A stretch of DNA of 55,978 nt from assembly GCA_964645125.1 (NCBI GenBank), contig CAZXZC010000001.1, forward strand, positions 1-55,978, read 5' to 3'. The first letter of the stretch is position 1, and every line of letters begins with the position of its first letter. The translations under genes were made by a program, and so were the position numbers. The DNA comes from an uncultured Candidatus Saccharibacteria bacterium. GTDB taxonomy: Bacteria; Patescibacteriota; Minisyncoccia; UBA6257; 2-01-FULL-56-20. A model generated the notes under the pieces. The model searched no databases. It was not told the DNA's origin and saw only the letters and a list, made by a program, of their open reading frames with translations. Shown here piece by piece: positions 1 to 55,978 of the stretch.

Positions 1-291
1 GGTAGACCAAAAGCTGCGAACAAAATCGATGCCAAGCACTGATGTTGCAAGTAGTGCTAGTAAAAATACACTGAACGCTATCAAGAGGGGTGTTGTTTTG
101 AGTCGAAACTCCTTGTATGAGTACGCCAACACTATCCATACTCCAAAGACTATTTCAACGAGTCCTTGGAAAAAAAGGGTTTTGGAAAATATATAAGGGT
201 AGACTCCGTCGCGTAGGTAAAAAATTGGCGTGAGCGCTACTACCCCAATAATCCCCCATTCCAATATTGATACGAGTGTTTTTTTATTCAT
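1..291 (-). CDS. O-antigen-ligase-like polytopic membrane protein; only the N-terminal 97 codons are present because the gene runs off the window
   Basis: My own minus-strand translation from the ATG at 291-289 gives MNKKTLVSILEWGIIGVVALTPIFYLRDGVYPYIFSKTLFFQGLVEIVFGVWIVLAYSYKEFRLKTTPLLIAFSVFLLALLATSVLGIDFVRSFWST, open to position 1. Its N-terminal layout matches the complete 448-aa ORF at 45818-47164. It is not in the supplied ORF track. Confidence 0.45.
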   Translation of the reverse strand, partial: MNKKTLVSILEWGIIGVVALTPIFYLRDGVYPYIFSKTLFFQGLVEIVFGVWIVLAYSYKEFRLKTTPLLIAFSVFLLALLATSVLGIDFVRSFWST

Positions 292-330
292 TGATACTCA
301 TTATTGTTCCGAAAAATGACCGTAAATACA

Positions 331-360
331 ACAACCCCCGCATTTGCATGCGGGGGTTGT
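331..360 (-). terminator. Hairpin downstream of the surface-protein gene
   Basis: A 13-bp GC-rich stem pairs acaacccccgcat (331-343) with atgcgggggttgt (348-360) around a 4-nt loop. It lies 43 nt past the stop at 403. On the minus strand the following sequence is moderately T-rich (tgtattta). Confidence 0.65.
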
Positions 361-402
361 ATTTCACCAATGTTGTTACATTAGCTATTCCACCTCTGAA
401 GA

Positions 403-3400
403 CTATGAGCCTTGAGCGAATGAAATAGAGTTGATAACAATCGGAAGGCCAACGTTCGGCAAACTAATGTTTGCTGTACCTCCTGAGAGTGCATTGGTAT
501 AGGTAACATCGGTTGCACCGTTAATAGCCAAGTACAAGCTTTGTGATACACCGCTTGTTCCGGTATTGGTTGTGCCACCAGCACCCGACAACGTGTTTGA
601 TCGAATCTTGAATGTCTTCGTTGAACCTGGGTTCAATGGGAAGTTGCTCAAGTTAAAGGTCAAACTTGTCGTGGACGATGCTACAAAGGCGTAGGTTACC
701 TGCTTCTGGTCGTCAAAGATGACTACAGAAGAAGCGTTACCGAAGAATGCACTGCCTGACGGAGCCGTACCATTGATGGTTATGGTTACCGTGTTCAGCA
801 ATACACCCTGACCAGCTGCATCGGAAGCAAAGGTCAAGCTACCAAGATCATCGTTACCTGATTTTGATCGGTTTGATGATGTGCCCAATGGACTTGCAGT
901 TACCGTTACTTTACCACGCAATACAGTTATTGCATTAGCAACTGGCGTAGACAACGAGATTGCAGAAGTCGCATTTGAGGTATAGCCGAATGCTTTTACT
1001 GTTTCGCCAGCAAGTGAATCGTTATCGCTGTCGGTTGACGAGGCGATTTTGAACACGTGGGTGGTGTTATCAGTTGCAGCAGATGAGTCATAGGTTGATA
1101 CATCACCTTTCAATATCACCGTAACTGGAGTGTTTTGAGGTACTCGGAGCGGCGTATTGAAGTTGAAGTGATAGTAGTACCCAGGACCTGGGTTGCTGCT
1201 TGAGGCAGCAGTGCTTGCTGTATCAACAGAGCCCAATGGAGTCGTCAGATCGCTCGCCTTATAAATCTTAAGATTGTTAAAGGCGCCCTTCACTGAAGAT
1301 GTTGCTGCTACCTGTTGGAATACATTCAATTCCGTTATCTTCACATCCTCAACATTTGAGGTTTCAGTGAAGGTAAAGGCGGCCAATGTATTGCCTGTTG
1401 AACCCATGACCAATTGATTGGCTGCAGGGCTTTCGTTTGCAAGCGATACCTGTACCGTTGATTGACCGGCAATCACCACACCCTGGCCAGCAACAGTTGA
1501 AGACAATGAAATTGCATTCAACGAAGTTTGACCTGATGCAGAGATACCGCTGATAGAAGTAAGCACACTTACCGTGCTCGTAGGAGCGGTGCTTAAAATA
1601 TCACCATAGATGTCAACCAGCTTGGTTTGGCCTGCTGGAACATTAAAGCTGTTGCCAGAGAATGAGTAGACGCCGCCGCTTGAGACTGTGTTTTGCATTT
1701 GTCCGAGCTGCACGCCACCCACCATTACTTTCAAGTTCTGTAAGTAGGCAAAGGAGCCAACCGTTACAGTTACCGAAGATACATTTACACCCTCAGCTGA
1801 TGAAGCTGCGAATGAGTAGGAACCGATCTTACGGTTGCTTGAAGATGGGGTAATGTTCTGAGTACCAAGACCACTGCTTTTTGCCACCGTCAATGAGCTG
1901 GAAGCAAGCGACAAGCTCGCGCCAGTCACTGAACCACTTGAGGCAGTCTGTGATGAACTTAGGCCTTGCAAGTTGTTAGTGTTACCGGTCAAACGAGCCA
2001 ATACGGATGAGAAATCAGCTGTTGACTGAATATCACCACGCAATGACAACACGCGTGTGGTGTTAGCCGGCACGATGTAGTTAATTGGCGAGGTGCTGCT
2101 ACCGAAACAGTTTACTGCAGTTGAAGTTGACGCTGAGAAGTTACTGTCAGTACAGGTTACGCTGGTGGTCAATGAGTTGATTGTGGTACCAACTTGGCCG
2201 CCTGCATCGTCAGTGATGTTAAGGTTCTTAACATAGCTGTCGAGAGTTGCGCCAGTTCCACCAGTGAAGTTCAAACCGACACCAAGCCACTTTACCTTTA
2301 CTGGCTCACCCGCGGCGTAAATGTTGAATTTCGCCAAGGTAATACCACTCTGGCCCTTTGCAACATTACCGGTTGGGGTATCAGTTGCTTGAGTCACGGT
2401 GATTGAACCAGTCAAGATGGTAACTTGGGTACCAGTGTTTGATTGAGCTGAGACAGGAACGTTGTAGACAGAGTCTACGGCGTAGATGTCATATGAGTTC
2501 AAGATCTCAAACTGGAAGTTGTAGCTTGGGGAACCTGTGATGTCTGCAAATACCTGCACGTTGTTTGAACCAGTGTTCAAGGTTGCAGGAGCAGCAGACA
2601 AATCAAAGTACGCCGAGCCATCTGGTGACACAGAAGCCAATGGTGAACCGACAGTCGTGCCGTTTACCTTAAGGGTAACGTTGCGAATATCGGCTTTGTT
2701 GGCTGAACCGATCACCTTGAAATTGATACCTTTCAACCACTGCTTACTGTTGGTAGCGGTGATGTTCCAAGCGCCAACTAAGTTACCGGTTGTACCAGCT
2801 GTTACGTTGGTGGTTACCGAGCTAGAAGCCACGGTCAATGAACCAAGTGCTGGGTTGCTTACCGAGGTCACTGTGAAGGTGTTTCCGTTTAATGGGAAAG
2901 TACCTGCTGCAGTTACTGCGGCATTGTTTGCATCAACAGCAGACACGTCTGATGCTGAAGCGAACGCAAAGCCAACAGTGTTACCGGCTGACAAACCGGC
3001 TGATGGATCGATAGCGAGCCAAAGTTTGCGGGTTTGACCAGCAGCGACACTCCATCCCAAATTGCTGAAGACAATCTTACCAGCATTAAGTGATGTGTAC
3101 TGTGCTACTACTTTTCCGTTTTCAACCAAGTACGCGCCCGAGATTGAGCTGTCCGACAATACGCCGGTCTTTGTAAAGGTAAGCGTGTTGACGGTAACGC
3201 CACTGGCTGAGCCAGCAGTCAAGTTGACGGCCAATACTGGGACACGAGAAGCGGCGGCAGACGGACTTGAAATAAGTGAACCTGCTACCGGGTTATCCGA
3301 AGCCAAAGAGATCGAAAGGCCGCTGCCTGGAACTGGAGTGCCAGTGCCGGTGCCAGTACCTGTTCCGGTACCGGTACCAGTGCCTGCCATTGCGTTCAAA

Positions 3401-3795
3401 GCGGCGCGGGACTTAGGACCAACGAAACCTGCCGCAGGTGAGATACCTGCAGATGCCTGCCAAGCTGCTACTGCTGCTTTGGTCAATGAACCGAAATATC
3501 CGGTTGCGGCAACCTTCAAGAAGCCTTTGGAAATCAAGATGTTCTGCAAAGCGGTGACATCTGCGCCACGGCTACCAACGGTGAGGTCGCGGGTAAACGT
3601 GTATGAGCTGCCGCCGGTCATTGCACCACCTGAGGTTCCAAGCTGGCCTTGCAACGTTTGGATTTGAGCCAAAAGCGCGGCAATTTGAGCCTGAAGATCA
3701 GCGGTTGACTGAGCGTGTGCAACTGGCAAGAGTGATGGGGCTACCAATGACACGATGGTCATTGATGAGACCACTACTGAAGCTAGTTTATTCAT
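403..3795 (-). CDS. Secreted giant cell-surface protein with signal peptide, coiled coil, peptidoglycan-binding domain, (GT)8 linker and long S/T/N/G-rich beta-repeat region
   Basis: The 1130-aa ORF begins with a signal peptide (MNKLASVVVSSMTIVSLVAPSLLPVAHAQ) and a heptad-like stretch (DLQAQIAALLAQIQTLQGQL). It then has a PG_binding_1-like segment (GSRGADVTALQNILISKGFLKVAATGYFGSLTKAAVAAWQASAG) and the linker GTGTGTGTGTGTGTGT. About 950 aa of divergent repeats follow, in the style LTVA..s....G..la.ftf.A....V.v..l.v...G. Confidence 0.85.
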   Translation of the reverse strand: MNKLASVVVSSMTIVSLVAPSLLPVAHAQSTADLQAQIAALLAQIQTLQGQLGTSGGAMTGGSSYTFTRDLTVGSRGADVTALQNILISKGFLKVAATGYFGSLTKAAVAAWQASAGISPAAGFVGPKSRAALNAMAGTGTGTGTGTGTGTGTPVPGSGLSISLASDNPVAGSLISSPSAAASRVPVLAVNLTAGSASGVTVNTLTFTKTGVLSDSSISGAYLVENGKVVAQYTSLNAGKIVFSNLGWSVAAGQTRKLWLAIDPSAGLSAGNTVGFAFASASDVSAVDANNAAVTAAGTFPLNGNTFTVTSVSNPALGSLTVASSSVTTNVTAGTTGNLVGAWNITATNSKQWLKGINFKVIGSANKADIRNVTLKVNGTTVGSPLASVSPDGSAYFDLSAAPATLNTGSNNVQVFADITGSPSYNFQFEILNSYDIYAVDSVYNVPVSAQSNTGTQVTILTGSITVTQATDTPTGNVAKGQSGITLAKFNIYAAGEPVKVKWLGVGLNFTGGTGATLDSYVKNLNITDDAGGQVGTTINSLTTSVTCTDSNFSASTSTAVNCFGSSTSPINYIVPANTTRVLSLRGDIQSTADFSSVLARLTGNTNNLQGLSSSQTASSGSVTGASLSLASSSLTVAKSSGLGTQNITPSSSNRKIGSYSFAASSAEGVNVSSVTVTVGSFAYLQNLKVMVGGVQLGQMQNTVSSGGVYSFSGNSFNVPAGQTKLVDIYGDILSTAPTSTVSVLTSISGISASGQTSLNAISLSSTVAGQGVVIAGQSTVQVSLANESPAANQLVMGSTGNTLAAFTFTETSNVEDVKITELNVFQQVAATSSVKGAFNNLKIYKASDLTTPLGSVDTASTAASSSNPGPGYYYHFNFNTPLRVPQNTPVTVILKGDVSTYDSSAATDNTTHVFKIASSTDSDNDSLAGETVKAFGYTSNATSAISLSTPVANAITVLRGKVTVTASPLGTSSNRSKSGNDDLGSLTFASDAAGQGVLLNTVTITINGTAPSGSAFFGNASSVVIFDDQKQVTYAFVASSTTSLTFNLSNFPLNPGSTKTFKIRSNTLSGAGGTTNTGTSGVSQSLYLAINGATDVTYTNALSGGTANISLPNVGLPIVINSISFAQGS

Positions 3796-3924
3796 TTTTT
3801 ATAAATTCGAAACGACAAAATTTTTTACATAAGGATACGACGCAATCACGTCGCACGACCTTGAAAATTCCGCACCCTAACTTGAAAGCCTATTCGACTC
3901 ATGCCGTAGGATGCGAATAACCTA

Positions 3925-3956
3925 ATATAATAAAAACCTCGCAAAGCGCGAGGTTT
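3925..3956 (-). terminator. Rho-independent terminator on the minus strand
   Basis: A 9-bp stem pairs aaacctcgc (3934-3942) with gcgaggttt (3948-3956) around a 5-nt loop. The minus-strand RNA reads aaaccucgcgcuuugcgagguuuuuauuauauu, so the hairpin runs into a U-tract. Confidence 0.7.
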
Positions 3957-3962
3957 CTATTA

Positions 3963-4075
3963 CTTAGGTTATATCAGGGAACTTCCCACTATACTATTAC
4001 AATCCGATTGGATAGAAATACGTGAAGCGTTTTGATGCTTCTGTACCCAACTGAACTTCCCTCATATAACCTAAG
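3963..4075. repeat. 113-nt intergenic element closed by an imperfect 23-bp terminal inverted repeat; candidate structured sRNA or MITE-like relic
   Basis: Positions 3963-3985 pair with 4053-4075 at 21 of 23 positions (12 bp, mismatch, 6 bp, mismatch, 3 bp). Internal hairpins are atcc/ggat (around 4003-4014) and gaagc/gcttc (4024-4041). The element sits between the stop of the 4188 gene and the terminator at 3925-3956. Confidence 0.5.
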
Positions 4076-4187
4076 ATGTTGCTTCCTGCCTCACACACGA
4101 AACAACACGTTCTTAAAAATCTAACCACTATAAAGGATCAACTACTACACTGAAGAAAACGGAGAAATCACTGAAAAGTTACCTATT

Positions 4188-4904
4188 CTATAGTGGCTTC
4201 ATCCGATAGAAGCTGAATGGACCACCTCCCCCAACCCGCTCTACAACCTCCTGGTCGATAAGCTTTTGTAAATCATAGCGAATGGTACGTTCGCTTACAT
4301 CCGGCAAATGCTCCATAAGATCCTTCAAACGGCAATTGCCGAGTTCTGCTATCTTTTCTATGATTGCCGTTTGCCGTTTATCGGCTTCGGGAGTCTGAAT
4401 TTGTTCTTCCTGGGACTCTTGCTGTTGGCTTATAACCTCCTCTTTTTTTTCAATAACCGAAACGACTTCATGCGTTACTACTGATGCTTCTTGCTTATGT
4501 ACCTGCTGCTTTTGCTCTTCAAACAACGAGACCGGAGATGCTATGCCAAAAGAAATGTGCACAGGCTCTTTAGTTTGACGAACGCCTTCGTGTGCATGTG
4601 TTATTTCATGAAGGTCTTTTTGGAGCTTGTCGCACTCCACAAGTAAACTTTGAGCGTTTTCTGGGTGAATAACGGTCGCATCCTTTGCGAGTTCAATAAG
4701 ATATCCAATAAATACTAGCTGTGATGAAGCACGCGCCTGTTCACGACTCGCGAGTGCTTCTAGGTAAATTATGCTGTGTTTTTTGAGGTAATCGGCAAAT
4801 AGGTTGTCCGGCATAACGGCGGCAACCTTTATACAGGCTTGGCAAAACAAGAAGCTTCGGCGCATTGAAGAGGCAAAATTACTACCTGCTACGGCGTTCT
4901 GCAT
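4188..4904 (-). CDS. Winged-helix (DeoR-type HTH) protein with an N-terminal helical domain and an acidic/Q-rich linker
   Basis: The C-terminus reads RQTAIIEKIAELGNCRLKDLMEHLPDVSERTIRYDLQKLIDQEVVERVG, which is DeoR-like HTH. The track ORF extends to 5342, but that upstream part overlaps the membrane ORF 4976-5626 in another frame and does not look protein-like. I therefore start at Met147 (ATG at 4904-4902). Alternative starts are 4865 and 4814. Confidence 0.55.
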   Translation of the reverse strand: MQNAVAGSNFASSMRRSFLFCQACIKVAAVMPDNLFADYLKKHSIIYLEALASREQARASSQLVFIGYLIELAKDATVIHPENAQSLLVECDKLQKDLHEITHAHEGVRQTKEPVHISFGIASPVSLFEEQKQQVHKQEASVVTHEVVSVIEKKEEVISQQQESQEEQIQTPEADKRQTAIIEKIAELGNCRLKDLMEHLPDVSERTIRYDLQKLIDQEVVERVGGGGPFSFYRMKPL

Positions 4905-4975
4905 ATAGAATATATATGCTTTATTATGCCTCAAAATGGGCTGTTTTGTCAATATTTTAGGGTCTTTGCCGATTA

Positions 4976-5626
4976 CTACCCATCCTTCTCTTGATTGGCT
5001 GGCTGAAACCAAGGTTTTTGCACTAGAAACCAGGTGCACGCCACCATACCCCAAAACCCAATGGCGAGCTGCCATTGGGGTTGCAATGGTAACAGTACGA
5101 GTACCTGTAATAGCTGCCAGATCAATCCTCCGGCTACTATTGCTGCTGCTAGGCTCATTGCATGTGAAGCTCCCGAATCCACTGACTCGCTCTCTTGTTG
5201 TAGTACCCAGACAACCGCCATAAACCATACGGCGAGTATAGTTGTTGAGATTGTGTTTAGAGGGTTTAAAAATGGTTGTGGTATTTGTAGCCAGATTGTG
5301 AGGGCGGCACCGCATGCTACGTAGTAGCCAAACTGGAGCCATTCGCCTGTTTTTACTCCGTACTCTTTATGAATCAAAATCGCTAGTGTGGCTATGACTA
5401 CTAGTGCCTTTGTAATTGCGGGAATTGAAATAAATGCCAAGAGTAAAAGCCCCGCCACGGCTGGTATATACGCGCGCAGGGAGGATCGCGGTATCACTAA
5501 ACATACCGCAGCGACCATACTCGCAATAACAGGACTCAGCACAAGAAATGCGCCACAAACAGCCGCTGCCTTAGCGACTAAAAACCAGGGAACCTGCCTT
5601 GCCGTTAATTTTAACTTTATCGCCAT
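4976..5626 (-). CDS. Polytopic membrane protein, function unknown
   Basis: The 216-aa ORF has about six hydrophobic helices and a basic N-terminus ([11 protein letters not shown]) followed by a TM helix. If the ATG at 5626 is used, it overlaps the clpB 3' end by 56 nt. The next in-frame ATG is at 5518, and there is no GTG or TTG between them. Confidence 0.55.
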
Positions 5627-8228
5627 CTTTTACTTCTCCTCGTATTATCTTATCAGCCAATGCATCTAAAATCATCTTTTGCATTAAACGCTTTAACGGA
5701 CGAGCTCCATAGTCAGAATCAAACCCATGCTCTACTAAATACGTGCGAGCAGGAGCATCGAGCAGTAATTGAATGCGTCGATCACCAAGACGGTTCTGAA
5801 TAGTCTTGAGCTGAATATCTACAATGTGCTCTAAATCTCTTTGGGTTAACGGATTAAATACCACGATATCATCAATGCGGTTTAGGAATTCTGGGCGAAA
5901 TTGACCGCGAAGCGCTTCGAGTGTTTTTGCTTTAAATGACTCAAGCTGATTCGCGTCTTGAGAACCTGTTGCGTGAAAACCGAGCTCTGCGGCGGCCTTT
6001 AAGTACTGACTGCCGACATTTGAAGTCATGATGATAATACAGTTTTTGAAATTCACAATCTTGCCCTTACTATCGGTGAGTCGGCCGTTATCGAGCACTT
6101 GTAAGAGTAGGTTGAACACTTCTGGATGTGCTTTTTCTATTTCATCAAACAAGATGAGGCTGTATGGTCGATGACGCACAATTTCGGTAAGCTGACCCCC
6201 TTCTTCGTGTCCCACATATCCTGGGGGCGAACCGACTAAACGGCTGGTGGCATGGCGTTCCATAAACTCCGACATATCAATCCGCACTAGTGCTTTTTCA
6301 TCGTTGAACATAAACTCGGCGAGTGCCTTGGCGAGTTCGGTTTTACCAACGCCGGTTGGCCCTAGGAACATAAAGCTCCCTAATGGCTTGTTTACATCGG
6401 ATAAGCCTGCCCGCGCACGCCGAAGGGCGTACGAGACTGCTGATATTGCTTCTTGCTGACCGATCACACGACTCGCCAAAACTTCTTCTATTTTTTGCAA
6501 TTTTTCGCTTTCGGTTTCCAGCATTCGATGGAGCGGGATACCTGTCCATTGAGCCACAACCGAGGCAACGTCTTCTTTATCTACTGCTTCTTTCAAGAAT
6601 TTTTCAGTTGGCCGTGGGGCTGCTTTTGTTTTTTTGCGCGAAGACGAACCGGTGCCAAAATTTCGTTTTTCAAATAGATCGAAATCTTTTTGGGCTTGTG
6701 GTAACGCACCGTATACAATTTGCGCCACGCGTTCTAAATCTCCTGCTCGCTCAGCAGTTTCTACCTCGCGCTTTAATGTATCGATTTTTTGGCGAAGCTG
6801 GTGCAATGTTTCGAATTTTATTTTCTCAGCGCGCCATTGGGCAGACAAATTCTCGTCTTCTTCTTTTAAATGCGTAACTTGCACTTCTATTTCTTTCAAG
6901 CGACTTGCTGATTTTTCGGGACTTTCCTTTGAAAGTGCTTGGCGTTCAACCTCAAGCTTGGTGATATCGTGGCGAATTCTATCTATTTCTTGTGGCAGGC
7001 TTTCGCTTTCCAAGCGGCGCGCGGCCGCGGCTTCGTCGATGACATCAACCGCCTTGTCTGGTAAAAAGCGGTCGCTAATATAGCGTGCGCTTAAATTGAC
7101 CGCTTCAACAATAGCTTCGTCACTAATGCGCATACCGTGGTGAATTTCGTATTTTTCTTTCAAGCCCCGCAAAATTGCGATGCTGTCTTCAATACTTGGC
7201 TCATCCACCATAATAGGGGCGAATCGGCGCTCAAGTGCTGAGTCTTTTTCTATATAGCGCTGGTACTCACGAATGGTGGTAGCACCAATGGCATGAAGCT
7301 CACCGCGCGCAAGGGCTGGCTTTAATAAATTGGAAGCATCAACAGCTCCTTCGGCAGCGCCTGCGCCAACTATGGTGTGGATTTCATCGATAAACAAAAT
7401 TATTTTGCCGCTAGAATTTTTTACCTCTTTCATAAATGCCTTCAAACGATCTTCAAATTCACCACGAAACTTGGTGCCAGCGATGAGTAAGCCCAGATCG
7501 AGCATTAGCAGTTGCTTATCTTTTAACGGCTCAGGAACGTCGCCAGTGACGATGCGCTGCGCCAACCCCTCGACAATTGCGGTTTTTCCGACACCTGGCT
7601 CACCAATAAGGACCGGATTATTTTTTGTACGACGAGAGAGTACCTGAATTACGCGGCGCAACTCATTGTCACGCCCAATAACCGGATCGAGTTGACCAGC
7701 TTTGGCACGATCGGTCATGTTGATAGAATACTTTTCGAGTATCTGAAATTTGGTTTCTGGTGTTTCGTCGGTAATGCGCACCGTACCACGCAGCTGTACC
7801 AATGTGCGGAAGAGCGCGTCGCGGCGAACGCCAAACTGCTGCAAGAATGTGCCGGCAACAGATGGAATATCCATCATGGCAAGGAGCATGTGTTCGCACG
7901 AAGTGTACTCGTCTTTTTGGGCGGTTGCTACTTTGGTAGCGCCATCAAGCACGCGCATGAGCTCTTGCGATAAATACAGCTGACCAACCGACGACTCGCC
8001 TGTTGCCTGCGGAAGACGATCCAGTTCAGTTTGAATTTGTTGAAACAGACTCTCAAGATTCACCCCTACACGCATAAGCATTGGCTGGACTAACGAATGG
8101 GAGTCTTGCACGAGTGCATACAACAAGTGCAAACTTTGCAACTCGCCATGGTGTTTTACCGCGGCTTGTTCCTGTGCGTTTTGTAGTGCTTCTTGCGCCT
8201 TAATGGTAAACCGGTGGAAATTTGGCAT
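5571..8228 (-). CDS. clpB: ATP-dependent chaperone / disaggregase ClpB
   Basis: The 885-aa protein has a Clp N domain and two AAA+ modules with Walker A motifs GEPGVGKTA and [10 protein letters not shown] long coiled-coil middle domain lies between them, and the sensor segment GARPLKR is present. Confidence 0.97.
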
Positions 8229-8282
8229 TGCTATGTAAGTATTATACGAAACATCGCTGGTTTTTCTTTCATTTTAATAGAA

Positions 8283-8309
8283 TTAGCACTCCAGTCAATA
8301 GAGTGCCAA
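8283..8309. promoter_or_regulatory. CIRCE (HrcA operator) inverted repeat upstream of clpB
   Basis: The site reads TTAGCACTC-cagtcaata-GAGTGCcAA. The consensus is TTAGCACTC-N9-GAGTGCTAA, so 17 of 18 positions match with the exact 9-nt spacer. It lies 55-81 nt upstream of the clpB ATG at 8228. Confidence 0.8.
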
Positions 8310-8364
8310 TTTAGTATTAACGAATTGAAGAACATTTTGTGGCTTTTACTCATAAGTAATAGGC

Positions 8365-8443
8365 CATTGATGGCGCATCCCATAAGAGAGCGCTCAAAGG
8401 CCGCTAGGCCGGTCCTACGCTCTTATGGGATGCGCCATCAATG
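8365..8443. repeat. Long GC-rich hairpin with a 24-bp perfect stem, just downstream of htrA
   Basis: Positions 8365-8388 (cattgatggcgcatcccataagag) pair perfectly with 8420-8443. The 31-nt apical region is itself partly self-complementary (aggccgctaggccggtcct). No U-tract follows on either strand. Confidence 0.6.
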
Positions 8444-8470
8444 AAAAGAAGGAAATCCAAAATCAAAATA

Positions 8471-9727
8471 TCATTTTATATCTGGGCGTTTTTCGAGTGT
8501 TACTTGGGTGGTAAGCTCCGCATCGCCTCTTTTGATAGTGAGGGTTATAACATCCCCTACTCCGTACTGCGATAATACTACTTGCAGTGGATTTGCTTCA
8601 TCGATTCGCTTTCCGTTTACAGCCGTTATGATGTCGCCTGATGCAAGGCCGGCTTTGTCAGCGGGAGAGTTTTTTTCGATTGCCGGTCCATTTTTTGTCC
8701 CCTCGATAAGTGCTCCATACTCAATACTCAACTTTTTATCTTCTGCTATTTGCGGGTCAATCATGCGATACCGAACACCTAAAAATGCTACTTCGATTTT
8801 CCCACTGGCTTTGACTGATGCGATATCTTTTTTTGCTTGATTGATAGCAATCGCAAACCCAACATTCTGCGCATCGGAGGCAACTGCTGTGTTAATGCCA
8901 ATAACTTGTCCCTGCAAGTTCAGCAACGGACCTCCGGAATTGCCGGGGTTTATAGCAGCGTCCGTTTGAATAACGCCACTGATGGTTTCAGTGATATTTT
9001 CACCAGAGGCGGTTACGGTGCGCGCGAGACCAGAAATACTTCCCACCGAAACAGTGTTTCGAAATTCAGCCAGCGCATTGCCAATGGCAATTGCGGTTTG
9101 ACCAAGTTCAAGACCATCAGAATCACCGAGCTCGACCACCGGGAAATTAGTGCCCTCGATTTTTACAACTGCTAAATCTTGCACGGGGTCGCGAGCCAAT
9201 ACCGTTGCGTCGTATTTTTTTCCATCATTCGTAAACACGGCATAGGATGCCTTCGCATCTGACACCACGTGCTTATTAGTAACAATTAATCCATCTGAGG
9301 AAATTAAGAATCCGCTCCCTCCTCCTACTTCTTGGAATTTCGTACCTTTTTGGCATGACGTAAAAAATTGCGCTCCCCCAAAGAATTCTTGAAATTCCGG
9401 CGGCAGATCATTAAATGGATTTACGGGACATTGCGAAATGACGGGTACGTTTTTTGATACGGTAATAGCAACCACAGCTGGCGAGGCTTTTTTCACCGCC
9501 GCAATGACGGCCTTTTCATACTCAACTGCTGGTTTATACACGGGTGCGTTTTCTGGGGATGGAGCTGATACTGTGACAAATCGACGCCCAAGCCAGGTGT
9601 CTCTGAATGCACGCGCAAGTTGACGAGCGCCCAATTCTACTGCGAACGAGATGCCGATAATCAGCAAAATAAGACCTGCTACTTTTGCGATATGAGTCCA
9701 GTATTGTTTGAAAAATACGTGCTTCAT
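8471..9727 (-). CDS. htrA: HtrA/DegP-family serine protease with an N-terminal membrane anchor and a C-terminal PDZ domain
   Basis: The 418-aa protein has the trypsin-like catalytic motifs TNKHVV, DLAVVKI and GNSGGPL. The PDZ-like C-terminus contains GDIITAVNGKRI. Confidence 0.93.
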   Translation of the reverse strand: MKHVFFKQYWTHIAKVAGLILLIIGISFAVELGARQLARAFRDTWLGRRFVTVSAPSPENAPVYKPAVEYEKAVIAAVKKASPAVVAITVSKNVPVISQCPVNPFNDLPPEFQEFFGGAQFFTSCQKGTKFQEVGGGSGFLISSDGLIVTNKHVVSDAKASYAVFTNDGKKYDATVLARDPVQDLAVVKIEGTNFPVVELGDSDGLELGQTAIAIGNALAEFRNTVSVGSISGLARTVTASGENITETISGVIQTDAAINPGNSGGPLLNLQGQVIGINTAVASDAQNVGFAIAINQAKKDIASVKASGKIEVAFLGVRYRMIDPQIAEDKKLSIEYGALIEGTKNGPAIEKNSPADKAGLASGDIITAVNGKRIDEANPLQVVLSQYGVGDVITLTIKRGDAELTTQVTLEKRPDIK

Positions 9728-9766
9728 GGATTTTTATTTTATCATATATACGCTAGGATAATACGT

Positions 9767-10975
9767 ATGAATCGGTTATTTTCTTTCATTTCACGAGAAA
9801 AATCCCGCCAGGCGCGCACCATTACCCTTATCCCCTCAGAAAACTACGCCCCAAAGGCGGTGCGTGAGCTTACCGGCTCAATACTTACGAATAAATACAC
9901 GGAAGGCTACCCGGGTAAACGATACTACCCGGGCGCGGGAATATACGATGAAATAGAGACTCTTGCTAGAGCAACAAGCTTGAAGGCGTTTGGCCTAAAC
10001 CCTGCCGACTGGGCGGTAAATGTACAACCCTATTCCGGCTCCCCCGCTAATTTGGCAGCGCTACTCGCCCTGGCGGGGCCGGGCGGAGTCGTGATGGGGC
10101 TTTCACTCGCCTCGGGCGGGCACTTAACCCATGGACACTCTGTTTCGGCTACGGGGATGTTTTTTAAGAGCGTGGGATACACAGTTGATCCAGCTACAGC
10201 ATTGATCGACTATGAGCGACTTGAGGAGTTGGCACACCATCATTCGCCTACTGTGATTATTTCTGGCACAACTTCTTACCCACGCGCGATTGATTTTGCG
10301 CGCATTGGAGTAATTGCAAAAAAAGTGGGCGCATACCATGTGGCGGATATTTCACATATTGCGGGCTTGGTTGCAACCGGGTTACATTCATCGCCGTTTC
10401 CGCACGCAGACGTAGTTACTTCAACAACGCACAAAATGCTGCGCGGCCCAAGAGGAGCCGTGATATTTTCGCGCGTAGCATTGGCGCCAAAAATAGATAA
10501 GGCGGTGTTTCCGGGCTTGCAGGGCGGACCACATAACAATGTGATCGCGGCCATTGCGCACACCATGCAAAACGCAACGACGGCAAAATTTAAAACGTAT
10601 GCAAAGCAAATACTTCGCAACTCACACGCGCTGGCTGCGGCACTGCAAAAGCATGGCTTTGTACTTACCACCAGTGGCACTGACAATCATTTGATGGTGA
10701 TTGATTTGCAGAACGCGAATATTACTGGCGCGGAGGCAGAGGCGCTTTTGGAAAAAAATAATATTCTGGCCAACCGAAACTCAATCCCCTCCGACACCAA
10801 ACCATTCTCCCCGTCCGGCTTACGCATTGGCACACCGGCAGTCACTGCGCGCGGAATGAAAGAAAAAGAAATGGTGATACTCGCAGGTGCAATTGCAGAT
10901 GTACTTATTTCAAAAAAATCTGCTGCCAAAATTGTTGCTGGTTTATGCAACACCTTTACAGTCCCGAACGATTGA
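9767..10975 (+). CDS. glyA: Serine hydroxymethyltransferase
   Basis: Motifs include LIPSENY, KYTEGYPGKRYY, GGHLTHGH and the PLP-lysine segment TSTTHKMLRGPRG. I moved the start to the ATG at 9767 (MNRLFSF), because the longer track ORF from 9620 overlaps the htrA start region. Confidence 0.95.
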   Translation: MNRLFSFISREKSRQARTITLIPSENYAPKAVRELTGSILTNKYTEGYPGKRYYPGAGIYDEIETLARATSLKAFGLNPADWAVNVQPYSGSPANLAALLALAGPGGVVMGLSLASGGHLTHGHSVSATGMFFKSVGYTVDPATALIDYERLEELAHHHSPTVIISGTTSYPRAIDFARIGVIAKKVGAYHVADISHIAGLVATGLHSSPFPHADVVTSTTHKMLRGPRGAVIFSRVALAPKIDKAVFPGLQGGPHNNVIAAIAHTMQNATTAKFKTYAKQILRNSHALAAALQKHGFVLTTSGTDNHLMVIDLQNANITGAEAEALLEKNNILANRNSIPSDTKPFSPSGLRIGTPAVTARGMKEKEMVILAGAIADVLISKKSAAKIVAGLCNTFTVPND

Positions 10976-11074
10976 CAATTCCCGAATTTTTGATGAATAT
11001 GGGATTTAGTTGTTTGTTTTTGACTTTCAATTTTACTACTTTTGAAAAATACTTGAGGGGAAAGTGAGGAGGAT

Positions 11075-11611
11075 ATGAGGCTGAGTAAATCCTTTGCCGC
11101 GTTTCAACGAGAGAGATCGGAGTATCGAGCTCGATATAGCGAAATCACACAAATCGCTAATCGACTACAAAAACCGATTGTTCCCCCCGGAACCCGTTTT
11201 TTACTTATTGACGACGAACTCTCTGTGGTACAAACACTTGCCACACTTCTTGCCTTTTGGGAAATTTGGCACGAAATACTCATTTTTGAGCCAAGACATC
11301 TTGAGGGGTTGTCTGTGTCTGATTCAATACATGGACTACTCCTTGATCATGACCTGGCTACTAATGGTTTGGAGCAAGCAATTAATGGCTGCTCTGTATA
11401 CCACAAGATTCGATATCATGGCTGGTATGGCCCCGTTGGTTCAACTTCGGTTGGCAAAGCGGGTGCCGATCTCAGCTACCTCGGCACACCAGTACTTCAC
11501 TGTCCGGTAAAACTTGGCCTTTTGGTTCATCCTGATGAATCTCAAAGGGTTGTCTATGTTAAAGATTTTGCTTCATTTGTCCAAAGACTTGCCGGAGGAT
11601 TTTCTGCATGA
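11075..11611 (+). CDS. Hypothetical protein resembling a CheY-like receiver domain
   Basis: The 178-aa ORF is preceded by a strong Shine-Dalgarno (gtgaggaggat then ATG). Receiver-like landmarks are RFLLIDDE, GLLLDHDL, GSTSVG and PVKLG. The functional call is weak. Confidence 0.55.
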   Translation: MRLSKSFAAFQRERSEYRARYSEITQIANRLQKPIVPPGTRFLLIDDELSVVQTLATLLAFWEIWHEILIFEPRHLEGLSVSDSIHGLLLDHDLATNGLEQAINGCSVYHKIRYHGWYGPVGSTSVGKAGADLSYLGTPVLHCPVKLGLLVHPDESQRVVYVKDFASFVQRLAGGFSA

Positions 11612-11725
11612 ATGCCGATATTCAAGAGATATTGTGGACCCACATTGGAAATAACGAGAAATCATTTCCAATGTGGGTTTTTGTCTTTTTTACTCCCACC
11701 CGGTAGGCTTATTTTATATTCCGGC

Positions 11726-12541
11726 ATGCAGATTGATTGTACTGGCATTACCAATAGCATTCTTGATTCCTGCCGGCAGCTGCCGCGCACGGAGCGCTTT
11801 TTAGCGTTTGTGCAAGTGGGTCAGAACAACGCCAGCACCGCGTTTATTGCGCAAAAGGTAAAAACAGCAGAACAGCTGGGTATTGAAAGTCGCGTCTACA
11901 CATTTGATGCGACTATTTCCGAAGCACGGTTACGCACAGAGATTGAGGCTATTGGAGTAAATGCCGAGTGCGGGGGCATCGTTGTGCAGCTGCCACTCCC
12001 CGCTCATATCAATGCGGATGCGATCCTGAATACAATCCCCTCCGCCAAAGATATGGATGTACTCGGAGGGCAGGCGCTTGAGCAATTCCATAATGGCAAA
12101 AGCACCATTCTTCCACCGGCGGTTGCGACTGTTTCTGAAATTCTTTCTTTTTTACACATCGATGTTACTAACAAGATAGTAGCGATTGTAGGACCGGGGC
12201 GACTCGTTGGTGCACCCGTTGCTGCATGGGCACACCAGCAACATGCGCGGGAGATTTTAATACTTGATAAGGGGTTTGATGTCGTGCGATTACGCGAAGC
12301 AGATGTGGTGGTGTGTGGAGCAGGCGCACCGGGGGTTATTACCCCATCCCTACTTAAACCCACCGCAATCGTTATTGATTTTGGGTATGGTAAAACACCA
12401 GAAGGCAGGGCGCGCGGCGATTTTGATACCTCCGCCATTGACCAATTTCCTGATATTGCCTACACCCCCACCCCCAAAGGCACGGGGCCAATTTTAGTAG
12501 CCTGTTTACTGCGTAATTTTGTGCTTTTAAACACGCAGTAG
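11726..12541 (+). CDS. folD: Bifunctional methylenetetrahydrofolate dehydrogenase / methenyl-THF cyclohydrolase
   Basis: Motifs include VQVGQNNASTAFIAQKVKTAEQLGI, GIVVQLPLPAHI, KDMDVLG, VGPGRLVGAPV and TPTPKGTGPI. The start is set at ATG 11726, because the 38 upstream codons of the track ORF are not FolD-like. Confidence 0.9.
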   Translation: MQIDCTGITNSILDSCRQLPRTERFLAFVQVGQNNASTAFIAQKVKTAEQLGIESRVYTFDATISEARLRTEIEAIGVNAECGGIVVQLPLPAHINADAILNTIPSAKDMDVLGGQALEQFHNGKSTILPPAVATVSEILSFLHIDVTNKIVAIVGPGRLVGAPVAAWAHQQHAREILILDKGFDVVRLREADVVVCGAGAPGVITPSLLKPTAIVIDFGYGKTPEGRARGDFDTSAIDQFPDIAYTPTPKGTGPILVACLLRNFVLLNTQ

Positions 12542-12608
12542 CAACTCTTTTTGTTTCGCTTTGCCGCCCCGCGTGAAGCTGCGGTATACTGGTTGGGTAT
12601 TTATTTTT

Positions 12609-14243
12609 ATGGCGTCAAAACTAAAGTATATTTTCGTGGTTGGTGGAGTTATGTCGGGGGTGGGTAAGGGCATCGCGGCAGCATCAATTGCTAAAATAAT
12701 CTCTTCTCGCGGGCTTTCTGTGACTTCTCTTAAAATCGACCCCTATGTAAACGTTGACGCTGGCACTATGAACCCCACCGAACACGGTGAGGTTTTTGTT
12801 TTGGACGATGGCACTGAATGCGACCAGGACATGGGTAATTACGAACGGTTCTTGGGCACACGCTTGAGCGGTGCCAACTATATGACGACCGGCAGTGTGT
12901 ACCTTTCGGTAATTAACCGCGAACGAAATTTGGAGTATGGGGGCAAGTGCGTGGAAGTGGTGCCGCACATTCCATTGGAGGTTATTTCGCGCATCCAAAA
13001 GGCTGCTGAAAAAGAAAAGGCAACGATTGCCATTACCGAAATTGGCGGCACGATTGGTGAGTATCAGAATGTATTGTTTTTGGAGGCGGTGCGTATGCTC
13101 AAGATTAAACAACCACAGGATGTAGCAGTGGTGTTGGTAAGCTACTTGCCGCTGGTGTCACAAGACAACGAACCAAAAACAAAGCCAACACAGTATGCGG
13201 TGCGCACGTTAAACAGCGCAGGCATACAACCAGATATTATTTTAGCGCGAGCGCCGTTTGCGATTGATGCAAAACGAAAAGAAAAGATTGCGTTCAACTG
13301 CAACCTTCACGAAGAAGATATTATCTCTGCTCCAAACGTAGAAAGTATTTATGAGGTGCCGATTAATTTTGAAAAAGATGGCTTTAGTGACAACCTTTTA
13401 AAAAAGCTTCACCTGAAACCACGGGGACATGACATGAACGCCTGGCGGCGCATGGTGGCGGATATGCACAAAGCAACCACGCCTATTCGTATTGGTATTG
13501 TAGGTAAATATTTTGATAGCGGTCAGTTTACGTTGGCCGATTCATACATTTCTGTTATTGAAGCAGTGAAGCATGCCGCCACAGCAGTTGGCGTGAAACC
13601 TATTATTGAATGGATTAATGCCGAGGAGTTTGAAGGTAATCCAACCGCGCTTTCAAAAATTGATTCATATGCAGGTATTGTGGTGCCTGGAGGGTTTGGA
13701 AACCGCGGGGTCGAGGGCAAGATTGCGGCCATTGGCTACTGCCGCAAAAATAAAATTCCATTTTTGGGACTGTGTTACGGCATGCAAATGGCTGTGGTAG
13801 AGTTTGCGCGCAGCGTGTGCAACATGAAAGACGCGCACACCACCGAAGTGAATAAAAAAACAAAACATCCTGTGGTTGATATTATGCCGGAGCAGAAAAA
13901 ATTAATGGAGCAAAAACACTACGGAGGTACGATGCGACTAGGTGCCTACCCTGCCCATTTAGTACCGGGTACGATTGCTCATGCCCTCTATGGCACAAAA
14001 GAAATATCGGAGCGTCATCGACATCGGTTTGAGGTAAATCCTGATTATATTGAGGCGCTTACCAAAGCTGGTTTGGTGTTTTCGGGGAAATCTCCTGATG
14101 GTGTTCTTATGGAAATTACTGAATTGCCTAAATCGGTGCACCCGTTTTTTGTTGCCTCACAATTCCACCCAGAATTGAAGAGTCAACCACTGACCCCACA
14201 CCCATTGTTTATTGGGTTTTTGAAAGCAGTGGCGAAGTCATAA
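12609..14243 (+). CDS. pyrG: CTP synthase
   Basis: The N-terminus reads KYIFVVGGVMSGVGKGIAAASI. The glutamine amidotransferase part has GFGNRGVEGKI, GLCYGMQ and the C-terminal QFHPE. The start is set at ATG 12609, since the track starts at an upstream TTG. Confidence 0.97.
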   Translation: MASKLKYIFVVGGVMSGVGKGIAAASIAKIISSRGLSVTSLKIDPYVNVDAGTMNPTEHGEVFVLDDGTECDQDMGNYERFLGTRLSGANYMTTGSVYLSVINRERNLEYGGKCVEVVPHIPLEVISRIQKAAEKEKATIAITEIGGTIGEYQNVLFLEAVRMLKIKQPQDVAVVLVSYLPLVSQDNEPKTKPTQYAVRTLNSAGIQPDIILARAPFAIDAKRKEKIAFNCNLHEEDIISAPNVESIYEVPINFEKDGFSDNLLKKLHLKPRGHDMNAWRRMVADMHKATTPIRIGIVGKYFDSGQFTLADSYISVIEAVKHAATAVGVKPIIEWINAEEFEGNPTALSKIDSYAGIVVPGGFGNRGVEGKIAAIGYCRKNKIPFLGLCYGMQMAVVEFARSVCNMKDAHTTEVNKKTKHPVVDIMPEQKKLMEQKHYGGTMRLGAYPAHLVPGTIAHALYGTKEISERHRHRFEVNPDYIEALTKAGLVFSGKSPDGVLMEITELPKSVHPFFVASQFHPELKSQPLTPHPLFIGFLKAVAKS

Positions 14244-14294
14244 ATACGCGCATTGGTGGTTTTTTGGTCACAGGTGTTTTAGTATGCAGGTGAT

Positions 14295-15602
14295 ATGGAT
14301 ATCAATGCCATTAAAAAGCGATACATCACTACCGCTCCTTCAACCGTGGGTGTGTATGTGTTTTTTAATAAAAAAACCCCGGTATACATTGGTAAATCAA
14401 TTAACATTAAGGCTCGCCTAAAAAGCCATTTTGAAAATGCCAAGATTGATCCAAAGGAATTCGCAATTTTTGAAAATACCACTCGTATCACTTATATTCC
14501 GACCGAAAACGAGTTTTTATCACTACTACTTGAGGCGTCGCTGATTAAAAAACATCTGCCAAAATATAACGTTATTTGGCGAGATGGAAAAAGCCACCTC
14601 TATATCAAAATAACAACTGGCGAAATGTACCCAAAAATTTCACTGTGTAGAAAAGAAGACGATGGGGCATCAACCTACTTTGGGCCATTTGCGGGAGTGC
14701 GGATTGCCGAAGGCTTGCTGCGCGAGATTCGCTCTGTTGTCCCCTATTGCACGCAAGCGAAACTTGGGCGACCGTGTTTTTATTCCAAAATTGGATTGTG
14801 TAACCCGTGTCCAAGCGCCATTGAGCACAGTTTTGATGCGGCACTTAAAAAAACATTACACCGTCAGTACAGAAAAAATATCAACACTATTATTTCTATA
14901 TTACGGGGTAAAACGATCACAGTGTTGCGTGGACTTGAGGCAGAAATGAAACGGTTTTCCCGCGCCGGGCAATTTGAAGCGGCTTTGGCTGTTCGAAATC
15001 GAATCTTCCATTTTCAAAAACTTATTAGTGAGCGCGTTGGATTTGAGAGTCCCCACTCCATGGGTATGTACCGAGCAGACCCAACCGCGGGTGCGCGATT
15101 ACTCCATTCCTACCTGATCCAGTTTTTCAAAGATTTGCCCACCTTGGAACGAATTGAATGTTTGGATATTTCCAATACTTCACAGCGCGAAATCGTAGGC
15201 GGGCTTGTGGTTGCAACAGACGGTGCACTCGATAAAAGCCAATACCGTAAATTCAAAATTAAAAATAGCCAGGTACAGTCTGATTTTGATGCTATTGAAG
15301 AAGTGCTGCGGCGACGATTTGCGAAAACAGATTGGCCGATTCCACAGTTATTCTTAATTGATGGAGGCGCACCACAGGTGCGGCGCGTATTGGCAGTATG
15401 CGCTGATATGGGAGTTACCACGCCCGTGGTTGGTATTGCCAAAAACCCAGACCGACTCGTCATGGGTATACCGGGCATGCCCACTAAGCGCTTGGAAACA
15501 AACAACCCCGCGTTTAATATTGTGCGGCTTCTGCGTGATGAAGCGCACCGATTCAGCAAGAAGTATCATACAGCACTGCGCACCAGGCATGCAGGCGGAT
15601 AG
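14295..15602 (+). CDS. uvrC: Excinuclease ABC subunit C, short form lacking the C-terminal helix-hairpin-helix region
   Basis: It has a GIY-YIG segment (GVYVFFNKKTPVYIGKSINIKARLKSHF, then YN), a UVR motif (EMKRFSRAGQFEAALAVRNRI) and the UvrC RNase-H-like endonuclease region (IECLDISNTSQ, YRKFKIK, LRDEAHRF). The ORF ends at 435 aa. Confidence 0.85.
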   Translation: MDINAIKKRYITTAPSTVGVYVFFNKKTPVYIGKSINIKARLKSHFENAKIDPKEFAIFENTTRITYIPTENEFLSLLLEASLIKKHLPKYNVIWRDGKSHLYIKITTGEMYPKISLCRKEDDGASTYFGPFAGVRIAEGLLREIRSVVPYCTQAKLGRPCFYSKIGLCNPCPSAIEHSFDAALKKTLHRQYRKNINTIISILRGKTITVLRGLEAEMKRFSRAGQFEAALAVRNRIFHFQKLISERVGFESPHSMGMYRADPTAGARLLHSYLIQFFKDLPTLERIECLDISNTSQREIVGGLVVATDGALDKSQYRKFKIKNSQVQSDFDAIEEVLRRRFAKTDWPIPQLFLIDGGAPQVRRVLAVCADMGVTTPVVGIAKNPDRLVMGIPGMPTKRLETNNPAFNIVRLLRDEAHRFSKKYHTALRTRHAGG

Positions 15603-15603
15603 C

Positions 15604-16380
15604 CTATTTTCTTACACAAATATATTCACCAAACTCTTTGAGGGGCTGGGTGACTCTAAATCCTTGTTTTTCTAGGTGACTAATAAGCTGTTGCTTGTCT
15701 CCATGAGCTCCCATCTCCATGCTAATAGCTCCTATTTTTTTATAGATGTACTCGGGGAGGTTTAAAAATATTTCATACTCGCACCCCTCGCAATCTACTT
15801 TTATAAAATCACAGAACTCGATATTTTTTTCTTTAAAAAATGCTTCGAGTGTTGTCGCCTGCACCGAAAATGAGCCTTGTACAGTCCCGCCATACTTTGG
15901 TGCGTGATCTCTGAATGAAGATATTAGCGCGCTGTCGTAGGTGGTGTACAGCTCAAGACTTCCCTCTTTTGCAGCGACTGCTTTTTGTATTGGGATGATC
16001 TGTTTTTGATATCCGTTAATCGTGCTGTTTGCCTGCAACATCGCTTGGTTTTGAGGAAATGGCTCAAACGCGTATATGGTGGCACTGCTTGCGCCAGCCG
16101 CAAACACCGAAAACGAGCCGATGTGGGCGCCGATATCGATACCAATTTTTGCTTTTTTAATATGTGGCAAGAGACCGTCATGGATGCCGTAGAGATACTG
16201 CTCATTCACCACATACCCGTCAGCACGCTCTGTGCGCCCATCGCGCAGGAGTATGTAGCCCCCTGAGCGTGGCATAAGAACCAGTGGCTGCGGGCGAATA
16301 TTTAACCGGTATAACAAGCAGCTAAACCAGTTTTTGTAGGTTTGTATGTATCGGAAGAGCGTGAAAAATCTTTGCAGCAT
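15604..16380 (-). CDS. FkbM-family SAM-dependent methyltransferase
   Basis: The 258-aa protein has IGIDIGAHIGSFSVFAA, IYAFEP, and DFIKVDCEGCEYEI typical of the FkbM family. Confidence 0.8.
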   Translation of the reverse strand: MLQRFFTLFRYIQTYKNWFSCLLYRLNIRPQPLVLMPRSGGYILLRDGRTERADGYVVNEQYLYGIHDGLLPHIKKAKIGIDIGAHIGSFSVFAAGASSATIYAFEPFPQNQAMLQANSTINGYQKQIIPIQKAVAAKEGSLELYTTYDSALISSFRDHAPKYGGTVQGSFSVQATTLEAFFKEKNIEFCDFIKVDCEGCEYEIFLNLPEYIYKKIGAISMEMGAHGDKQQLISHLEKQGFRVTQPLKEFGEYICVRK

Positions 16381-16446
16381 TGTGTGTGTTTATAGTATCT
16401 ATTGTTCACTATAGCCATTTATTTGTCGAATAAGACACTGGCATTA

Positions 16447-16476
16447 TTGACATTGGTATTTTAATTACTAATAATT
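16447..16476 (+). promoter_or_regulatory. Candidate sigma-70-type promoter with an overlapping near-palindrome that could be the RHH operator
   Basis: TTGACA lies at 16447-16452 and a TAATAA/AATAAT box 16-17 nt downstream. The 16-nt sequence TAATTACTAATAATTA (16463-16478) is 14 of 16 self-complementary. The site is 25-55 nt upstream of the RHH gene ATG at 16502. Confidence 0.4.
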
Positions 16477-16501
16477 AGAATACTACTTTTTATTCACTTC
16501 C

Positions 16502-16714
16502 ATGAGCACACCGAAGTCTTCGTATACTACCGTTTCAATTCCCCTTCCTTTGAACAATAAAATTAAAAAACTTATTAAAAATAGTGGGTTTCGGTCGACG
16601 TCGGCGTTTGTGATATTTGTGCTTCGAGAATTGCTCACCGAACAAGAAGGCGCAGACATCATACTGGGCCATGAGCGCATACGAGAACGATTAAAAACAC
16701 TCGGCTATTTATAA
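16502..16714 (+). CDS. Ribbon-helix-helix (CopG/Arc/MetJ-like) small protein with a C-terminal LKTLGYL tail
   Basis: The 70-aa protein has an RHH-like pattern: beta strand TTVSIPLPL, helix NNKIKKLIKNSGFRS, helix TSAFVIFVLRELL. It ends in ERIRERLKTLGYL. It is the first gene of the plus-strand operon. Confidence 0.6.
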   Translation: MSTPKSSYTTVSIPLPLNNKIKKLIKNSGFRSTSAFVIFVLRELLTEQEGADIILGHERIRERLKTLGYL

Positions 16715-16744
16715 TCAACCTCTTTATTCCTTTTTATTATTTCC

Positions 16745-17017
16745 ATGGAACTTTCAGCGATTCTCGGGTGGACTGCAACAATTTTGTTTACGCTGTGCTA
16801 CATTCCCCAAATACTTAAAACTCATAAAACAAAAACGGTTGAGGGTTTGAGTTTTTTACTTTTGTTTATTTCGTTCGTGGCGAATATCGTAGCGCTTGTG
16901 TATGCCAGCATTATTCACCAAGTGCCGTTGCAGGTGAAGTACAGCTTCGCGCTCTTGTTTCTTAGCGCCACGATTATTTTGTATCTAAAAATTTGGCACA
17001 GGGAACGGAAAAAATAA
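16745..17017 (+). CDS. SemiSWEET / PQ-loop 3-TM transporter
   Basis: The 90-aa protein has three TM helices and the PQ-loop signature LFTLCYIPQILKTHKTKTVEGLS. Its size and layout are typical of bacterial SemiSWEETs. Confidence 0.8.
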   Translation: MELSAILGWTATILFTLCYIPQILKTHKTKTVEGLSFLLLFISFVANIVALVYASIIHQVPLQVKYSFALLFLSATIILYLKIWHRERKK

Positions 17018-17021
17018 TTTT

Positions 17022-18170
17022 ATGAATACACCTCTCGGCAAAACACTTGTTCAACGTGTAGCAACAGCCAAAGAAAAGGCTCGATTACTTCGACTTGCAC
17101 TCCCCTCGCTTGCCATATCAGATGAGCGTGCCACAGAAGTTCGCAACATCGCCCATGGCGTGTATAGCCCGCTAACTGGGTTTTTGGGGAAAAAAGACGT
17201 GGGTTCTGTTCTTCGCCATTGCACACTTACCACCGGTGTGTTTTGGCCCATACCGATAATTCTCGATATTTCAAAAGAGCAGGCTCTGCAATTTAAAAAA
17301 CAGAATGTTCCACGTCTTTTTTTGACCTCATCGACCGGGCGCAAACTCGCACTTTTAGATGTTTCTGAAATATACATGTTCGATAAAAAGGCGTTTTGTA
17401 TGGGCGTGTTTAAAACTACCGACACAAATCATCCGGGCGTAAAAAAAATATTCGCGCGTGGCGAGTATTTGATAGCGGGAGACATTACACTCTTGCAAGA
17501 TACCAAGGGCGAGTTTGCTCGATACAATCTTTCGCCACAGCAGGTGCGTGGTATTTTTGCCAAGCGGCACTGGAAAACCATTGTGGGATTCCATACTCGC
17601 AACGTTCCCCATCGTGGGCACGAGCATGTGCAGCGCGAAGGCCTGAAGCATGCGGATGGAATATTCGTCAATCCGTTGGTAGGGGTAAAAAAGGCGGGCG
17701 ATTTTCGCAACGAGGTAGTTTTGAAAGCATATGAATATCTTGCCCGCTATGTGCTACCGCGCGGAAAATCCTTGTTAGGCATTTTACCCCATAACCCGTA
17801 CTACGCAGGACCACGAGAAGCGCTGTTAACGGCTGTAATTCGCAAAAATTTTGGCTGCACCCATTTTATTATTGGCCGCGATCATACCGGTGTGGGCGAC
17901 TACTATAAACCCCAAGATTATGAACGGATGCTGGCGCGATACCAGGGACAGATGGGTATTACTGTTCTGCATTTTAAAGAAGCGTTATATTGCCGTGGGT
18001 GCGGCGGTATGATGCTCGAGAATCTGTGCGTGCACGATGAACATGAACGTGTTCGCCCAAGCGGCACTAAGGTTCGTGCCGCACTTGTTGCAAAAAAACA
18101 TCCACCGCACGAAATGATGCGGCCTGAAATAGTACAACTCGTGCTTCGACAAAAAACATTATTCGTATGA
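17022..18170 (+). CDS. sat: Sulfate adenylyltransferase (ATP sulfurylase)
   Basis: The 382-aa protein has the signature motifs GFHTRNVPHRGHEH and HFIIGRDHTGVG, plus a PUA-like N-terminal domain. Confidence 0.93.
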   Translation: MNTPLGKTLVQRVATAKEKARLLRLALPSLAISDERATEVRNIAHGVYSPLTGFLGKKDVGSVLRHCTLTTGVFWPIPIILDISKEQALQFKKQNVPRLFLTSSTGRKLALLDVSEIYMFDKKAFCMGVFKTTDTNHPGVKKIFARGEYLIAGDITLLQDTKGEFARYNLSPQQVRGIFAKRHWKTIVGFHTRNVPHRGHEHVQREGLKHADGIFVNPLVGVKKAGDFRNEVVLKAYEYLARYVLPRGKSLLGILPHNPYYAGPREALLTAVIRKNFGCTHFIIGRDHTGVGDYYKPQDYERMLARYQGQMGITVLHFKEALYCRGCGGMMLENLCVHDEHERVRPSGTKVRAALVAKKHPPHEMMRPEIVQLVLRQKTLFV

Positions 18171-19579
18171 ACAAAAAAACTCCCTCGCTTAAGAAAAAAG
18201 TCTTTGTGCTTGGTATCGACGGGCTCGTGCCCAGACTTGTGTTTGATCAGTATCGCGCGCACCTTCCGACCTTTAGTCGTTTAATGAAAGAAGGTGCGTA
18301 TGCGCGACTGCAGTCGACCGTTCCGCCGTCTTCTATTGTTGCGTGGACTTCAATTGCCTCTGGCAAAGACCCCGCCCAAACCGGCATTCATAGCTATACC
18401 AACCCACCACATAAATCTCGCGGCACTCGACTCACTACTTCGCAGGATGTCAGAGTTCCTTTGTTGTGGGACATTTTAACCACGCATCACAAAAAATCTA
18501 TCGCATTAAATATCCCCCTTACCTATCCGGTGCGTCCCATCAATGGATTCATGGTTAGTGACTTTTTAACTCCTTCTTTTGATACTCACAGTGTATATCC
18601 CCTTTCGTATAAAAAGAAGATCACACAGCTTCTCAAGGGTAAAGAGTACATGTTTGATGTGGCGGGGTTTACGGGATACAAAAAAATGGATTTGCAGGCG
18701 ATTGTCGATAAAACATACGAGATGACCGATATGCACTTTACGGTTGCCAATGATTTATTTCGTACCGCTGATTGGGATTTGTTTTTTATGGTTGCCATTG
18801 GCAGCGATCGTCTGCACCACATGTTCTGGCGCCATATTGACCCAGCCCACTCTCAATTCGTAAAAAATTCAAAGTATAAAAATGTGGTATTGGATTTTTA
18901 TACATATCTCGACGCAAAACTTGCGAGCTTTTTAAAGGTTCTTGATACAAACCCCCATGCAACAGTGCTTATTGTTTCTGATCATGGCATGGATAAAATG
19001 GAGCAGCGCTTTAACTTGAATGACTGGCTTATAAAAAAGGGTCACCTGACACTTACGGCAGAAGCGAAGTTACTTACGACCGCAGGCCCCAAAAGACTCG
19101 AGTATGGCCCAATGATCGACTGGAAAAAAACTGTTGCCGTCGCCAGCGGTGGATACCAAGGTCGCATTTACCTACTTGAGAAAAACAAAGAAAAACGAGC
19201 GAAGCTAAAGCGTTCAATTATGCAGCAGCTTGCTAAAATACCCGGCGCACGTGGTGAGCAACTAGAAAACCATGTGTTTGATACTGCGACACTCTACGCT
19301 CGGGTGGATAGTGCCGCACCGGACATTATTGTCTACTTCGATAATCTGCGCTATGGGGTAAATAACGATGTTGGCAATGTGGGCTTATACTCCACGGCAA
19401 CTACGGTGGGCGTTGATGACGCAGGACACGCCCCGTTAGGAAGTATTATTATTCGATCTTCCGACCTTCTCCAAACAGGAGACTTAGGCACTCTTGATAT
19501 ACTCCAGGTTGCACCAACTATCCTGAAGGCCTTGGATTTGCCGGAATACAAAAAACTGCGTGGCGCCCCCCTTCTCTAA
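18167..19579 (+). CDS. Alkaline-phosphatase-superfamily protein (type I phosphodiesterase / nucleotide pyrophosphatase family)
   Basis: The 470-aa protein has VFVLGIDGLVP, STVPPSSIVAWTSIASG (putative nucleophile region) and VSDHGM. Its start overlaps the sat stop by 4 nt. Confidence 0.75.
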   Translation: MNKKTPSLKKKVFVLGIDGLVPRLVFDQYRAHLPTFSRLMKEGAYARLQSTVPPSSIVAWTSIASGKDPAQTGIHSYTNPPHKSRGTRLTTSQDVRVPLLWDILTTHHKKSIALNIPLTYPVRPINGFMVSDFLTPSFDTHSVYPLSYKKKITQLLKGKEYMFDVAGFTGYKKMDLQAIVDKTYEMTDMHFTVANDLFRTADWDLFFMVAIGSDRLHHMFWRHIDPAHSQFVKNSKYKNVVLDFYTYLDAKLASFLKVLDTNPHATVLIVSDHGMDKMEQRFNLNDWLIKKGHLTLTAEAKLLTTAGPKRLEYGPMIDWKKTVAVASGGYQGRIYLLEKNKEKRAKLKRSIMQQLAKIPGARGEQLENHVFDTATLYARVDSAAPDIIVYFDNLRYGVNNDVGNVGLYSTATTVGVDDAGHAPLGSIIIRSSDLLQTGDLGTLDILQVAPTILKALDLPEYKKLRGAPLL

Positions 19580-19597
19580 ACATTTATTTTTATCTTC

Positions 19598-20665
19598 ATG
19601 AAACATCCTCACAAAAAACTCGCGACCCATATTTTGTGCACTATCGGCCCCACATCCGAATCAAAGACTGTTATTTCTGGACTCGTAAAAGCGGGCGTGC
19701 AGGGGCTGCGCATTAATTTAAGTCATACTCCACCCGAAAAGGCCCTTGCCATTGCACGCACCATTCGCAGTGTTTCAAAAACTGTTCCACTTATTATTGA
19801 TACTCAAGGAAAAGAAACACGCGTTGGTTCACTTGCTGGATCAATTACCATTTCAACAGGAGATACGCTTACTATTACACACTCTCATACTCACCCACTT
19901 CCCGCGCTTCATATTAGTCGATCCGATGTGTTTGACGTGGTGCGTCGAGGTGATCGATTCTCTCTGGATGATAACGCTCTTGAGTTTAAAATTATGAATA
20001 TTGATCGTGAGCATTCTCACCTTACTGTCGTTGCGGTAAAGGGCGGTGTGGTTGCAGCACCAAAAAACATAAAGTTTAAAAAGCCGTTTGAACCAAAATA
20101 TCCGCTCACTGACCGTGATCTTGAGACAATCAAGCTCCTTGCCCCCCTGGGCATTACCGAAGTTTCGCTTTCCTATGTGACCGATGCTGCCGATATTAAG
20201 CACTTGCGGGCGATGGTGTCGAAGAACATTCAGATTTCATCGAAGATTGAAAAAATGGCTGCCATTACCAACTTAGATGAAATTATTCAAGGCAGCGATA
20301 GAGTATTTATTGACCGTAACGATTTAGGTACAGAAATTGGGTATGAAAAAATACCACTCGTGCAAAAATTTATTACTGCCCGTTGCATTGCCGCTGAGAA
20401 GCCAGTGTTTGTGGCAACTCATCTACTAGAGAACATGATTACCAAAGACAAGCCGACCCGCGGTGAGGTAAACGATATTATCAATTTAGTACTTGATGGG
20501 GTACATGGCCTTATTCTTTCTTCTGAAACAGCTGTTGGGAAAGATCCGGTACGAATTGTAAAAACATTACAAACCTTGATCGCGCAAGCAGAATTTATTC
20601 TTCATAAAACCAAAGGTGCGGTGGCAGACACTTTGGCGCGACTCGATACGCTTCACTATCTCTAA
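19598..20665 (+). CDS. pyk: Pyruvate kinase with A and B domains only; the C-terminal domain is absent
   Basis: The 355-aa protein keeps the PK catalytic motifs: ILCTIGP, RINLSH, IIDTQGKETR, SSKIEKMAAITNLDEII, FIDRNDLGTEI, ATHLLENM and PTRGEVNDIINLVLDGVHGLILSSETAVGKDP. It ends about 110-120 aa short of typical PKs. Confidence 0.85.
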   Translation: MKHPHKKLATHILCTIGPTSESKTVISGLVKAGVQGLRINLSHTPPEKALAIARTIRSVSKTVPLIIDTQGKETRVGSLAGSITISTGDTLTITHSHTHPLPALHISRSDVFDVVRRGDRFSLDDNALEFKIMNIDREHSHLTVVAVKGGVVAAPKNIKFKKPFEPKYPLTDRDLETIKLLAPLGITEVSLSYVTDAADIKHLRAMVSKNIQISSKIEKMAAITNLDEIIQGSDRVFIDRNDLGTEIGYEKIPLVQKFITARCIAAEKPVFVATHLLENMITKDKPTRGEVNDIINLVLDGVHGLILSSETAVGKDPVRIVKTLQTLIAQAEFILHKTKGAVADTLARLDTLHYL

Positions 20666-20677
20666 CCTCTTGCACCC

Positions 20678-21208
20678 ATGAAAACACAGGCCGCCTGCAC
20701 CGTTTGGTTTACTGGCTTATCTGGTTCGGGTAAAACCACGCTGGCTCGGCGTTTGAAACGCGCGTTGTCACGCCGAGGACACACTGCAGTCATTTTAGAT
20801 GGTGATGAGATTCGTAAAACCATTTCAAAAGATTTGGGTTTTTCAAAAAAGGATATTGCAGAAAATCATCGGCGCATTTTGGAGCTATGCAAAAAACATG
20901 CCCAGGCTGGCACCATTGTTATTGTGGCAACTATATCCCCTCACCGAGCAGTTCGGGCGCGTGCGCGCGCACAACTACCGCGGTTTGTAGAAGTATATTG
21001 CAACGCATCCCTTGATACGGTTCGGGCGCGCGACGTGAAGGGTCATTATAAAAATGTTGCATCGGGCGCACTGCGACAGTTTATTGGAGTGCATACCCCG
21101 TACGAAGCCCCCAAAGATCCCGAACTTACTCTGGCCACCCACGCAGAACCCCCCACCGTATCACTGAAAAAAATATTAGGATTTCTGGAAACTTGCGACT
21201 ATATTTAA
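20678..21208 (+). CDS. cysC: Adenylylsulfate (APS) kinase
   Basis: The 176-aa protein has the P-loop VWFTGLSGSGKTTLA, followed by ILDGDEIR and the LGFSKKD segment. Confidence 0.93.
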   Translation: MKTQAACTVWFTGLSGSGKTTLARRLKRALSRRGHTAVILDGDEIRKTISKDLGFSKKDIAENHRRILELCKKHAQAGTIVIVATISPHRAVRARARAQLPRFVEVYCNASLDTVRARDVKGHYKNVASGALRQFIGVHTPYEAPKDPELTLATHAEPPTVSLKKILGFLETCDYI

Positions 21209-21229
21209 TGGGTAGAATTTTTTTCTTGT

Positions 21230-22285
21230 ATGGCAACCATATATCTCCTCACAAACTCTCCAGACCAGCTCCAGGGTGCTTTTTTTAAGAGTACTGATGT
21301 TTCCACCGGCGGAAGATCAAATGTGGTGTTTTGGAATGAATTTAATGAGGCACTGCGTCAGAGCGGACACGCACTTGCAACCCATGATCAGTGGTCAAAA
21401 GAAATTGCTAATCCCGACGATATTTTAATCGTCGTTAACCATCCCGGAGAAACACTTTTATGGAAATTGTACTACCTATTTAAACACTTCAAGAGTCGCG
21501 GCGGCTTCATTCTTGATCGCCAGCGGTTTTTGAACACAAACTATCGTTTTTTTCAGAAGCGAATTTTGCTCCAAGCAGAGCCACCGATGGTGATGCCATA
21601 TGTATATCGCAATCTGTCATCTTTAGATGCCCAACGCGTTTACACAAAGATACTGTTAGTGTGCAAGGGGTTTGGTGCTCAGTATGGATACTTCAATAAC
21701 TTCTCTGATATTGGTAAAGATATTACGAGTAGGTATTTTAATAATCAAACACGTAAATTTCTTACGCTTATTAATGCAAACGTCACTCCTCATTCATTTA
21801 TCAATGAGTTTTACGGTGAACGCCTGAAGGCAATACGCTATTTTAGTACTGTGCCTGGCTTTGATCTCTATGGGTACAAGTGGGATGGTTTTATCAGACA
21901 TCCACTCTATATTCACTACGGCTCATATGTCAAAAAAACGTGGCGGGGCACAACGCCCGATAAAATAAAAACACTGAGTGAGTATACTTTTTGTTTATGT
22001 TATGAAAATTGTGCCTACCCCGGATATTTCAGTGAAAAGATATTCGATTGTTTGGCGGCTGGGTGCATCCCTGTATATTTGGGAGCGCCCGATATTACTG
22101 ATGTAGTACCTGCCTCATGTTTTATTGATTTTAGAAATTTTCCGGATTACCCATCGCTCCACCGACATCTTTCATCTTTGTCGGAACATGACATTAGTCG
22201 CTATCGCGCCGCTATTGCTGCATTTTTGCACAGCCGGAGCGGAAGTGCTCACATGCACGATTTTGTACAAAAACTTATTGCCTGA
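21230..22285 (+). CDS. GT10-like glycosyltransferase (alpha-1,3/4-fucosyltransferase family)
   Basis: The C-terminal region EYTFCLCYENCAYPGYFSEKIFDCLAAGCIPVYLGAPDI..FIDFRNF matches the GT10 motif (F.L.FENS...GYVTEK..DA...G.VPVY.G). Confidence 0.7.
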   Translation: MATIYLLTNSPDQLQGAFFKSTDVSTGGRSNVVFWNEFNEALRQSGHALATHDQWSKEIANPDDILIVVNHPGETLLWKLYYLFKHFKSRGGFILDRQRFLNTNYRFFQKRILLQAEPPMVMPYVYRNLSSLDAQRVYTKILLVCKGFGAQYGYFNNFSDIGKDITSRYFNNQTRKFLTLINANVTPHSFINEFYGERLKAIRYFSTVPGFDLYGYKWDGFIRHPLYIHYGSYVKKTWRGTTPDKIKTLSEYTFCLCYENCAYPGYFSEKIFDCLAAGCIPVYLGAPDITDVVPASCFIDFRNFPDYPSLHRHLSSLSEHDISRYRAAIAAFLHSRSGSAHMHDFVQKLIA

Positions 22286-22362
22286 TAACTACCCCTTGGT
22301 TTTGCAAACCGTCTTCTTTGTTTTTTTCTCAAAACGCTCTATACTGGTTCGGTACTTATTCT

Positions 22363-22980
22363 ATGGCGAAACACTATCCCTCCAGAGCCAAATTAAGTGA
22401 TGATGAGCTCGCACAAACGGCGGCGCTGTTGAAACGCGTCACCCCGATCCCCTACATGGAAAACAAAGTATTTAAGGCGTTTTGGGAGGGACGTTTAATG
22501 CCCATGATGACTCTGGAGTTTTTTATTTTTCAAGAAAATCCATTTACCTCTTCCAAAAAAACATTGCCTCCTATTCTTCTTTCATACCGCACCGATGAGT
22601 ACTACGATGCCTGGCATGTGCCTGGGGGGTATTTGGGAGCAAAAGAAAGTATTGCCGAAGGTGCCCAGCGCATCTTGCAGCGTGAGCTCGGGACTACTCC
22701 AAAAATGATGCAGCCGCTTTTTATGTTGAACCGCCCGCACGGAAGCCGAGAGCACCATGTGTCTGCGTTTATCGGCGTGACCCTAGCAAAAAACCCATCA
22801 ATTAAAAAGGGGTCGTTGGAGTACTTTAGTTTGTCACGACTTCCAAAGAATCTTATTCCCTACTACTACGAAGTTATTCCTTTATTGCGCAAAACATACG
22901 CATTTTCTCGAAGTTTACCGCCACGCACACGCGCATCATTTTTTAATATATTGAAGTTTTGCGAAATTTCAGGAACCTAG
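22363..22980 (+). CDS. Nudix-fold-like protein with a degenerate Nudix box
   Basis: The segment WHVPGGYLGAKESIAEGAQRILQRELG approximates the Nudix box GX5EX7REUXEEXGU only imperfectly. It is a distant paralog of 26171-26773. The start is set at ATG 22363, since the track starts at an upstream TTG. Confidence 0.5.
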   Translation: MAKHYPSRAKLSDDELAQTAALLKRVTPIPYMENKVFKAFWEGRLMPMMTLEFFIFQENPFTSSKKTLPPILLSYRTDEYYDAWHVPGGYLGAKESIAEGAQRILQRELGTTPKMMQPLFMLNRPHGSREHHVSAFIGVTLAKNPSIKKGSLEYFSLSRLPKNLIPYYYEVIPLLRKTYAFSRSLPPRTRASFFNILKFCEISGT

Positions 22981-22988
22981 CACCGCAC

Positions 22989-24098
22989 TTACGAAAGGAC
23001 GGCTTTTAATGAATCAACAACGTACACCTGCTCTTCTGGCGCAATATCTTCAAATAGCGGGAGAGAAAATATGGAATCTGCTACCGCCTGCGCTCTTGGA
23101 CATGGGTCGCGCGGCAACTCCTTTGAGTAGAATGGCTGGTTGAAAACAAGCACCGGGTAATGAATTGCCGTATCTATACCCTTTTCTTTTAATGCTTGCA
23201 TAATAACTTCTCTTGATTTTGCCTCACTACGCACCGGATATAAGTGATACACATTTGTTGCGTTCGGGTTGCACCACACAGGGGTTATTGCAATTCCGGC
23301 TTTTTGCAAAAGCTGATCATAGCCCGCGCCAGCATGCCGTCTCTTTTGTGTTGCCTTAGCCAGACCTGGCAATTTTAATGACAATACAATTGCTTGAATC
23401 GGATCAAGGCGCATGTTGTACCCAAGGTGCGTATGGTTGTTTTTTGATGTCTGACCAAGATTGCGAAGTATTTGAACCTGCTGGGCCATCGCTTCATTTG
23501 AAGTCGTAATAGCACCGGCATCTCCGAATGCTCCTAGGTTTTTGGTGGGATAAAAACTCCACGCGGCGATATCGCCCCATGAACCCACTTTTTTAGTATT
23601 CCATGTTGCCCCGTGAGCCTGAGCGCAATCCTCGATAACAAATAACTTGTGTGCGGCGGCAATATTCATAATTGATTCCATGTCTGATGCTTGACCATAT
23701 AAATGCACCGGCAAAATCGCACGAGTTTTTGGAGTAATCAGTTCTTCGATTTTTGCTACATCTATGAGCAGGGTCTTTGGGTCAATATCAACAAACCGCG
23801 GCACGGCTCCTGCGCGCAGTATCGCTGTTACAGTTGCGTTGTACGCATTGCCCTGTGTTATCACTTCATCACCTTCTTTAATGTCACATGCTTTTAAGGC
23901 AAGGTAGAGCGCGTCAGCGCCATTTGAAACTCCAATAGCATGTTGTGTGCCGACGTACTGTGCCCACGCTTTTTCAAACTGAGTGAGTTCATCGGTGAGT
24001 ATAAAATTCGCTTTATTTAAAAATACCTCGAGGTTTTTTAAAAATTCTTCTTTTATGTTTTGCGTTGGACCAGCAAGGTCTAGAAATTTTACTTTCAT
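22989..24098 (-). CDS. DegT/DnrJ/EryC1/StrS-family PLP-dependent sugar aminotransferase
   Basis: The 369-aa protein has the family's typical layout: GVSNGADALYLAL, VIEDCAQAHGA, and SFYPTKNLGAFGDAGAI containing the PLP lysine. Confidence 0.92.
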   Translation of the reverse strand: MKVKFLDLAGPTQNIKEEFLKNLEVFLNKANFILTDELTQFEKAWAQYVGTQHAIGVSNGADALYLALKACDIKEGDEVITQGNAYNATVTAILRAGAVPRFVDIDPKTLLIDVAKIEELITPKTRAILPVHLYGQASDMESIMNIAAAHKLFVIEDCAQAHGATWNTKKVGSWGDIAAWSFYPTKNLGAFGDAGAITTSNEAMAQQVQILRNLGQTSKNNHTHLGYNMRLDPIQAIVLSLKLPGLAKATQKRRHAGAGYDQLLQKAGIAITPVWCNPNATNVYHLYPVRSEAKSREVIMQALKEKGIDTAIHYPVLVFNQPFYSKELPRDPCPRAQAVADSIFSLPLFEDIAPEEQVYVVDSLKAVLS

Positions 24099-24811
24099 CG
24101 TTTTAAGAGTGTGCGCTCATCTTCAATTCCCAATACTGTTTTCATTTTTGTGATATCAAGCGACGTATCTGTTGGTACCCACTCTGGCTTTGGTATGACC
24201 TGTATATCAGCACGACTGCGCCGAGCATAGGCTTCAAGCGTAGTTCGCGGCCCGCCAATATTCATGATACCCGTTGCAGTTGAACGAGCAGCCGCGAGTA
24301 CTAAGGGCGCCATTTCATCAACATATAACTTCGAGTTCCACTGCCCCTCATACACTTTTTCCCATGGGAATGGTACGGGGCCAAAACTTAACCGTAGTAT
24401 GAGCGAATCAACAAGAAGCGCAACTGCAGCCTCGCCGCCCAACTTTGACCACGCAAACTTATAGGGCGCGCATATAGGATCGGTTTCAGCATGAGGACCT
24501 GCCCCAACGTACAAATAATCGGTTGAGGTGTAGACGAGTCGTTTGTTATATTTGTGCGCAGCCAAGGCGAGATTAGCAGTTCCAATAATATTCACCGTCA
24601 ATCCCAGCTCCGGACTTTTTTCATGTTCTGGCGGCTTGGTTGCTGCGGCAAGATGTAAAATGATATCAGGGTTGTATTTTTCTATTACCGCATTCACAGA
24701 AACGCTATTGGTAATATCAAGCTCTGCGTGGGGTGGCGCAATAAGCTGGCTATCGAGCTTTTGTATTTCTGTTCCTAACAGCCCTGACCCGCCCGTAAGG
24801 AGTATTTTCAT
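24095..24811 (-). CDS. RmlD-like sugar-nucleotide reductase (short SDR)
   Basis: The 238-aa protein has MKILLTGGSGLLG, HLAA, and STDYLY followed by YKFAWSK (YxxxK). It overlaps the downstream aminotransferase by 4 nt. Confidence 0.75.
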   Translation of the reverse strand: MKILLTGGSGLLGTEIQKLDSQLIAPPHAELDITNSVSVNAVIEKYNPDIILHLAAATKPPEHEKSPELGLTVNIIGTANLALAAHKYNKRLVYTSTDYLYVGAGPHAETDPICAPYKFAWSKLGGEAAVALLVDSLILRLSFGPVPFPWEKVYEGQWNSKLYVDEMAPLVLAAARSTATGIMNIGGPRTTLEAYARRSRADIQVIPKPEWVPTDTSLDITKMKTVLGIEDERTLLKR

Positions 24812-24819
24812 GCTCTTTA

Positions 24820-26016
24820 TTATTCAATAATCCTTGGCATTGGGACATGAGTAATCCATTTGCCACCTGCTTTTCGATACCAGCCCTGATACTCATCGAT
24901 TTCTTTGGAGTGATTCCACGCGTTAAGGAACACGTAGTCAATGAGTTTTGATGGGTCGGTTTTGCCCGCCTCAAACACATCTTGCGAAACAACCGGGATG
25001 TGTACCCCAGGGTAGTACTTCCCCTGTTTCACCGGGGTGTTGTCGGTTACGAATGAGATGAGCTCGGGGCCAATGCCACAATAGTTATAAATAGTGGTTG
25101 CTTTTGAGGTTGCGCCAAAGGCAGCAACTTGTTTTCCCTCTTTCTTTAGGGAATTCAGAATATCCAAAAGCATTGTTTTTGATTTCACAACATTTACTTT
25201 TAATAATTCCAGCTTTCCTGGAAGATCTTGCTCTTTGGTGAGCCACTCTGCTACCGCCGGGCGCACGGGGTGCGTGTCTTTATGCCCTACATACATGCGA
25301 AGCTCACCGCCGTGTACTTCGATGTGCTCACAATCAAACACATGAAATCCATGGGGTTCCAACATTTTATTTATAAATGAAATGGTGAAATACCATACAT
25401 GCTCATCGTATATTTGGTCATACGAAGTTTTCTCTACGATGTCCATGAAGTAGGGATCCTCGAACACAAATACTCCGTCTTTTCCGATTAAACGAGTGAT
25501 GCATTCGATATATTTTTCAAACTGCTCAATGTGACATGAAACGTTTGCGCCAAACACCAAAGAAACCTTGCCTTTGGCTAAAATTTCGTCCACTACTTCA
25601 TGGCTTACAAATTTTGATATGACCTCATGGCCGCGTGACCGTGAGACTTCGGCTACATTTGTGGATGGTTCTACCCCCACTGCTTGCACTCCTAACTGCC
25701 TCCATGCCTCAAGCATGATGCCATCATTGGAACCGATTTCCACCACCAATCCTTTGCCGGCATATGGCAACAATTTTTCTGCAGTTTCATGAAAATGCCG
25801 CTGCATACCTTTTGATGTTGAGGAAAAAAACGCGTAGTGATCATGAAACATTTTTTCGGCTGGCACAGTATTCACCAACCCAATAGCATGGGTATGCGGA
25901 TCGTAGCCGAGCACCATATGAAAGAAAAATTCATTATTGAACTCTTCGGGGGTAAGAAAGCCATTAGCAATGGGCATCTTACCAAAATCAATAACCGGTT
26001 CAAGCTTTATTTCCAT
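24820..26016 (-). CDS. NDP-hexose C-methyltransferase-type class I SAM methyltransferase
   Basis: It has FGKMPIANGFL, YAFFSSTS and VVEIGSNDG, plus the C-terminal C-methyltransferase domain (AFGATSKATT..). The N-terminal Cys zinc-ribbon seen in many relatives is absent. The start is set at ATG 26016, while the track uses TTG 26052. Confidence 0.8.
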   Translation of the reverse strand: MEIKLEPVIDFGKMPIANGFLTPEEFNNEFFFHMVLGYDPHTHAIGLVNTVPAEKMFHDHYAFFSSTSKGMQRHFHETAEKLLPYAGKGLVVEIGSNDGIMLEAWRQLGVQAVGVEPSTNVAEVSRSRGHEVISKFVSHEVVDEILAKGKVSLVFGANVSCHIEQFEKYIECITRLIGKDGVFVFEDPYFMDIVEKTSYDQIYDEHVWYFTISFINKMLEPHGFHVFDCEHIEVHGGELRMYVGHKDTHPVRPAVAEWLTKEQDLPGKLELLKVNVVKSKTMLLDILNSLKKEGKQVAAFGATSKATTIYNYCGIGPELISFVTDNTPVKQGKYYPGVHIPVVSQDVFEAGKTDPSKLIDYVFLNAWNHSKEIDEYQGWYRKAGGKWITHVPMPRIIE

Positions 26017-26170
26017 GCTTACCACTGTACCACCGGCACCTTCTAATTTCAAACAAATGAATGCACCATCTTAAATAGAAATATTGACAAAAGTTATAAA
26101 TATAATATAGCATTGTTCCAGTTTGATTATTTACAAGGTATCGAACATTTTTGCAAAAGGAGACTATGGT

Positions 26171-26773
26171 ATGAATGATGCTCTGTTAAAAATATTGAAG
26201 GAAACTCCACTTGAGGAGCTTGGGCCGGTATTTGAAATCCTGGCCCGGCGAGTATACAACCACCGGAAACAGAATAACGGCTATGTGCCTTTGTCCATTT
26301 TCCCGTTTTGCGTGGGGCTTGGCGGGGTTTATCCCTGCGTGGAGATTGTTGTAATTGATTCGGAAAATGGATTGCCAATGGTCAAAAAACGGAATTCCAA
26401 GTCGGAGCATGGTTATCAAAATGAGTTTCAAGTACCTGGGGTTACGGCTCGGATCACTGATGGTCCAATCGACGTTTTAAATCGAGCCTTCAGAGAGCTT
26501 TTTGGCCTGGACTTACAATTCGATTATTCCGATTTTCCCAACCTTGAGATGGTCGGGATCGAAATCCATGATGAACCATACCGGCGTGCCACCTGCTGGA
26601 CACTGGTATACAAGTACTTTCTTCCGTCAGGATTGCGTAAGGTTTTAGTTGGGGAATGGAAATATGTTCATCCTCCGTATGACGACCCTGAGGTTGTCGA
26701 TCACCATCGTGCAACATTGTCATGGGCGTGCACACCAAAAGATGGACGACCGTTTTTTGTTGCATTGAGGTGA
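26171..26773 (+). CDS. Nudix-fold-like protein with a degenerate box; paralog of 22363-22980
   Basis: The 200-aa protein is preceded by a strong SD (aaaggagactatggt then ATG). The segment FQVPGVTARITDGPIDVLNRAFRELFG parallels WHVPGG...RILQRELG of the paralog. Confidence 0.45.
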   Translation: MNDALLKILKETPLEELGPVFEILARRVYNHRKQNNGYVPLSIFPFCVGLGGVYPCVEIVVIDSENGLPMVKKRNSKSEHGYQNEFQVPGVTARITDGPIDVLNRAFRELFGLDLQFDYSDFPNLEMVGIEIHDEPYRRATCWTLVYKYFLPSGLRKVLVGEWKYVHPPYDDPEVVDHHRATLSWACTPKDGRPFFVALR

Positions 26774-26788
26774 TTTCGAAAATATTAC

Positions 26789-26828
26789 GGGGAGTGAGTT
26801 GATTGACTCACTCCCCTTTTGCTTTTTT
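26789..26828 (+). terminator. Rho-independent terminator
   Basis: An 11-bp stem pairs ggggagtgagt (26789-26799) with actcactcccc (26806-26816). It is followed by ttttgctttttt. Confidence 0.85.
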
Positions 26829-26855
26829 GAAGCATACCAAAGTCACTGGTCTGTT

Positions 26856-26890
26856 CAAACAAAAAGAGCCGAGGACGAATCCTCGGCTCT
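26856..26890 (-). terminator. Rho-independent terminator for the HD-domain gene
   Basis: An 11-bp stem pairs agagccgagga (26865-26875) with tcctcggctct (26880-26890) around the loop cgaa. The minus strand continues with uuuuuguuug. It lies 36 nt past the stop at 26926. Confidence 0.75.
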
Positions 26891-26925
26891 GAAATTTTTT
26901 ACTGTGACATTTAGTTGGCAATAAG

Positions 26926-27624
26926 CTAAATGCTCGGATACGGAACCAGGCCGATTTGTTCACGTTGAAAGCGGATTGTATCGATGACAAGCCGCAGATG
27001 CGCGGCCATAGGCAATCCGATTTCTCTGGCTTTTGGTAAAACCAATCGGTATGGACCCTGCTCTTGCACCCATTGATTGGCGCAGTAGTTCACGTCAAAG
27101 AGGACGCTCCCTGGGTTTGCGTAGGTTGCGGTTGGATTTTTTTCAAAATATACCGGATCCAGCACTGGCAAATGCGACTGATAACTGGCTGATCGCGCAA
27201 AGAGCGTGGCCATAAGATTTGCCAGCTTGTCTCCATCCTGCAAAGCCGTTTTGACGATATCATCGCCCTCCCTGTTGGGGGTGCGGTGGTTGACCACGGC
27301 CAAAATCACTCTTTCTTTTTGATGGGCAGAAAAATCGGTGCCCATTTCTAACCAATCCATCACCAACTGCTTGGGAACGATGGTCGCCCATGCAAGACTT
27401 GCAGCCCCTGCATTGGTGATAACATGATCGGCGCTGTGACAAAAACCAGCGGCACCAGCCAGCAGTGCAGTTTCCGGATCGGGAGCAACGATATGTGCAT
27501 AGGTTGCCACGCACAAATCGTGATCGAATCCGTGTCCTTTATCGAGCACGCCCGTTTGTCGGTGTGCGCTTTTAACCAGCTTGGCAAGTTTTGGGAGTAT
27601 TTCCCACACTTTCTTTCCTTTCAT
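26926..27624 (-). CDS. HD-superfamily-like protein (putative metal-dependent phosphohydrolase)
   Basis: The 232-aa protein is preceded by a strong SD (ggcggaggcttttt then ATG). HD-like landmarks are KGHGFDHDLCVATYA, FCHSADH and LQDGDKLANL. The family call is tentative. Confidence 0.45.
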   Translation of the reverse strand: MKGKKVWEILPKLAKLVKSAHRQTGVLDKGHGFDHDLCVATYAHIVAPDPETALLAGAAGFCHSADHVITNAGAASLAWATIVPKQLVMDWLEMGTDFSAHQKERVILAVVNHRTPNREGDDIVKTALQDGDKLANLMATLFARSASYQSHLPVLDPVYFEKNPTATYANPGSVLFDVNYCANQWVQEQGPYRLVLPKAREIGLPMAAHLRLVIDTIRFQREQIGLVPYPSI

Positions 27625-27661
27625 AAAAAGCCTCCGCCTTTCTTGTAAAAGATCTTGAGTT

Positions 27662-27687
27662 AAAAAGCCAAAACTGGATTGTTTTGG
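27662..27687 (-). terminator. Weak hairpin terminator downstream of the SDR gene
   Basis: A 7-bp stem pairs ccaaaac (27668-27674) with gttttgg (27681-27687). The minus strand continues cuuuuua. It lies about 50 nt past the stop at 27738. Confidence 0.4.
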
Positions 27688-27737
27688 TTGTCCGATTATC
27701 TATTATAAAATCTGTTTTGTCAATATTCTCTCTACTC

Positions 27738-28679
27738 TTAGCTCTCGTAAGTACTAGGAAGACGCTCAATGGTTGCTTTGATGCTTTCGCGAAGATTGCC
27801 AGTTGGCGCATACCCCAAAGCTTTTAATTTTGCGTCACTGACCTCATATGAAAGTTGATTCATAATTGCCGAATCTACATATTGAATGTTCAGATTTGGA
27901 ATGAGCTCTTTTATGGTAGTCACAATATCTTCAACGGTCGCGTTTATTGTAACAACATTATATATTTCGCCAGAAAATAAATCCTTTTCGATAATAAGAT
28001 TTATTGCCTGTATGCAATCTTCCAAAGCTAAATACGGACGTTTTTGCTGCCACGCTGTTTTCCAAACCGTTATGGGAAGACCAAGCACCGCCTGCCAGGT
28101 AAACTTATTAACTGCGGTATGAAATCGCATTCCTATAGAGGGTCCGAAAATTGTTCCGAACCGGCAGATGGTGGCGCGCAAGCCCTGGGATGCTAATTTT
28201 TTTATATACTGTTCCGCCTCCATTTTTGATTTTGCATATGGGCTTTGACCTTCTATTTCTGTACTTGTTTCGTCCACTGTTGCTTCTTTTGTGGTGTACA
28301 AACTGGTCGTGGAAGGGAAAAACAAGGGGACTTGCGCTGCGGCACAGGCGTCAGCAAGACGTTTAGTGCCTTCAAGGTTTACCGCAAATGTTTCTTCGGG
28401 ATTGTCTTTAGATGAGGGGGCATCGGTGATTGCCGCAAAATGAATTACCGCATCTACTGCCTGCAGATATTTGGCAAAATCAGCGGTGCGGATGTCGTCT
28501 TCATAAAATTTGTACTGTATTGATTTGGGAAGCCCAAAGAGCGAGGCGTATCGCTGCGTCGAGAGGTTGTCGATGATGATAATCTTCCCCACTACCGGAG
28601 AACACGAACGAATAAACTGTGAGCCAATATGGCCCAAGGCTCCTGTTACCAGAATTGTTTTTTTATTTGATTGGTTCAT
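27738..28679 (-). CDS. NAD-dependent sugar-nucleotide epimerase/dehydratase (extended SDR)
   Basis: The 313-aa protein has ILVTGALGHIGSQFI, a catalytic YAKSK (YxxxK) and FPSTTSLY. Confidence 0.85.
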   Translation of the reverse strand: MNQSNKKTILVTGALGHIGSQFIRSCSPVVGKIIIIDNLSTQRYASLFGLPKSIQYKFYEDDIRTADFAKYLQAVDAVIHFAAITDAPSSKDNPEETFAVNLEGTKRLADACAAAQVPLFFPSTTSLYTTKEATVDETSTEIEGQSPYAKSKMEAEQYIKKLASQGLRATICRFGTIFGPSIGMRFHTAVNKFTWQAVLGLPITVWKTAWQQKRPYLALEDCIQAINLIIEKDLFSGEIYNVVTINATVEDIVTTIKELIPNLNIQYVDSAIMNQLSYEVSDAKLKALGYAPTGNLRESIKATIERLPSTYES

Positions 28680-29098
28680 GAGAGTTGTGTTTTGCGAGTA
28701 GTTTCCATGAATTGTTTATATGATCGAATGTAGTCATTTTCATCAAACCGATGGCTAGCCGCAACCAAAATGACACAGTCCTTCGAAAATGAACTCATGG
28801 TGTGCCACAGGTTTGTTCCGAGTATTACCCCTACGCTTGGGTTATCGAGTTTTACGGTTTGCTTTTTGCTACCGTCATTCATATGCAATTTGAAAGAGCC
28901 GTTCAAACAAAATATGGCTTGTTTGTTTTTTTTGTGCGCGTGCTCCCCTCGTTTTATCGCTCCATTTTTTATGATAAAAAACCGTTTAATGGGGAATGGA
29001 ATATGATCGAGAGCTTCGCCCACAAATAGGTCGCCGCGACGCGTGTCTTGATGGGCACTTAAATTCACAATTCCGGAATTTTTTACTTTAATTTTCAT
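28676..29098 (-). CDS. FdtA/WxcM-like cupin (NDP-4-keto-6-deoxyhexose 3,4-ketoisomerase family)
   Basis: The motif IKRGEHAHKKNKQAIFCLNGSFKL..LWH is typical of FdtA-type isomerases. The start is set at ATG 29098 (MKIKVKN), since the track start at 29143 would overlap the upstream gene by 41 nt. Confidence 0.72.
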   Translation of the reverse strand: MKIKVKNSGIVNLSAHQDTRRGDLFVGEALDHIPFPIKRFFIIKNGAIKRGEHAHKKNKQAIFCLNGSFKLHMNDGSKKQTVKLDNPSVGVILGTNLWHTMSSFSKDCVILVAASHRFDENDYIRSYKQFMETTRKTQLS

Positions 29099-29102
29099 GG
29101 TC

Positions 29103-29549
29103 TTATGAAGCATTCCAGTCAAATCCAATTTCTGGTGCGTCAAACGGAATAGTACGGATGGTTATGTTGTTTGGATTATAGGCCTCTGAGGCGTGGTAGA
29201 TAATACCCATTGGCGCATCCCCTACCGGGGTGTAGCCGTGGGCAACTTCGCCAGGTATAGCAATCACCATCATGGTATCTTGCCCTGTATAGATAACGTC
29301 TGTTTGTCCTTTAGTGGGCGAACCTTCACGCATGTCATGGAGCACGACTTTCGCGTTTCCCTTTATGACACACCAGACTTCCCAGTAATCGTGGATATGA
29401 AACCCCTTTATTACGCCCGGTTTCGTTTCGGAGTAGCTTGTTTGCAACACCTCATGAAACGTTTCCTCGCCGGATTTTACGAGTTCGGCAAAAAACCCAC
29501 GATCATCAGCATGCACATCGACTTTTTTTATCACAACATCCTTAATCAT
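29103..29549 (-). CDS. RmlC-like cupin (NDP-4-keto-6-deoxyhexose 3,5-epimerase family)
   Basis: The 148-aa protein reads DDRGFFAEL..QTSYSETKPGVIKGFHIH..W..VIKGNAKVVLHDMREGSPTKG, matching the RmlC pattern D.RG.F.E..Q.N.S.S..GV.RGLH.Q. Confidence 0.72.
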   Translation of the reverse strand: MIKDVVIKKVDVHADDRGFFAELVKSGEETFHEVLQTSYSETKPGVIKGFHIHDYWEVWCVIKGNAKVVLHDMREGSPTKGQTDVIYTGQDTMMVIAIPGEVAHGYTPVGDAPMGIIYHASEAYNPNNITIRTIPFDAPEIGFDWNAS

Positions 29550-29565
29550 GGTGCCAGAGGAAAGA

Positions 29566-30177
29566 CTACGCTTTTTTACACTCTACATAGAGCATCATAT
29601 CCCGATCTCCTTGCCATCGCTCGCGACGCACTTGCACATCGGTAAAGCCCAAGTGTTTCAGCATCGCCCTGATCTTGCCTTCAGTGTAACAATTTTTATG
29701 ATACTGTCCTTCGCCATGCTGACTGCCGAAAATCATTGCGGCCAGATACCCCCAGCGATTGTCGCGGGCATAGGTGTATGTGCCAAACCAGTGAGTTTGG
29801 CGTATTGCTTCTTCATCGGTGCGATAAAAATCCTTCCAATCATCTTTCGCCTTGAGCCAATCTTTTACCGTTTCCTCAAAATCTGGAGTGGCAAATCGAA
29901 ACACCCCGCCCGACTTTAGCACGCGAGTCACTTCTTTAAAAAACTTTGGCTCCTCAACAAATGAAAGATGTTCGACAAGTGCATCGGTTCGCACTTCATC
30001 TACCTCGCCATCTTTATAGGGAAGATTAAAAATATCGTAGTTGTAGACTTTCAGATCTGCGGGGAAATTATGGTGGGGGTAGCGCTGGCGCAATTGCTCA
30101 GCACTGTCCATATCGATGTTAATATAGCCATCTAAAGGCCGTCCTCCACAACCAACATTTAGCTTAATTTCGTTCAT
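29566..30177 (-). CDS. Class I SAM-dependent methyltransferase
   Basis: The 203-aa protein has LNVGCGGRPLDGYINID and LKSGGVFRFATPD (Methyltransf_11/23-like). Confidence 0.8.
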   Translation of the reverse strand: MNEIKLNVGCGGRPLDGYINIDMDSAEQLRQRYPHHNFPADLKVYNYDIFNLPYKDGEVDEVRTDALVEHLSFVEEPKFFKEVTRVLKSGGVFRFATPDFEETVKDWLKAKDDWKDFYRTDEEAIRQTHWFGTYTYARDNRWGYLAAMIFGSQHGEGQYHKNCYTEGKIRAMLKHLGFTDVQVRRERWQGDRDMMLYVECKKA

Positions 30178-30318
30178 GGGTTTGTAATTTTTGGGCTCTT
30201 TGTATATTTATACTACCCTTATTTGATAAAAATAGTCCAGACATTTGACTTATTTTGTTTTTTATCGTGAATCAAATAATAGGCCTCCTGGTGGGCCGTT
30301 CACTTTTATCATCGAAGC

Positions 30319-31305
30319 ATGATAGGATTAGCATTACCAATGACAAATCAAGAGATTCGGCAACACATAGGCACTCTTATTGCTCATCGCCCGACGCACC
30401 CAACCGGCTTTTGGAAAGAAAGCCTTGACTCATTTGATTACGTGCTCTCGCTTCCACCCGATGAGTTCGCTCGTACCCTACGGGTTCACACTCACTACCT
30501 CGATGGAGATTCACATATCGATTATTTGTTTCGGCTGCAGTATGAGAACTATACGCTTAACTACGAAACGCTTATTCAAGAGGTGCCGCAGCGCTACCAT
30601 CTGTCAGCTCCAGACATTTGTAAAGAGCCGGGGTATACGGTACGGGGCGCACGGGTAAGTAAGGCGACTATGCGGTTTCAGCACGTGGTGAACGCGTTTT
30701 ATACCGCGGGCGTCTTTAACCATCTCCCCGCCCGCCCTACCGTGCTTGATATTGGGGGAGGATATGGCAGTTTAATTTATTTTCTTTCAACGCTTATTGG
30801 TCGTGGGCGGTATGTCATTGTTGATGTGCCAGAGGTTTTGTATTTCTCGGCAATATATTTACAGACTGCGTACCCAAACTGGAGGCTTTATATCTACGAA
30901 CCACACACTCCTATCCCCGATGATTGCGACTTGGTGCTCTGGCCTGATTACGCACTCGATACACTACACTTGGGCACTATTGATTTGGCAACGAATGTTG
31001 CGTGTTTTCAAGAAATGAATGAGGCGCAGGTTATTTCGTATTTAGATTTTTTGAAACGCAATAACACGCAACTCCTCTACTCTTCAAACCAAGACTGTCA
31101 ACCGTTTAATACCGCGGGCCACAACGTAACAAATTTGCTGAAAAAATATTTTTCTTTAGAGGAAATTTTTTATCACACAAGGACGAATGTTTCAGCGCAC
31201 AAACTTATGGACCTTTCGCTTCGTAAGATTTTCAATCGACTTCAACTTATTGGCACCTTTTCCAAAGACAGCAACCACGAATACCTTTGCAGGCCGCTGC
31301 CATAG
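30319..31305 (+). CDS. SAM-dependent methyltransferase, putative sugar O-methyltransferase type
   Basis: The 328-aa protein has a glycine-rich SAM motif (VLDIGGGYGSLIYFL) followed by IVDVPE and CFQEMN. The functional subtype is inferred from context. Confidence 0.6.
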   Translation: MIGLALPMTNQEIRQHIGTLIAHRPTHPTGFWKESLDSFDYVLSLPPDEFARTLRVHTHYLDGDSHIDYLFRLQYENYTLNYETLIQEVPQRYHLSAPDICKEPGYTVRGARVSKATMRFQHVVNAFYTAGVFNHLPARPTVLDIGGGYGSLIYFLSTLIGRGRYVIVDVPEVLYFSAIYLQTAYPNWRLYIYEPHTPIPDDCDLVLWPDYALDTLHLGTIDLATNVACFQEMNEAQVISYLDFLKRNNTQLLYSSNQDCQPFNTAGHNVTNLLKKYFSLEEIFYHTRTNVSAHKLMDLSLRKIFNRLQLIGTFSKDSNHEYLCRPLP

Positions 31306-31313
31306 CTATTCCC

Positions 31314-32198
31314 CTAGTAATTCCGGTGCGTTAGAAACCGAAATACCACTACTGCATTCCACCAGCAGAGTTTTAACTTTTGTGTCAACGAAAGCTGCTT
31401 CTGTTTGAATATAAAACCGGTGTTCCAAAATTGAGTGCGAATAAGCGCGAGTCTGTAGTATATGGCAGCAATAATTCGAGAAATGGTAAGTGGATCATGC
31501 TCCTTTGATTCTGCGCCTGGGAGCGTGCCTTTAAAAAATAAAATTTCATTCACGAATAAAAATGTACCGTGGGCAAGTCCTCTAAATGAAAAGTTAATAT
31601 CTCCATCTGGTAAATCGCTGTACACATCATTTGCTATTGCTGATCGCCTCCAAAGCCCATGTATCGTCATGGCCTTTCCTAACCCCCATGGCATCAAGGT
31701 GAATTGTTTGAGACGCTCGTATAATCCTTTTTCAGTTACTACAAATCCCTTAGTATCCATTTTTAAGACTCGCTCCCCTTTCTCGTTTACATGCACATAA
31801 TCAGCCATCACCATGGCAGCGTGTGGATCTTTTGTAATCCGCGCCATACATTTTTCAATATATGTGGGGTCTAAATAATCGTCGTAGGATACCCACATAA
31901 AATATTCGCCGTGCGCAGCGTGTAGCGCGTATGTGTAATTTGGGCACGCTCCGATATTTGGGTTATGGCGAATATACCGCACCCGAGAGTCTTTTTTTGC
32001 ATACTCTTCACACACCTGTTGCGTTGCGTCGGTTGAAGGGTTGTCCGAAATAATAAGCTCGATGTTTGTATATGTTTGTGCAAGCGCTGATTCAATGGCT
32101 TTTTGTACATACGGAATACCGTTGTAGACTGGCAAACCGATAGTTACCAATGGTGTTTTAGAATTCATATGAGTATTGGTATCAAAACTATAGACCAT
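31314..32198 (-). CDS. Family 2 glycosyltransferase
   Basis: The segment VTIGLPVYNGIPYVQKAIESALAQTYTNIELIISDNPSTDAT and a later DDY motif are canonical GT2 features. Confidence 0.9.
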   Translation of the reverse strand: MVYSFDTNTHMNSKTPLVTIGLPVYNGIPYVQKAIESALAQTYTNIELIISDNPSTDATQQVCEEYAKKDSRVRYIRHNPNIGACPNYTYALHAAHGEYFMWVSYDDYLDPTYIEKCMARITKDPHAAMVMADYVHVNEKGERVLKMDTKGFVVTEKGLYERLKQFTLMPWGLGKAMTIHGLWRRSAIANDVYSDLPDGDINFSFRGLAHGTFLFVNEILFFKGTLPGAESKEHDPLTISRIIAAIYYRLALIRTQFWNTGFIFKQKQLSLTQKLKLCWWNAVVVFRFLTHRNY

Positions 32199-32227
32199 TT
32201 TGAGGGTATTGAAAACGATTTACCGCA

Positions 32228-32905
32228 TTAATCCCTCAACACCCAAGCCCCTCCTTCTTGATCACGACGATCGAAGTAGCTGAGCAACTCTTTGTATGAG
32301 ATGTGTAATCCCATAGTCTCATAGCGTTTTATTTTGGCAAGTTCAATACTCAAATGATCAATTCTTTTTGCCCGTGGGTCACTCTCTGAGTGAATCACTG
32401 ACGTAACCCATGATGGAGCTGGTGCAGGCATGCTATACACCTGTATTGATGCCTGCGCCTTCACGCACGCACTCACTACTGAAATAACTGTCCTCACCTG
32501 ATGGAGTGGCGGGGCGACTATCCCGATATCTTTCCAGCCTTTTTCTGCTGCATATGCAATGCATCCTCGCGCTTCGGCATCGGTTGAAGGGGGCAAATCA
32601 GCGGCAAGCGGAAAAACGTAAATGGCATCAGCAGCAACACCATGCTCTATGAGTCTTTTTTTCACTGATTCATACCCGGGGACGGTAAACTCTCTTGTGT
32701 GCGCTCCTACGTATCCTGATATAGCGATCGAGCCCGCAGCGCCAAGCTTCCATGCTTCAGCTGCTGTTTCTATAGATGCGGCTTCGTTTTCTCCGGTTTC
32801 AGTAACCAGACATATCGCGTCAAGCCCATGTGGTGGTCGCACGTCGCACAATATTCTTGTTGTTACCTTAAAAAGATCCTCTTCCGCGTGAGACATTTTT
32901 GTCAT
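32228..32905 (-). CDS. YdcF/ElyC/SanA (DUF218)-like protein
   Basis: The segments DAICLVTETGENEA..A..W.LGAAGSIAISGY......T.PGYESVKKRLIEHGVAADAIYVFP...PPSTDAEA resemble the DUF218 core. The start is set at ATG 32905, because the longer track ORF overlaps the sulfatase-like gene. Confidence 0.5.
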   Translation of the reverse strand: MTKMSHAEEDLFKVTTRILCDVRPPHGLDAICLVTETGENEAASIETAAEAWKLGAAGSIAISGYVGAHTREFTVPGYESVKKRLIEHGVAADAIYVFPLAADLPPSTDAEARGCIAYAAEKGWKDIGIVAPPLHQVRTVISVVSACVKAQASIQVYSMPAPAPSWVTSVIHSESDPRAKRIDHLSIELAKIKRYETMGLHISYKELLSYFDRRDQEGGAWVLRD

Positions 32906-32921
32906 AGTGGTATGGTAGTTG

Positions 32922-34295
32922 TTATTTTTTGATAGCCATCTCGGTGGGTCCACAGATGCGAGTATACGGCTCAAGCATTGTTTCTAATTTCTTTGCTATC
33001 TCTGGTTCTTTAGCATAGAGATTATTTTCACAGAGTACATCATCTAATACGCATAGCGTTGTAGCGTCAATCATTTTCACCATTCGATATCCTCCATATA
33101 CAAGACTTGCGCCCAAAAATGTTTGGTTCGATAGATCTGCTTCTGAATCAGGCACCTGCCCGATTATTGCTCGTTCTGTTGCATCAAATATATTACCCCC
33201 CTTAAACACTGTTGGCTTGGTAATACCGGCGAGTTCGAGTACGGTTGGTGCAACATCAATAAGACTTACTGGTCTTTCGATGCGTGCTTGTGGTATGTGT
33301 GCTGGCGCATGGAATAGTAATGGGACATGTTGATTTACATAGTACAGCGTATCACGATGGCCAACGCCTCCGTGATCAAAAAACTCCTCTCCGTGGTCAG
33401 AAAAAATAACCACGATACTTTCATCATTTATAATGCCCTTTTTGGTGAGTGTGGCATAGAGTCTTTCTATATTTTTATCTGTGTAGCGTAATGATGCATC
33501 GTAAATTTCTCGATACAATGATTTGATCATCTTTAAGAGTGGTGACGTTAATCCACCTGCCAGCATTGGAGCTATGTCGCATAACCAATACTTACACTTT
33601 TGCACGAGCGTCCCTGTTTTGCGCCAGAAGAGCCCGTAGGGAGCGTGAGTGTCCATGAAGTGGACCCACAAAAATAATGGCTGCTCGGTCTGGCCTGGCA
33701 CTCTTTTCTCCACTTCTTCATTTATTTCTTCGGCAATTAAAAATGCAGGGCGAAATCGAAATATATCGACTATAATTTTACGGATCGTGAAGATGGTTTT
33801 TTCTACTATACGGAACAAAAAGGCAACAAGCGGTACCTTGCTCCGCAAAGACCGATTTATTGAGCCTATCGTTTTTAATACCTTCGATTGCCATGTATCG
33901 CCTCGTATGCCCTTCATAATTCCGCCTGTTTTGAACGGACTGAGGTATGCATACGTGTCCCACCCCCTGTCATATCCAAAATATGAGGACATGTACCCGG
34001 CCGAATGAACCCCTATTGTCATATATCCAGCATCGTGCAAAACCTCACTTATCATAACTCGGGGACGATCGATATATGCAAACCCCCCATAATCAAATGG
34101 GTGGGTTGAGGTAAGTGTTCCTACAAAGGAGTGCGGAGAACCAGGCCCCGTAGAAAACGCTCGCAAAAAAACCGCGCTTTTCAATGCAATCGCGTCAAGG
34201 AACGGGGTGTAGCTCGGCTTGTAACCACCGTATCCCATTCGATCCCCTCGCCCTGCATCAAAACTTATAAAAATGATGTTTGGCTTTTTTTTCAT
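32922..34295 (-). CDS. Sulfatase-family (alkaline-phosphatase superfamily) hydrolase/transferase without an evident C/S-x-P-x-R formylglycine motif
   Basis: The 457-aa protein has PNIIFISFDAGRGDR (metal-binding Asp), WVHFMDTHAPY, FSDHGEEFFDHG and SLIDVAPTVLELAGI. The position of the expected CxPxR reads GPGSPHSFVGTLTS. Confidence 0.8.
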   Translation of the reverse strand: MKKKPNIIFISFDAGRGDRMGYGGYKPSYTPFLDAIALKSAVFLRAFSTGPGSPHSFVGTLTSTHPFDYGGFAYIDRPRVMISEVLHDAGYMTIGVHSAGYMSSYFGYDRGWDTYAYLSPFKTGGIMKGIRGDTWQSKVLKTIGSINRSLRSKVPLVAFLFRIVEKTIFTIRKIIVDIFRFRPAFLIAEEINEEVEKRVPGQTEQPLFLWVHFMDTHAPYGLFWRKTGTLVQKCKYWLCDIAPMLAGGLTSPLLKMIKSLYREIYDASLRYTDKNIERLYATLTKKGIINDESIVVIFSDHGEEFFDHGGVGHRDTLYYVNQHVPLLFHAPAHIPQARIERPVSLIDVAPTVLELAGITKPTVFKGGNIFDATERAIIGQVPDSEADLSNQTFLGASLVYGGYRMVKMIDATTLCVLDDVLCENNLYAKEPEIAKKLETMLEPYTRICGPTEMAIKK

Positions 34296-34343
34296 TGTAC
34301 ATAATGCATCGCGACCGCGGTCGTTTCCGCATAAACCACAACT

Positions 34344-34556
34344 CTACATATATCCCAATGCCTTCAGTTGTTCCATAACCTTCTTTTTTTCTTCTTCGGT
34401 TGCTGAATCCTGCTTCGTATCGGCTTTTTTTAAAGCACTCTTCTTTTTATTCTCTTCTTTTTGCGATGACCCACCGCCTTTTCCTGTGCTCTTTTTGTTT
34501 CCTGAAAACCAATTTTTCATATACCTTATGCTATCAGGCATCTTACGACGAGGCAA
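34344..34556 (-). CDS. Small lysine-rich, probably disordered protein ending in an LKALGYM tail
   Basis: The 70-aa ORF could be 58 aa if it starts at the internal MKNWF. It is low-complexity and K/E/S/G-rich, and it ends EEEKKKVMEQLKALGYM. That tail parallels the RHH protein tail ERIRERLKTLGYL. The ORF fills the gap between the GT2 and sulfatase-like genes on the same strand. Confidence 0.5.
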   Translation of the reverse strand: MPRRKMPDSIRYMKNWFSGNKKSTGKGGGSSQKEENKKKSALKKADTKQDSATEEEKKKVMEQLKALGYM

Positions 34557-34589
34557 TAAGACGTTGCCGGTCTTTACCCCAACTCTTCC

Positions 34590-35438
34590 CTAGCGCGCCT
34601 GCTGGCTGGTTTTGGCCGTAAACAGCTTTTTTTTCAATATCGAGAACATGTCGTAGGTTTTTTTTCGAATCCATGCGGGGAAATATGTATAGATGAGATA
34701 GCCATATGCATAGATCAGGCCTTTCAAGTATCCAGGGTATTGTCTTTTGTAGCTATTTACAATACGAACTGCACAGCGAGCATTACTACGCTGGTTATTG
34801 AATGATGCACTCCCTGCATGGAGCCGGTATCCGGTAAAATACTGCGGGAAGTTATAGAATTTCCCTTGAGTGCCTAATCGTAGCCAGTACTCCCAATCAG
34901 CAAAATTCGCGAGTGTTTCATCGTAGAGCTGCGCATCTTTTCCTGTGTGGCGTCGAAACAGTGATGTGGAATTAACAATGGGGTTTGCAAACAGTGCAAT
35001 TTGATGAATCTGCTCATCTGACTCTGCTTTTAGGGCGCGAGACAATTCTTTATTGTCTTTATTTACCATCACAATTCCCCCTCCACAGGCAATGTAATCT
35101 GGGTGAGTATCTAAAAAATGTACCTGTTTTTTTAGTTTGTCTGGGTCAAGCCAATAGTCATCGTCGTCCAAAATAGCAATGTATTCGCCGCGAGCCCGCG
35201 AAAGACCGAAATTTGAGATTGCAGCGATTGAGGGAAGGTGCGGAGAGTAATGATATGCGATTCGCTGATCTTGTGCTTGGTATTTTTTCCCCACCTCAGC
35301 AGTGCCGTCAGATGATCCGTTGTCGGCAATGATTATTTCCCACTCTTGGAAACTTTGCTTTTGCACACTCTCTATTGCTTGGGGTAAAAAATGGGCCCTG
35401 TTCCATGTGGTTATGAGTACTGTTACGCGAGGATTCAT
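34590..35438 (-). CDS. Family 2 glycosyltransferase
   Basis: It has VTVLITTWNRAHFLPQAIESVQKQSFQEWEIIIADNGSSDGT and ILDDDDYW. Confidence 0.9.
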   Translation of the reverse strand: MNPRVTVLITTWNRAHFLPQAIESVQKQSFQEWEIIIADNGSSDGTAEVGKKYQAQDQRIAYHYSPHLPSIAAISNFGLSRARGEYIAILDDDDYWLDPDKLKKQVHFLDTHPDYIACGGGIVMVNKDNKELSRALKAESDEQIHQIALFANPIVNSTSLFRRHTGKDAQLYDETLANFADWEYWLRLGTQGKFYNFPQYFTGYRLHAGSASFNNQRSNARCAVRIVNSYKRQYPGYLKGLIYAYGYLIYTYFPAWIRKKTYDMFSILKKKLFTAKTSQQAR

Positions 35439-35533
35439 GTGCTCAGGATATCAAATAGCTCGCCCCAAAACAATGTAATTCTCTTGATTTTTGTTTATTT
35501 TTTATATAATCTTTACTTATATTAGTCAATAAT

Positions 35534-36865
35534 ATGAACGTTCGCTTACGTGCTCGAGCACTCACAGTATTTATTGGTGATATTGCTATATTCTATGCTA
35601 GTTTATTTGTTGCGCTTTTAATACGCGTGGAGCCAACCCTCTCTACTTCCTTGATAGCATTGCACCTCACCCCTTTTACTCTTATTTTGTTTTTTTGGGT
35701 TCTTATTTTTTACATTTCCGGACTCTATGATGTTCCTCGCATGCGCAATGGCACCGATTTCTTCTCCACCCTTTTCATATCGATTCTAGTAAATGTGTTT
35801 ATTGCGATTGGCTTTTTTTATACGTTCCCGGTTTTTGGTATTGCCCCCAAAACTACATTACTCTTTTTTGTAGTAACTTTTTTTATTTTTGAGGTATTGT
35901 GGCGGCGAGGTTTCAATCGATATATCGCAACACAAAAGGATAAGCTTGGCGTATTACTTCTTGGCAATACCACAACCAGCACTGAAATTCTTCGGCTTAT
36001 AAACTCTCATCCGCATCTTGGGTATGTTTCCGTTGGTCACTTTCCCCATGCTATATCTAGCGAACAACTCCGCGCCTTTTTACAAAACACTGATGGCTTG
36101 GTAGTTACACTCTCTGAAACATTTTCTCACGATAAGACAATTACCTCCATACTCGCCGATGCGGTTGTTTCAGGAATTGAAGTTCATAGCGAAATTCTTT
36201 TTTATGAGGAGTTGGTGCGACAAGTGCCTTTGGCAAATGTGACGCCATCGTGGTTTTTTGATACTCAATTTAGCAAACAGACGTTGTATGATCAGTTTAA
36301 ACGAACCTTTGAGTTGATTGGGGCCGTCCTTCTGCAGATCATCCTCCTCCCCCTTGAACTATGCATTGCGCTTCTTATACGTATTACCTCGCGAGGACCT
36401 GTGTTCTACCGCCAAGCACGGGTTGGTAAACATGGGAATGTATTTCAGATTTATAAATTTCGCAGCATGCGCGTGGACGCAGAAGCCGCGGGGGCACAGT
36501 GGTCGGGTGGAGCCAACGATCCTCGTGTTACGCTTTTTGGGAAATTTTTACGCCACAGTCATCTTGATGAGCTCCCGCAACTTCTGAATATCATTCGCGG
36601 TGAAGTTTCGTTTGTTGGGCCACGCCCAGAGCGCCCAGAAATTATTGCGAAACTTACTCCCGAAATCCCTTTCTACCATATGCGCCATATGGTTACTCCT
36701 GGTATCACCGGGTGGGCTCAAATTAATTTTAAAAAAGACCAGACAATTGACGATGTGAAGCGAAAACTTGAGTACGATTTTTATTACATTAAGCACCGAT
36801 CATTTCTTTTTGATATTGCTATTATCGTGCGAACTGTTAAGTCACTTTTTATCAATCACACATAG
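35534..36865 (+). CDS. Polyprenyl-phosphate glycosyl-1-phosphate transferase (WbaP/bacterial sugar transferase family), the initiating enzyme
   Basis: The 443-aa protein has N-terminal TM helices and a C-terminal catalytic domain with GPVFYRQARVGKHGNVFQIYKFRSM, DELPQLLNIIRGEVSFVGPRPERPE and PGITGWAQI. Confidence 0.92.
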   Translation: MNVRLRARALTVFIGDIAIFYASLFVALLIRVEPTLSTSLIALHLTPFTLILFFWVLIFYISGLYDVPRMRNGTDFFSTLFISILVNVFIAIGFFYTFPVFGIAPKTTLLFFVVTFFIFEVLWRRGFNRYIATQKDKLGVLLLGNTTTSTEILRLINSHPHLGYVSVGHFPHAISSEQLRAFLQNTDGLVVTLSETFSHDKTITSILADAVVSGIEVHSEILFYEELVRQVPLANVTPSWFFDTQFSKQTLYDQFKRTFELIGAVLLQIILLPLELCIALLIRITSRGPVFYRQARVGKHGNVFQIYKFRSMRVDAEAAGAQWSGGANDPRVTLFGKFLRHSHLDELPQLLNIIRGEVSFVGPRPERPEIIAKLTPEIPFYHMRHMVTPGITGWAQINFKKDQTIDDVKRKLEYDFYYIKHRSFLFDIAIIVRTVKSLFINHT

Positions 36866-36867
36866 GC

Positions 36868-38334
36868 ATGTTACGGAAATTATTTACATTTCTCTTTCGC
36901 AACACTTCAACCCGCCAAACAATCGCGAAAAATACCTTTTGGGGATTCGTGGGTCAAATTGGTGGTCGATTATTGCGGTCTGTATTAATTATTTATGGCG
37001 CACGAGTGTTGGGCGCACAGCAGTGGGGAGCGTTTTCATATGCGATTACCCTCATTGCGTTTTTGACTATCTTTGTGGATATTGGCATCAATACCATACT
37101 CACAAAAGAAACAGCGCGTAACAAAGTTACTACTCGTGATTTTCAATCTCTTCTTTCTACGTTGTTTCTTATGAAGCTCTTTCTTTTGGGGATTGGGGTG
37201 TTTTTTGTTCTTTCTGTCGCTCCACACATATCAAAAATTACTGAGGCAAATGCACTGTTCCCACTCTTTGCCCTTATTCTTATTTTTGACACCTTGCGTG
37301 AATTTGGGTTTTCTCTGATGCGCGCACGGGAAATTCGTGAAGTTGAAGCAGGGCTCTTTATGCTTACCAATTTAGCAGTAGTTGTGTTTGGATTTTTATT
37401 CCTTTTTATAAAACCAACTGTTTTGTTTTTTACATACGGCTATGTCATAGGTACGGCAATTGGGTGTCTTGCGACCGCAATTGCGATGCGTCGTGAGCTT
37501 GGATACTTATTTTCTTTTTTTAAGTTTTCGCAAATATACCCAATACTTTCGGCGGCGTGGCCATTTGCCGCGTCTAGCGTTCTGGGGATCTTTATGTTAA
37601 ACGCCGATATTCTTATTTTGGGTTGGTTTCGCAATGCCACGGAAGTTGGGTACTACTCGGCGGGTAATAGAATTGTGCAGTTATTCTATCTTCTCCCTAG
37701 TATCTTGACGGTGAGCGCACTGCCCGCATTGGCTCGGTTTGCGGTTTCTGATACTAAAAAAATGCGCATCCTTTTAGAACAGATTTTATCATTCCTTTTT
37801 TTAATAGCTATCCCCCTTGGAATTGGTGGGGCACTTCTTGGAAAAGAAATAATAGTGCTGATTTTTGGAACAGAATATGCACCAGCCTCCCTATCATTTC
37901 GTGTTTTAATGCTTACCTTAATTATTGATTTTTGCGCCCTGACTCTTTCTAATGCGATATTTTCCTTTGACCAACAACAAAAACTTATTATCAATACTGC
38001 CCTTGGAGCATCGATTAATGTGCTTGGTGATATTATTCTGATACCTCGTTTTGGGATGAATGGGTCCGCCTTTGCTACGCTTGCCGCACAATTGGTTAGT
38101 ATGACTTACTTATGGCATGCAACCTACCGATTGCTCCCCTTTTCGATTCTCCCTAAATTACGAGGCGTTCTGATTGCCACGGTCGGCATGGCACTTCTTG
38201 TTTTGTTGCTACAAATACTTCATGCATCTGTGGTGATCTCCATTATTGCTGGAGGTGCTTGCTATCTCCTGCTTTTGTACGTACAGAAAGATGCTACTCT
38301 CAAAGAAATTAAACATATCTTTTATCGCGCATAA
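36868..38334 (+). CDS. wzx: Wzx-type polysaccharide flippase (MOP superfamily)
   Basis: The 488-aa protein has about 12-14 TM helices. The N-terminus (NTFWGFVGQIGGRLLRSVLIIYGARVLG) is typical of the polysaccharide biosynthesis protein family. Confidence 0.85.
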   Translation: MLRKLFTFLFRNTSTRQTIAKNTFWGFVGQIGGRLLRSVLIIYGARVLGAQQWGAFSYAITLIAFLTIFVDIGINTILTKETARNKVTTRDFQSLLSTLFLMKLFLLGIGVFFVLSVAPHISKITEANALFPLFALILIFDTLREFGFSLMRAREIREVEAGLFMLTNLAVVVFGFLFLFIKPTVLFFTYGYVIGTAIGCLATAIAMRRELGYLFSFFKFSQIYPILSAAWPFAASSVLGIFMLNADILILGWFRNATEVGYYSAGNRIVQLFYLLPSILTVSALPALARFAVSDTKKMRILLEQILSFLFLIAIPLGIGGALLGKEIIVLIFGTEYAPASLSFRVLMLTLIIDFCALTLSNAIFSFDQQQKLIINTALGASINVLGDIILIPRFGMNGSAFATLAAQLVSMTYLWHATYRLLPFSILPKLRGVLIATVGMALLVLLLQILHASVVISIIAGGACYLLLLYVQKDATLKEIKHIFYRA

Positions 38335-38370
38335 CGTGGGCTCCATGCTCTTTCTATTACAAAAAAAGAA

Positions 38371-39366
38371 TTACTGAGCTACTCCTAATCGAGTAGCACG
38401 AACATAGTAGTATACTCTGCGCAACACACCCTTCAGTATCCTTCCAGGAATTACTAATATGAACAGTAGCAGTAGTCCTTTTAATATTCTTTCCAGGCTC
38501 TTTTGCGGTTTCCACTGCTGCATATGATTATACGCGTCTTGAGTGCGGCCATTCAGTAGATATGCGAATAGTAATTTCTTCTTGGCGCGCGCAATAATTG
38601 CTTCGATATTATATTTTTCTTTTTCTTCTGTGGTCATGTGTTGGGCGTACCGTTCAATTACTTGTAATCCGACTTCTTTCATTTTCGGTTGATTTGATAG
38701 TCCTTGGATATTTCCCTCTTTTCGCATCCGCAATAATGCGAGGGTTTTTGGTAAAAATTCAATACGTAATCCTGCCCTGGCAATACGCAACCAAAACTCA
38801 TAATCTTCAGCGTATTGACGCATTACCTCATCAAAGTATCCTAGTGTTTCAAATACTTCTTTTTTTATAAGAACAGTGACGGGGGCGATAAACGACCCTT
38901 CGAGTAGTCGAGCAAATACCTCTTCTCCTGAATAATAGGTGTACCTCATTTTCATTTTTTGCTCAGGTTGGCCATCCCAAAAATGGTACAGATCACAATA
39001 ACAAAGCGCGCAGCTCGGGTGATGCTGCATATAGACAACTTGTTCTTTTATTTTTTCAGGAAGAAATATATCGTCGGCATCCAATAATGCAATATATTCC
39101 CCCTTTGCTGCACGTATTCCTGTGTTGCGGGCGCCTGATAATCCTTTATTTCCTTGCACAATATAGTGAACCTTTGGGTTCTTTCTATATGGGGCAATAA
39201 TTGATTCGGTATCGTCAGTGGACCCATCGTTTACGACAATAATTTCTATATTTTGATATGTCTGCGTCAGAGCAGAATCTATCGCCTGCGCAAGATACAC
39301 AGCACTGTTATACGTTGGAATAATAATAGAAACGAGCGGGTTTTTATTTTCAGGTAACCTCATCAT
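38371..39366 (-). CDS. Family 2 glycosyltransferase
   Basis: It has VSIIIPTYNSAVYLAQAIDSALTQTYQNIEIIVVNDGSTDDT and LLDADDIF. Confidence 0.9.
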   Translation of the reverse strand: MMRLPENKNPLVSIIIPTYNSAVYLAQAIDSALTQTYQNIEIIVVNDGSTDDTESIIAPYRKNPKVHYIVQGNKGLSGARNTGIRAAKGEYIALLDADDIFLPEKIKEQVVYMQHHPSCALCYCDLYHFWDGQPEQKMKMRYTYYSGEEVFARLLEGSFIAPVTVLIKKEVFETLGYFDEVMRQYAEDYEFWLRIARAGLRIEFLPKTLALLRMRKEGNIQGLSNQPKMKEVGLQVIERYAQHMTTEEKEKYNIEAIIARAKKKLLFAYLLNGRTQDAYNHMQQWKPQKSLERILKGLLLLFILVIPGRILKGVLRRVYYYVRATRLGVAQ

Positions 39367-39400
39367 AATACTTCTACGATATTCCCTTTTTTAAAAAGTA

Positions 39401-40303
39401 TCAATTTTTTTCCATAATGATCCACCCATTTGGCACAAGGCTGTGCGGCAAATCAAAACCAATCCACGCACGCGGCGCAATTATTATCGGCTTCTTGTTT
39501 TGATTGAGCCATCCACCCCACCATGAAAAGGTGCTATTGGCTATAATCATATGCTTACATAATGCCATTAAATGAAGATGGAATGCATTCTTTGGCCCTG
39601 CTGTACGCTGATCAAGAATGGTTACTGGTGCGTTTATATGGATATTTTTTTTACACCACTCACTATCGTCGGAAAAAATAAAAAAGTGAGGGTCTTTTAC
39701 TTGTTCCTGTATATATTTCGTTGCTTTCTCGTAGTATGCGAGATTGGTGTCCCCCACTATTTTTTTCATTTTTTCTGTTGCAACATAATCGCCTCGACGA
39801 ATATGAACACCTACTGCGTTCGCTCGCATTATTTCTTCTTGCACCCGCTGAGCTTCACCAACAATCGGGTCACGAAATTGCAATTGTTTTCGTAGCTCAT
39901 CTGTTGAATCACGAAAATACCATTCGTGTTGCCACCTCCCCCATAGTGTCGTATTTGCCGGAGACTGTACTATACGTTCATCAAATATTTTTTCATTTTT
40001 TTCTATAACTAACTTCGTACTACCAACCATACCTTGAATTGCCGCACACGCAATATCAATACCGAGCCACACTCCTGGTATCGGATAGTGTTTCGATATT
40101 TTTGAAAATACTGTTGTTTTGTATTCTGCAGTAAATACATCGAGATCGAATGTCCTGTATGTAAATTGGCGCCTTGGAAATGTATCGTTCAAAAATGTAG
40201 TATCGAGCATGAGCTCGGTATTATTTTTTCTCGCTAAATGAAATCCAAGCGCGTACTGGAATAGTTGGTTCCCCAATCCTCCTCTTAAAAATACTTTTAT
40301 CAT
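39401..40303 (-). CDS. GT11 alpha-1,2-fucosyltransferase
   Basis: The N-terminus MIKVFLRGGLGNQLFQYALGFHLA, then HIRRGDY, and the C-terminal NSTFSWWGGWL are the GT11 signature motifs. The start is set at ATG 40303, forming an ATGA overlap with the stop of the GT9 gene. Confidence 0.85.
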   Translation of the reverse strand: MIKVFLRGGLGNQLFQYALGFHLARKNNTELMLDTTFLNDTFPRRQFTYRTFDLDVFTAEYKTTVFSKISKHYPIPGVWLGIDIACAAIQGMVGSTKLVIEKNEKIFDERIVQSPANTTLWGRWQHEWYFRDSTDELRKQLQFRDPIVGEAQRVQEEIMRANAVGVHIRRGDYVATEKMKKIVGDTNLAYYEKATKYIQEQVKDPHFFIFSDDSEWCKKNIHINAPVTILDQRTAGPKNAFHLHLMALCKHMIIANSTFSWWGGWLNQNKKPIIIAPRAWIGFDLPHSLVPNGWIIMEKN

Positions 40304-41577
40304 TGTGCTGTTGGTGTGTGTGTTGTATTGCAGGGTTCGGGTGGTATGCAAAAAGTATAGGTTCTTGCTGGTACTTTAATCTGTTCAAACAATTCTTTTG
40401 CCTTTTCTATTACCGCACTCTCAGAAACGCAATCGATGCATGGTGATGAAACATTCTTTTGTATCGCCTCTATACCGCATCGCCAATTATCCAAATAACA
40501 TGGCGTTTTTTGGTATACCCATTGCTGTAATACCACATCGCCATGCCCGCAAAACATTCCGAATTGCCCTCCCCCAACAATACAGATCGCTGGCGTTTCC
40601 GTGGCAATTGCAATGTGTGAGGTGCCAGTGTCATTTGTTACTACCATGGAGGCATTCCTGATTACTTCCACTAATTCTGACATGGAAGTTTTTCCGGCGT
40701 ACGATACCGCAGTACCCCCAATGTGTTGTTTGAGAATGCTTGCCAAACCCTCTTCGGCTCGAGAACCGACAAGAACGACATCGTATCCCATAGCTACACA
40801 AAGCCTCCCGACCGCGCTAAACCTTTTTAATGGCCACCTCTTGTACCCAACACTTGCCCCAGGGTTTATAACTACATATTTATTTGTGGGAAATTTTACA
40901 TGACTTGTGGCGGCTTTTTTTATATCCGGGGTATATTCGGGCATCACCCGCCCAACACTTTCTTCAAATATTTTTTTGTAATGATACAGGCAGTGTGGCA
41001 ACTCACTCTTTTTTTTATACGCTTCTATATTTTTATCTATAGCGGATATGAGTTTGTCGTATTTGGGAAGTATATGACGATCGATAAAGGCAATATTTCT
41101 TTTTTGCTGACCGTTAAATGGGGTAACCCGTTCGAACTCCATTCCCTCGTATCCAACCGTCCGGGCAGCACCAGAGGTTATGGTGATCATTTTTCCAACA
41201 ATCTCACTGGCGGTAAAATCATTGTTAATAAACATTTCATATCCAGCCTTTCGAATGGCGTATACTACCGAGGCACTATACAGCGGGTTTTTGAGAAATT
41301 TTTTATACTCAATCTGAATAACGTCATCAACCCACTCATTTGCTTTTATGATATCCGCTAATTGAATTTCTTTTTTTATAAAAACTGTTATTTTTTTTGT
41401 TGGATACACACCTCGATATTGTTTTAACACTCCAAACCACAACACCACATCGCCAATTGCTTCTAAATTCAAAACCGCAATTCCTTCTTTTTTTTGTGCG
41501 CCCGGAATACACCAAGCCAACATTCTCATCCAGCCATACAGCATTTTTGTTTTCCAAAGATACTTCAGGTAGTTCAT
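40300..41577 (-). CDS. GT9-family glycosyltransferase (heptosyltransferase-like)
   Basis: The segments VVINPGASVGYKRWPLKRFSAVGRL....GYDVVLVGSRAE......AGKTSMSELVEVIRNASMVVTNDTGTSHIAIATETPAICIVGG match the GT9 C-terminal domain pattern. Confidence 0.8.
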   Translation of the reverse strand: MNYLKYLWKTKMLYGWMRMLAWCIPGAQKKEGIAVLNLEAIGDVVLWFGVLKQYRGVYPTKKITVFIKKEIQLADIIKANEWVDDVIQIEYKKFLKNPLYSASVVYAIRKAGYEMFINNDFTASEIVGKMITITSGAARTVGYEGMEFERVTPFNGQQKRNIAFIDRHILPKYDKLISAIDKNIEAYKKKSELPHCLYHYKKIFEESVGRVMPEYTPDIKKAATSHVKFPTNKYVVINPGASVGYKRWPLKRFSAVGRLCVAMGYDVVLVGSRAEEGLASILKQHIGGTAVSYAGKTSMSELVEVIRNASMVVTNDTGTSHIAIATETPAICIVGGGQFGMFCGHGDVVLQQWVYQKTPCYLDNWRCGIEAIQKNVSSPCIDCVSESAVIEKAKELFEQIKVPARTYTFCIPPEPCNTTHTPTAQ

Positions 41578-42545
41578 TGGCGTGTTTTTTTTAACAACTG
41601 ATCTTTTTGTATCGCTGTTGTGCCCCCAATCCCCACAACAACACCAGCCGCACTATTTGCAATCATTGCAGCCGTTTGCAGATCTGATCCCGCAGCAAGC
41701 GCCAGTGCCACAACGGCTACAACCGTATCTCCTGCCCCCGTGACATCAAAAACACTTGAGGCGTTCGTTGGAATATGGGTCAAGGAGCCAGTATCTTTTC
41801 TTACAATGGTCATTCCTTTGTTTGATCGCTTTAATACCACAGAACTTCTAAATCTCGCGGAAAGTTCCCGAGCGGCTTTTTCGGCATAGGAGTCATCTTC
41901 AACCCCATATCCAGTCAATTCAAAGGCTTCTTTTTGATTTGGAAACACCGCATATACATCTTTAAATAATTTCGCATTTTTTGGTTTAAAATCAGCCAAT
42001 ATTTTTTTGTTGAAGATTTTTTTTATTTCTTTCATCACGCGCTCGCTTATCATTCCTTTTGCATAATCAGAAATGACAACAACATCGGCGTCTTTGTGCT
42101 TTTGTATCTGCTCCACTATCTTTTCTCTGTATGGAGACAGCACCTCGTGTGTATGCTCCGTATCTATGCGCGCAATCTGTTGCTGGCCAACTACAATTCT
42201 TGTTTTTGTAGTTGTTGGTCTACTGGTATCGCATACCAGCTCATGCATGACGCCAATCTTATCACATAAATTTTTTATTATATCTCCCTCCGGATCGTGT
42301 CCAACTATACCGCACAAAACTGCTACACCTCCTAATGAGGCGATATTTGAAGCAACATTCGCGGCACCCCCCAATATATCACGATTGTTTTGTTTTTTTA
42401 TTACTGGAATCGGTGCTTCCGGGGATATTCGATCTGAGGTGCCAAGCAGATATCGATCAAGCATCACATCTCCTATTATCAAAATTTTTCTTCCCTGAAA
42501 GCCCTTTATAATTTCTGCAAAATTTTTCTTCCTTGACGTGGTCAT
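41574..42545 (-). CDS. hldA: D-glycero-beta-D-manno-heptose-7-phosphate kinase (RfaE domain I / HldA type, PfkB family); no adenylyltransferase domain
   Basis: The 323-aa protein has ILIIGDVMLDRYLLGTSDRISPEAPIPV and DVTGAGDTVVA. It ends after the kinase domain. Confidence 0.85.
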   Translation of the reverse strand: MTTSRKKNFAEIIKGFQGRKILIIGDVMLDRYLLGTSDRISPEAPIPVIKKQNNRDILGGAANVASNIASLGGVAVLCGIVGHDPEGDIIKNLCDKIGVMHELVCDTSRPTTTKTRIVVGQQQIARIDTEHTHEVLSPYREKIVEQIQKHKDADVVVISDYAKGMISERVMKEIKKIFNKKILADFKPKNAKLFKDVYAVFPNQKEAFELTGYGVEDDSYAEKAARELSARFRSSVVLKRSNKGMTIVRKDTGSLTHIPTNASSVFDVTGAGDTVVAVVALALAAGSDLQTAAMIANSAAGVVVGIGGTTAIQKDQLLKKTRQ

Positions 42546-42572
42546 ATACGCTCGTTCAATATTTGTTTTTTA

Positions 42573-43133
42573 TTATTTTTCATCAATATATTCACACCAC
42601 GCATGATATATTATTTCGTGAACTTCTTGAATTCGTGCGGTTTCAATGCTCGGCACAGCAATACATACGTCTATATTGTTTTTTTCTTCCATTCCTTTTT
42701 TGCCGGTTAATAAAATCGTTTTCATTTTATTTTTTTTTGCACTCGCAAGTGCGGCTCGTATATTAGGGGACGATCCGCTTGTTGAGATCGCCACCACCAC
42801 ATCATCAAACTTCCCCAAGCCTTCGAGCTGCCGCGCGAATATCTGCTCAAAACCATAGTCATTGCCAATGGCGGTAAGCGCTGAAGTATCCGTCGTTAAT
42901 GCTATAGCGGCAAGCGGTTTTCGTTCAATGCGATATCGTCCAGTCAGCTCTGCGGAAAAATGCTGAGCGTCGGCTGCGGAGCCACCATTTCCACACACAA
43001 ATACGGTTTTGCCACCTTCAACCGCTGCTCGAATAAGGTCAGCAGCCTTCTGGATGGGCTCTGCGAGCGTTTCGCTTGCTTGAATAGCAACTTGTATATG
43101 GCGCGCAAATGCTTCGCGGATACTACCTTGCAT
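42573..43133 (-). CDS. gmhA: Phosphoheptose isomerase (SIS domain)
   Basis: The 186-aa protein has VFVCGNGGSAADAQHFSAELTGRY and ISTSGSSPN. Confidence 0.92.
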   Translation of the reverse strand: MQGSIREAFARHIQVAIQASETLAEPIQKAADLIRAAVEGGKTVFVCGNGGSAADAQHFSAELTGRYRIERKPLAAIALTTDTSALTAIGNDYGFEQIFARQLEGLGKFDDVVVAISTSGSSPNIRAALASAKKNKMKTILLTGKKGMEEKNNIDVCIAVPSIETARIQEVHEIIYHAWCEYIDEK

Positions 43134-43182
43134 GGCGTCATTGTATCCTTTTTTAGTGGTATTTCAAAGCGTCCCGCTCCTT

Positions 43183-44136
43183 CTACGAGCGTTTTGCGGT
43201 GGTTGTTTTTATATACCACTCTATCGTGTTTTTTAATCCTGTTTGAAAATCAGTTTTTGCTATAAACCCAAACTCTTGCCGTGCGCGGGTAATATCGAGC
43301 ATTCTACGGGGCTGTCCATCTGGCTTTGTAGTATCCCATACAACCTCTCCTTCATACCCTACTAATTGTTTTATTACTCCCACTAATTCTTTTATAGAAA
43401 TTTCAGAGCCTGAGCCGATGTTTACGGGTTCTGCTTTATCATATTGTATCGCGGCAGCCACAATTGCCTCGGCTGCATCTTCGACATATAAAAACTCACG
43501 CGTGGCACTACCAGTCCCCCATACCTCTACTTTTGTTTTTCCTGTTTGCTTTGCTTCAAATACTTTCTTAATCAGTGCTGGGATAACATGTGAACTTTCC
43601 GGGTTAAAGTTATCGCCTGGTCCGTATAAATTTACTGGTAAAAGATAAATCGCATTAAATCCGTATTGCTGTCGGTATGATTGCGCCTGTACGAGCATCA
43701 TTTTTTTGGCTAACCCATAGGGAGCATTTGTTTCTTCAGGGTATCCATTCCAGATATCATCTTCCCTGAATGGGACGGGGGCAAATTTGGGATAGGCGCA
43801 AATAGTTCCAATCGCCACGAATTTTTGTACATTTGCTTGGCGGGCAGCCTCTATGAGTTGCGCTCCCATAATCAGATTGTCGTAAAACAACTCTCCTGGG
43901 TGCTCGCGATTAAAACCAATACCACCAACCTTCGCGGCCAAGTGAATAACAATATCCTGATTTTTCACTGCGCTTTGACAATTTTCCCATATACGCAAAT
44001 CGCATTCGGCGGCACGTGGAACATATATATTTTCCTTTGTTGCCCCACTTTCTAAAAGCTTTTTTATTATCTGAGTACCCAAAAATCCATTGCCTCCCGT
44101 TACTACTATTTTTTTACTCCGTATATCTATCTGCAT
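43183..44136 (-). CDS. fcl: GDP-L-fucose synthase
   Basis: The 317-aa protein has [18 protein letters not shown] and [23 protein letters not shown]. Confidence 0.92.
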
Positions 44137-44152
44137 CGATAATTGCGCGCGC

Positions 44153-45175
44153 TTATGGAATGTTTATTTTTTGCGCATCACCGTGCAATCCATGCTGTTC
44201 AAGATCGTGCTTTACCATTCGTGAAACCAACCCATCAAGCATAACTTTTGGCTCCCATCCAAGTACGCGCTTTGCCTTTGAGGCGTCGGCAATAAGGTCC
44301 TCTACTTCTGATGGCCGGAAATAGCGTGGGTCAATTTCTACATACTCTTCCCACTTTGAAATACCAATCACCCCAAATGCCTTTTGTAAAAAATCTCGTA
44401 TCGAGTGGGTTTGGCCGGTACCTATTACAAAATCTTGCGGGACATCTTGTTGCAACATTCGCCACATCGCCTCGACATATTCGGGCGCATATCCCCAATC
44501 GCGGCGAGCATCAAGATTTCCTAAGTATAATTTTTTTTCTTTTCCCGCGAGTATTCTTGCAATTCCCTTGGTAATTTTGCGGGTTACAAAGGTTTCTCCT
44601 CGACGCTCTGATTCATGGTTAAAAAGAATTCCATTTACCGCAAACAGCCCGTATGCTTCGCGATAATTTTGAGTAACATAATAGGAAAATACCTTTGCAA
44701 CTCCATACGGACTTCGGGGGTGAAATACTGTTTGTTCATTTTGCGGTGGCGGTGTTGCCCCAAACATTTCAGAGCTTGATGCTTGATAAAATTTAACGTT
44801 TTTTCCAGTATCTTTTTGATAGTCTTTTATTGCTTCTAAAATTCTCAGTGTCCCTAAGCCAGTAATTTCTGCCGTGTACTCTGGTATATCGAAACTTACT
44901 CGTACATGAGACTGTGCACCAAGATTATAAATTTCGTCTGGATGAATTTTATAAAGTAATTTTCGAAATGTGTTGCCATCTGCTAAATCACCAAAATGCA
45001 AAACCAATCTTTGGTTTTGTTCGTGTGGATCTTGATACAGATGATCGATGCGAGTTGTATTGAGTGTTGAGGCACGGCGAATAACCCCGTGAACTTCGTA
45101 CCCCTTCGAAAGTAGGAGTTCGGCCAAATAAGAGCCATCTTGACCGGTTATGCCAGTTATAAGGGCTTTTTTCAT
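44153..45175 (-). CDS. gmd: GDP-mannose 4,6-dehydratase
   Basis: The 340-aa protein has [33 protein letters not shown] and [15 protein letters not shown]. Confidence 0.96.
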
Positions 45176-45191
45176 TTCTGTATCTTATACC

Positions 45192-45812
45192 CTACTGTGT
45201 ACCACCTGTCTTGAGTTGTTGCAATAGGGCTGCAGTACGAGTATCTGCTGGCCATTTCTGCACTATTTTTTCTCCTATTTCTATGGCCTTGTCTTTCTGG
45301 CCCTGGGCACGATAAATACCAAACAACCCATACAGGCTCTGTGGTCTGCCTGGACCTAGCTTTTCGCTTAACTCAAAATAGCGCTGTGCTTGTTCAAGAT
45401 ATTCTTTTTTCCCCGTTTGGTCATACGCGGTCGTATGAATGAGCCCGAGCACATATGCGTCTTGCAGAAAGCTCATCCCCTTCTCCCTTTCGATGATCGG
45501 ATCAAAGTAGCTTCTCAAGAACGAGATAACTTCTTTTGTTACTTCAGCCTGCTTCCCGTTTGTTTGCACTAAACTCAATACGACGCTTGCAGTGTTTCGC
45601 ACTACCTCCTCTTGTCCAATCGGAGAGGCTGCATCAAGCGCGGGAATTAGCTTGTTTTCAAATTCTGCTAGCGATTTTGCATCTCTTACAGAGCGCAGTG
45701 CTTCTATAAAAGCAATAGATTTGTTATACGGAAGATACGAGCCCCAATATATTCCAACAGCAATCAAGCACGCGGATCCGATGGCAATAATCTTTTTAAC
45801 TTCGGTGTTCAT
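45192..45812 (-). CDS. Membrane-anchored hypothetical protein with a TPR-like C-terminus
   Basis: The 206-aa protein has an N-terminal TM helix (IIAIGSACLIAVGIYWG) and a C-terminal TPR-like helix pair (AQRYFELSEKL..YGLFGIYRAQGQKDKAIEIGEKIV). Confidence 0.5.
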   Translation of the reverse strand: MNTEVKKIIAIGSACLIAVGIYWGSYLPYNKSIAFIEALRSVRDAKSLAEFENKLIPALDAASPIGQEEVVRNTASVVLSLVQTNGKQAEVTKEVISFLRSYFDPIIEREKGMSFLQDAYVLGLIHTTAYDQTGKKEYLEQAQRYFELSEKLGPGRPQSLYGLFGIYRAQGQKDKAIEIGEKIVQKWPADTRTAALLQQLKTGGTQ

Positions 45813-45817
45813 AGTGG

Positions 45818-47164
45818 TTATTGGTTTGATTTTACGCGATGCACGACCATTGTTGTTTTTGAATAGAATAATACTAATCCTGAAACCATTATGAGATTGA
45901 TATATATTGGCAACACGTCAAATAGCGCAAGCGCTTGTACAAAATAGGCACTCATTAACCCAAGCAGCAGCGGTTGAGCCACGTGATGCTGCTTCATATT
46001 TCTTATAACTGACCACGCAAGTGTACCCAAAAACCCAAGATACGAAAGCGTGCCAATAATTCCTGTTGTTGAGAGATAATCGAGTAGTATATTGTGCGCG
46101 CGATCAAACCAGGTTTCGGTAGTTTGATTGGGGTTAAAGTGCCGAGGATCAAAGTGTTTATCAAATGCCGCACTAAAGTTTTCTGGTCCCCAACCAAAAA
46201 ATGGATACTCTTTAAACCCTGCCCATGCCGAACCCCAAGTCCATATGCGAGTCTGGAGACTATCTGCTCCAATATTGATATCGAGTAATCGAGCCCCTGG
46301 TATTTTTTTGTCAGCAATAGTGCCACGGATACTATATAACCCTCCATATATAAGAATGCACGCTCCAAGAAATCCAAGCAGAGGGAGTCGTGCTTTTTTT
46401 ATTTTCAATGCTGCGAATAAACCACCTACTGCTACCCCCGCAATCAGACCTACAAACGCACCTTTTGTTTGCGAAAGGATAAAGAAGAGAAAAAAGAATG
46501 CGATAAGTGTTCCATACGCAATTTTTGTCCAAATATTTTTTGCTTCCCCTAATAACCACCCAGCATATGCCATCACAAACATAAGGTAGGGTGCAACATA
46601 CGCGGGGTTGCCCAGCGATCCCTGAAATCGATTCCCGGGACCAAACAATTCCTTTATAAGATTGAATTTGTCAGCACCATATGGCCCAATAAACCCAGGT
46701 TGTCCAGCTGCAGCAAGTACCCCGTAAAGTATCATTCCTACCCCTGCTGCGAGTGATACCCACAATGCCATACGCCACTTTTCTAGGGTGTCGAATAAAA
46801 GTGCCGCCAAGAAAAACCAGGCGTAGTAATGAACCATCTGAAATGCGCCTTCGCCACGTTCGAAGTTTGACCAAATTGCCCCGTGTGGATTATCGGCAAG
46901 TATCGCAGCCAGACAAAACGCAGCAACAAACAGAGACAGGCCTAGAAATACTGGGTGTCGCTTTATTGCATCAAAGCGCTTTTTGAACTCCCCGGCTGGT
47001 GCTTCAAACCCCCACCACAACACAGTTGCGATACCAGCTAAACCTACACAGGTTCGAAAAAAGTAATATTTACCTCCAATAAACGGGAAAAATGTGCCGG
47101 TTGCCACAATAAGTACACTTAAAAGCGCGCCATACAAGCAATACTGGGCAATAGTTTTAAACAT
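45818..47164 (-). CDS. O-antigen ligase / Wzy-like polytopic membrane protein
   Basis: The 448-aa protein has about 10-12 TM helices. Its Wzy_C-like core (ILSQTKGAFVGLIAGVAV) is followed by an extracytoplasmic loop containing WGSAW..FKEYPFFGWGPENF. Confidence 0.8.
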   Translation of the reverse strand: MFKTIAQYCLYGALLSVLIVATGTFFPFIGGKYYFFRTCVGLAGIATVLWWGFEAPAGEFKKRFDAIKRHPVFLGLSLFVAAFCLAAILADNPHGAIWSNFERGEGAFQMVHYYAWFFLAALLFDTLEKWRMALWVSLAAGVGMILYGVLAAAGQPGFIGPYGADKFNLIKELFGPGNRFQGSLGNPAYVAPYLMFVMAYAGWLLGEAKNIWTKIAYGTLIAFFFLFFILSQTKGAFVGLIAGVAVGGLFAALKIKKARLPLLGFLGACILIYGGLYSIRGTIADKKIPGARLLDINIGADSLQTRIWTWGSAWAGFKEYPFFGWGPENFSAAFDKHFDPRHFNPNQTTETWFDRAHNILLDYLSTTGIIGTLSYLGFLGTLAWSVIRNMKQHHVAQPLLLGLMSAYFVQALALFDVLPIYINLIMVSGLVLFYSKTTMVVHRVKSNQ

Positions 47165-47183
47165 TGATTAATTTTAGTTTTGA

Positions 47184-48710
47184 TTATCGAGCGTATTCAA
47201 CGGCTCGAAGCTCGCGAATAACATTTACCTTTATCTCGCCTGGGTATTTTAATTCGGATTGGATGCGATTGGCAATCTCCCGAGCCATTTCAAGTGCCCG
47301 GAAATCATCTATTTTCTCAGGTACTACAAACACTCGAAGCTCGCGCCCAGCCGATATGGCGTAGGCTTGGCGCACTCCGTTAAAGTCACCCGCGATTCGT
47401 TCAAGATCGGCGAGTCGCTTGATGTAATTTTCAACCGTCCCGCGCCGTGCGCCAGGCCTACCAGCAGATAAAATATCTGCCGCAGTTACAATGTATGATT
47501 CGGGCGAAGCATATGGGTAGTCATCGTGGTGCGACTGCATAGCCCAAATAATCTCTTCTTCAACGCCATATTTTTTTAATAATTTTCGACCCAAATCAAC
47601 GTGCGTACCCTCTACTTCATGATCGATGGCCTTGCCAATATCGTGTAAAAGCGCTCCTTTTTTCGCTACATACACATTCAAGCCTAGCTCTGCGGCGATC
47701 ATACCAGCCACATGCGCCATTTCTATGGAATGAGTAAGTACGTTTTGGCCAAAACTGGTGCGGAAATGGAGGCGACCAAGTAACTGTACAAGCTCTTTTG
47801 GCAAGTCAAACACTCCTACTTCCGTCGCCGCTGCTTCACCGATACTCATCATGCGATTGGCCAACTCTACCCGCGCCTCTTCTACTTTTTCTTCAATGCG
47901 CGCTGGTTGAATACGGCCGTCTTTTATCAGTTTTTCCAGAGCGGCATAGGCAATTTCACGACGAGCAGGATCGAATGAGGAAATCATAATACTATCGGGT
48001 GTTTCGTCTATAATGAGCTCTACTCCCGTTGCTCGTTCAATTGCTTTAATGTTACGACCCTCGCGACCAATAATTTTGCCTTTTAAGTCCTCATCTTTTA
48101 AAGGAAAAAACGAGGTGGTGGTGTCTGCCACATGTGTACGTGCATAGCGTTGTAAAGCGGTGGTGATAATCTCGCTCGCCTTTTTTTCTATTTCTTCTTT
48201 TCGTTCCTTAAATAATTTTTGGAGCGTGAGGCTTAAATCTTCTTGATGAAATTGTCGTGTTTGCTTCAACAGCTCCTCTTTTGCTTGGGTAGTGGTGAGG
48301 CCCGCGATTTTTTCTAGTTGTTCGCGATGTTCATGTTCCCTGGCTTGTAGCATCTGTTCGTGCTCTGCCATTTTTTTACTGGCATGTTCCAGTGCTCGCT
48401 CCTTTTCTTCTAGAGCTATAATTTTTTTATCGAGTACGAGCGCGCTGGCGGCAACAGCTTCTTGTGCTTGCGCGAGCTGAGTCTGTGTTTTTTCTACCGC
48501 GCGGCGTGCGTCTTCACCGATCTGACGCGCCGCGTATTGTGCTTCTTTTTCTATGTGGCGGGCTGTCTCGTGAGCTGTATCGATTATTTTTTTTGCCTCT
48601 TGTTCGCTGCGGCCTGCTCCAATACGCGCGATATAACTGCGAATCCAAAACCCTACCCCCGCTGATACAAAAACACCGACCAAAAACCATGCCGTGATGG
48701 GAAGTTGCAT
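47184..48710 (-). CDS. rny: Ribonuclease Y
   Basis: The 508-aa protein has an N-terminal TM helix and a coiled coil. It also has a KH domain (GKIIGREGRNIKAIE) and an HD domain (HSIEMAH..LHDIGKA). Confidence 0.96.
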   Translation of the reverse strand: MQLPITAWFLVGVFVSAGVGFWIRSYIARIGAGRSEQEAKKIIDTAHETARHIEKEAQYAARQIGEDARRAVEKTQTQLAQAQEAVAASALVLDKKIIALEEKERALEHASKKMAEHEQMLQAREHEHREQLEKIAGLTTTQAKEELLKQTRQFHQEDLSLTLQKLFKERKEEIEKKASEIITTALQRYARTHVADTTTSFFPLKDEDLKGKIIGREGRNIKAIERATGVELIIDETPDSIMISSFDPARREIAYAALEKLIKDGRIQPARIEEKVEEARVELANRMMSIGEAAATEVGVFDLPKELVQLLGRLHFRTSFGQNVLTHSIEMAHVAGMIAAELGLNVYVAKKGALLHDIGKAIDHEVEGTHVDLGRKLLKKYGVEEEIIWAMQSHHDDYPYASPESYIVTAADILSAGRPGARRGTVENYIKRLADLERIAGDFNGVRQAYAISAGRELRVFVVPEKIDDFRALEMAREIANRIQSELKYPGEIKVNVIRELRAVEYAR

Positions 48711-48798
48711 AGGAATAGATTGATGAGATGTGATTTCATACCCTTGTACTTCAAGTGTAGCGGACTCTGCACAAAATACCTACTTATCACGCAATGGG

Positions 48799-48804
48799 TA
48801 TAAT
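48799..48804 (+). promoter_or_regulatory. TATAAT -10 box only 8 nt upstream of the gpmI ATG (leaderless-type spacing)
   Basis: The sequence reads gggTATAATacttatatATG. There is no Shine-Dalgarno between the box and the start codon at 48813. Confidence 0.45.
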
Positions 48805-48812
48805 ACTTATAT

Positions 48813-50342
48813 ATGCGACGAACTGTTCTATTGGTGGTGCTTGATGGATTTGGACTTGGCCCCCAAGACCATTCAAATCCAGTGTGGGCAGCACAACCAA
48901 AAACTCTTTTGGGCCTGATGCGCGACTACCCCACCACCAGCCTGCAAGCTTCTGGCATTGAAGTGGGGTTGCCGTGGGGCGAGATAGGAAACAGTGAGGT
49001 TGGGCATTTAACTCTTGGGGCAGGCAGGGTGATGTACCAACACTTTCCACGCATCACCATGAGCATTCACGATGGGTCATTTTTTAAAAATGAAGCGCTC
49101 ATGAACGCACTAGCTCATGCCAAAACACAGAATCGCCCTATTCATTTTGTAGGGCTCTTAACTGACGTACCAGTACACGCTCATATTGAGCATCTGCAGG
49201 CGCTGATGAAGGCAGCAACTGATGCGGGCGTACCTTTTTGGCTCCATTTATTCACTGATGGGAAAGATAGCGTGCCGCACAGCATTACCAAGCTGCTTGC
49301 GCGAATTCCCCAAGAACGAATCGCCAGTATCAGCGGCAGATACTACGGCATGGATCGCACTGACAACTGGGACTTAACAAAACAGGCACGAGCAGCAATG
49401 ACGGGCGAGGTTGCCGTCTCTACTAGCTCAGTCGCTACTGTTATCGAGGCGCATCTAAACGGCACTCAATCCGAAGAATTTTTACCGCCGGTTCGACTTG
49501 CGCAAGACGGTGCAATCACCAATGGAGACAGCGTGTTTTTCTTTAATTTTCGGGAGGATTCGATGCGTCAAATTGGAGAAAGCTTTTTACTCCCTGGCTT
49601 TTCGCAGTTCCCCACAACACCTCTGACTGATTCATTTTTTGCAACAATGACGCGCTATAAAGCAGAGTTTGTGTGTCCTGTTGCCTTTGATACACAGGTT
49701 GTTACCCACCCCTTGGCTGAAGTTTTGGCAAGCGCAGGCAAAACACAGCTGCGCATTAGCGAATCATACAAGTACGCGCATATCACCTATTTTTTCAATG
49801 CGCTCACCGAAAAACCATATGCAAATGAGTATCGAGTACTTATCCCCTCGCTTCAGGTGACCAATATGGCAGAGCATCCGGAGTTGCGCGCCCGCGAAAT
49901 TGGGGATCGAGTCTTGCAGGCTCTGGCTGAGCAGTCATTTGACTTCGTGCTTGTGAACTTCCCGAATGGCGACATGATTGGGCACACTGGCAATTACGAT
50001 GCATGCGTAAAAGCAGTTCAGGTACTCGACGAACAGTTGGCGCGAATCATGGAGACGGTCGGCGGTAACGGCGCGATTGTGTGCATTACCGGCGATCACG
50101 GCAATGTAGAGCGAGTGTTTAACCCGGTAACTGGCAGGCCTGACACCGGACACGATCCCAATCCTGTGCCCTTTATTCTTATTGCCCCCGAACTCAAAGG
50201 GCATCGATTTTTGGTTTCAGAAAATCTACAGAACGACACTGGTGGCACCTTGGCCGATGTGGCCCCTACTCTTCTTGATGTAATGCAAATTCCAAAGCCC
50301 CCCGAAATGACAGGGATGAGCTTGTTGAAGTCGCTCATTTAA
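48813..50342 (+). CDS. gpmI: 2,3-bisphosphoglycerate-independent phosphoglycerate mutase
   Basis: The 509-aa protein has LVVLDGFGLG, GNSEVGHLTLGAGR, NFPNGDMIGHTG and TGDHGN. Confidence 0.96.
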   Translation: MRRTVLLVVLDGFGLGPQDHSNPVWAAQPKTLLGLMRDYPTTSLQASGIEVGLPWGEIGNSEVGHLTLGAGRVMYQHFPRITMSIHDGSFFKNEALMNALAHAKTQNRPIHFVGLLTDVPVHAHIEHLQALMKAATDAGVPFWLHLFTDGKDSVPHSITKLLARIPQERIASISGRYYGMDRTDNWDLTKQARAAMTGEVAVSTSSVATVIEAHLNGTQSEEFLPPVRLAQDGAITNGDSVFFFNFREDSMRQIGESFLLPGFSQFPTTPLTDSFFATMTRYKAEFVCPVAFDTQVVTHPLAEVLASAGKTQLRISESYKYAHITYFFNALTEKPYANEYRVLIPSLQVTNMAEHPELRAREIGDRVLQALAEQSFDFVLVNFPNGDMIGHTGNYDACVKAVQVLDEQLARIMETVGGNGAIVCITGDHGNVERVFNPVTGRPDTGHDPNPVPFILIAPELKGHRFLVSENLQNDTGGTLADVAPTLLDVMQIPKPPEMTGMSLLKSLI

Positions 50343-50355
50343 TGAAGTTTATTTT

Positions 50356-50481
50356 TGACTAACTCCGATACCTTTCGAAAACAGCTTCATTTTTTCTGCA
50401 GAAAAAATGAGCTTCTCCCTCATAAAAATTTCTGCTGAAATTTTTACTCCGGCATGTTCCGAAAAATATCGGAGTTAGTCA
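50356..50481. repeat. 126-nt nested-palindrome element: a 15-bp perfect closing inverted repeat plus two internal hairpins
   Basis: tgactaactccgata (50356-50370) pairs perfectly with tatcggagttagtca (50467-50481). Hairpin 1 spans 50383-50413, with about 13 bp and one bulge centred on ctgcag. Hairpin 2 spans 50424-50445 (aaaaatttc / gaaattttt, 9 bp). Confidence 0.55.
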
Positions 50482-50526
50482 CGGCATATAGCGGATTATA
50501 TGTAGCTTCCCTTTTTCTGTTTTTTA

Positions 50527-50535
50527 TGGTATAAA
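50527..50535 (+). promoter_or_regulatory. Extended -10 box (TGgTATAAA) 8 nt upstream of the ATG at 50544
   Basis: The sequence ttttTATGGTATAAaggttctatATG shares the 13-nt string TTTTATGGTATAA with the tRNA-Leu promoter at about 52980. Confidence 0.45.
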
Positions 50536-50543
50536 GGTTCTAT

Positions 50544-50894
50544 ATGCATGCGATCGGTAAGATCATCATTATGTGGGCAGCGAATGTCCTGGCTCTTTTG
50601 ATTGCTACGTATTACATTCCTGGTTTTCATGTGCGGTTTACCCCCGAGGATTTGCTGGTGGTCGCAGCAATATTAACGCTTTTGGGCTTAACCATTCGGC
50701 CGCTTCTGACGCTGTTGTTTGGTCCGGTTATTATATTGACTTTGGGGCTGGGCTTGATTATCGTAAACGCTATTGTGTTAAAGGTTTTGGATGTGTTGTC
50801 GCCAGCAGTTACTATTACGGGCATTATGCCGTTGGTGTATAGCGCTATTCTTATTGGAGTTATTAACTTTTTATTCCACGCCACCGAGCGATAA
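50544..50894 (+). CDS. Phage-holin-family-4 (DUF360)-type small membrane protein
   Basis: The 116-aa protein has four TM segments. The pattern WAANVLALLIATYYIPGFHV...RPLLTLLFGPVIILTLGLGLIIVNAIVL is typical of this family. Confidence 0.7.
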   Translation: MHAIGKIIIMWAANVLALLIATYYIPGFHVRFTPEDLLVVAAILTLLGLTIRPLLTLLFGPVIILTLGLGLIIVNAIVLKVLDVLSPAVTITGIMPLVYSAILIGVINFLFHATER

Positions 50895-50906
50895 TATTTT
50901 TCTTTT

Positions 50907-51122
50907 ATGACACTCTCTCTTATTCAAATTGTTTTGGCAGTGCTGATTGTGGCATGCATTTTGCTCCAAGAGCGTTCTTCGGGTGTCTCGAGTTTTTTGG
51001 CAGGAGGTTTTGATGGCGGTGGATACCAGACTCGTCGCGGCATGGAGCGTGTTGTGTTTTATGGAACCATTGCGTTGGTGGCTGCATTTGTGCTGTTGGC
51101 ATTGTGGCAAGTGCTTCGGTAA
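50907..51122 (+). CDS. secG: Preprotein translocase subunit SecG
   Basis: The 71-aa protein has two TM helices separated by a G-rich loop (ILLQERSSGVSSFLAGGFDGGG). Confidence 0.8.
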   Translation: MTLSLIQIVLAVLIVACILLQERSSGVSSFLAGGFDGGGYQTRRGMERVVFYGTIALVAAFVLLALWQVLR

Positions 51123-51241
51123 AGACCGGAATTAAGAAGTGGGAATAAAGAATTAAGGTTTTATACAGAATGCACCTTTGTATTACCCATAATTCATACT
51201 TCTTTATTCATTATTCTTGTCTTTAGGATATACTTATCTTC

Positions 51242-52879
51242 ATGGGATTACTAAGTCGCGTATTTGCATCGTTTACCGCCGGCGAGCGCCGAGTGTTTTG
51301 GGTTGCGGTAGCACTTCTTGCACTGTCGATGTGTGTTGCTGTTTTTTCAATCGCATTCTGGCGCAGTGGCACACCTACATTTGGTGGGCAAACATTGGTA
51401 GAAGGCGCCGTAGGACAACCAAAAGATCCCAACCCCGTGCTTGCGGCCACAGACGTAGATCGCACTCTGGTGCGACTCGTGTTTAGTAGTCTTTCTGATG
51501 TCGCCAGTAAGATTGAAGAAAAACAGGCAAGCAACGCGACGGTCTGGCGCATTCGACTCAAAGAAGCTGTATTGTGGCATGACGGAAAACGCCTCACGAG
51601 TGATGACGTAATTTTTACCATCGCGCGTATTCAAGAAGAAGACAGTAAATCCCCCTTGGCTCCTGTATGGCGCGGCGTGAAGGTGGCTCGGGTTAGTGAG
51701 CTCGAGCTGGAAGTAACGCTTCCCTCCTCTTATGTATTTTTCCCCGCAGCGTTTTCTCAATTGTTTATTGCTCCAAAGCATATTTACGCAGATGTTCCAA
51801 CAGCGAACTGGCACTTGAGTACATACCACTTACAGCCGGTGGGGAGTGGCATGTACGAATTTGCATCATACGATCGACTGGCAAGTGGATTTATTAGCAC
51901 TTACCGATTGAAAAGTTCTGCGCGGTACTTCGGTGAACATCCTGCAATCACCACACTCTCTTTTTCCTTCTACCCCAATGCCACGGAATTGTACCGCGCG
52001 TATGATGCTGGTGTGGTTGATGCATTTGGCGCACCAGACACTCATTTTGATGCAGTGGTGAAGCGACCCTACACTGCTTACTCATTTAACCTCCCTACTT
52101 CGTACGCGCTCTTTTTTAACCAGAGTAAGGCGCGAGCGCTTTCTGATGTCCGGGTTCGACAGGCAATGAATCTTGCGCTTAATCGCACACAAATGGTCAG
52201 CCATGCACTCGGTGGTCATGGGCAGGTCAGTGTGTTCCCTGCTATTGATGGCCTTGCCCCCGCAACAGCGTCCACTGCACCTGAAGAGGCAGCGACAATG
52301 CTTGATGCGGCTGGATACAAACTCAATGCCTCCGGAACTCGAGCGCACACCGATAAAACAGGTACAGCAACACTCGCATTCACGCTCACCACTCCTCAGA
52401 TCGATTTTTTACAAGATGCAGCGCACGATGTTGCAGCTGATTTGGCTCGCATTGGAATTCACATTACTGTTGTGCCGGCATCAGTTGCCGATATTGCAGC
52501 TTCGGCTCTCAAAAACCGCGACTACGAAATCCTTCTCTTTGGCACTACCCTTTCACCAACTCAAGACTTGTTTGCCTTTTGGCACTCATCTGCACGATTT
52601 GCACCGGGCCTGAATATTGCCGTGTACAACAACAAGCAGCTCGATACTTTGCTTGAGGTGATCAGACGTACGAGTGACCCCGCACAACGCATTGAGCAGT
52701 TTAATGCAATCCGCACACTCCTTCTTCGCGAACTCCCTGCTACCTATTTATTCTCCCCTACGTATAATTATGTTACCGCCACCACTGTTTCGGGGGTTGA
52801 GGCGGGTACTCTCACCGATCCATCGCAGCATTTTGCGGGTATTGCCAAGTGGAGCGTGAAGGGGGTGTTGGGAATATAA
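51242..52879 (+). CDS. ABC transporter substrate-binding protein, family 5 (peptide/nickel type), membrane-anchored
   Basis: The 545-aa protein has an N-terminal TM anchor. SBP_bac_5-like segments include VLWHDGKRLTSDDVIFTIARI, and LFFNQSK followed by VRQAMNLALNR. Confidence 0.85.
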   Translation: MGLLSRVFASFTAGERRVFWVAVALLALSMCVAVFSIAFWRSGTPTFGGQTLVEGAVGQPKDPNPVLAATDVDRTLVRLVFSSLSDVASKIEEKQASNATVWRIRLKEAVLWHDGKRLTSDDVIFTIARIQEEDSKSPLAPVWRGVKVARVSELELEVTLPSSYVFFPAAFSQLFIAPKHIYADVPTANWHLSTYHLQPVGSGMYEFASYDRLASGFISTYRLKSSARYFGEHPAITTLSFSFYPNATELYRAYDAGVVDAFGAPDTHFDAVVKRPYTAYSFNLPTSYALFFNQSKARALSDVRVRQAMNLALNRTQMVSHALGGHGQVSVFPAIDGLAPATASTAPEEAATMLDAAGYKLNASGTRAHTDKTGTATLAFTLTTPQIDFLQDAAHDVAADLARIGIHITVVPASVADIAASALKNRDYEILLFGTTLSPTQDLFAFWHSSARFAPGLNIAVYNNKQLDTLLEVIRRTSDPAQRIEQFNAIRTLLLRELPATYLFSPTYNYVTATTVSGVEAGTLTDPSQHFAGIAKWSVKGVLGI

Positions 52880-52964
52880 AATATAAATAGACACTAGGGT
52901 TTAGCCGTCCGCCTCCGCCAGGCACGCAGATGGCGGAGCCAATAGGGCAAGGTATTTCCGGGTT

Positions 52965-52992
52965 TTGTTTTTCTAGGGTTTTATGGTATAAT
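52965..52992 (+). promoter_or_regulatory. Candidate promoter for tRNA-Leu with an extended -10
   Basis: TTGttt lies at 52965-52970 and TGgTATAAT at 52984-52992, about 55 nt upstream of the tRNA 5' end. Confidence 0.5.
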
Positions 52993-53047
52993 AATCTTTC
53001 GGACTTTTTTTCATAAGCACCGAAGGTGGCAACGCTCTTACCTATAT

Positions 53048-53129
53048 GGGCAGGTGGTGAAATTGGCAGACACGTACGATTCAGGTTCGTATGCCGCAAG
53101 GCTTGAGGGTTCAAGTCCCTCCCTGCCCA
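53048..53129 (+). tRNA. tRNA-Leu (anticodon CAG), class II with a long variable arm; CCA is not encoded
   Basis: I folded it by hand. The acceptor stem pairs gggcagg with cctgccc and the D stem pairs gtg with cac. The anticodon stem pairs tacga with tcgta around the loop ttCAGgt. The variable arm pairs gcc with ggc (loop gcaa) and the T arm reads gaggg-ttcaagt-ccctc. The discriminator is A and the following bases are caa. Confidence 0.93.
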
Positions 53130-53222
53130 CAAAGTACCAAAGGGTTTTACTCCTTTTGAATACTCGTGCACGCGCTTCGCGCGCGAGCATTGTCGAATTA
53201 TTTATTCACATTTTTATTTTTT

Positions 53223-55361
53223 ATGGATAGTACACAGAATCGTGGTTTTGGAAGTAGCGCGAATAATTCCGCCCCCAACCCACAAGGAAAACCGTTTCGA
53301 CGGTTTGCACGCCCTGCGCGCGATACTCGCTTTTCACCGTCTCGCCGTACCGCACCGGGGCAGTCAGGAAGTTCATACCCTGCTCGCCCACAAGGAGGTG
53401 GGCAGTCGTATGGACGCAATCGTTTTTCGGGTGGCACCCACTCGTCTTCAGGTCATACCCCCCAACCATACCGGTCAGATGCTGGCAGGTCTGGTGGTGG
53501 AAATTCTCATACTCCTCGTGGCGGTGGGTTCTCTCATTTCTCACACGGAGGTGGTAGTAGTCGCCATGGTGGTGGCGGACGCGGGCGTCGCCCTAGCGCT
53601 CCAGGAAGTGCGCCGACTCCCCTAAAAGCAGCGCCGGGAGTTGCGAAGGTGGTAAAGCGTCGCCCTGACAGCGAAAAACTAGTAGAAAGCGGTAACCCAG
53701 AGGCGTTGCGATACGCAGCCCTTGGCGGTTTAGAAGAAGTGGGGCGCAACATGATGTTTTTCGAATATAAAGATGAAATCGTCATTATTGATGCGGGCTT
53801 AGGTTTTGGTGATGAAGAAACGCCAGGCGTGGACTTTATCATTCCCAACGTTGAGTACTTACAGGCACGCAAAGAAAATATTCGCGGCATGGTGATGACG
53901 CACGGCCATTTGGATCATATTGGCGCACTGCCTTTCATTATTGAAAAGTTAGGAAACCCAATAATCTACACTACCTCACTGACCAAGGCGCTTATCGAGA
54001 AACGCCATGAAGAGTTCCCGAATTTGCCGAAGCTTAAGTTTGGCCTTATCAAAAACCGCGATGTGGTGCGCATGGGTCAGTACTTTGAGGCAGAGTTTTT
54101 TGGTGTGGCGCACAACATTCCCGACACCACTGGTATCTGTTTGAAAACCCCGGTGGGTAATATGGTGCACTTTGCCGATTTCAAAATTGACTATGATGCC
54201 GACGGTACGCCTCATGGCTTGGAAGAATATGCGGCCATTGGGGCCAAAGGTATTCATACACTGATGCTTGATAGCACTGCGTCTGTGAAACCAGGACGCT
54301 CAATGTCCGAAAAGGTTGTTGAAAAGAATTTAGAAGAACTGTTCAAAAAGGCGCCAGGCCGCGTAATCATGGTTACGTTTTCTTCAACTATTAGCCGCAT
54401 TGCCGAGGCCATCAAAATTGCGGAGCGGTTAGGCCGTCGTGTGTTTTTGAATGGCTACTCAATGAAGCAAAACATGCTCATTGCTCAAAATCTCGGCATT
54501 ATCAAACCGGCCCAGGGAACACTCCTGCCTATTGAAGAACTACCTAAATATCACGATGATAAAATCCTCGTGATCACCACGGGCGGCCAAGGAGAGCCGA
54601 ATGCGGGAGTGGCAAAGATGGTCAACGGCGAACACAAGCAGGTCGCTATTAAAGAAGGAGACACATTTGTGTTTTCGGCTTCGGTGATCCCGGGTAACGA
54701 ACGCGACTTGCAGGTACTACAAGATAACCTCTGTCGCCAAGGAGCCATTGTTATCAAGTCCAGCATGATGGACATCCACTCCAGCGGGCATGCGCCAGCC
54801 GATGACTTGCGAATGGTAATGGAGTTGATGAAGCCCAAATTCTTCCTCCCCTGCCATGGTTACTACTTTATGCGCGCGGCCAACCGTGAACTTGCTAAAG
54901 AAGCAGGTATTCCAAAAGAAAATACTCTTTTATCGGATAACGGATTGATTGTAGAAATGACACCCAACACAGCTCGGCTTACCAAAGAAATGATCCCTTC
55001 AAGCTTCATGATGGTGGACGGGCTTGGCGTGGGAGACGTAGAAGAGGTGGTGTTGCGCGACCGTAAGAGCTTGGCCGAAGAAGGCATGCTTATTGCCATT
55101 GCCACAATCTCTCGCCGTGATGGGCAGATACTGAAAAACCCAGATATTATTTCACGTGGATTTATTCACTTAAAAAATAACCAGGAGTTTGTAGAGGAGA
55201 TGCGCGAGAAAACAAAGTTTATCTTAACCAAAATTACTCAGTCAGGTACCCAACCAGACCCAGAGTATGTAAAAACGATGTTACGCGAACAGCTGGCTAA
55301 CTACATTCTCACCAAAACCCAACGCCGCCCAATGATCATTCCGGTGATTATTGAAATCTAA
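53223..55361 (+). CDS. rnj: Ribonuclease J with a roughly 160-aa R/G/S-rich N-terminal extension
   Basis: The metallo-beta-lactamase / beta-CASP core has LGGLEEVGRNMM, THGHLDHIGA and SGHA. The start is set at ATG 53223, since the track uses GTG 53166, which lies only 37 nt downstream of the tRNA 3' end. Confidence 0.95.
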   Translation: MDSTQNRGFGSSANNSAPNPQGKPFRRFARPARDTRFSPSRRTAPGQSGSSYPARPQGGGQSYGRNRFSGGTHSSSGHTPQPYRSDAGRSGGGNSHTPRGGGFSHFSHGGGSSRHGGGGRGRRPSAPGSAPTPLKAAPGVAKVVKRRPDSEKLVESGNPEALRYAALGGLEEVGRNMMFFEYKDEIVIIDAGLGFGDEETPGVDFIIPNVEYLQARKENIRGMVMTHGHLDHIGALPFIIEKLGNPIIYTTSLTKALIEKRHEEFPNLPKLKFGLIKNRDVVRMGQYFEAEFFGVAHNIPDTTGICLKTPVGNMVHFADFKIDYDADGTPHGLEEYAAIGAKGIHTLMLDSTASVKPGRSMSEKVVEKNLEELFKKAPGRVIMVTFSSTISRIAEAIKIAERLGRRVFLNGYSMKQNMLIAQNLGIIKPAQGTLLPIEELPKYHDDKILVITTGGQGEPNAGVAKMVNGEHKQVAIKEGDTFVFSASVIPGNERDLQVLQDNLCRQGAIVIKSSMMDIHSSGHAPADDLRMVMELMKPKFFLPCHGYYFMRAANRELAKEAGIPKENTLLSDNGLIVEMTPNTARLTKEMIPSSFMMVDGLGVGDVEEVVLRDRKSLAEEGMLIAIATISRRDGQILKNPDIISRGFIHLKNNQEFVEEMREKTKFILTKITQSGTQPDPEYVKTMLREQLANYILTKTQRRPMIIPVIIEI

Positions 55362-55403
55362 TCTAGTAAATAGGTTTTAGCCAAAAGCCAATAGTGAGTA
55401 CAT

Positions 55404-55450
55404 AAAACCCCAGCCTTAATAATAAGGCTGGGGTTTTAGATTCTTTTTAT
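55404..55450 (+). terminator. Rho-independent terminator after rnj
   Basis: A 15-bp stem pairs aaaaccccagcctta (55404-55418) with taaggctggggtttt (55423-55437) around the loop ataa. It is followed by agattcttttt. Confidence 0.85.
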
Positions 55451-55476
55451 GCCTGTGGCAGTATGATCTTTTTGTC

Positions 55477-55830
55477 ATGCTTACTTCATATAAAGATCTT
55501 GTGGTTTGGCAGAAGAGTATCGATTTGGTTGTTGAAGTTTATACTCTTACTCGCCAGCTTCCAAAAAGTGAATTGTACGGAATAGTAAGTCAGATGCGGC
55601 GAGCTGCCATTTCTATGCCATCTAATATTGCCGAAGGGTATTCTCGCAAGCATAAACAAGAGTATGCTCAGTTTATTCGTATTGCCCTTGCTTCAGCTGC
55701 TGAACTTGAAACACAAATTATCATTTGTAAGCGGCTTGGCTATATGAATAACAATTTTCTACCATTGGATGATTTGCTTACCCAAACAATGAAAATGCTG
55801 CGTGCGCTAAACAAGGCTTTAAAAACGTAA
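55477..55830 (+). CDS. Four-helix-bundle protein (23S rRNA intervening-sequence protein family)
   Basis: The 117-aa protein reads YKDLVVWQKSIDLVVEVY.LT..LPK.E.YGIVSQMRRAAISMPSNIAEGYSR....EY.QFI.IALASAAELETQ, which is canonical for the family. Confidence 0.9.
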   Translation: MLTSYKDLVVWQKSIDLVVEVYTLTRQLPKSELYGIVSQMRRAAISMPSNIAEGYSRKHKQEYAQFIRIALASAAELETQIIICKRLGYMNNNFLPLDDLLTQTMKMLRALNKALKT

Positions 55831-55896
55831 TTTTTTATAGTATTCTGTTTTCATATTATTCCTATTGGCTATTGGCCATACCCTCTACCCTTTCTT

Positions 55897-55978
55897 ATGT
55901 CTTTGCCCCGTTTAGTTTCAGGCATTCAACCATCGGGACGCCTCCATATCGGCAACTATCTTGGCGTTTTGAAAAATC
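55897..55978 (+). CDS. trpS: Tryptophan--tRNA ligase, N-terminal 27 codons (runs off the window)
   Basis: My own translation from ATG 55897 gives MSLPRLVSGIQPSGRLHIGNYLGVLKN. The segment SGIQPSG.LH(I/L)GNY is the class I HIGH region typical of TrpRS. Confidence 0.75.
   Translation, partial: MSLPRLVSGIQPSGRLHIGNYLGVLKN

Follow-up and report, generated by a model that had tools for sequence, protein, structure and literature searches.

The gene at 32922..34295 of the 55,978-nucleotide stretch of DNA analysed here (the window) encodes a sulfatase-fold protein in which a serine appears to stand in for formylglycine. We give an even chance to the reading that this enzyme is a glycan sulfotransferase, fed by the PAPS or APS of its island and supplied with a C-terminal tail in trans by a microprotein encoded beside it. 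This reading is favoured because homologues of the enzyme adjoin sulfate-activation genes or aglB, and because the sulfatase-like proteins Agl30 and Agl31 provide a precedent. The first-pass annotation had guessed at sulfuryl transfer to the glycan, and the guess now gains support from that precedent, from the linkage to sulfate activation and from the lack of a canonical sulfotransferase in the island. The features on which the reading centres are:

32922..34295, minus strand: sulfatase-fold enzyme of 457 aa, putative glycan sulfotransferase (Pfam PF00884, AF2, Foldseek).
34137..34139, minus strand: codon of Ser53, the proposed catalytic nucleophile (phmmer alignment to 7OZ8; alignment column Thr/Ser).
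34344..34556, minus strand: Lys-rich microprotein ending ...EKKKVMEQLKALGYM, 70 aa when read from the TTG at 34556.

Both ORFs were found where the first-pass annotation had placed them, and the enzyme sequence kept the core motifs SFDAGRGD, HFMDTHAPY and SDHGEEFFDHG together with G52-S-P-H-S56. A Pfam scan matched the enzyme to PF00884 (Sulfatase) along its full length (E 5.7e-34). It has neither a signal peptide nor a TM segment and is read as cytoplasmic. The AF2 model (pLDDT 95.3, pTM 0.94) was compact and soluble, with the catalytic strand starting at residue 7, and its top Foldseek matches were S1 sulfatases (TM 0.6-0.67), with which it shared two domains, including the C-terminal subdomain, and an Asp/Asp-His metal site. 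A long helical insertion occupied residues ~135-180. The C-terminus reads ...PTEMAIKK, so that the enzyme carries no L-x-x-L-G-Y tail in cis. Members of the family are named 'sulfatase' or 'arylsulfatase A-like enzyme' in databases.

In a phmmer search against the PDB, STGPGSPHSFVGTLTS of the enzyme paired with SSCPSSTPARAGLLTG of sulfatase 7OZ8, and because of this alignment Ser53 was assigned to the formylglycine position. Ser53-Pro-His-Ser-Phe stands opposite S-T-P-A-R of 7OZ8, the motif Pro being replaced by His and the motif Arg by Phe57. The C/S-x-P-x-R formylglycine recognition motif is therefore absent, as had been claimed, though a Ser is correctly placed. The cationic sulfate-binding residues of sulfatases are also replaced, the CxPxR Arg by Phe57 and the Lys 12 residues past the D-H pair by His313; the second assignment follows when residues of 7OZ8 are counted without gaps starting at its D-H pair, whereas the phmmer alignment itself has a two-residue gap after D-H and sets Asp315 against the 7OZ8 Lys. 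Pfam scans of all 47 window ORFs taken as genes revealed no FGE, radical-SAM maturase or canonical sulfotransferase domain, which bears out the earlier claim that neither an FGE nor an anaerobic-type maturase is encoded in the window. No Pfam sulfotransferase family matched the enzyme or any other window ORF.

A hydrolytic sulfatase with a Ser nucleophile, trimming or editing glycan sulfate or salvaging sulfate, would fit the S1-sulfatase fold, the metal site and the names given to the family. We consider such a hydrolase very unlikely, since the Pro and Arg of the formylglycine motif and the sulfate-binding Arg and Lys are all missing, since no maturase was found among the window ORFs, and since the protein is a cytoplasmic one encoded in a biosynthetic cluster, near genes for activating sulfate and not for degradation. 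Human arylsulfatase mutants with Ser in place of formylglycine trap the sulfo-enzyme without turnover, which speaks against hydrolysis here, and the Agl30/31 precedent favours transfer.

The homologue clade spans Bacteria and Archaea, with 659 cluster representatives at E<=1e-30. An alignment of 110 homologues (alignment A2) held Thr at the nucleophile column in 69, Ser in 41 and Cys in none, and P-x-R was missing in 110/110. Conserved residues were D13, R16, D18, S/T53, S56, H217, Y265, D273, D300, H301 and H313, among which D13, D300, H301, H217 and H313 were invariant or nearly so across the 110 sequences. These counts agree with the earlier proposal that a Ser/Thr nucleophile would act instead of formylglycine, and suggest a sulfatase-fold clade defined by this replacement.

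A likeness to LtaS and PEA transferases had also been proposed. It held for the pattern of catalytic residues; the fold proved nearest to S1 sulfatases, and the membrane domain is lacking. As in PEA transferases and LtaS, the Ser/Thr nucleophile is accompanied here by a D-H pair and, 12 residues on, a His. A Thr/Ser nucleophile with D-H...H is typical of phosphoryl and not of sulfuryl transferases, and this counts against the sulfotransferase reading. Additionally, the enzyme showed weak NCBIfam and PDB matches to LtaS, CptA, EptA and PafA (LtaS 2W8D, E 5e-8), and many of its homologues also matched PF01663 (Phosphodiest). The enzyme might accordingly handle phosphate, either by decorating the glycan with a phospho-substituent, as a phosphodiesterase or phosphotransferase, or by clearing PAP, APS, PAPS or pyrophosphate while another protein sulfates. 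This is unlikely, and the genes around the enzyme bear on it:

34590..35438, minus strand: GT2 glycosyltransferase, immediately upstream (Pfam PF00535, E 3.8e-29).
32228-32974, likely start 32905, minus strand: DUF218-like gene, downstream in the same strand block (Pfam scan).
31314-32198, minus strand: GT2 gene, downstream in the same strand block (Pfam scan).
17022..18170, plus strand: ATP sulfurylase with PUA_2 and ATP-sulfurylase domains (Pfam E 8.7e-75).
18167..19579, plus strand: second alkaline-phosphatase-superfamily protein, Phosphodiest family (Pfam PF01663, E 5.6e-33).
19598..20665, plus strand: pyruvate-kinase barrel-domain protein (Pfam PF00224, E 1.2e-64).
20678..21208, plus strand: APS kinase, which makes PAPS (Pfam PF01583, E 7.1e-50).
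21230..22285, plus strand: GT10-like glycosyltransferase (Pfam PF00852, E 1.3e-13).

Around the enzyme gene are GT2 genes and the genes of a Wzx flippase and a priming sugar transferase. The window's own sulfate-activation genes lie 12-17 kb away on the opposite strand, which counts against the sulfotransferase reading. Homologues of the DUF218-like and downstream GT2 genes were also found 3' of the enzyme gene in locus L015. Homologues of the GT10-like gene (45-58% identical) lie 3' of the enzyme gene in L001-L003, L006, L009, L011, L012, L014 and L015; they follow immediately, overlapping it in L001, L002, L003, L006 and L015 and separated from it by a few to ~45 nt in L009, L012 and L014, with a gap of about 1.4 kb in L011. 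The location in a glycosyltransferase operon and the GT10-like adjacency therefore point to a glycan as the substrate.

The neighbours of the enzyme gene in CPR relatives include ribbon-helix-helix (RHH), PQ-loop, ATP sulfurylase, phosphodiesterase-like and pyruvate-kinase-like genes. L003 and L087 have ATP sulfurylase in this module and also keep the pyruvate-kinase-like gene 3' of the phosphodiesterase-like gene. The Phosphodiest-family gene, whose start in the window overlaps the ATP sulfurylase stop, is conserved in L003, L012, L014, L015, L086 and L087. Homologues in many lineages adjoin ATP sulfurylase, APS kinase or PAPS-reductase-like genes. Among distant loci (26-37% identity), ATP sulfurylase or APS kinase was encoded within 8 kb in 16/70 and any sulfate-activation-type gene within 8 kb in 21/70; the remaining 49/70 had no sulfate-activation gene in the DNA at hand, a point against the sulfotransferase reading, although many of their contigs are short. 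The haloarchaeal homologue P0105 (E 9e-31 to the enzyme) adjoins aglB/STT3 and a flippase. Together these neighbourhoods suggest a clade that is repeatedly wired to sulfate activation and that extends to CPR bacteria with minimal genomes.

If the enzyme did handle phosphate, sulfation could fall to the Phosphodiest-family protein at 18167-19579 or to an unannotated ORF. Pfam scans of the island turned up no CysQ-type PAP phosphatase, and four island ORFs had no Pfam match, both of which leave room for such a division of labour. The PKxG[ST][ST] (PKxGTT-type) PAPS-binding motif was absent from the unannotated island ORFs, however, and the structural neighbours of the enzyme are sulfatases and not LtaS or EptA. 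The enzyme also lacks a membrane domain for a lipid donor, its gene sits in a glycosyltransferase operon and in relatives is next to or overlaps a GT10-like gene, and the characterised tail-bearers Agl30 and Agl31 are sulfotransferases. That the sulfotransferase might instead be the alkaline-phosphatase-superfamily protein at 18167-19579, whose translation is coupled to that of ATP sulfurylase, counts against the favoured reading.

The small ORF directly 5' of the enzyme gene ends ...KKVMEQLKALGYM (tail ...VMEQLKALGY). It had been described as a protein of 70 aa; the ORF itself stood up, and the length probably did not, as the ATG at 34520, giving 58 aa, is preferred because of its AAGG ribosome-binding site and its match to the MKK... 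starts of homologues. Lack of conservation of the small ORF had been named beforehand as a refuting outcome. The ORF was instead found conserved directly 5' of the enzyme gene in 8 loci, with homologous microproteins of 40-66 aa in L003, L007, L012, L014, L015, L086 and L087, and the homologues made up 10 database clusters. Changes in the tail codons fell at the third position 105 times, against 46 at position 1 and 19 at position 2; synonymous changes dominate, so that the tail is under purifying selection, and on these sequence comparisons we take the small ORF to be a real gene.

Since the upstream GT2 gene, the microprotein ORF and the enzyme gene share a reading frame, with a single TAG stop between each, the small ORF might be an extension of the GT2 gene by read-through; it might also be a chance ORF. 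To either we assign next to no probability. Where relatives offer enough upstream DNA, the microprotein starts at an ATG of its own and is not preceded by any gene in the same frame: in L003, L012, L014, L086 and L087 the upstream neighbours are divergent RHH or PQ-loop genes, and in L015 an unannotated gap of ~0.7 kb separates the microprotein from the RHH gene. The purifying selection on the tail is a further objection. TAG ends 15/47 window genes and is therefore an ordinary stop in this window, and a recoded TAG was rejected along with read-through.

The last residues of the microprotein had been noted to mirror those of an RHH-like protein encoded elsewhere in the window. The likeness is real and proved to be part of a much wider pattern. 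The features concerned are:

16502..16714, plus strand: ribbon-helix-helix-like protein of 70 aa, putative regulator of the sulfation module (sequence pattern).
16462..16477, plus strand: palindrome TAATTA-N4-TAATTA, candidate RHH operator, 25 nt upstream of the RHH start.
16745..17017, plus strand: PQ-loop/SemiSWEET-like membrane protein of 90 aa, in an operon with the RHH gene (Pfam PF04193, E 4e-15).

The RHH-like protein ends ...RERLKTLGYL. It had no Pfam match and no PDB match, and its assignment comes from its sequence pattern. RHH homologues (58-65% identity) adjoin and diverge from the enzyme gene in L001-L003, L006, L012, L014, L015 and L086. The PQ-loop gene is kept beside the RHH gene in L001, L002, L003 and L006; in L007 the PQ-loop match is partial and lies at the end of the contig, beyond which the RHH gene would be expected. 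The palindrome was the sole match to TAATTA-N4-TAATTA in the window, and it was present at the RHH/PQ-loop promoter in 10/10 related CPR loci and in 0/77 other loci.

Among the window's ORFs, only the microprotein and the RHH-like ORF have LGY within one residue of the stop; the pyruvate-kinase-like protein ends ...LARLDTLHYL, a degenerate form of the tail. In related loci 63/868 ORFs (>=150 aa) end in LGY, compared with 0-8 for permuted tripeptides, an enrichment far beyond chance. The tail was found in cis on 90/265 enzyme homologues, and on sulfatase-like, PAPS_reduct, Phosphodiest, ASST-like, RHH and Zn-ribbon proteins of sulfation loci. In 211 tails the Tyr was never replaced by Phe, Trp or His, and an acidic residue usually stood two positions past it. 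Two unannotated haloarchaeal LGY-tailed proteins gave no match in a PDB search, and no description of an LxxLGY tail, of an 'LGY' sulfatase motif or of CPR sulfatase glycosylation was found in the literature. A derivation of the tail from CysD is not claimed: E. coli CysD ends ...RQGYF, but the LGY-tailed PAPS_reduct proteins matched FAD synthase and PAPS reductase in the PDB and not CysD.

L-x-x-L-G-aromatic could simply be a stable Schellman-type helix cap that recurs by descent or convergence without any shared partner, leaving the microprotein with an unrelated job, such as using its Lys-rich part to bind nucleic acid. By our reading the motif does have the form of a generic helix C-cap, and no partner was identified. 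For P0105, which carries the tail itself, AF2 modelled it as a short helix (pLDDT 57-74) that does not dock in cis; this agrees with a mere cap, and the low confidence also fits a mobile docking element. We hold the simple cap to be rather improbable. The enrichment is extreme and family-specific, the folds that bear the tail are unrelated and all come from sulfation loci, and Tyr never gives way to Phe, Trp or His. The distribution of the small ORFs argues against it as well: no CPR locus has both the microprotein and the tailed PAPS_reduct protein, and small LGY-tailed ORFs were found near 17/72 tail-less enzymes as opposed to 0/19 tail-bearing ones (Fisher p = 0.012). In the nearest solved relatives, C-terminal tails dock on the neighbouring protomer and line its active-site tunnel (PMC5870055), and docking in trans is our preferred guess for the function of the tail.

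A more speculative idea, to which we attach only slight probability, is that the invariant Tyr is chemically active, becoming O-sulfated so that a protein-borne aryl-sulfate serves as sulfuryl carrier or sensor. Aryl sulfates are the ancestral substrates of sulfatase-fold enzymes. The invariance of the Tyr, the acidic residue at +2 and the mobility of the P0105 tail in the AF2 model are consistent with the idea, as are the arylsulfotransferase-like proteins with the tail in the same loci. If it were true, the microprotein would be a dedicated sulfuryl carrier protein, sulfatase-fold enzymes would move sulfuryl from sulfotyrosine to Ser/Thr and on to the glycan, and sulfation of the RHH tail would report PAPS supply to the promoter.

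Under the favoured reading, glycan sulfation with the tail acting in trans, the enzyme would be a soluble, metal-dependent protein of S1-sulfatase fold in which the hydroxyl nucleophile Ser53 (Thr in most relatives) replaces formylglycine. Its sulfuryl donor would be PAPS (or APS), made by the ATP sulfurylase and APS kinase of the island, and the group would be held as a sulfo-Ser intermediate, which the elimination route of formylglycine could not release. The final acceptor of the group would be a hydroxyl on a sugar of the lipid-linked glycan, which the glycosyltransferases encoded nearby would assemble. The microprotein would give in trans the short capped helix ...L-x-x-L-G-Y that tail-bearing clade members have at their own C-terminus, and the tail would dock on the enzyme or on a shared partner, much as the C-terminal tails of choline sulfatase and of phosphonate monoester hydrolases do. 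Through its own copy of the tail, the RHH regulator would couple regulation to the partner in question. The fold, the residue pattern with its conservation, the synteny, the existence of the microprotein and the recurrence of the tail are features of the data; donor, covalent intermediate, acceptor and binding partner of the tail are what we infer from them.

Sulfated glycans are common, and many clusters that produce them, including the one in the window, have no recognisable sulfotransferase. Enzymes of the Agl30/31 kind are suggested here to belong to a very large bacterial and archaeal clade, which would yield a testable sulfo-Ser/Thr ping-pong mechanism and a re-annotation rule for many proteins labelled 'sulfatase'. 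Within sulfation loci LxxLGY is found on regulators, on microproteins and on enzymes with four different folds; should the tail prove to be a docking tag or carrier, it would show the way in which the pathway is put together and controlled.

Agl30 (VNG1056C) and Agl31 (VNG1057C) are sulfatase-like N-glycan sulfotransferases of Halobacterium salinarum, as gene deletions and expression in a heterologous host demonstrated (Zaretsky et al., mBio 2025, PMC11980604). That work showed that two sulfatase-like proteins carry out the sulfation; it defines neither the sulfate donor nor the mechanism and gives no view of how far the family spreads (PMC11980604). Translation of the cloning primers gave the C-termini HLEDLGYL and LEELGYT (Agl30 ...LGYL, Agl31 ...LGYT), and from these tails and the published description the two proteins would be placed in the clade described here. 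The two cloning primers gave no Halobacterium match among genome contigs, only two chance matches, and Hbt. salinarum was absent among the best 120 matches of a homologue search seeded with P0105. Like the enzyme of the window, Agl30 and Agl31 are sulfatase-like members of the alkaline-phosphatase superfamily encoded in a glycan-assembly cluster; they sulfate sugars of a lipid-linked glycan, and Agl31 is soluble, as is the enzyme. They differ in bearing the L-x-x-LGY-x tail themselves, whereas in the window the same tail is on a separate, adjacent microprotein. The enzyme is also bacterial (CPR/Parcubacteria), with Ser, not the Thr that is commoner in the clade, as its proposed nucleophile.

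The S1 sulfatase BT1918 (7OZ8), the choline sulfatase BetC (6FNY/6G60) and phosphonate monoester hydrolases (4UPH/4UPK) have the same two-domain fold, and S1 sulfatases share with the enzyme the metal-binding Asp, the Asp-His pair and an H-x-P motif. The C-terminal tails of S1 relatives act in trans on the neighbouring protomer. Unlike S1 sulfatases, the enzyme lacks C/S-x-P-x-R, has no maturase in its window and has Phe and His for Arg and Lys; it also has the helical insertion at residues ~135-180 and a biosynthetic rather than catabolic context. Canonical PAPS sulfotransferases (Stam10/Sam10, PDB 9VKI) carry out the reaction proposed here, glycan sulfation from cluster-encoded PAPS, but have a P-loop-like fold unrelated to the enzyme, form no covalent enzyme intermediate and are of a domain absent from the window. 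The fucose sulfotransferase Sam10/Stam10 was ruled out as a relative, having the canonical sulfotransferase fold. LtaS, EptA/MCR-1 and OpgB-type enzymes (PF00884) use a Thr/Ser nucleophile, a metal and D-H...H for transfer through a covalent intermediate rather than hydrolysis. The enzyme resembles LtaS, EptA and OpgB in its Ser/Thr nucleophile with metal site, its D-H pair and the His 12 residues on. Those proteins have N-terminal multi-TM domains and phospholipid donors, whereas the enzyme is soluble, nearer in fold to sulfatases and linked to sulfate activation.

The two genes under study were adjacent on the minus strand, the smaller one lying upstream.
32922-34295, minus strand: sulfatase-like enzyme, 457 aa, full-length PF00884 Sulfatase match (E 5.7e-34)
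34344-34556, minus strand: microprotein ORF, 70 aa when read from TTG

The enzyme contained the motifs SFDAGRGD, HFMDTHAPY and SDHGEEFFDHG, the metal-binding and core motifs quoted in the first-pass annotation, and the stretch G52-S-P-H-S56. A phmmer search of PDB sequences paired STGPGSPHSFVGTLTS of the enzyme with SSCPSSTPARAGLLTG of the Bacteroides S1 sulfatase BT1918 (7OZ8), which placed Ser53 at the exact formylglycine (FGly) position. His55 and Phe57 occupied the sites of the Pro and Arg recognised by FGE/anSME maturases. The enzyme therefore lacked the CxPxR motif, as had been claimed; of the caveat that such a motif had been mis-aligned by eye, only the correctly placed Ser stood, the FGly motif itself being absent. 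Pfam scans of all 47 window ORFs taken as genes revealed no FGE, radical-SAM protein or sulfotransferase domain, which agreed with the reported lack of a maturase in the window. In a 110-sequence alignment of homologues (A2) the Ser53 column held Thr in 69 sequences, Ser in 41 and Cys in none, in keeping with the suggestion that a Ser/Thr nucleophile replaces FGly. D13, R16, D18, S56, H217, Y265, D273, D300, H301 and H313 were invariant or nearly so in the same alignment.

The AlphaFold2 model of the enzyme (pLDDT 95.3, pTM 0.94) showed a long inserted helical stretch (about residues 135-180). Its best Foldseek matches in the PDB were S1 formylglycine sulfatases (9FO1, 6UST, 7STT, 8DI0, 7OZ8 and choline sulfatase; TM 0.6-0.67), indicating a true-sulfatase architecture, and neither LtaS nor PEA transferases were among them. 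The proposed likeness to LTA synthase and PEA transferases thus extended to the Ser/Thr nucleophile but not to the overall fold. The enzyme had no signal peptide or membrane segment and is cytoplasmic. By an ungapped count, His313 lay 12 residues past D300-H301, at the site of the sulfate-binding Lys in 7OZ8 and other sulfatases, whereas the phmmer alignment, with two gaps, paired Asp315 with the 7OZ8 Lys. With the Lys site taken from the ungapped count, both cationic sulfate ligands of sulfatases have been lost. The His313-type spacing agrees with the D-H...H arrangement of PEA transferases. The main alternative to sulfuryl transfer is phosphate chemistry, in which the enzyme would transfer a phospho-substituent, or would hydrolyse PAP, APS or PPi in aid of a separate sulfotransferase, for instance the Phosphodiest-family protein encoded at 18167-19579. 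The residue pattern agrees with this alternative, which we consider unlikely, as do weak LtaS/EptA/PafA matches and the lack of any CysQ-type phosphatase in the island.

The window is a glycan-assembly island that also encodes a sulfate-activation block.
35534-36865: priming sugar transferase
36868-38334: Wzx flippase
Further island components: Wzy-like protein; GT2, GT9, GT10-like and GT11 glycosyltransferases; GDP-sugar and dTDP-sugar modification enzymes
16502-16714, plus strand: ribbon-helix-helix-like protein (RHH-LGY), first gene of the sulfate-activation block
16745-17017, plus strand: PQ-loop protein, second
17022-18170, plus strand: ATP sulfurylase, third
18167-19579, plus strand: Phosphodiest-family protein, fourth
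19598-20665, plus strand: pyruvate-kinase barrel protein, fifth
20678-21208, plus strand: APS kinase, sixth
21230-22285, plus strand: GT10-like glycosyltransferase, seventh
Plus strand: NUDIX protein, last listed gene of the block

ATP sulfurylase and APS kinase were present and none of the 47 ORFs had a canonical sulfotransferase domain in Pfam, so the description of a PAPS-producing island with no sulfotransferase was accurate. In relatives from the candidate phyla radiation (CPR) the two modules were joined as one divergent unit, with the RHH-LGY, PQ-loop, ATP sulfurylase, phosphodiesterase-like and PK-like genes in order on one side and the microprotein, sulfatase-like and GT10-like genes, followed by GT2 and methyltransferase genes, on the other. 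In 70 distant metagenomic loci, whose sulfatase-like genes were merely 26-37% identical to the query, the DNA available encoded ATP sulfurylase or APS kinase in 16, and one of these or a PAPS-reductase-family gene in 21; among distant loci of at least 5 kb the sulfate-activation count was 17/48. The linkage to sulfate activation reaches beyond CPR. By our own estimate, a single-copy gene would be found alongside by chance in well under 1% of cases.

The operon of ATP sulfurylase, Phosphodiest-family and pyruvate-kinase barrel genes was kept in the window (17022-20665) and in homologue loci L003 (1611-5239) and L087 (3037-6650); the start of the Phosphodiest-family gene, an AP-superfamily member, overlapped the ATP sulfurylase stop, and the pyruvate-kinase barrel protein was without its usual C-terminal domain. 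A PQ-loop or SemiSWEET-like half-transporter of 86-105 aa was encoded in one operon together with the RHH protein and ATP sulfurylase (window 16745-17017; L001 5600-5896; L003 5398-5715; L086 13561-13821); it might take up sulfate or carry a sulfated product outwards. The 39401-45175 region (minus strand) encoded GDP-mannose 4,6-dehydratase and an epimerase/reductase (GDP-fucose-type pathway), GT11 fucosyltransferase-like and GT9 heptosyltransferase-like proteins, and SIS and PfkB sugar-phosphate enzymes. These genes suggest that fucose and heptose may be constituents of the glycan, and either sugar could accept the sulfate. A DUF218-like ORF (32228-32974, minus strand), listed from TTG, ran 53 nt into the 3' end of the enzyme gene; a start at the ATG of 32905 (MTKMSH...) abolishes this overlap and is more likely. 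In L015 the DUF218-like homologue came after the GT10-like gene.

The microprotein is very likely a real gene. An ATG at 34520 was preceded by AAGG, and homologues started MKK or MAKK right before the Lys-rich stretch, so the product is predicted to be 58 aa (MKNWFSGNKK...KKVMEQLKALGYM). In the window, and likewise in L003, L007, L012, L014, L015, L086 and L087, the sulfatase-like gene was directly preceded by a Lys-rich ORF of 40-66 aa ending [ER][EK][KR]VMEQL[KR]ALGY[ILM]. A profile search returned such proteins in 10 database clusters, and the annotation of one cluster is a hypothetical protein of a Patescibacteria bacterium. Over the last 13 codons, differences between loci numbered 105 at third positions against 46 and 19 at first and second, and 84 were synonymous against 43 non-synonymous, which points to purifying selection on the peptide; the small ORF is thus conserved upstream of sulfatase-like genes, one of the checks proposed for it. 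The GT2, microprotein and enzyme genes (32922-35438, minus strand) shared one frame with a single TAG between each pair. This is probably coincidence, since TAG ended 15 of the 47 window genes and the ORF stood alone in relatives. That the small ORF is a read-through product or non-coding is essentially excluded by TAG being an ordinary stop, by the lack of the in-frame GT2 arrangement in relatives and by the selection on its tail codons.

The RHH-like protein ended ...RERLKTLGYL, and it and the microprotein were the only window ORFs with LGY one residue from the stop; the mirrored tail seen on first reading was therefore real. The window contained a single copy of the palindrome TAATTA-N4-TAATTA (16462-16477), located 25 nt ahead of the RHH start. 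It was found at the corresponding RHH/PQ-loop promoter in 10/10 CPR loci (L001 4558-4573 and 5910-5925; L003 5720-5735; L006 6505-6520 and 7865-7880; L012 7639-7654; L014 1741-1756; L015 7155-7170; L086 7910-7925; L087 6877-6892 among them) and in 0/77 other loci fetched; in L001 and L006 it also lay upstream of a tailed PAPS_reduct gene. It is a plausible candidate operator of the RHH-LGY protein and could plausibly tie the RHH/sulfate-activation and enzyme modules together.

The C-terminal LxxLGY tail was present in cis on 90 of 265 sulfatase-like homologues, in the extended form h-D-x(6)-L-[RK]-x-L-G-Y-x-[ED]. Among fetched loci it also ended PAPS_reduct-family proteins (3 CPR and 18 distant loci), Phosphodiest-family proteins, a second, shorter sulfatase-like protein, and arylsulfotransferase (ASST)-like, RHH and 50-aa zinc-ribbon proteins. 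LGY followed by 0-4 residues ended 63 of 868 ORFs (>=150 aa) against 0-8 for five tripeptide permutations. All 211 tails had Tyr, never Phe, Trp or His. Small tailed ORFs lay within 3 kb of 17/72 tail-less enzymes against 0/19 tailed enzymes (Fisher p = 0.012), and no CPR locus encoded both the microprotein and the tailed PAPS_reduct protein (...RERIMKQLRSLGYN). This distribution fits action in trans. In the AlphaFold2 model of P0105, a tail-bearing haloarchaeal homologue, the core was confident and residues 420-437 formed an undocked short helix (pLDDT 57-74). A mere structural helix cap with no shared partner would not readily explain why the tail is enriched in particular families, why its Tyr is invariant or why tailed ORFs and tailed enzymes have complementary distributions, and we hold it to be improbable. 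Literature searches on the LxxLGY tail returned no description of it.

The PAPS-reductase-family (PP-loop) proteins ended ...ERAGRRQDKEKAMERMRKLGYM, or ...RERIMKQLRSLGYN in CPR (L001 4579-5382, L006 6525-7322). Tailed proteins of ~280 aa were encoded just downstream of the sulfatase-like gene in L035, L042, L045, L051, L058, L060, L063, L065, L066, L073-L078, L083 and L085, and tailed PAPS_reduct, sulfatase-like and ATP sulfurylase genes formed a recurrent three-gene module. The closest solved relatives of the tailed PAPS_reduct proteins were FAD synthase and PAPS reductase, not CysD. ASST-like proteins with ...LQRRLESLGY adjoined ATP sulfurylase and the sulfatase-like gene (L045 5625-6794, assigned by a Pfam Arylsulfotran_2 match; L077 3632-4930, assigned by its near-identical tail alone), a third sulfur-group-handling fold bearing the tail. 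In distant lineages, further small tailed proteins were encoded just upstream of tail-less sulfatase-like genes, among them a 50-aa zinc-ribbon protein (...RARLKSLGY; L065 7470-7622, L075 7410-7562) and a 68-aa RHH-like protein (...KKRLQELGYINAP; L049 401-607, L053 7799-8005), the stop of the latter overlapping the enzyme start. Six LGY-tailed proteins of 300-390 aa were found in probably haloarchaeal loci (L025 12553-13467 and 13660-14700; L028 5821-6909; L046 13554-14729; L079 3464-4447; L080 8905-9831); two were AP-superfamily members (Phosphodiest-like and short sulfatase-like) and four had no Pfam or PDB match. The window PK-like protein ended in a degenerate version (...LARLDTLHYL).

We propose that Ser53 would take up the sulfuryl group of PAPS (or APS), giving a sulfo-enzyme without the gem-diol elimination route open to FGly enzymes, and that the group would then pass to a sugar hydroxyl of the undecaprenyl-linked glycan, a ping-pong scheme like that of LtaS/EptA with phospho-groups. 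FGly-to-Ser mutants of human arylsulfatases trap the sulfo-enzyme. A hydrolytic Ser-sulfatase is very unlikely. The microprotein tail, or elsewhere the enzyme's own, would dock close to the mouth of the active site or on a shared partner, and competition from the RHH tail for that site would couple repression to the state of the machinery. We judge the chances of a glycan sulfotransferase using PAPS/APS together with a trans-acting tail to be about even, and hold the specific docking idea more tentatively. Sulfation of the invariant Tyr itself, as carrier or sensor, would be of high interest if true, and is highly improbable. Of the earlier suggestion of sulfuryl or phosphoryl transfer to the glycan, the sulfuryl reading gains from the Agl30/Agl31 precedent, the placement among glycosyltransferase genes, the sulfate-activation linkage and the lack of a canonical sulfotransferase in the island.

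VNG1056C (Agl30, membrane-bound) and VNG1057C (Agl31, soluble), annotated as sulfatase-like alkaline-phosphatase superfamily proteins of the aglB cluster, add sulfate to two sugars in the N-linked tetrasaccharide of Halobacterium salinarum, as evidenced by deletion and by heterologous expression in Haloferax volcanii (Zaretsky et al., mBio 2025, PMC11980604). That paper specifies neither sulfate donor nor mechanism, and the words 'PAPS' and 'donor' are absent from its text. Translation of its gene-specific reverse cloning primers gave the C-termini HLEDLGYL (Agl30) and LEELGYT (Agl31), the same LxxLGY tail. P0105 (Halobaculum; E 9e-31, 31% identity over 82% of the query), ending ...LENLGYME, directly adjoined aglB/STT3 and flippase genes, and P0325 (Halorubrum lacusprofundi), a further homologue, sat between GT4 genes. 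From the shared tail and the haloarchaeal homologue beside aglB we infer that the query represents, in bacteria and without a tail of its own, a clade that very probably includes Agl30/Agl31, their membership being judged by tails and description. The closest homologues were 36-57% identical and carried Parcubacteria/Liptonbacteria (CPR) database names; at a cut-off of E<=1e-30 an exhaustive HMMER search returned 659 cluster representatives, and at E<=1e-10 about 38,000.

That a sulfatase-like protein can work as a glycan sulfotransferase has been known since 2025. What appears new is the reach of this kind of enzyme into CPR bacteria and a very large clade of Bacteria and Archaea, the Ser/Thr-for-FGly signature as the defining feature of that clade, its systematic linkage to sulfate activation, the split layout in which a conserved microprotein bears the family's C-terminal tail, and the recurrence of that tail on regulators and enzymes of other folds in sulfation loci. 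The enzyme shares the architecture of S1 sulfatases, but the residues that bear the chemistry differ, with a hydroxyl nucleophile for FGly and Phe for the motif Arg. Among solved structures its nearest relatives are choline sulfatase, PMHs and dimeric arylsulfatases, whose C-terminal extensions bind the neighbouring protomer, and Leu499, Leu502 and Arg507 of the choline sulfatase tail enter the neighbour's active-site tunnel (PMC5870055), a structural precedent for a tail acting on another protomer.
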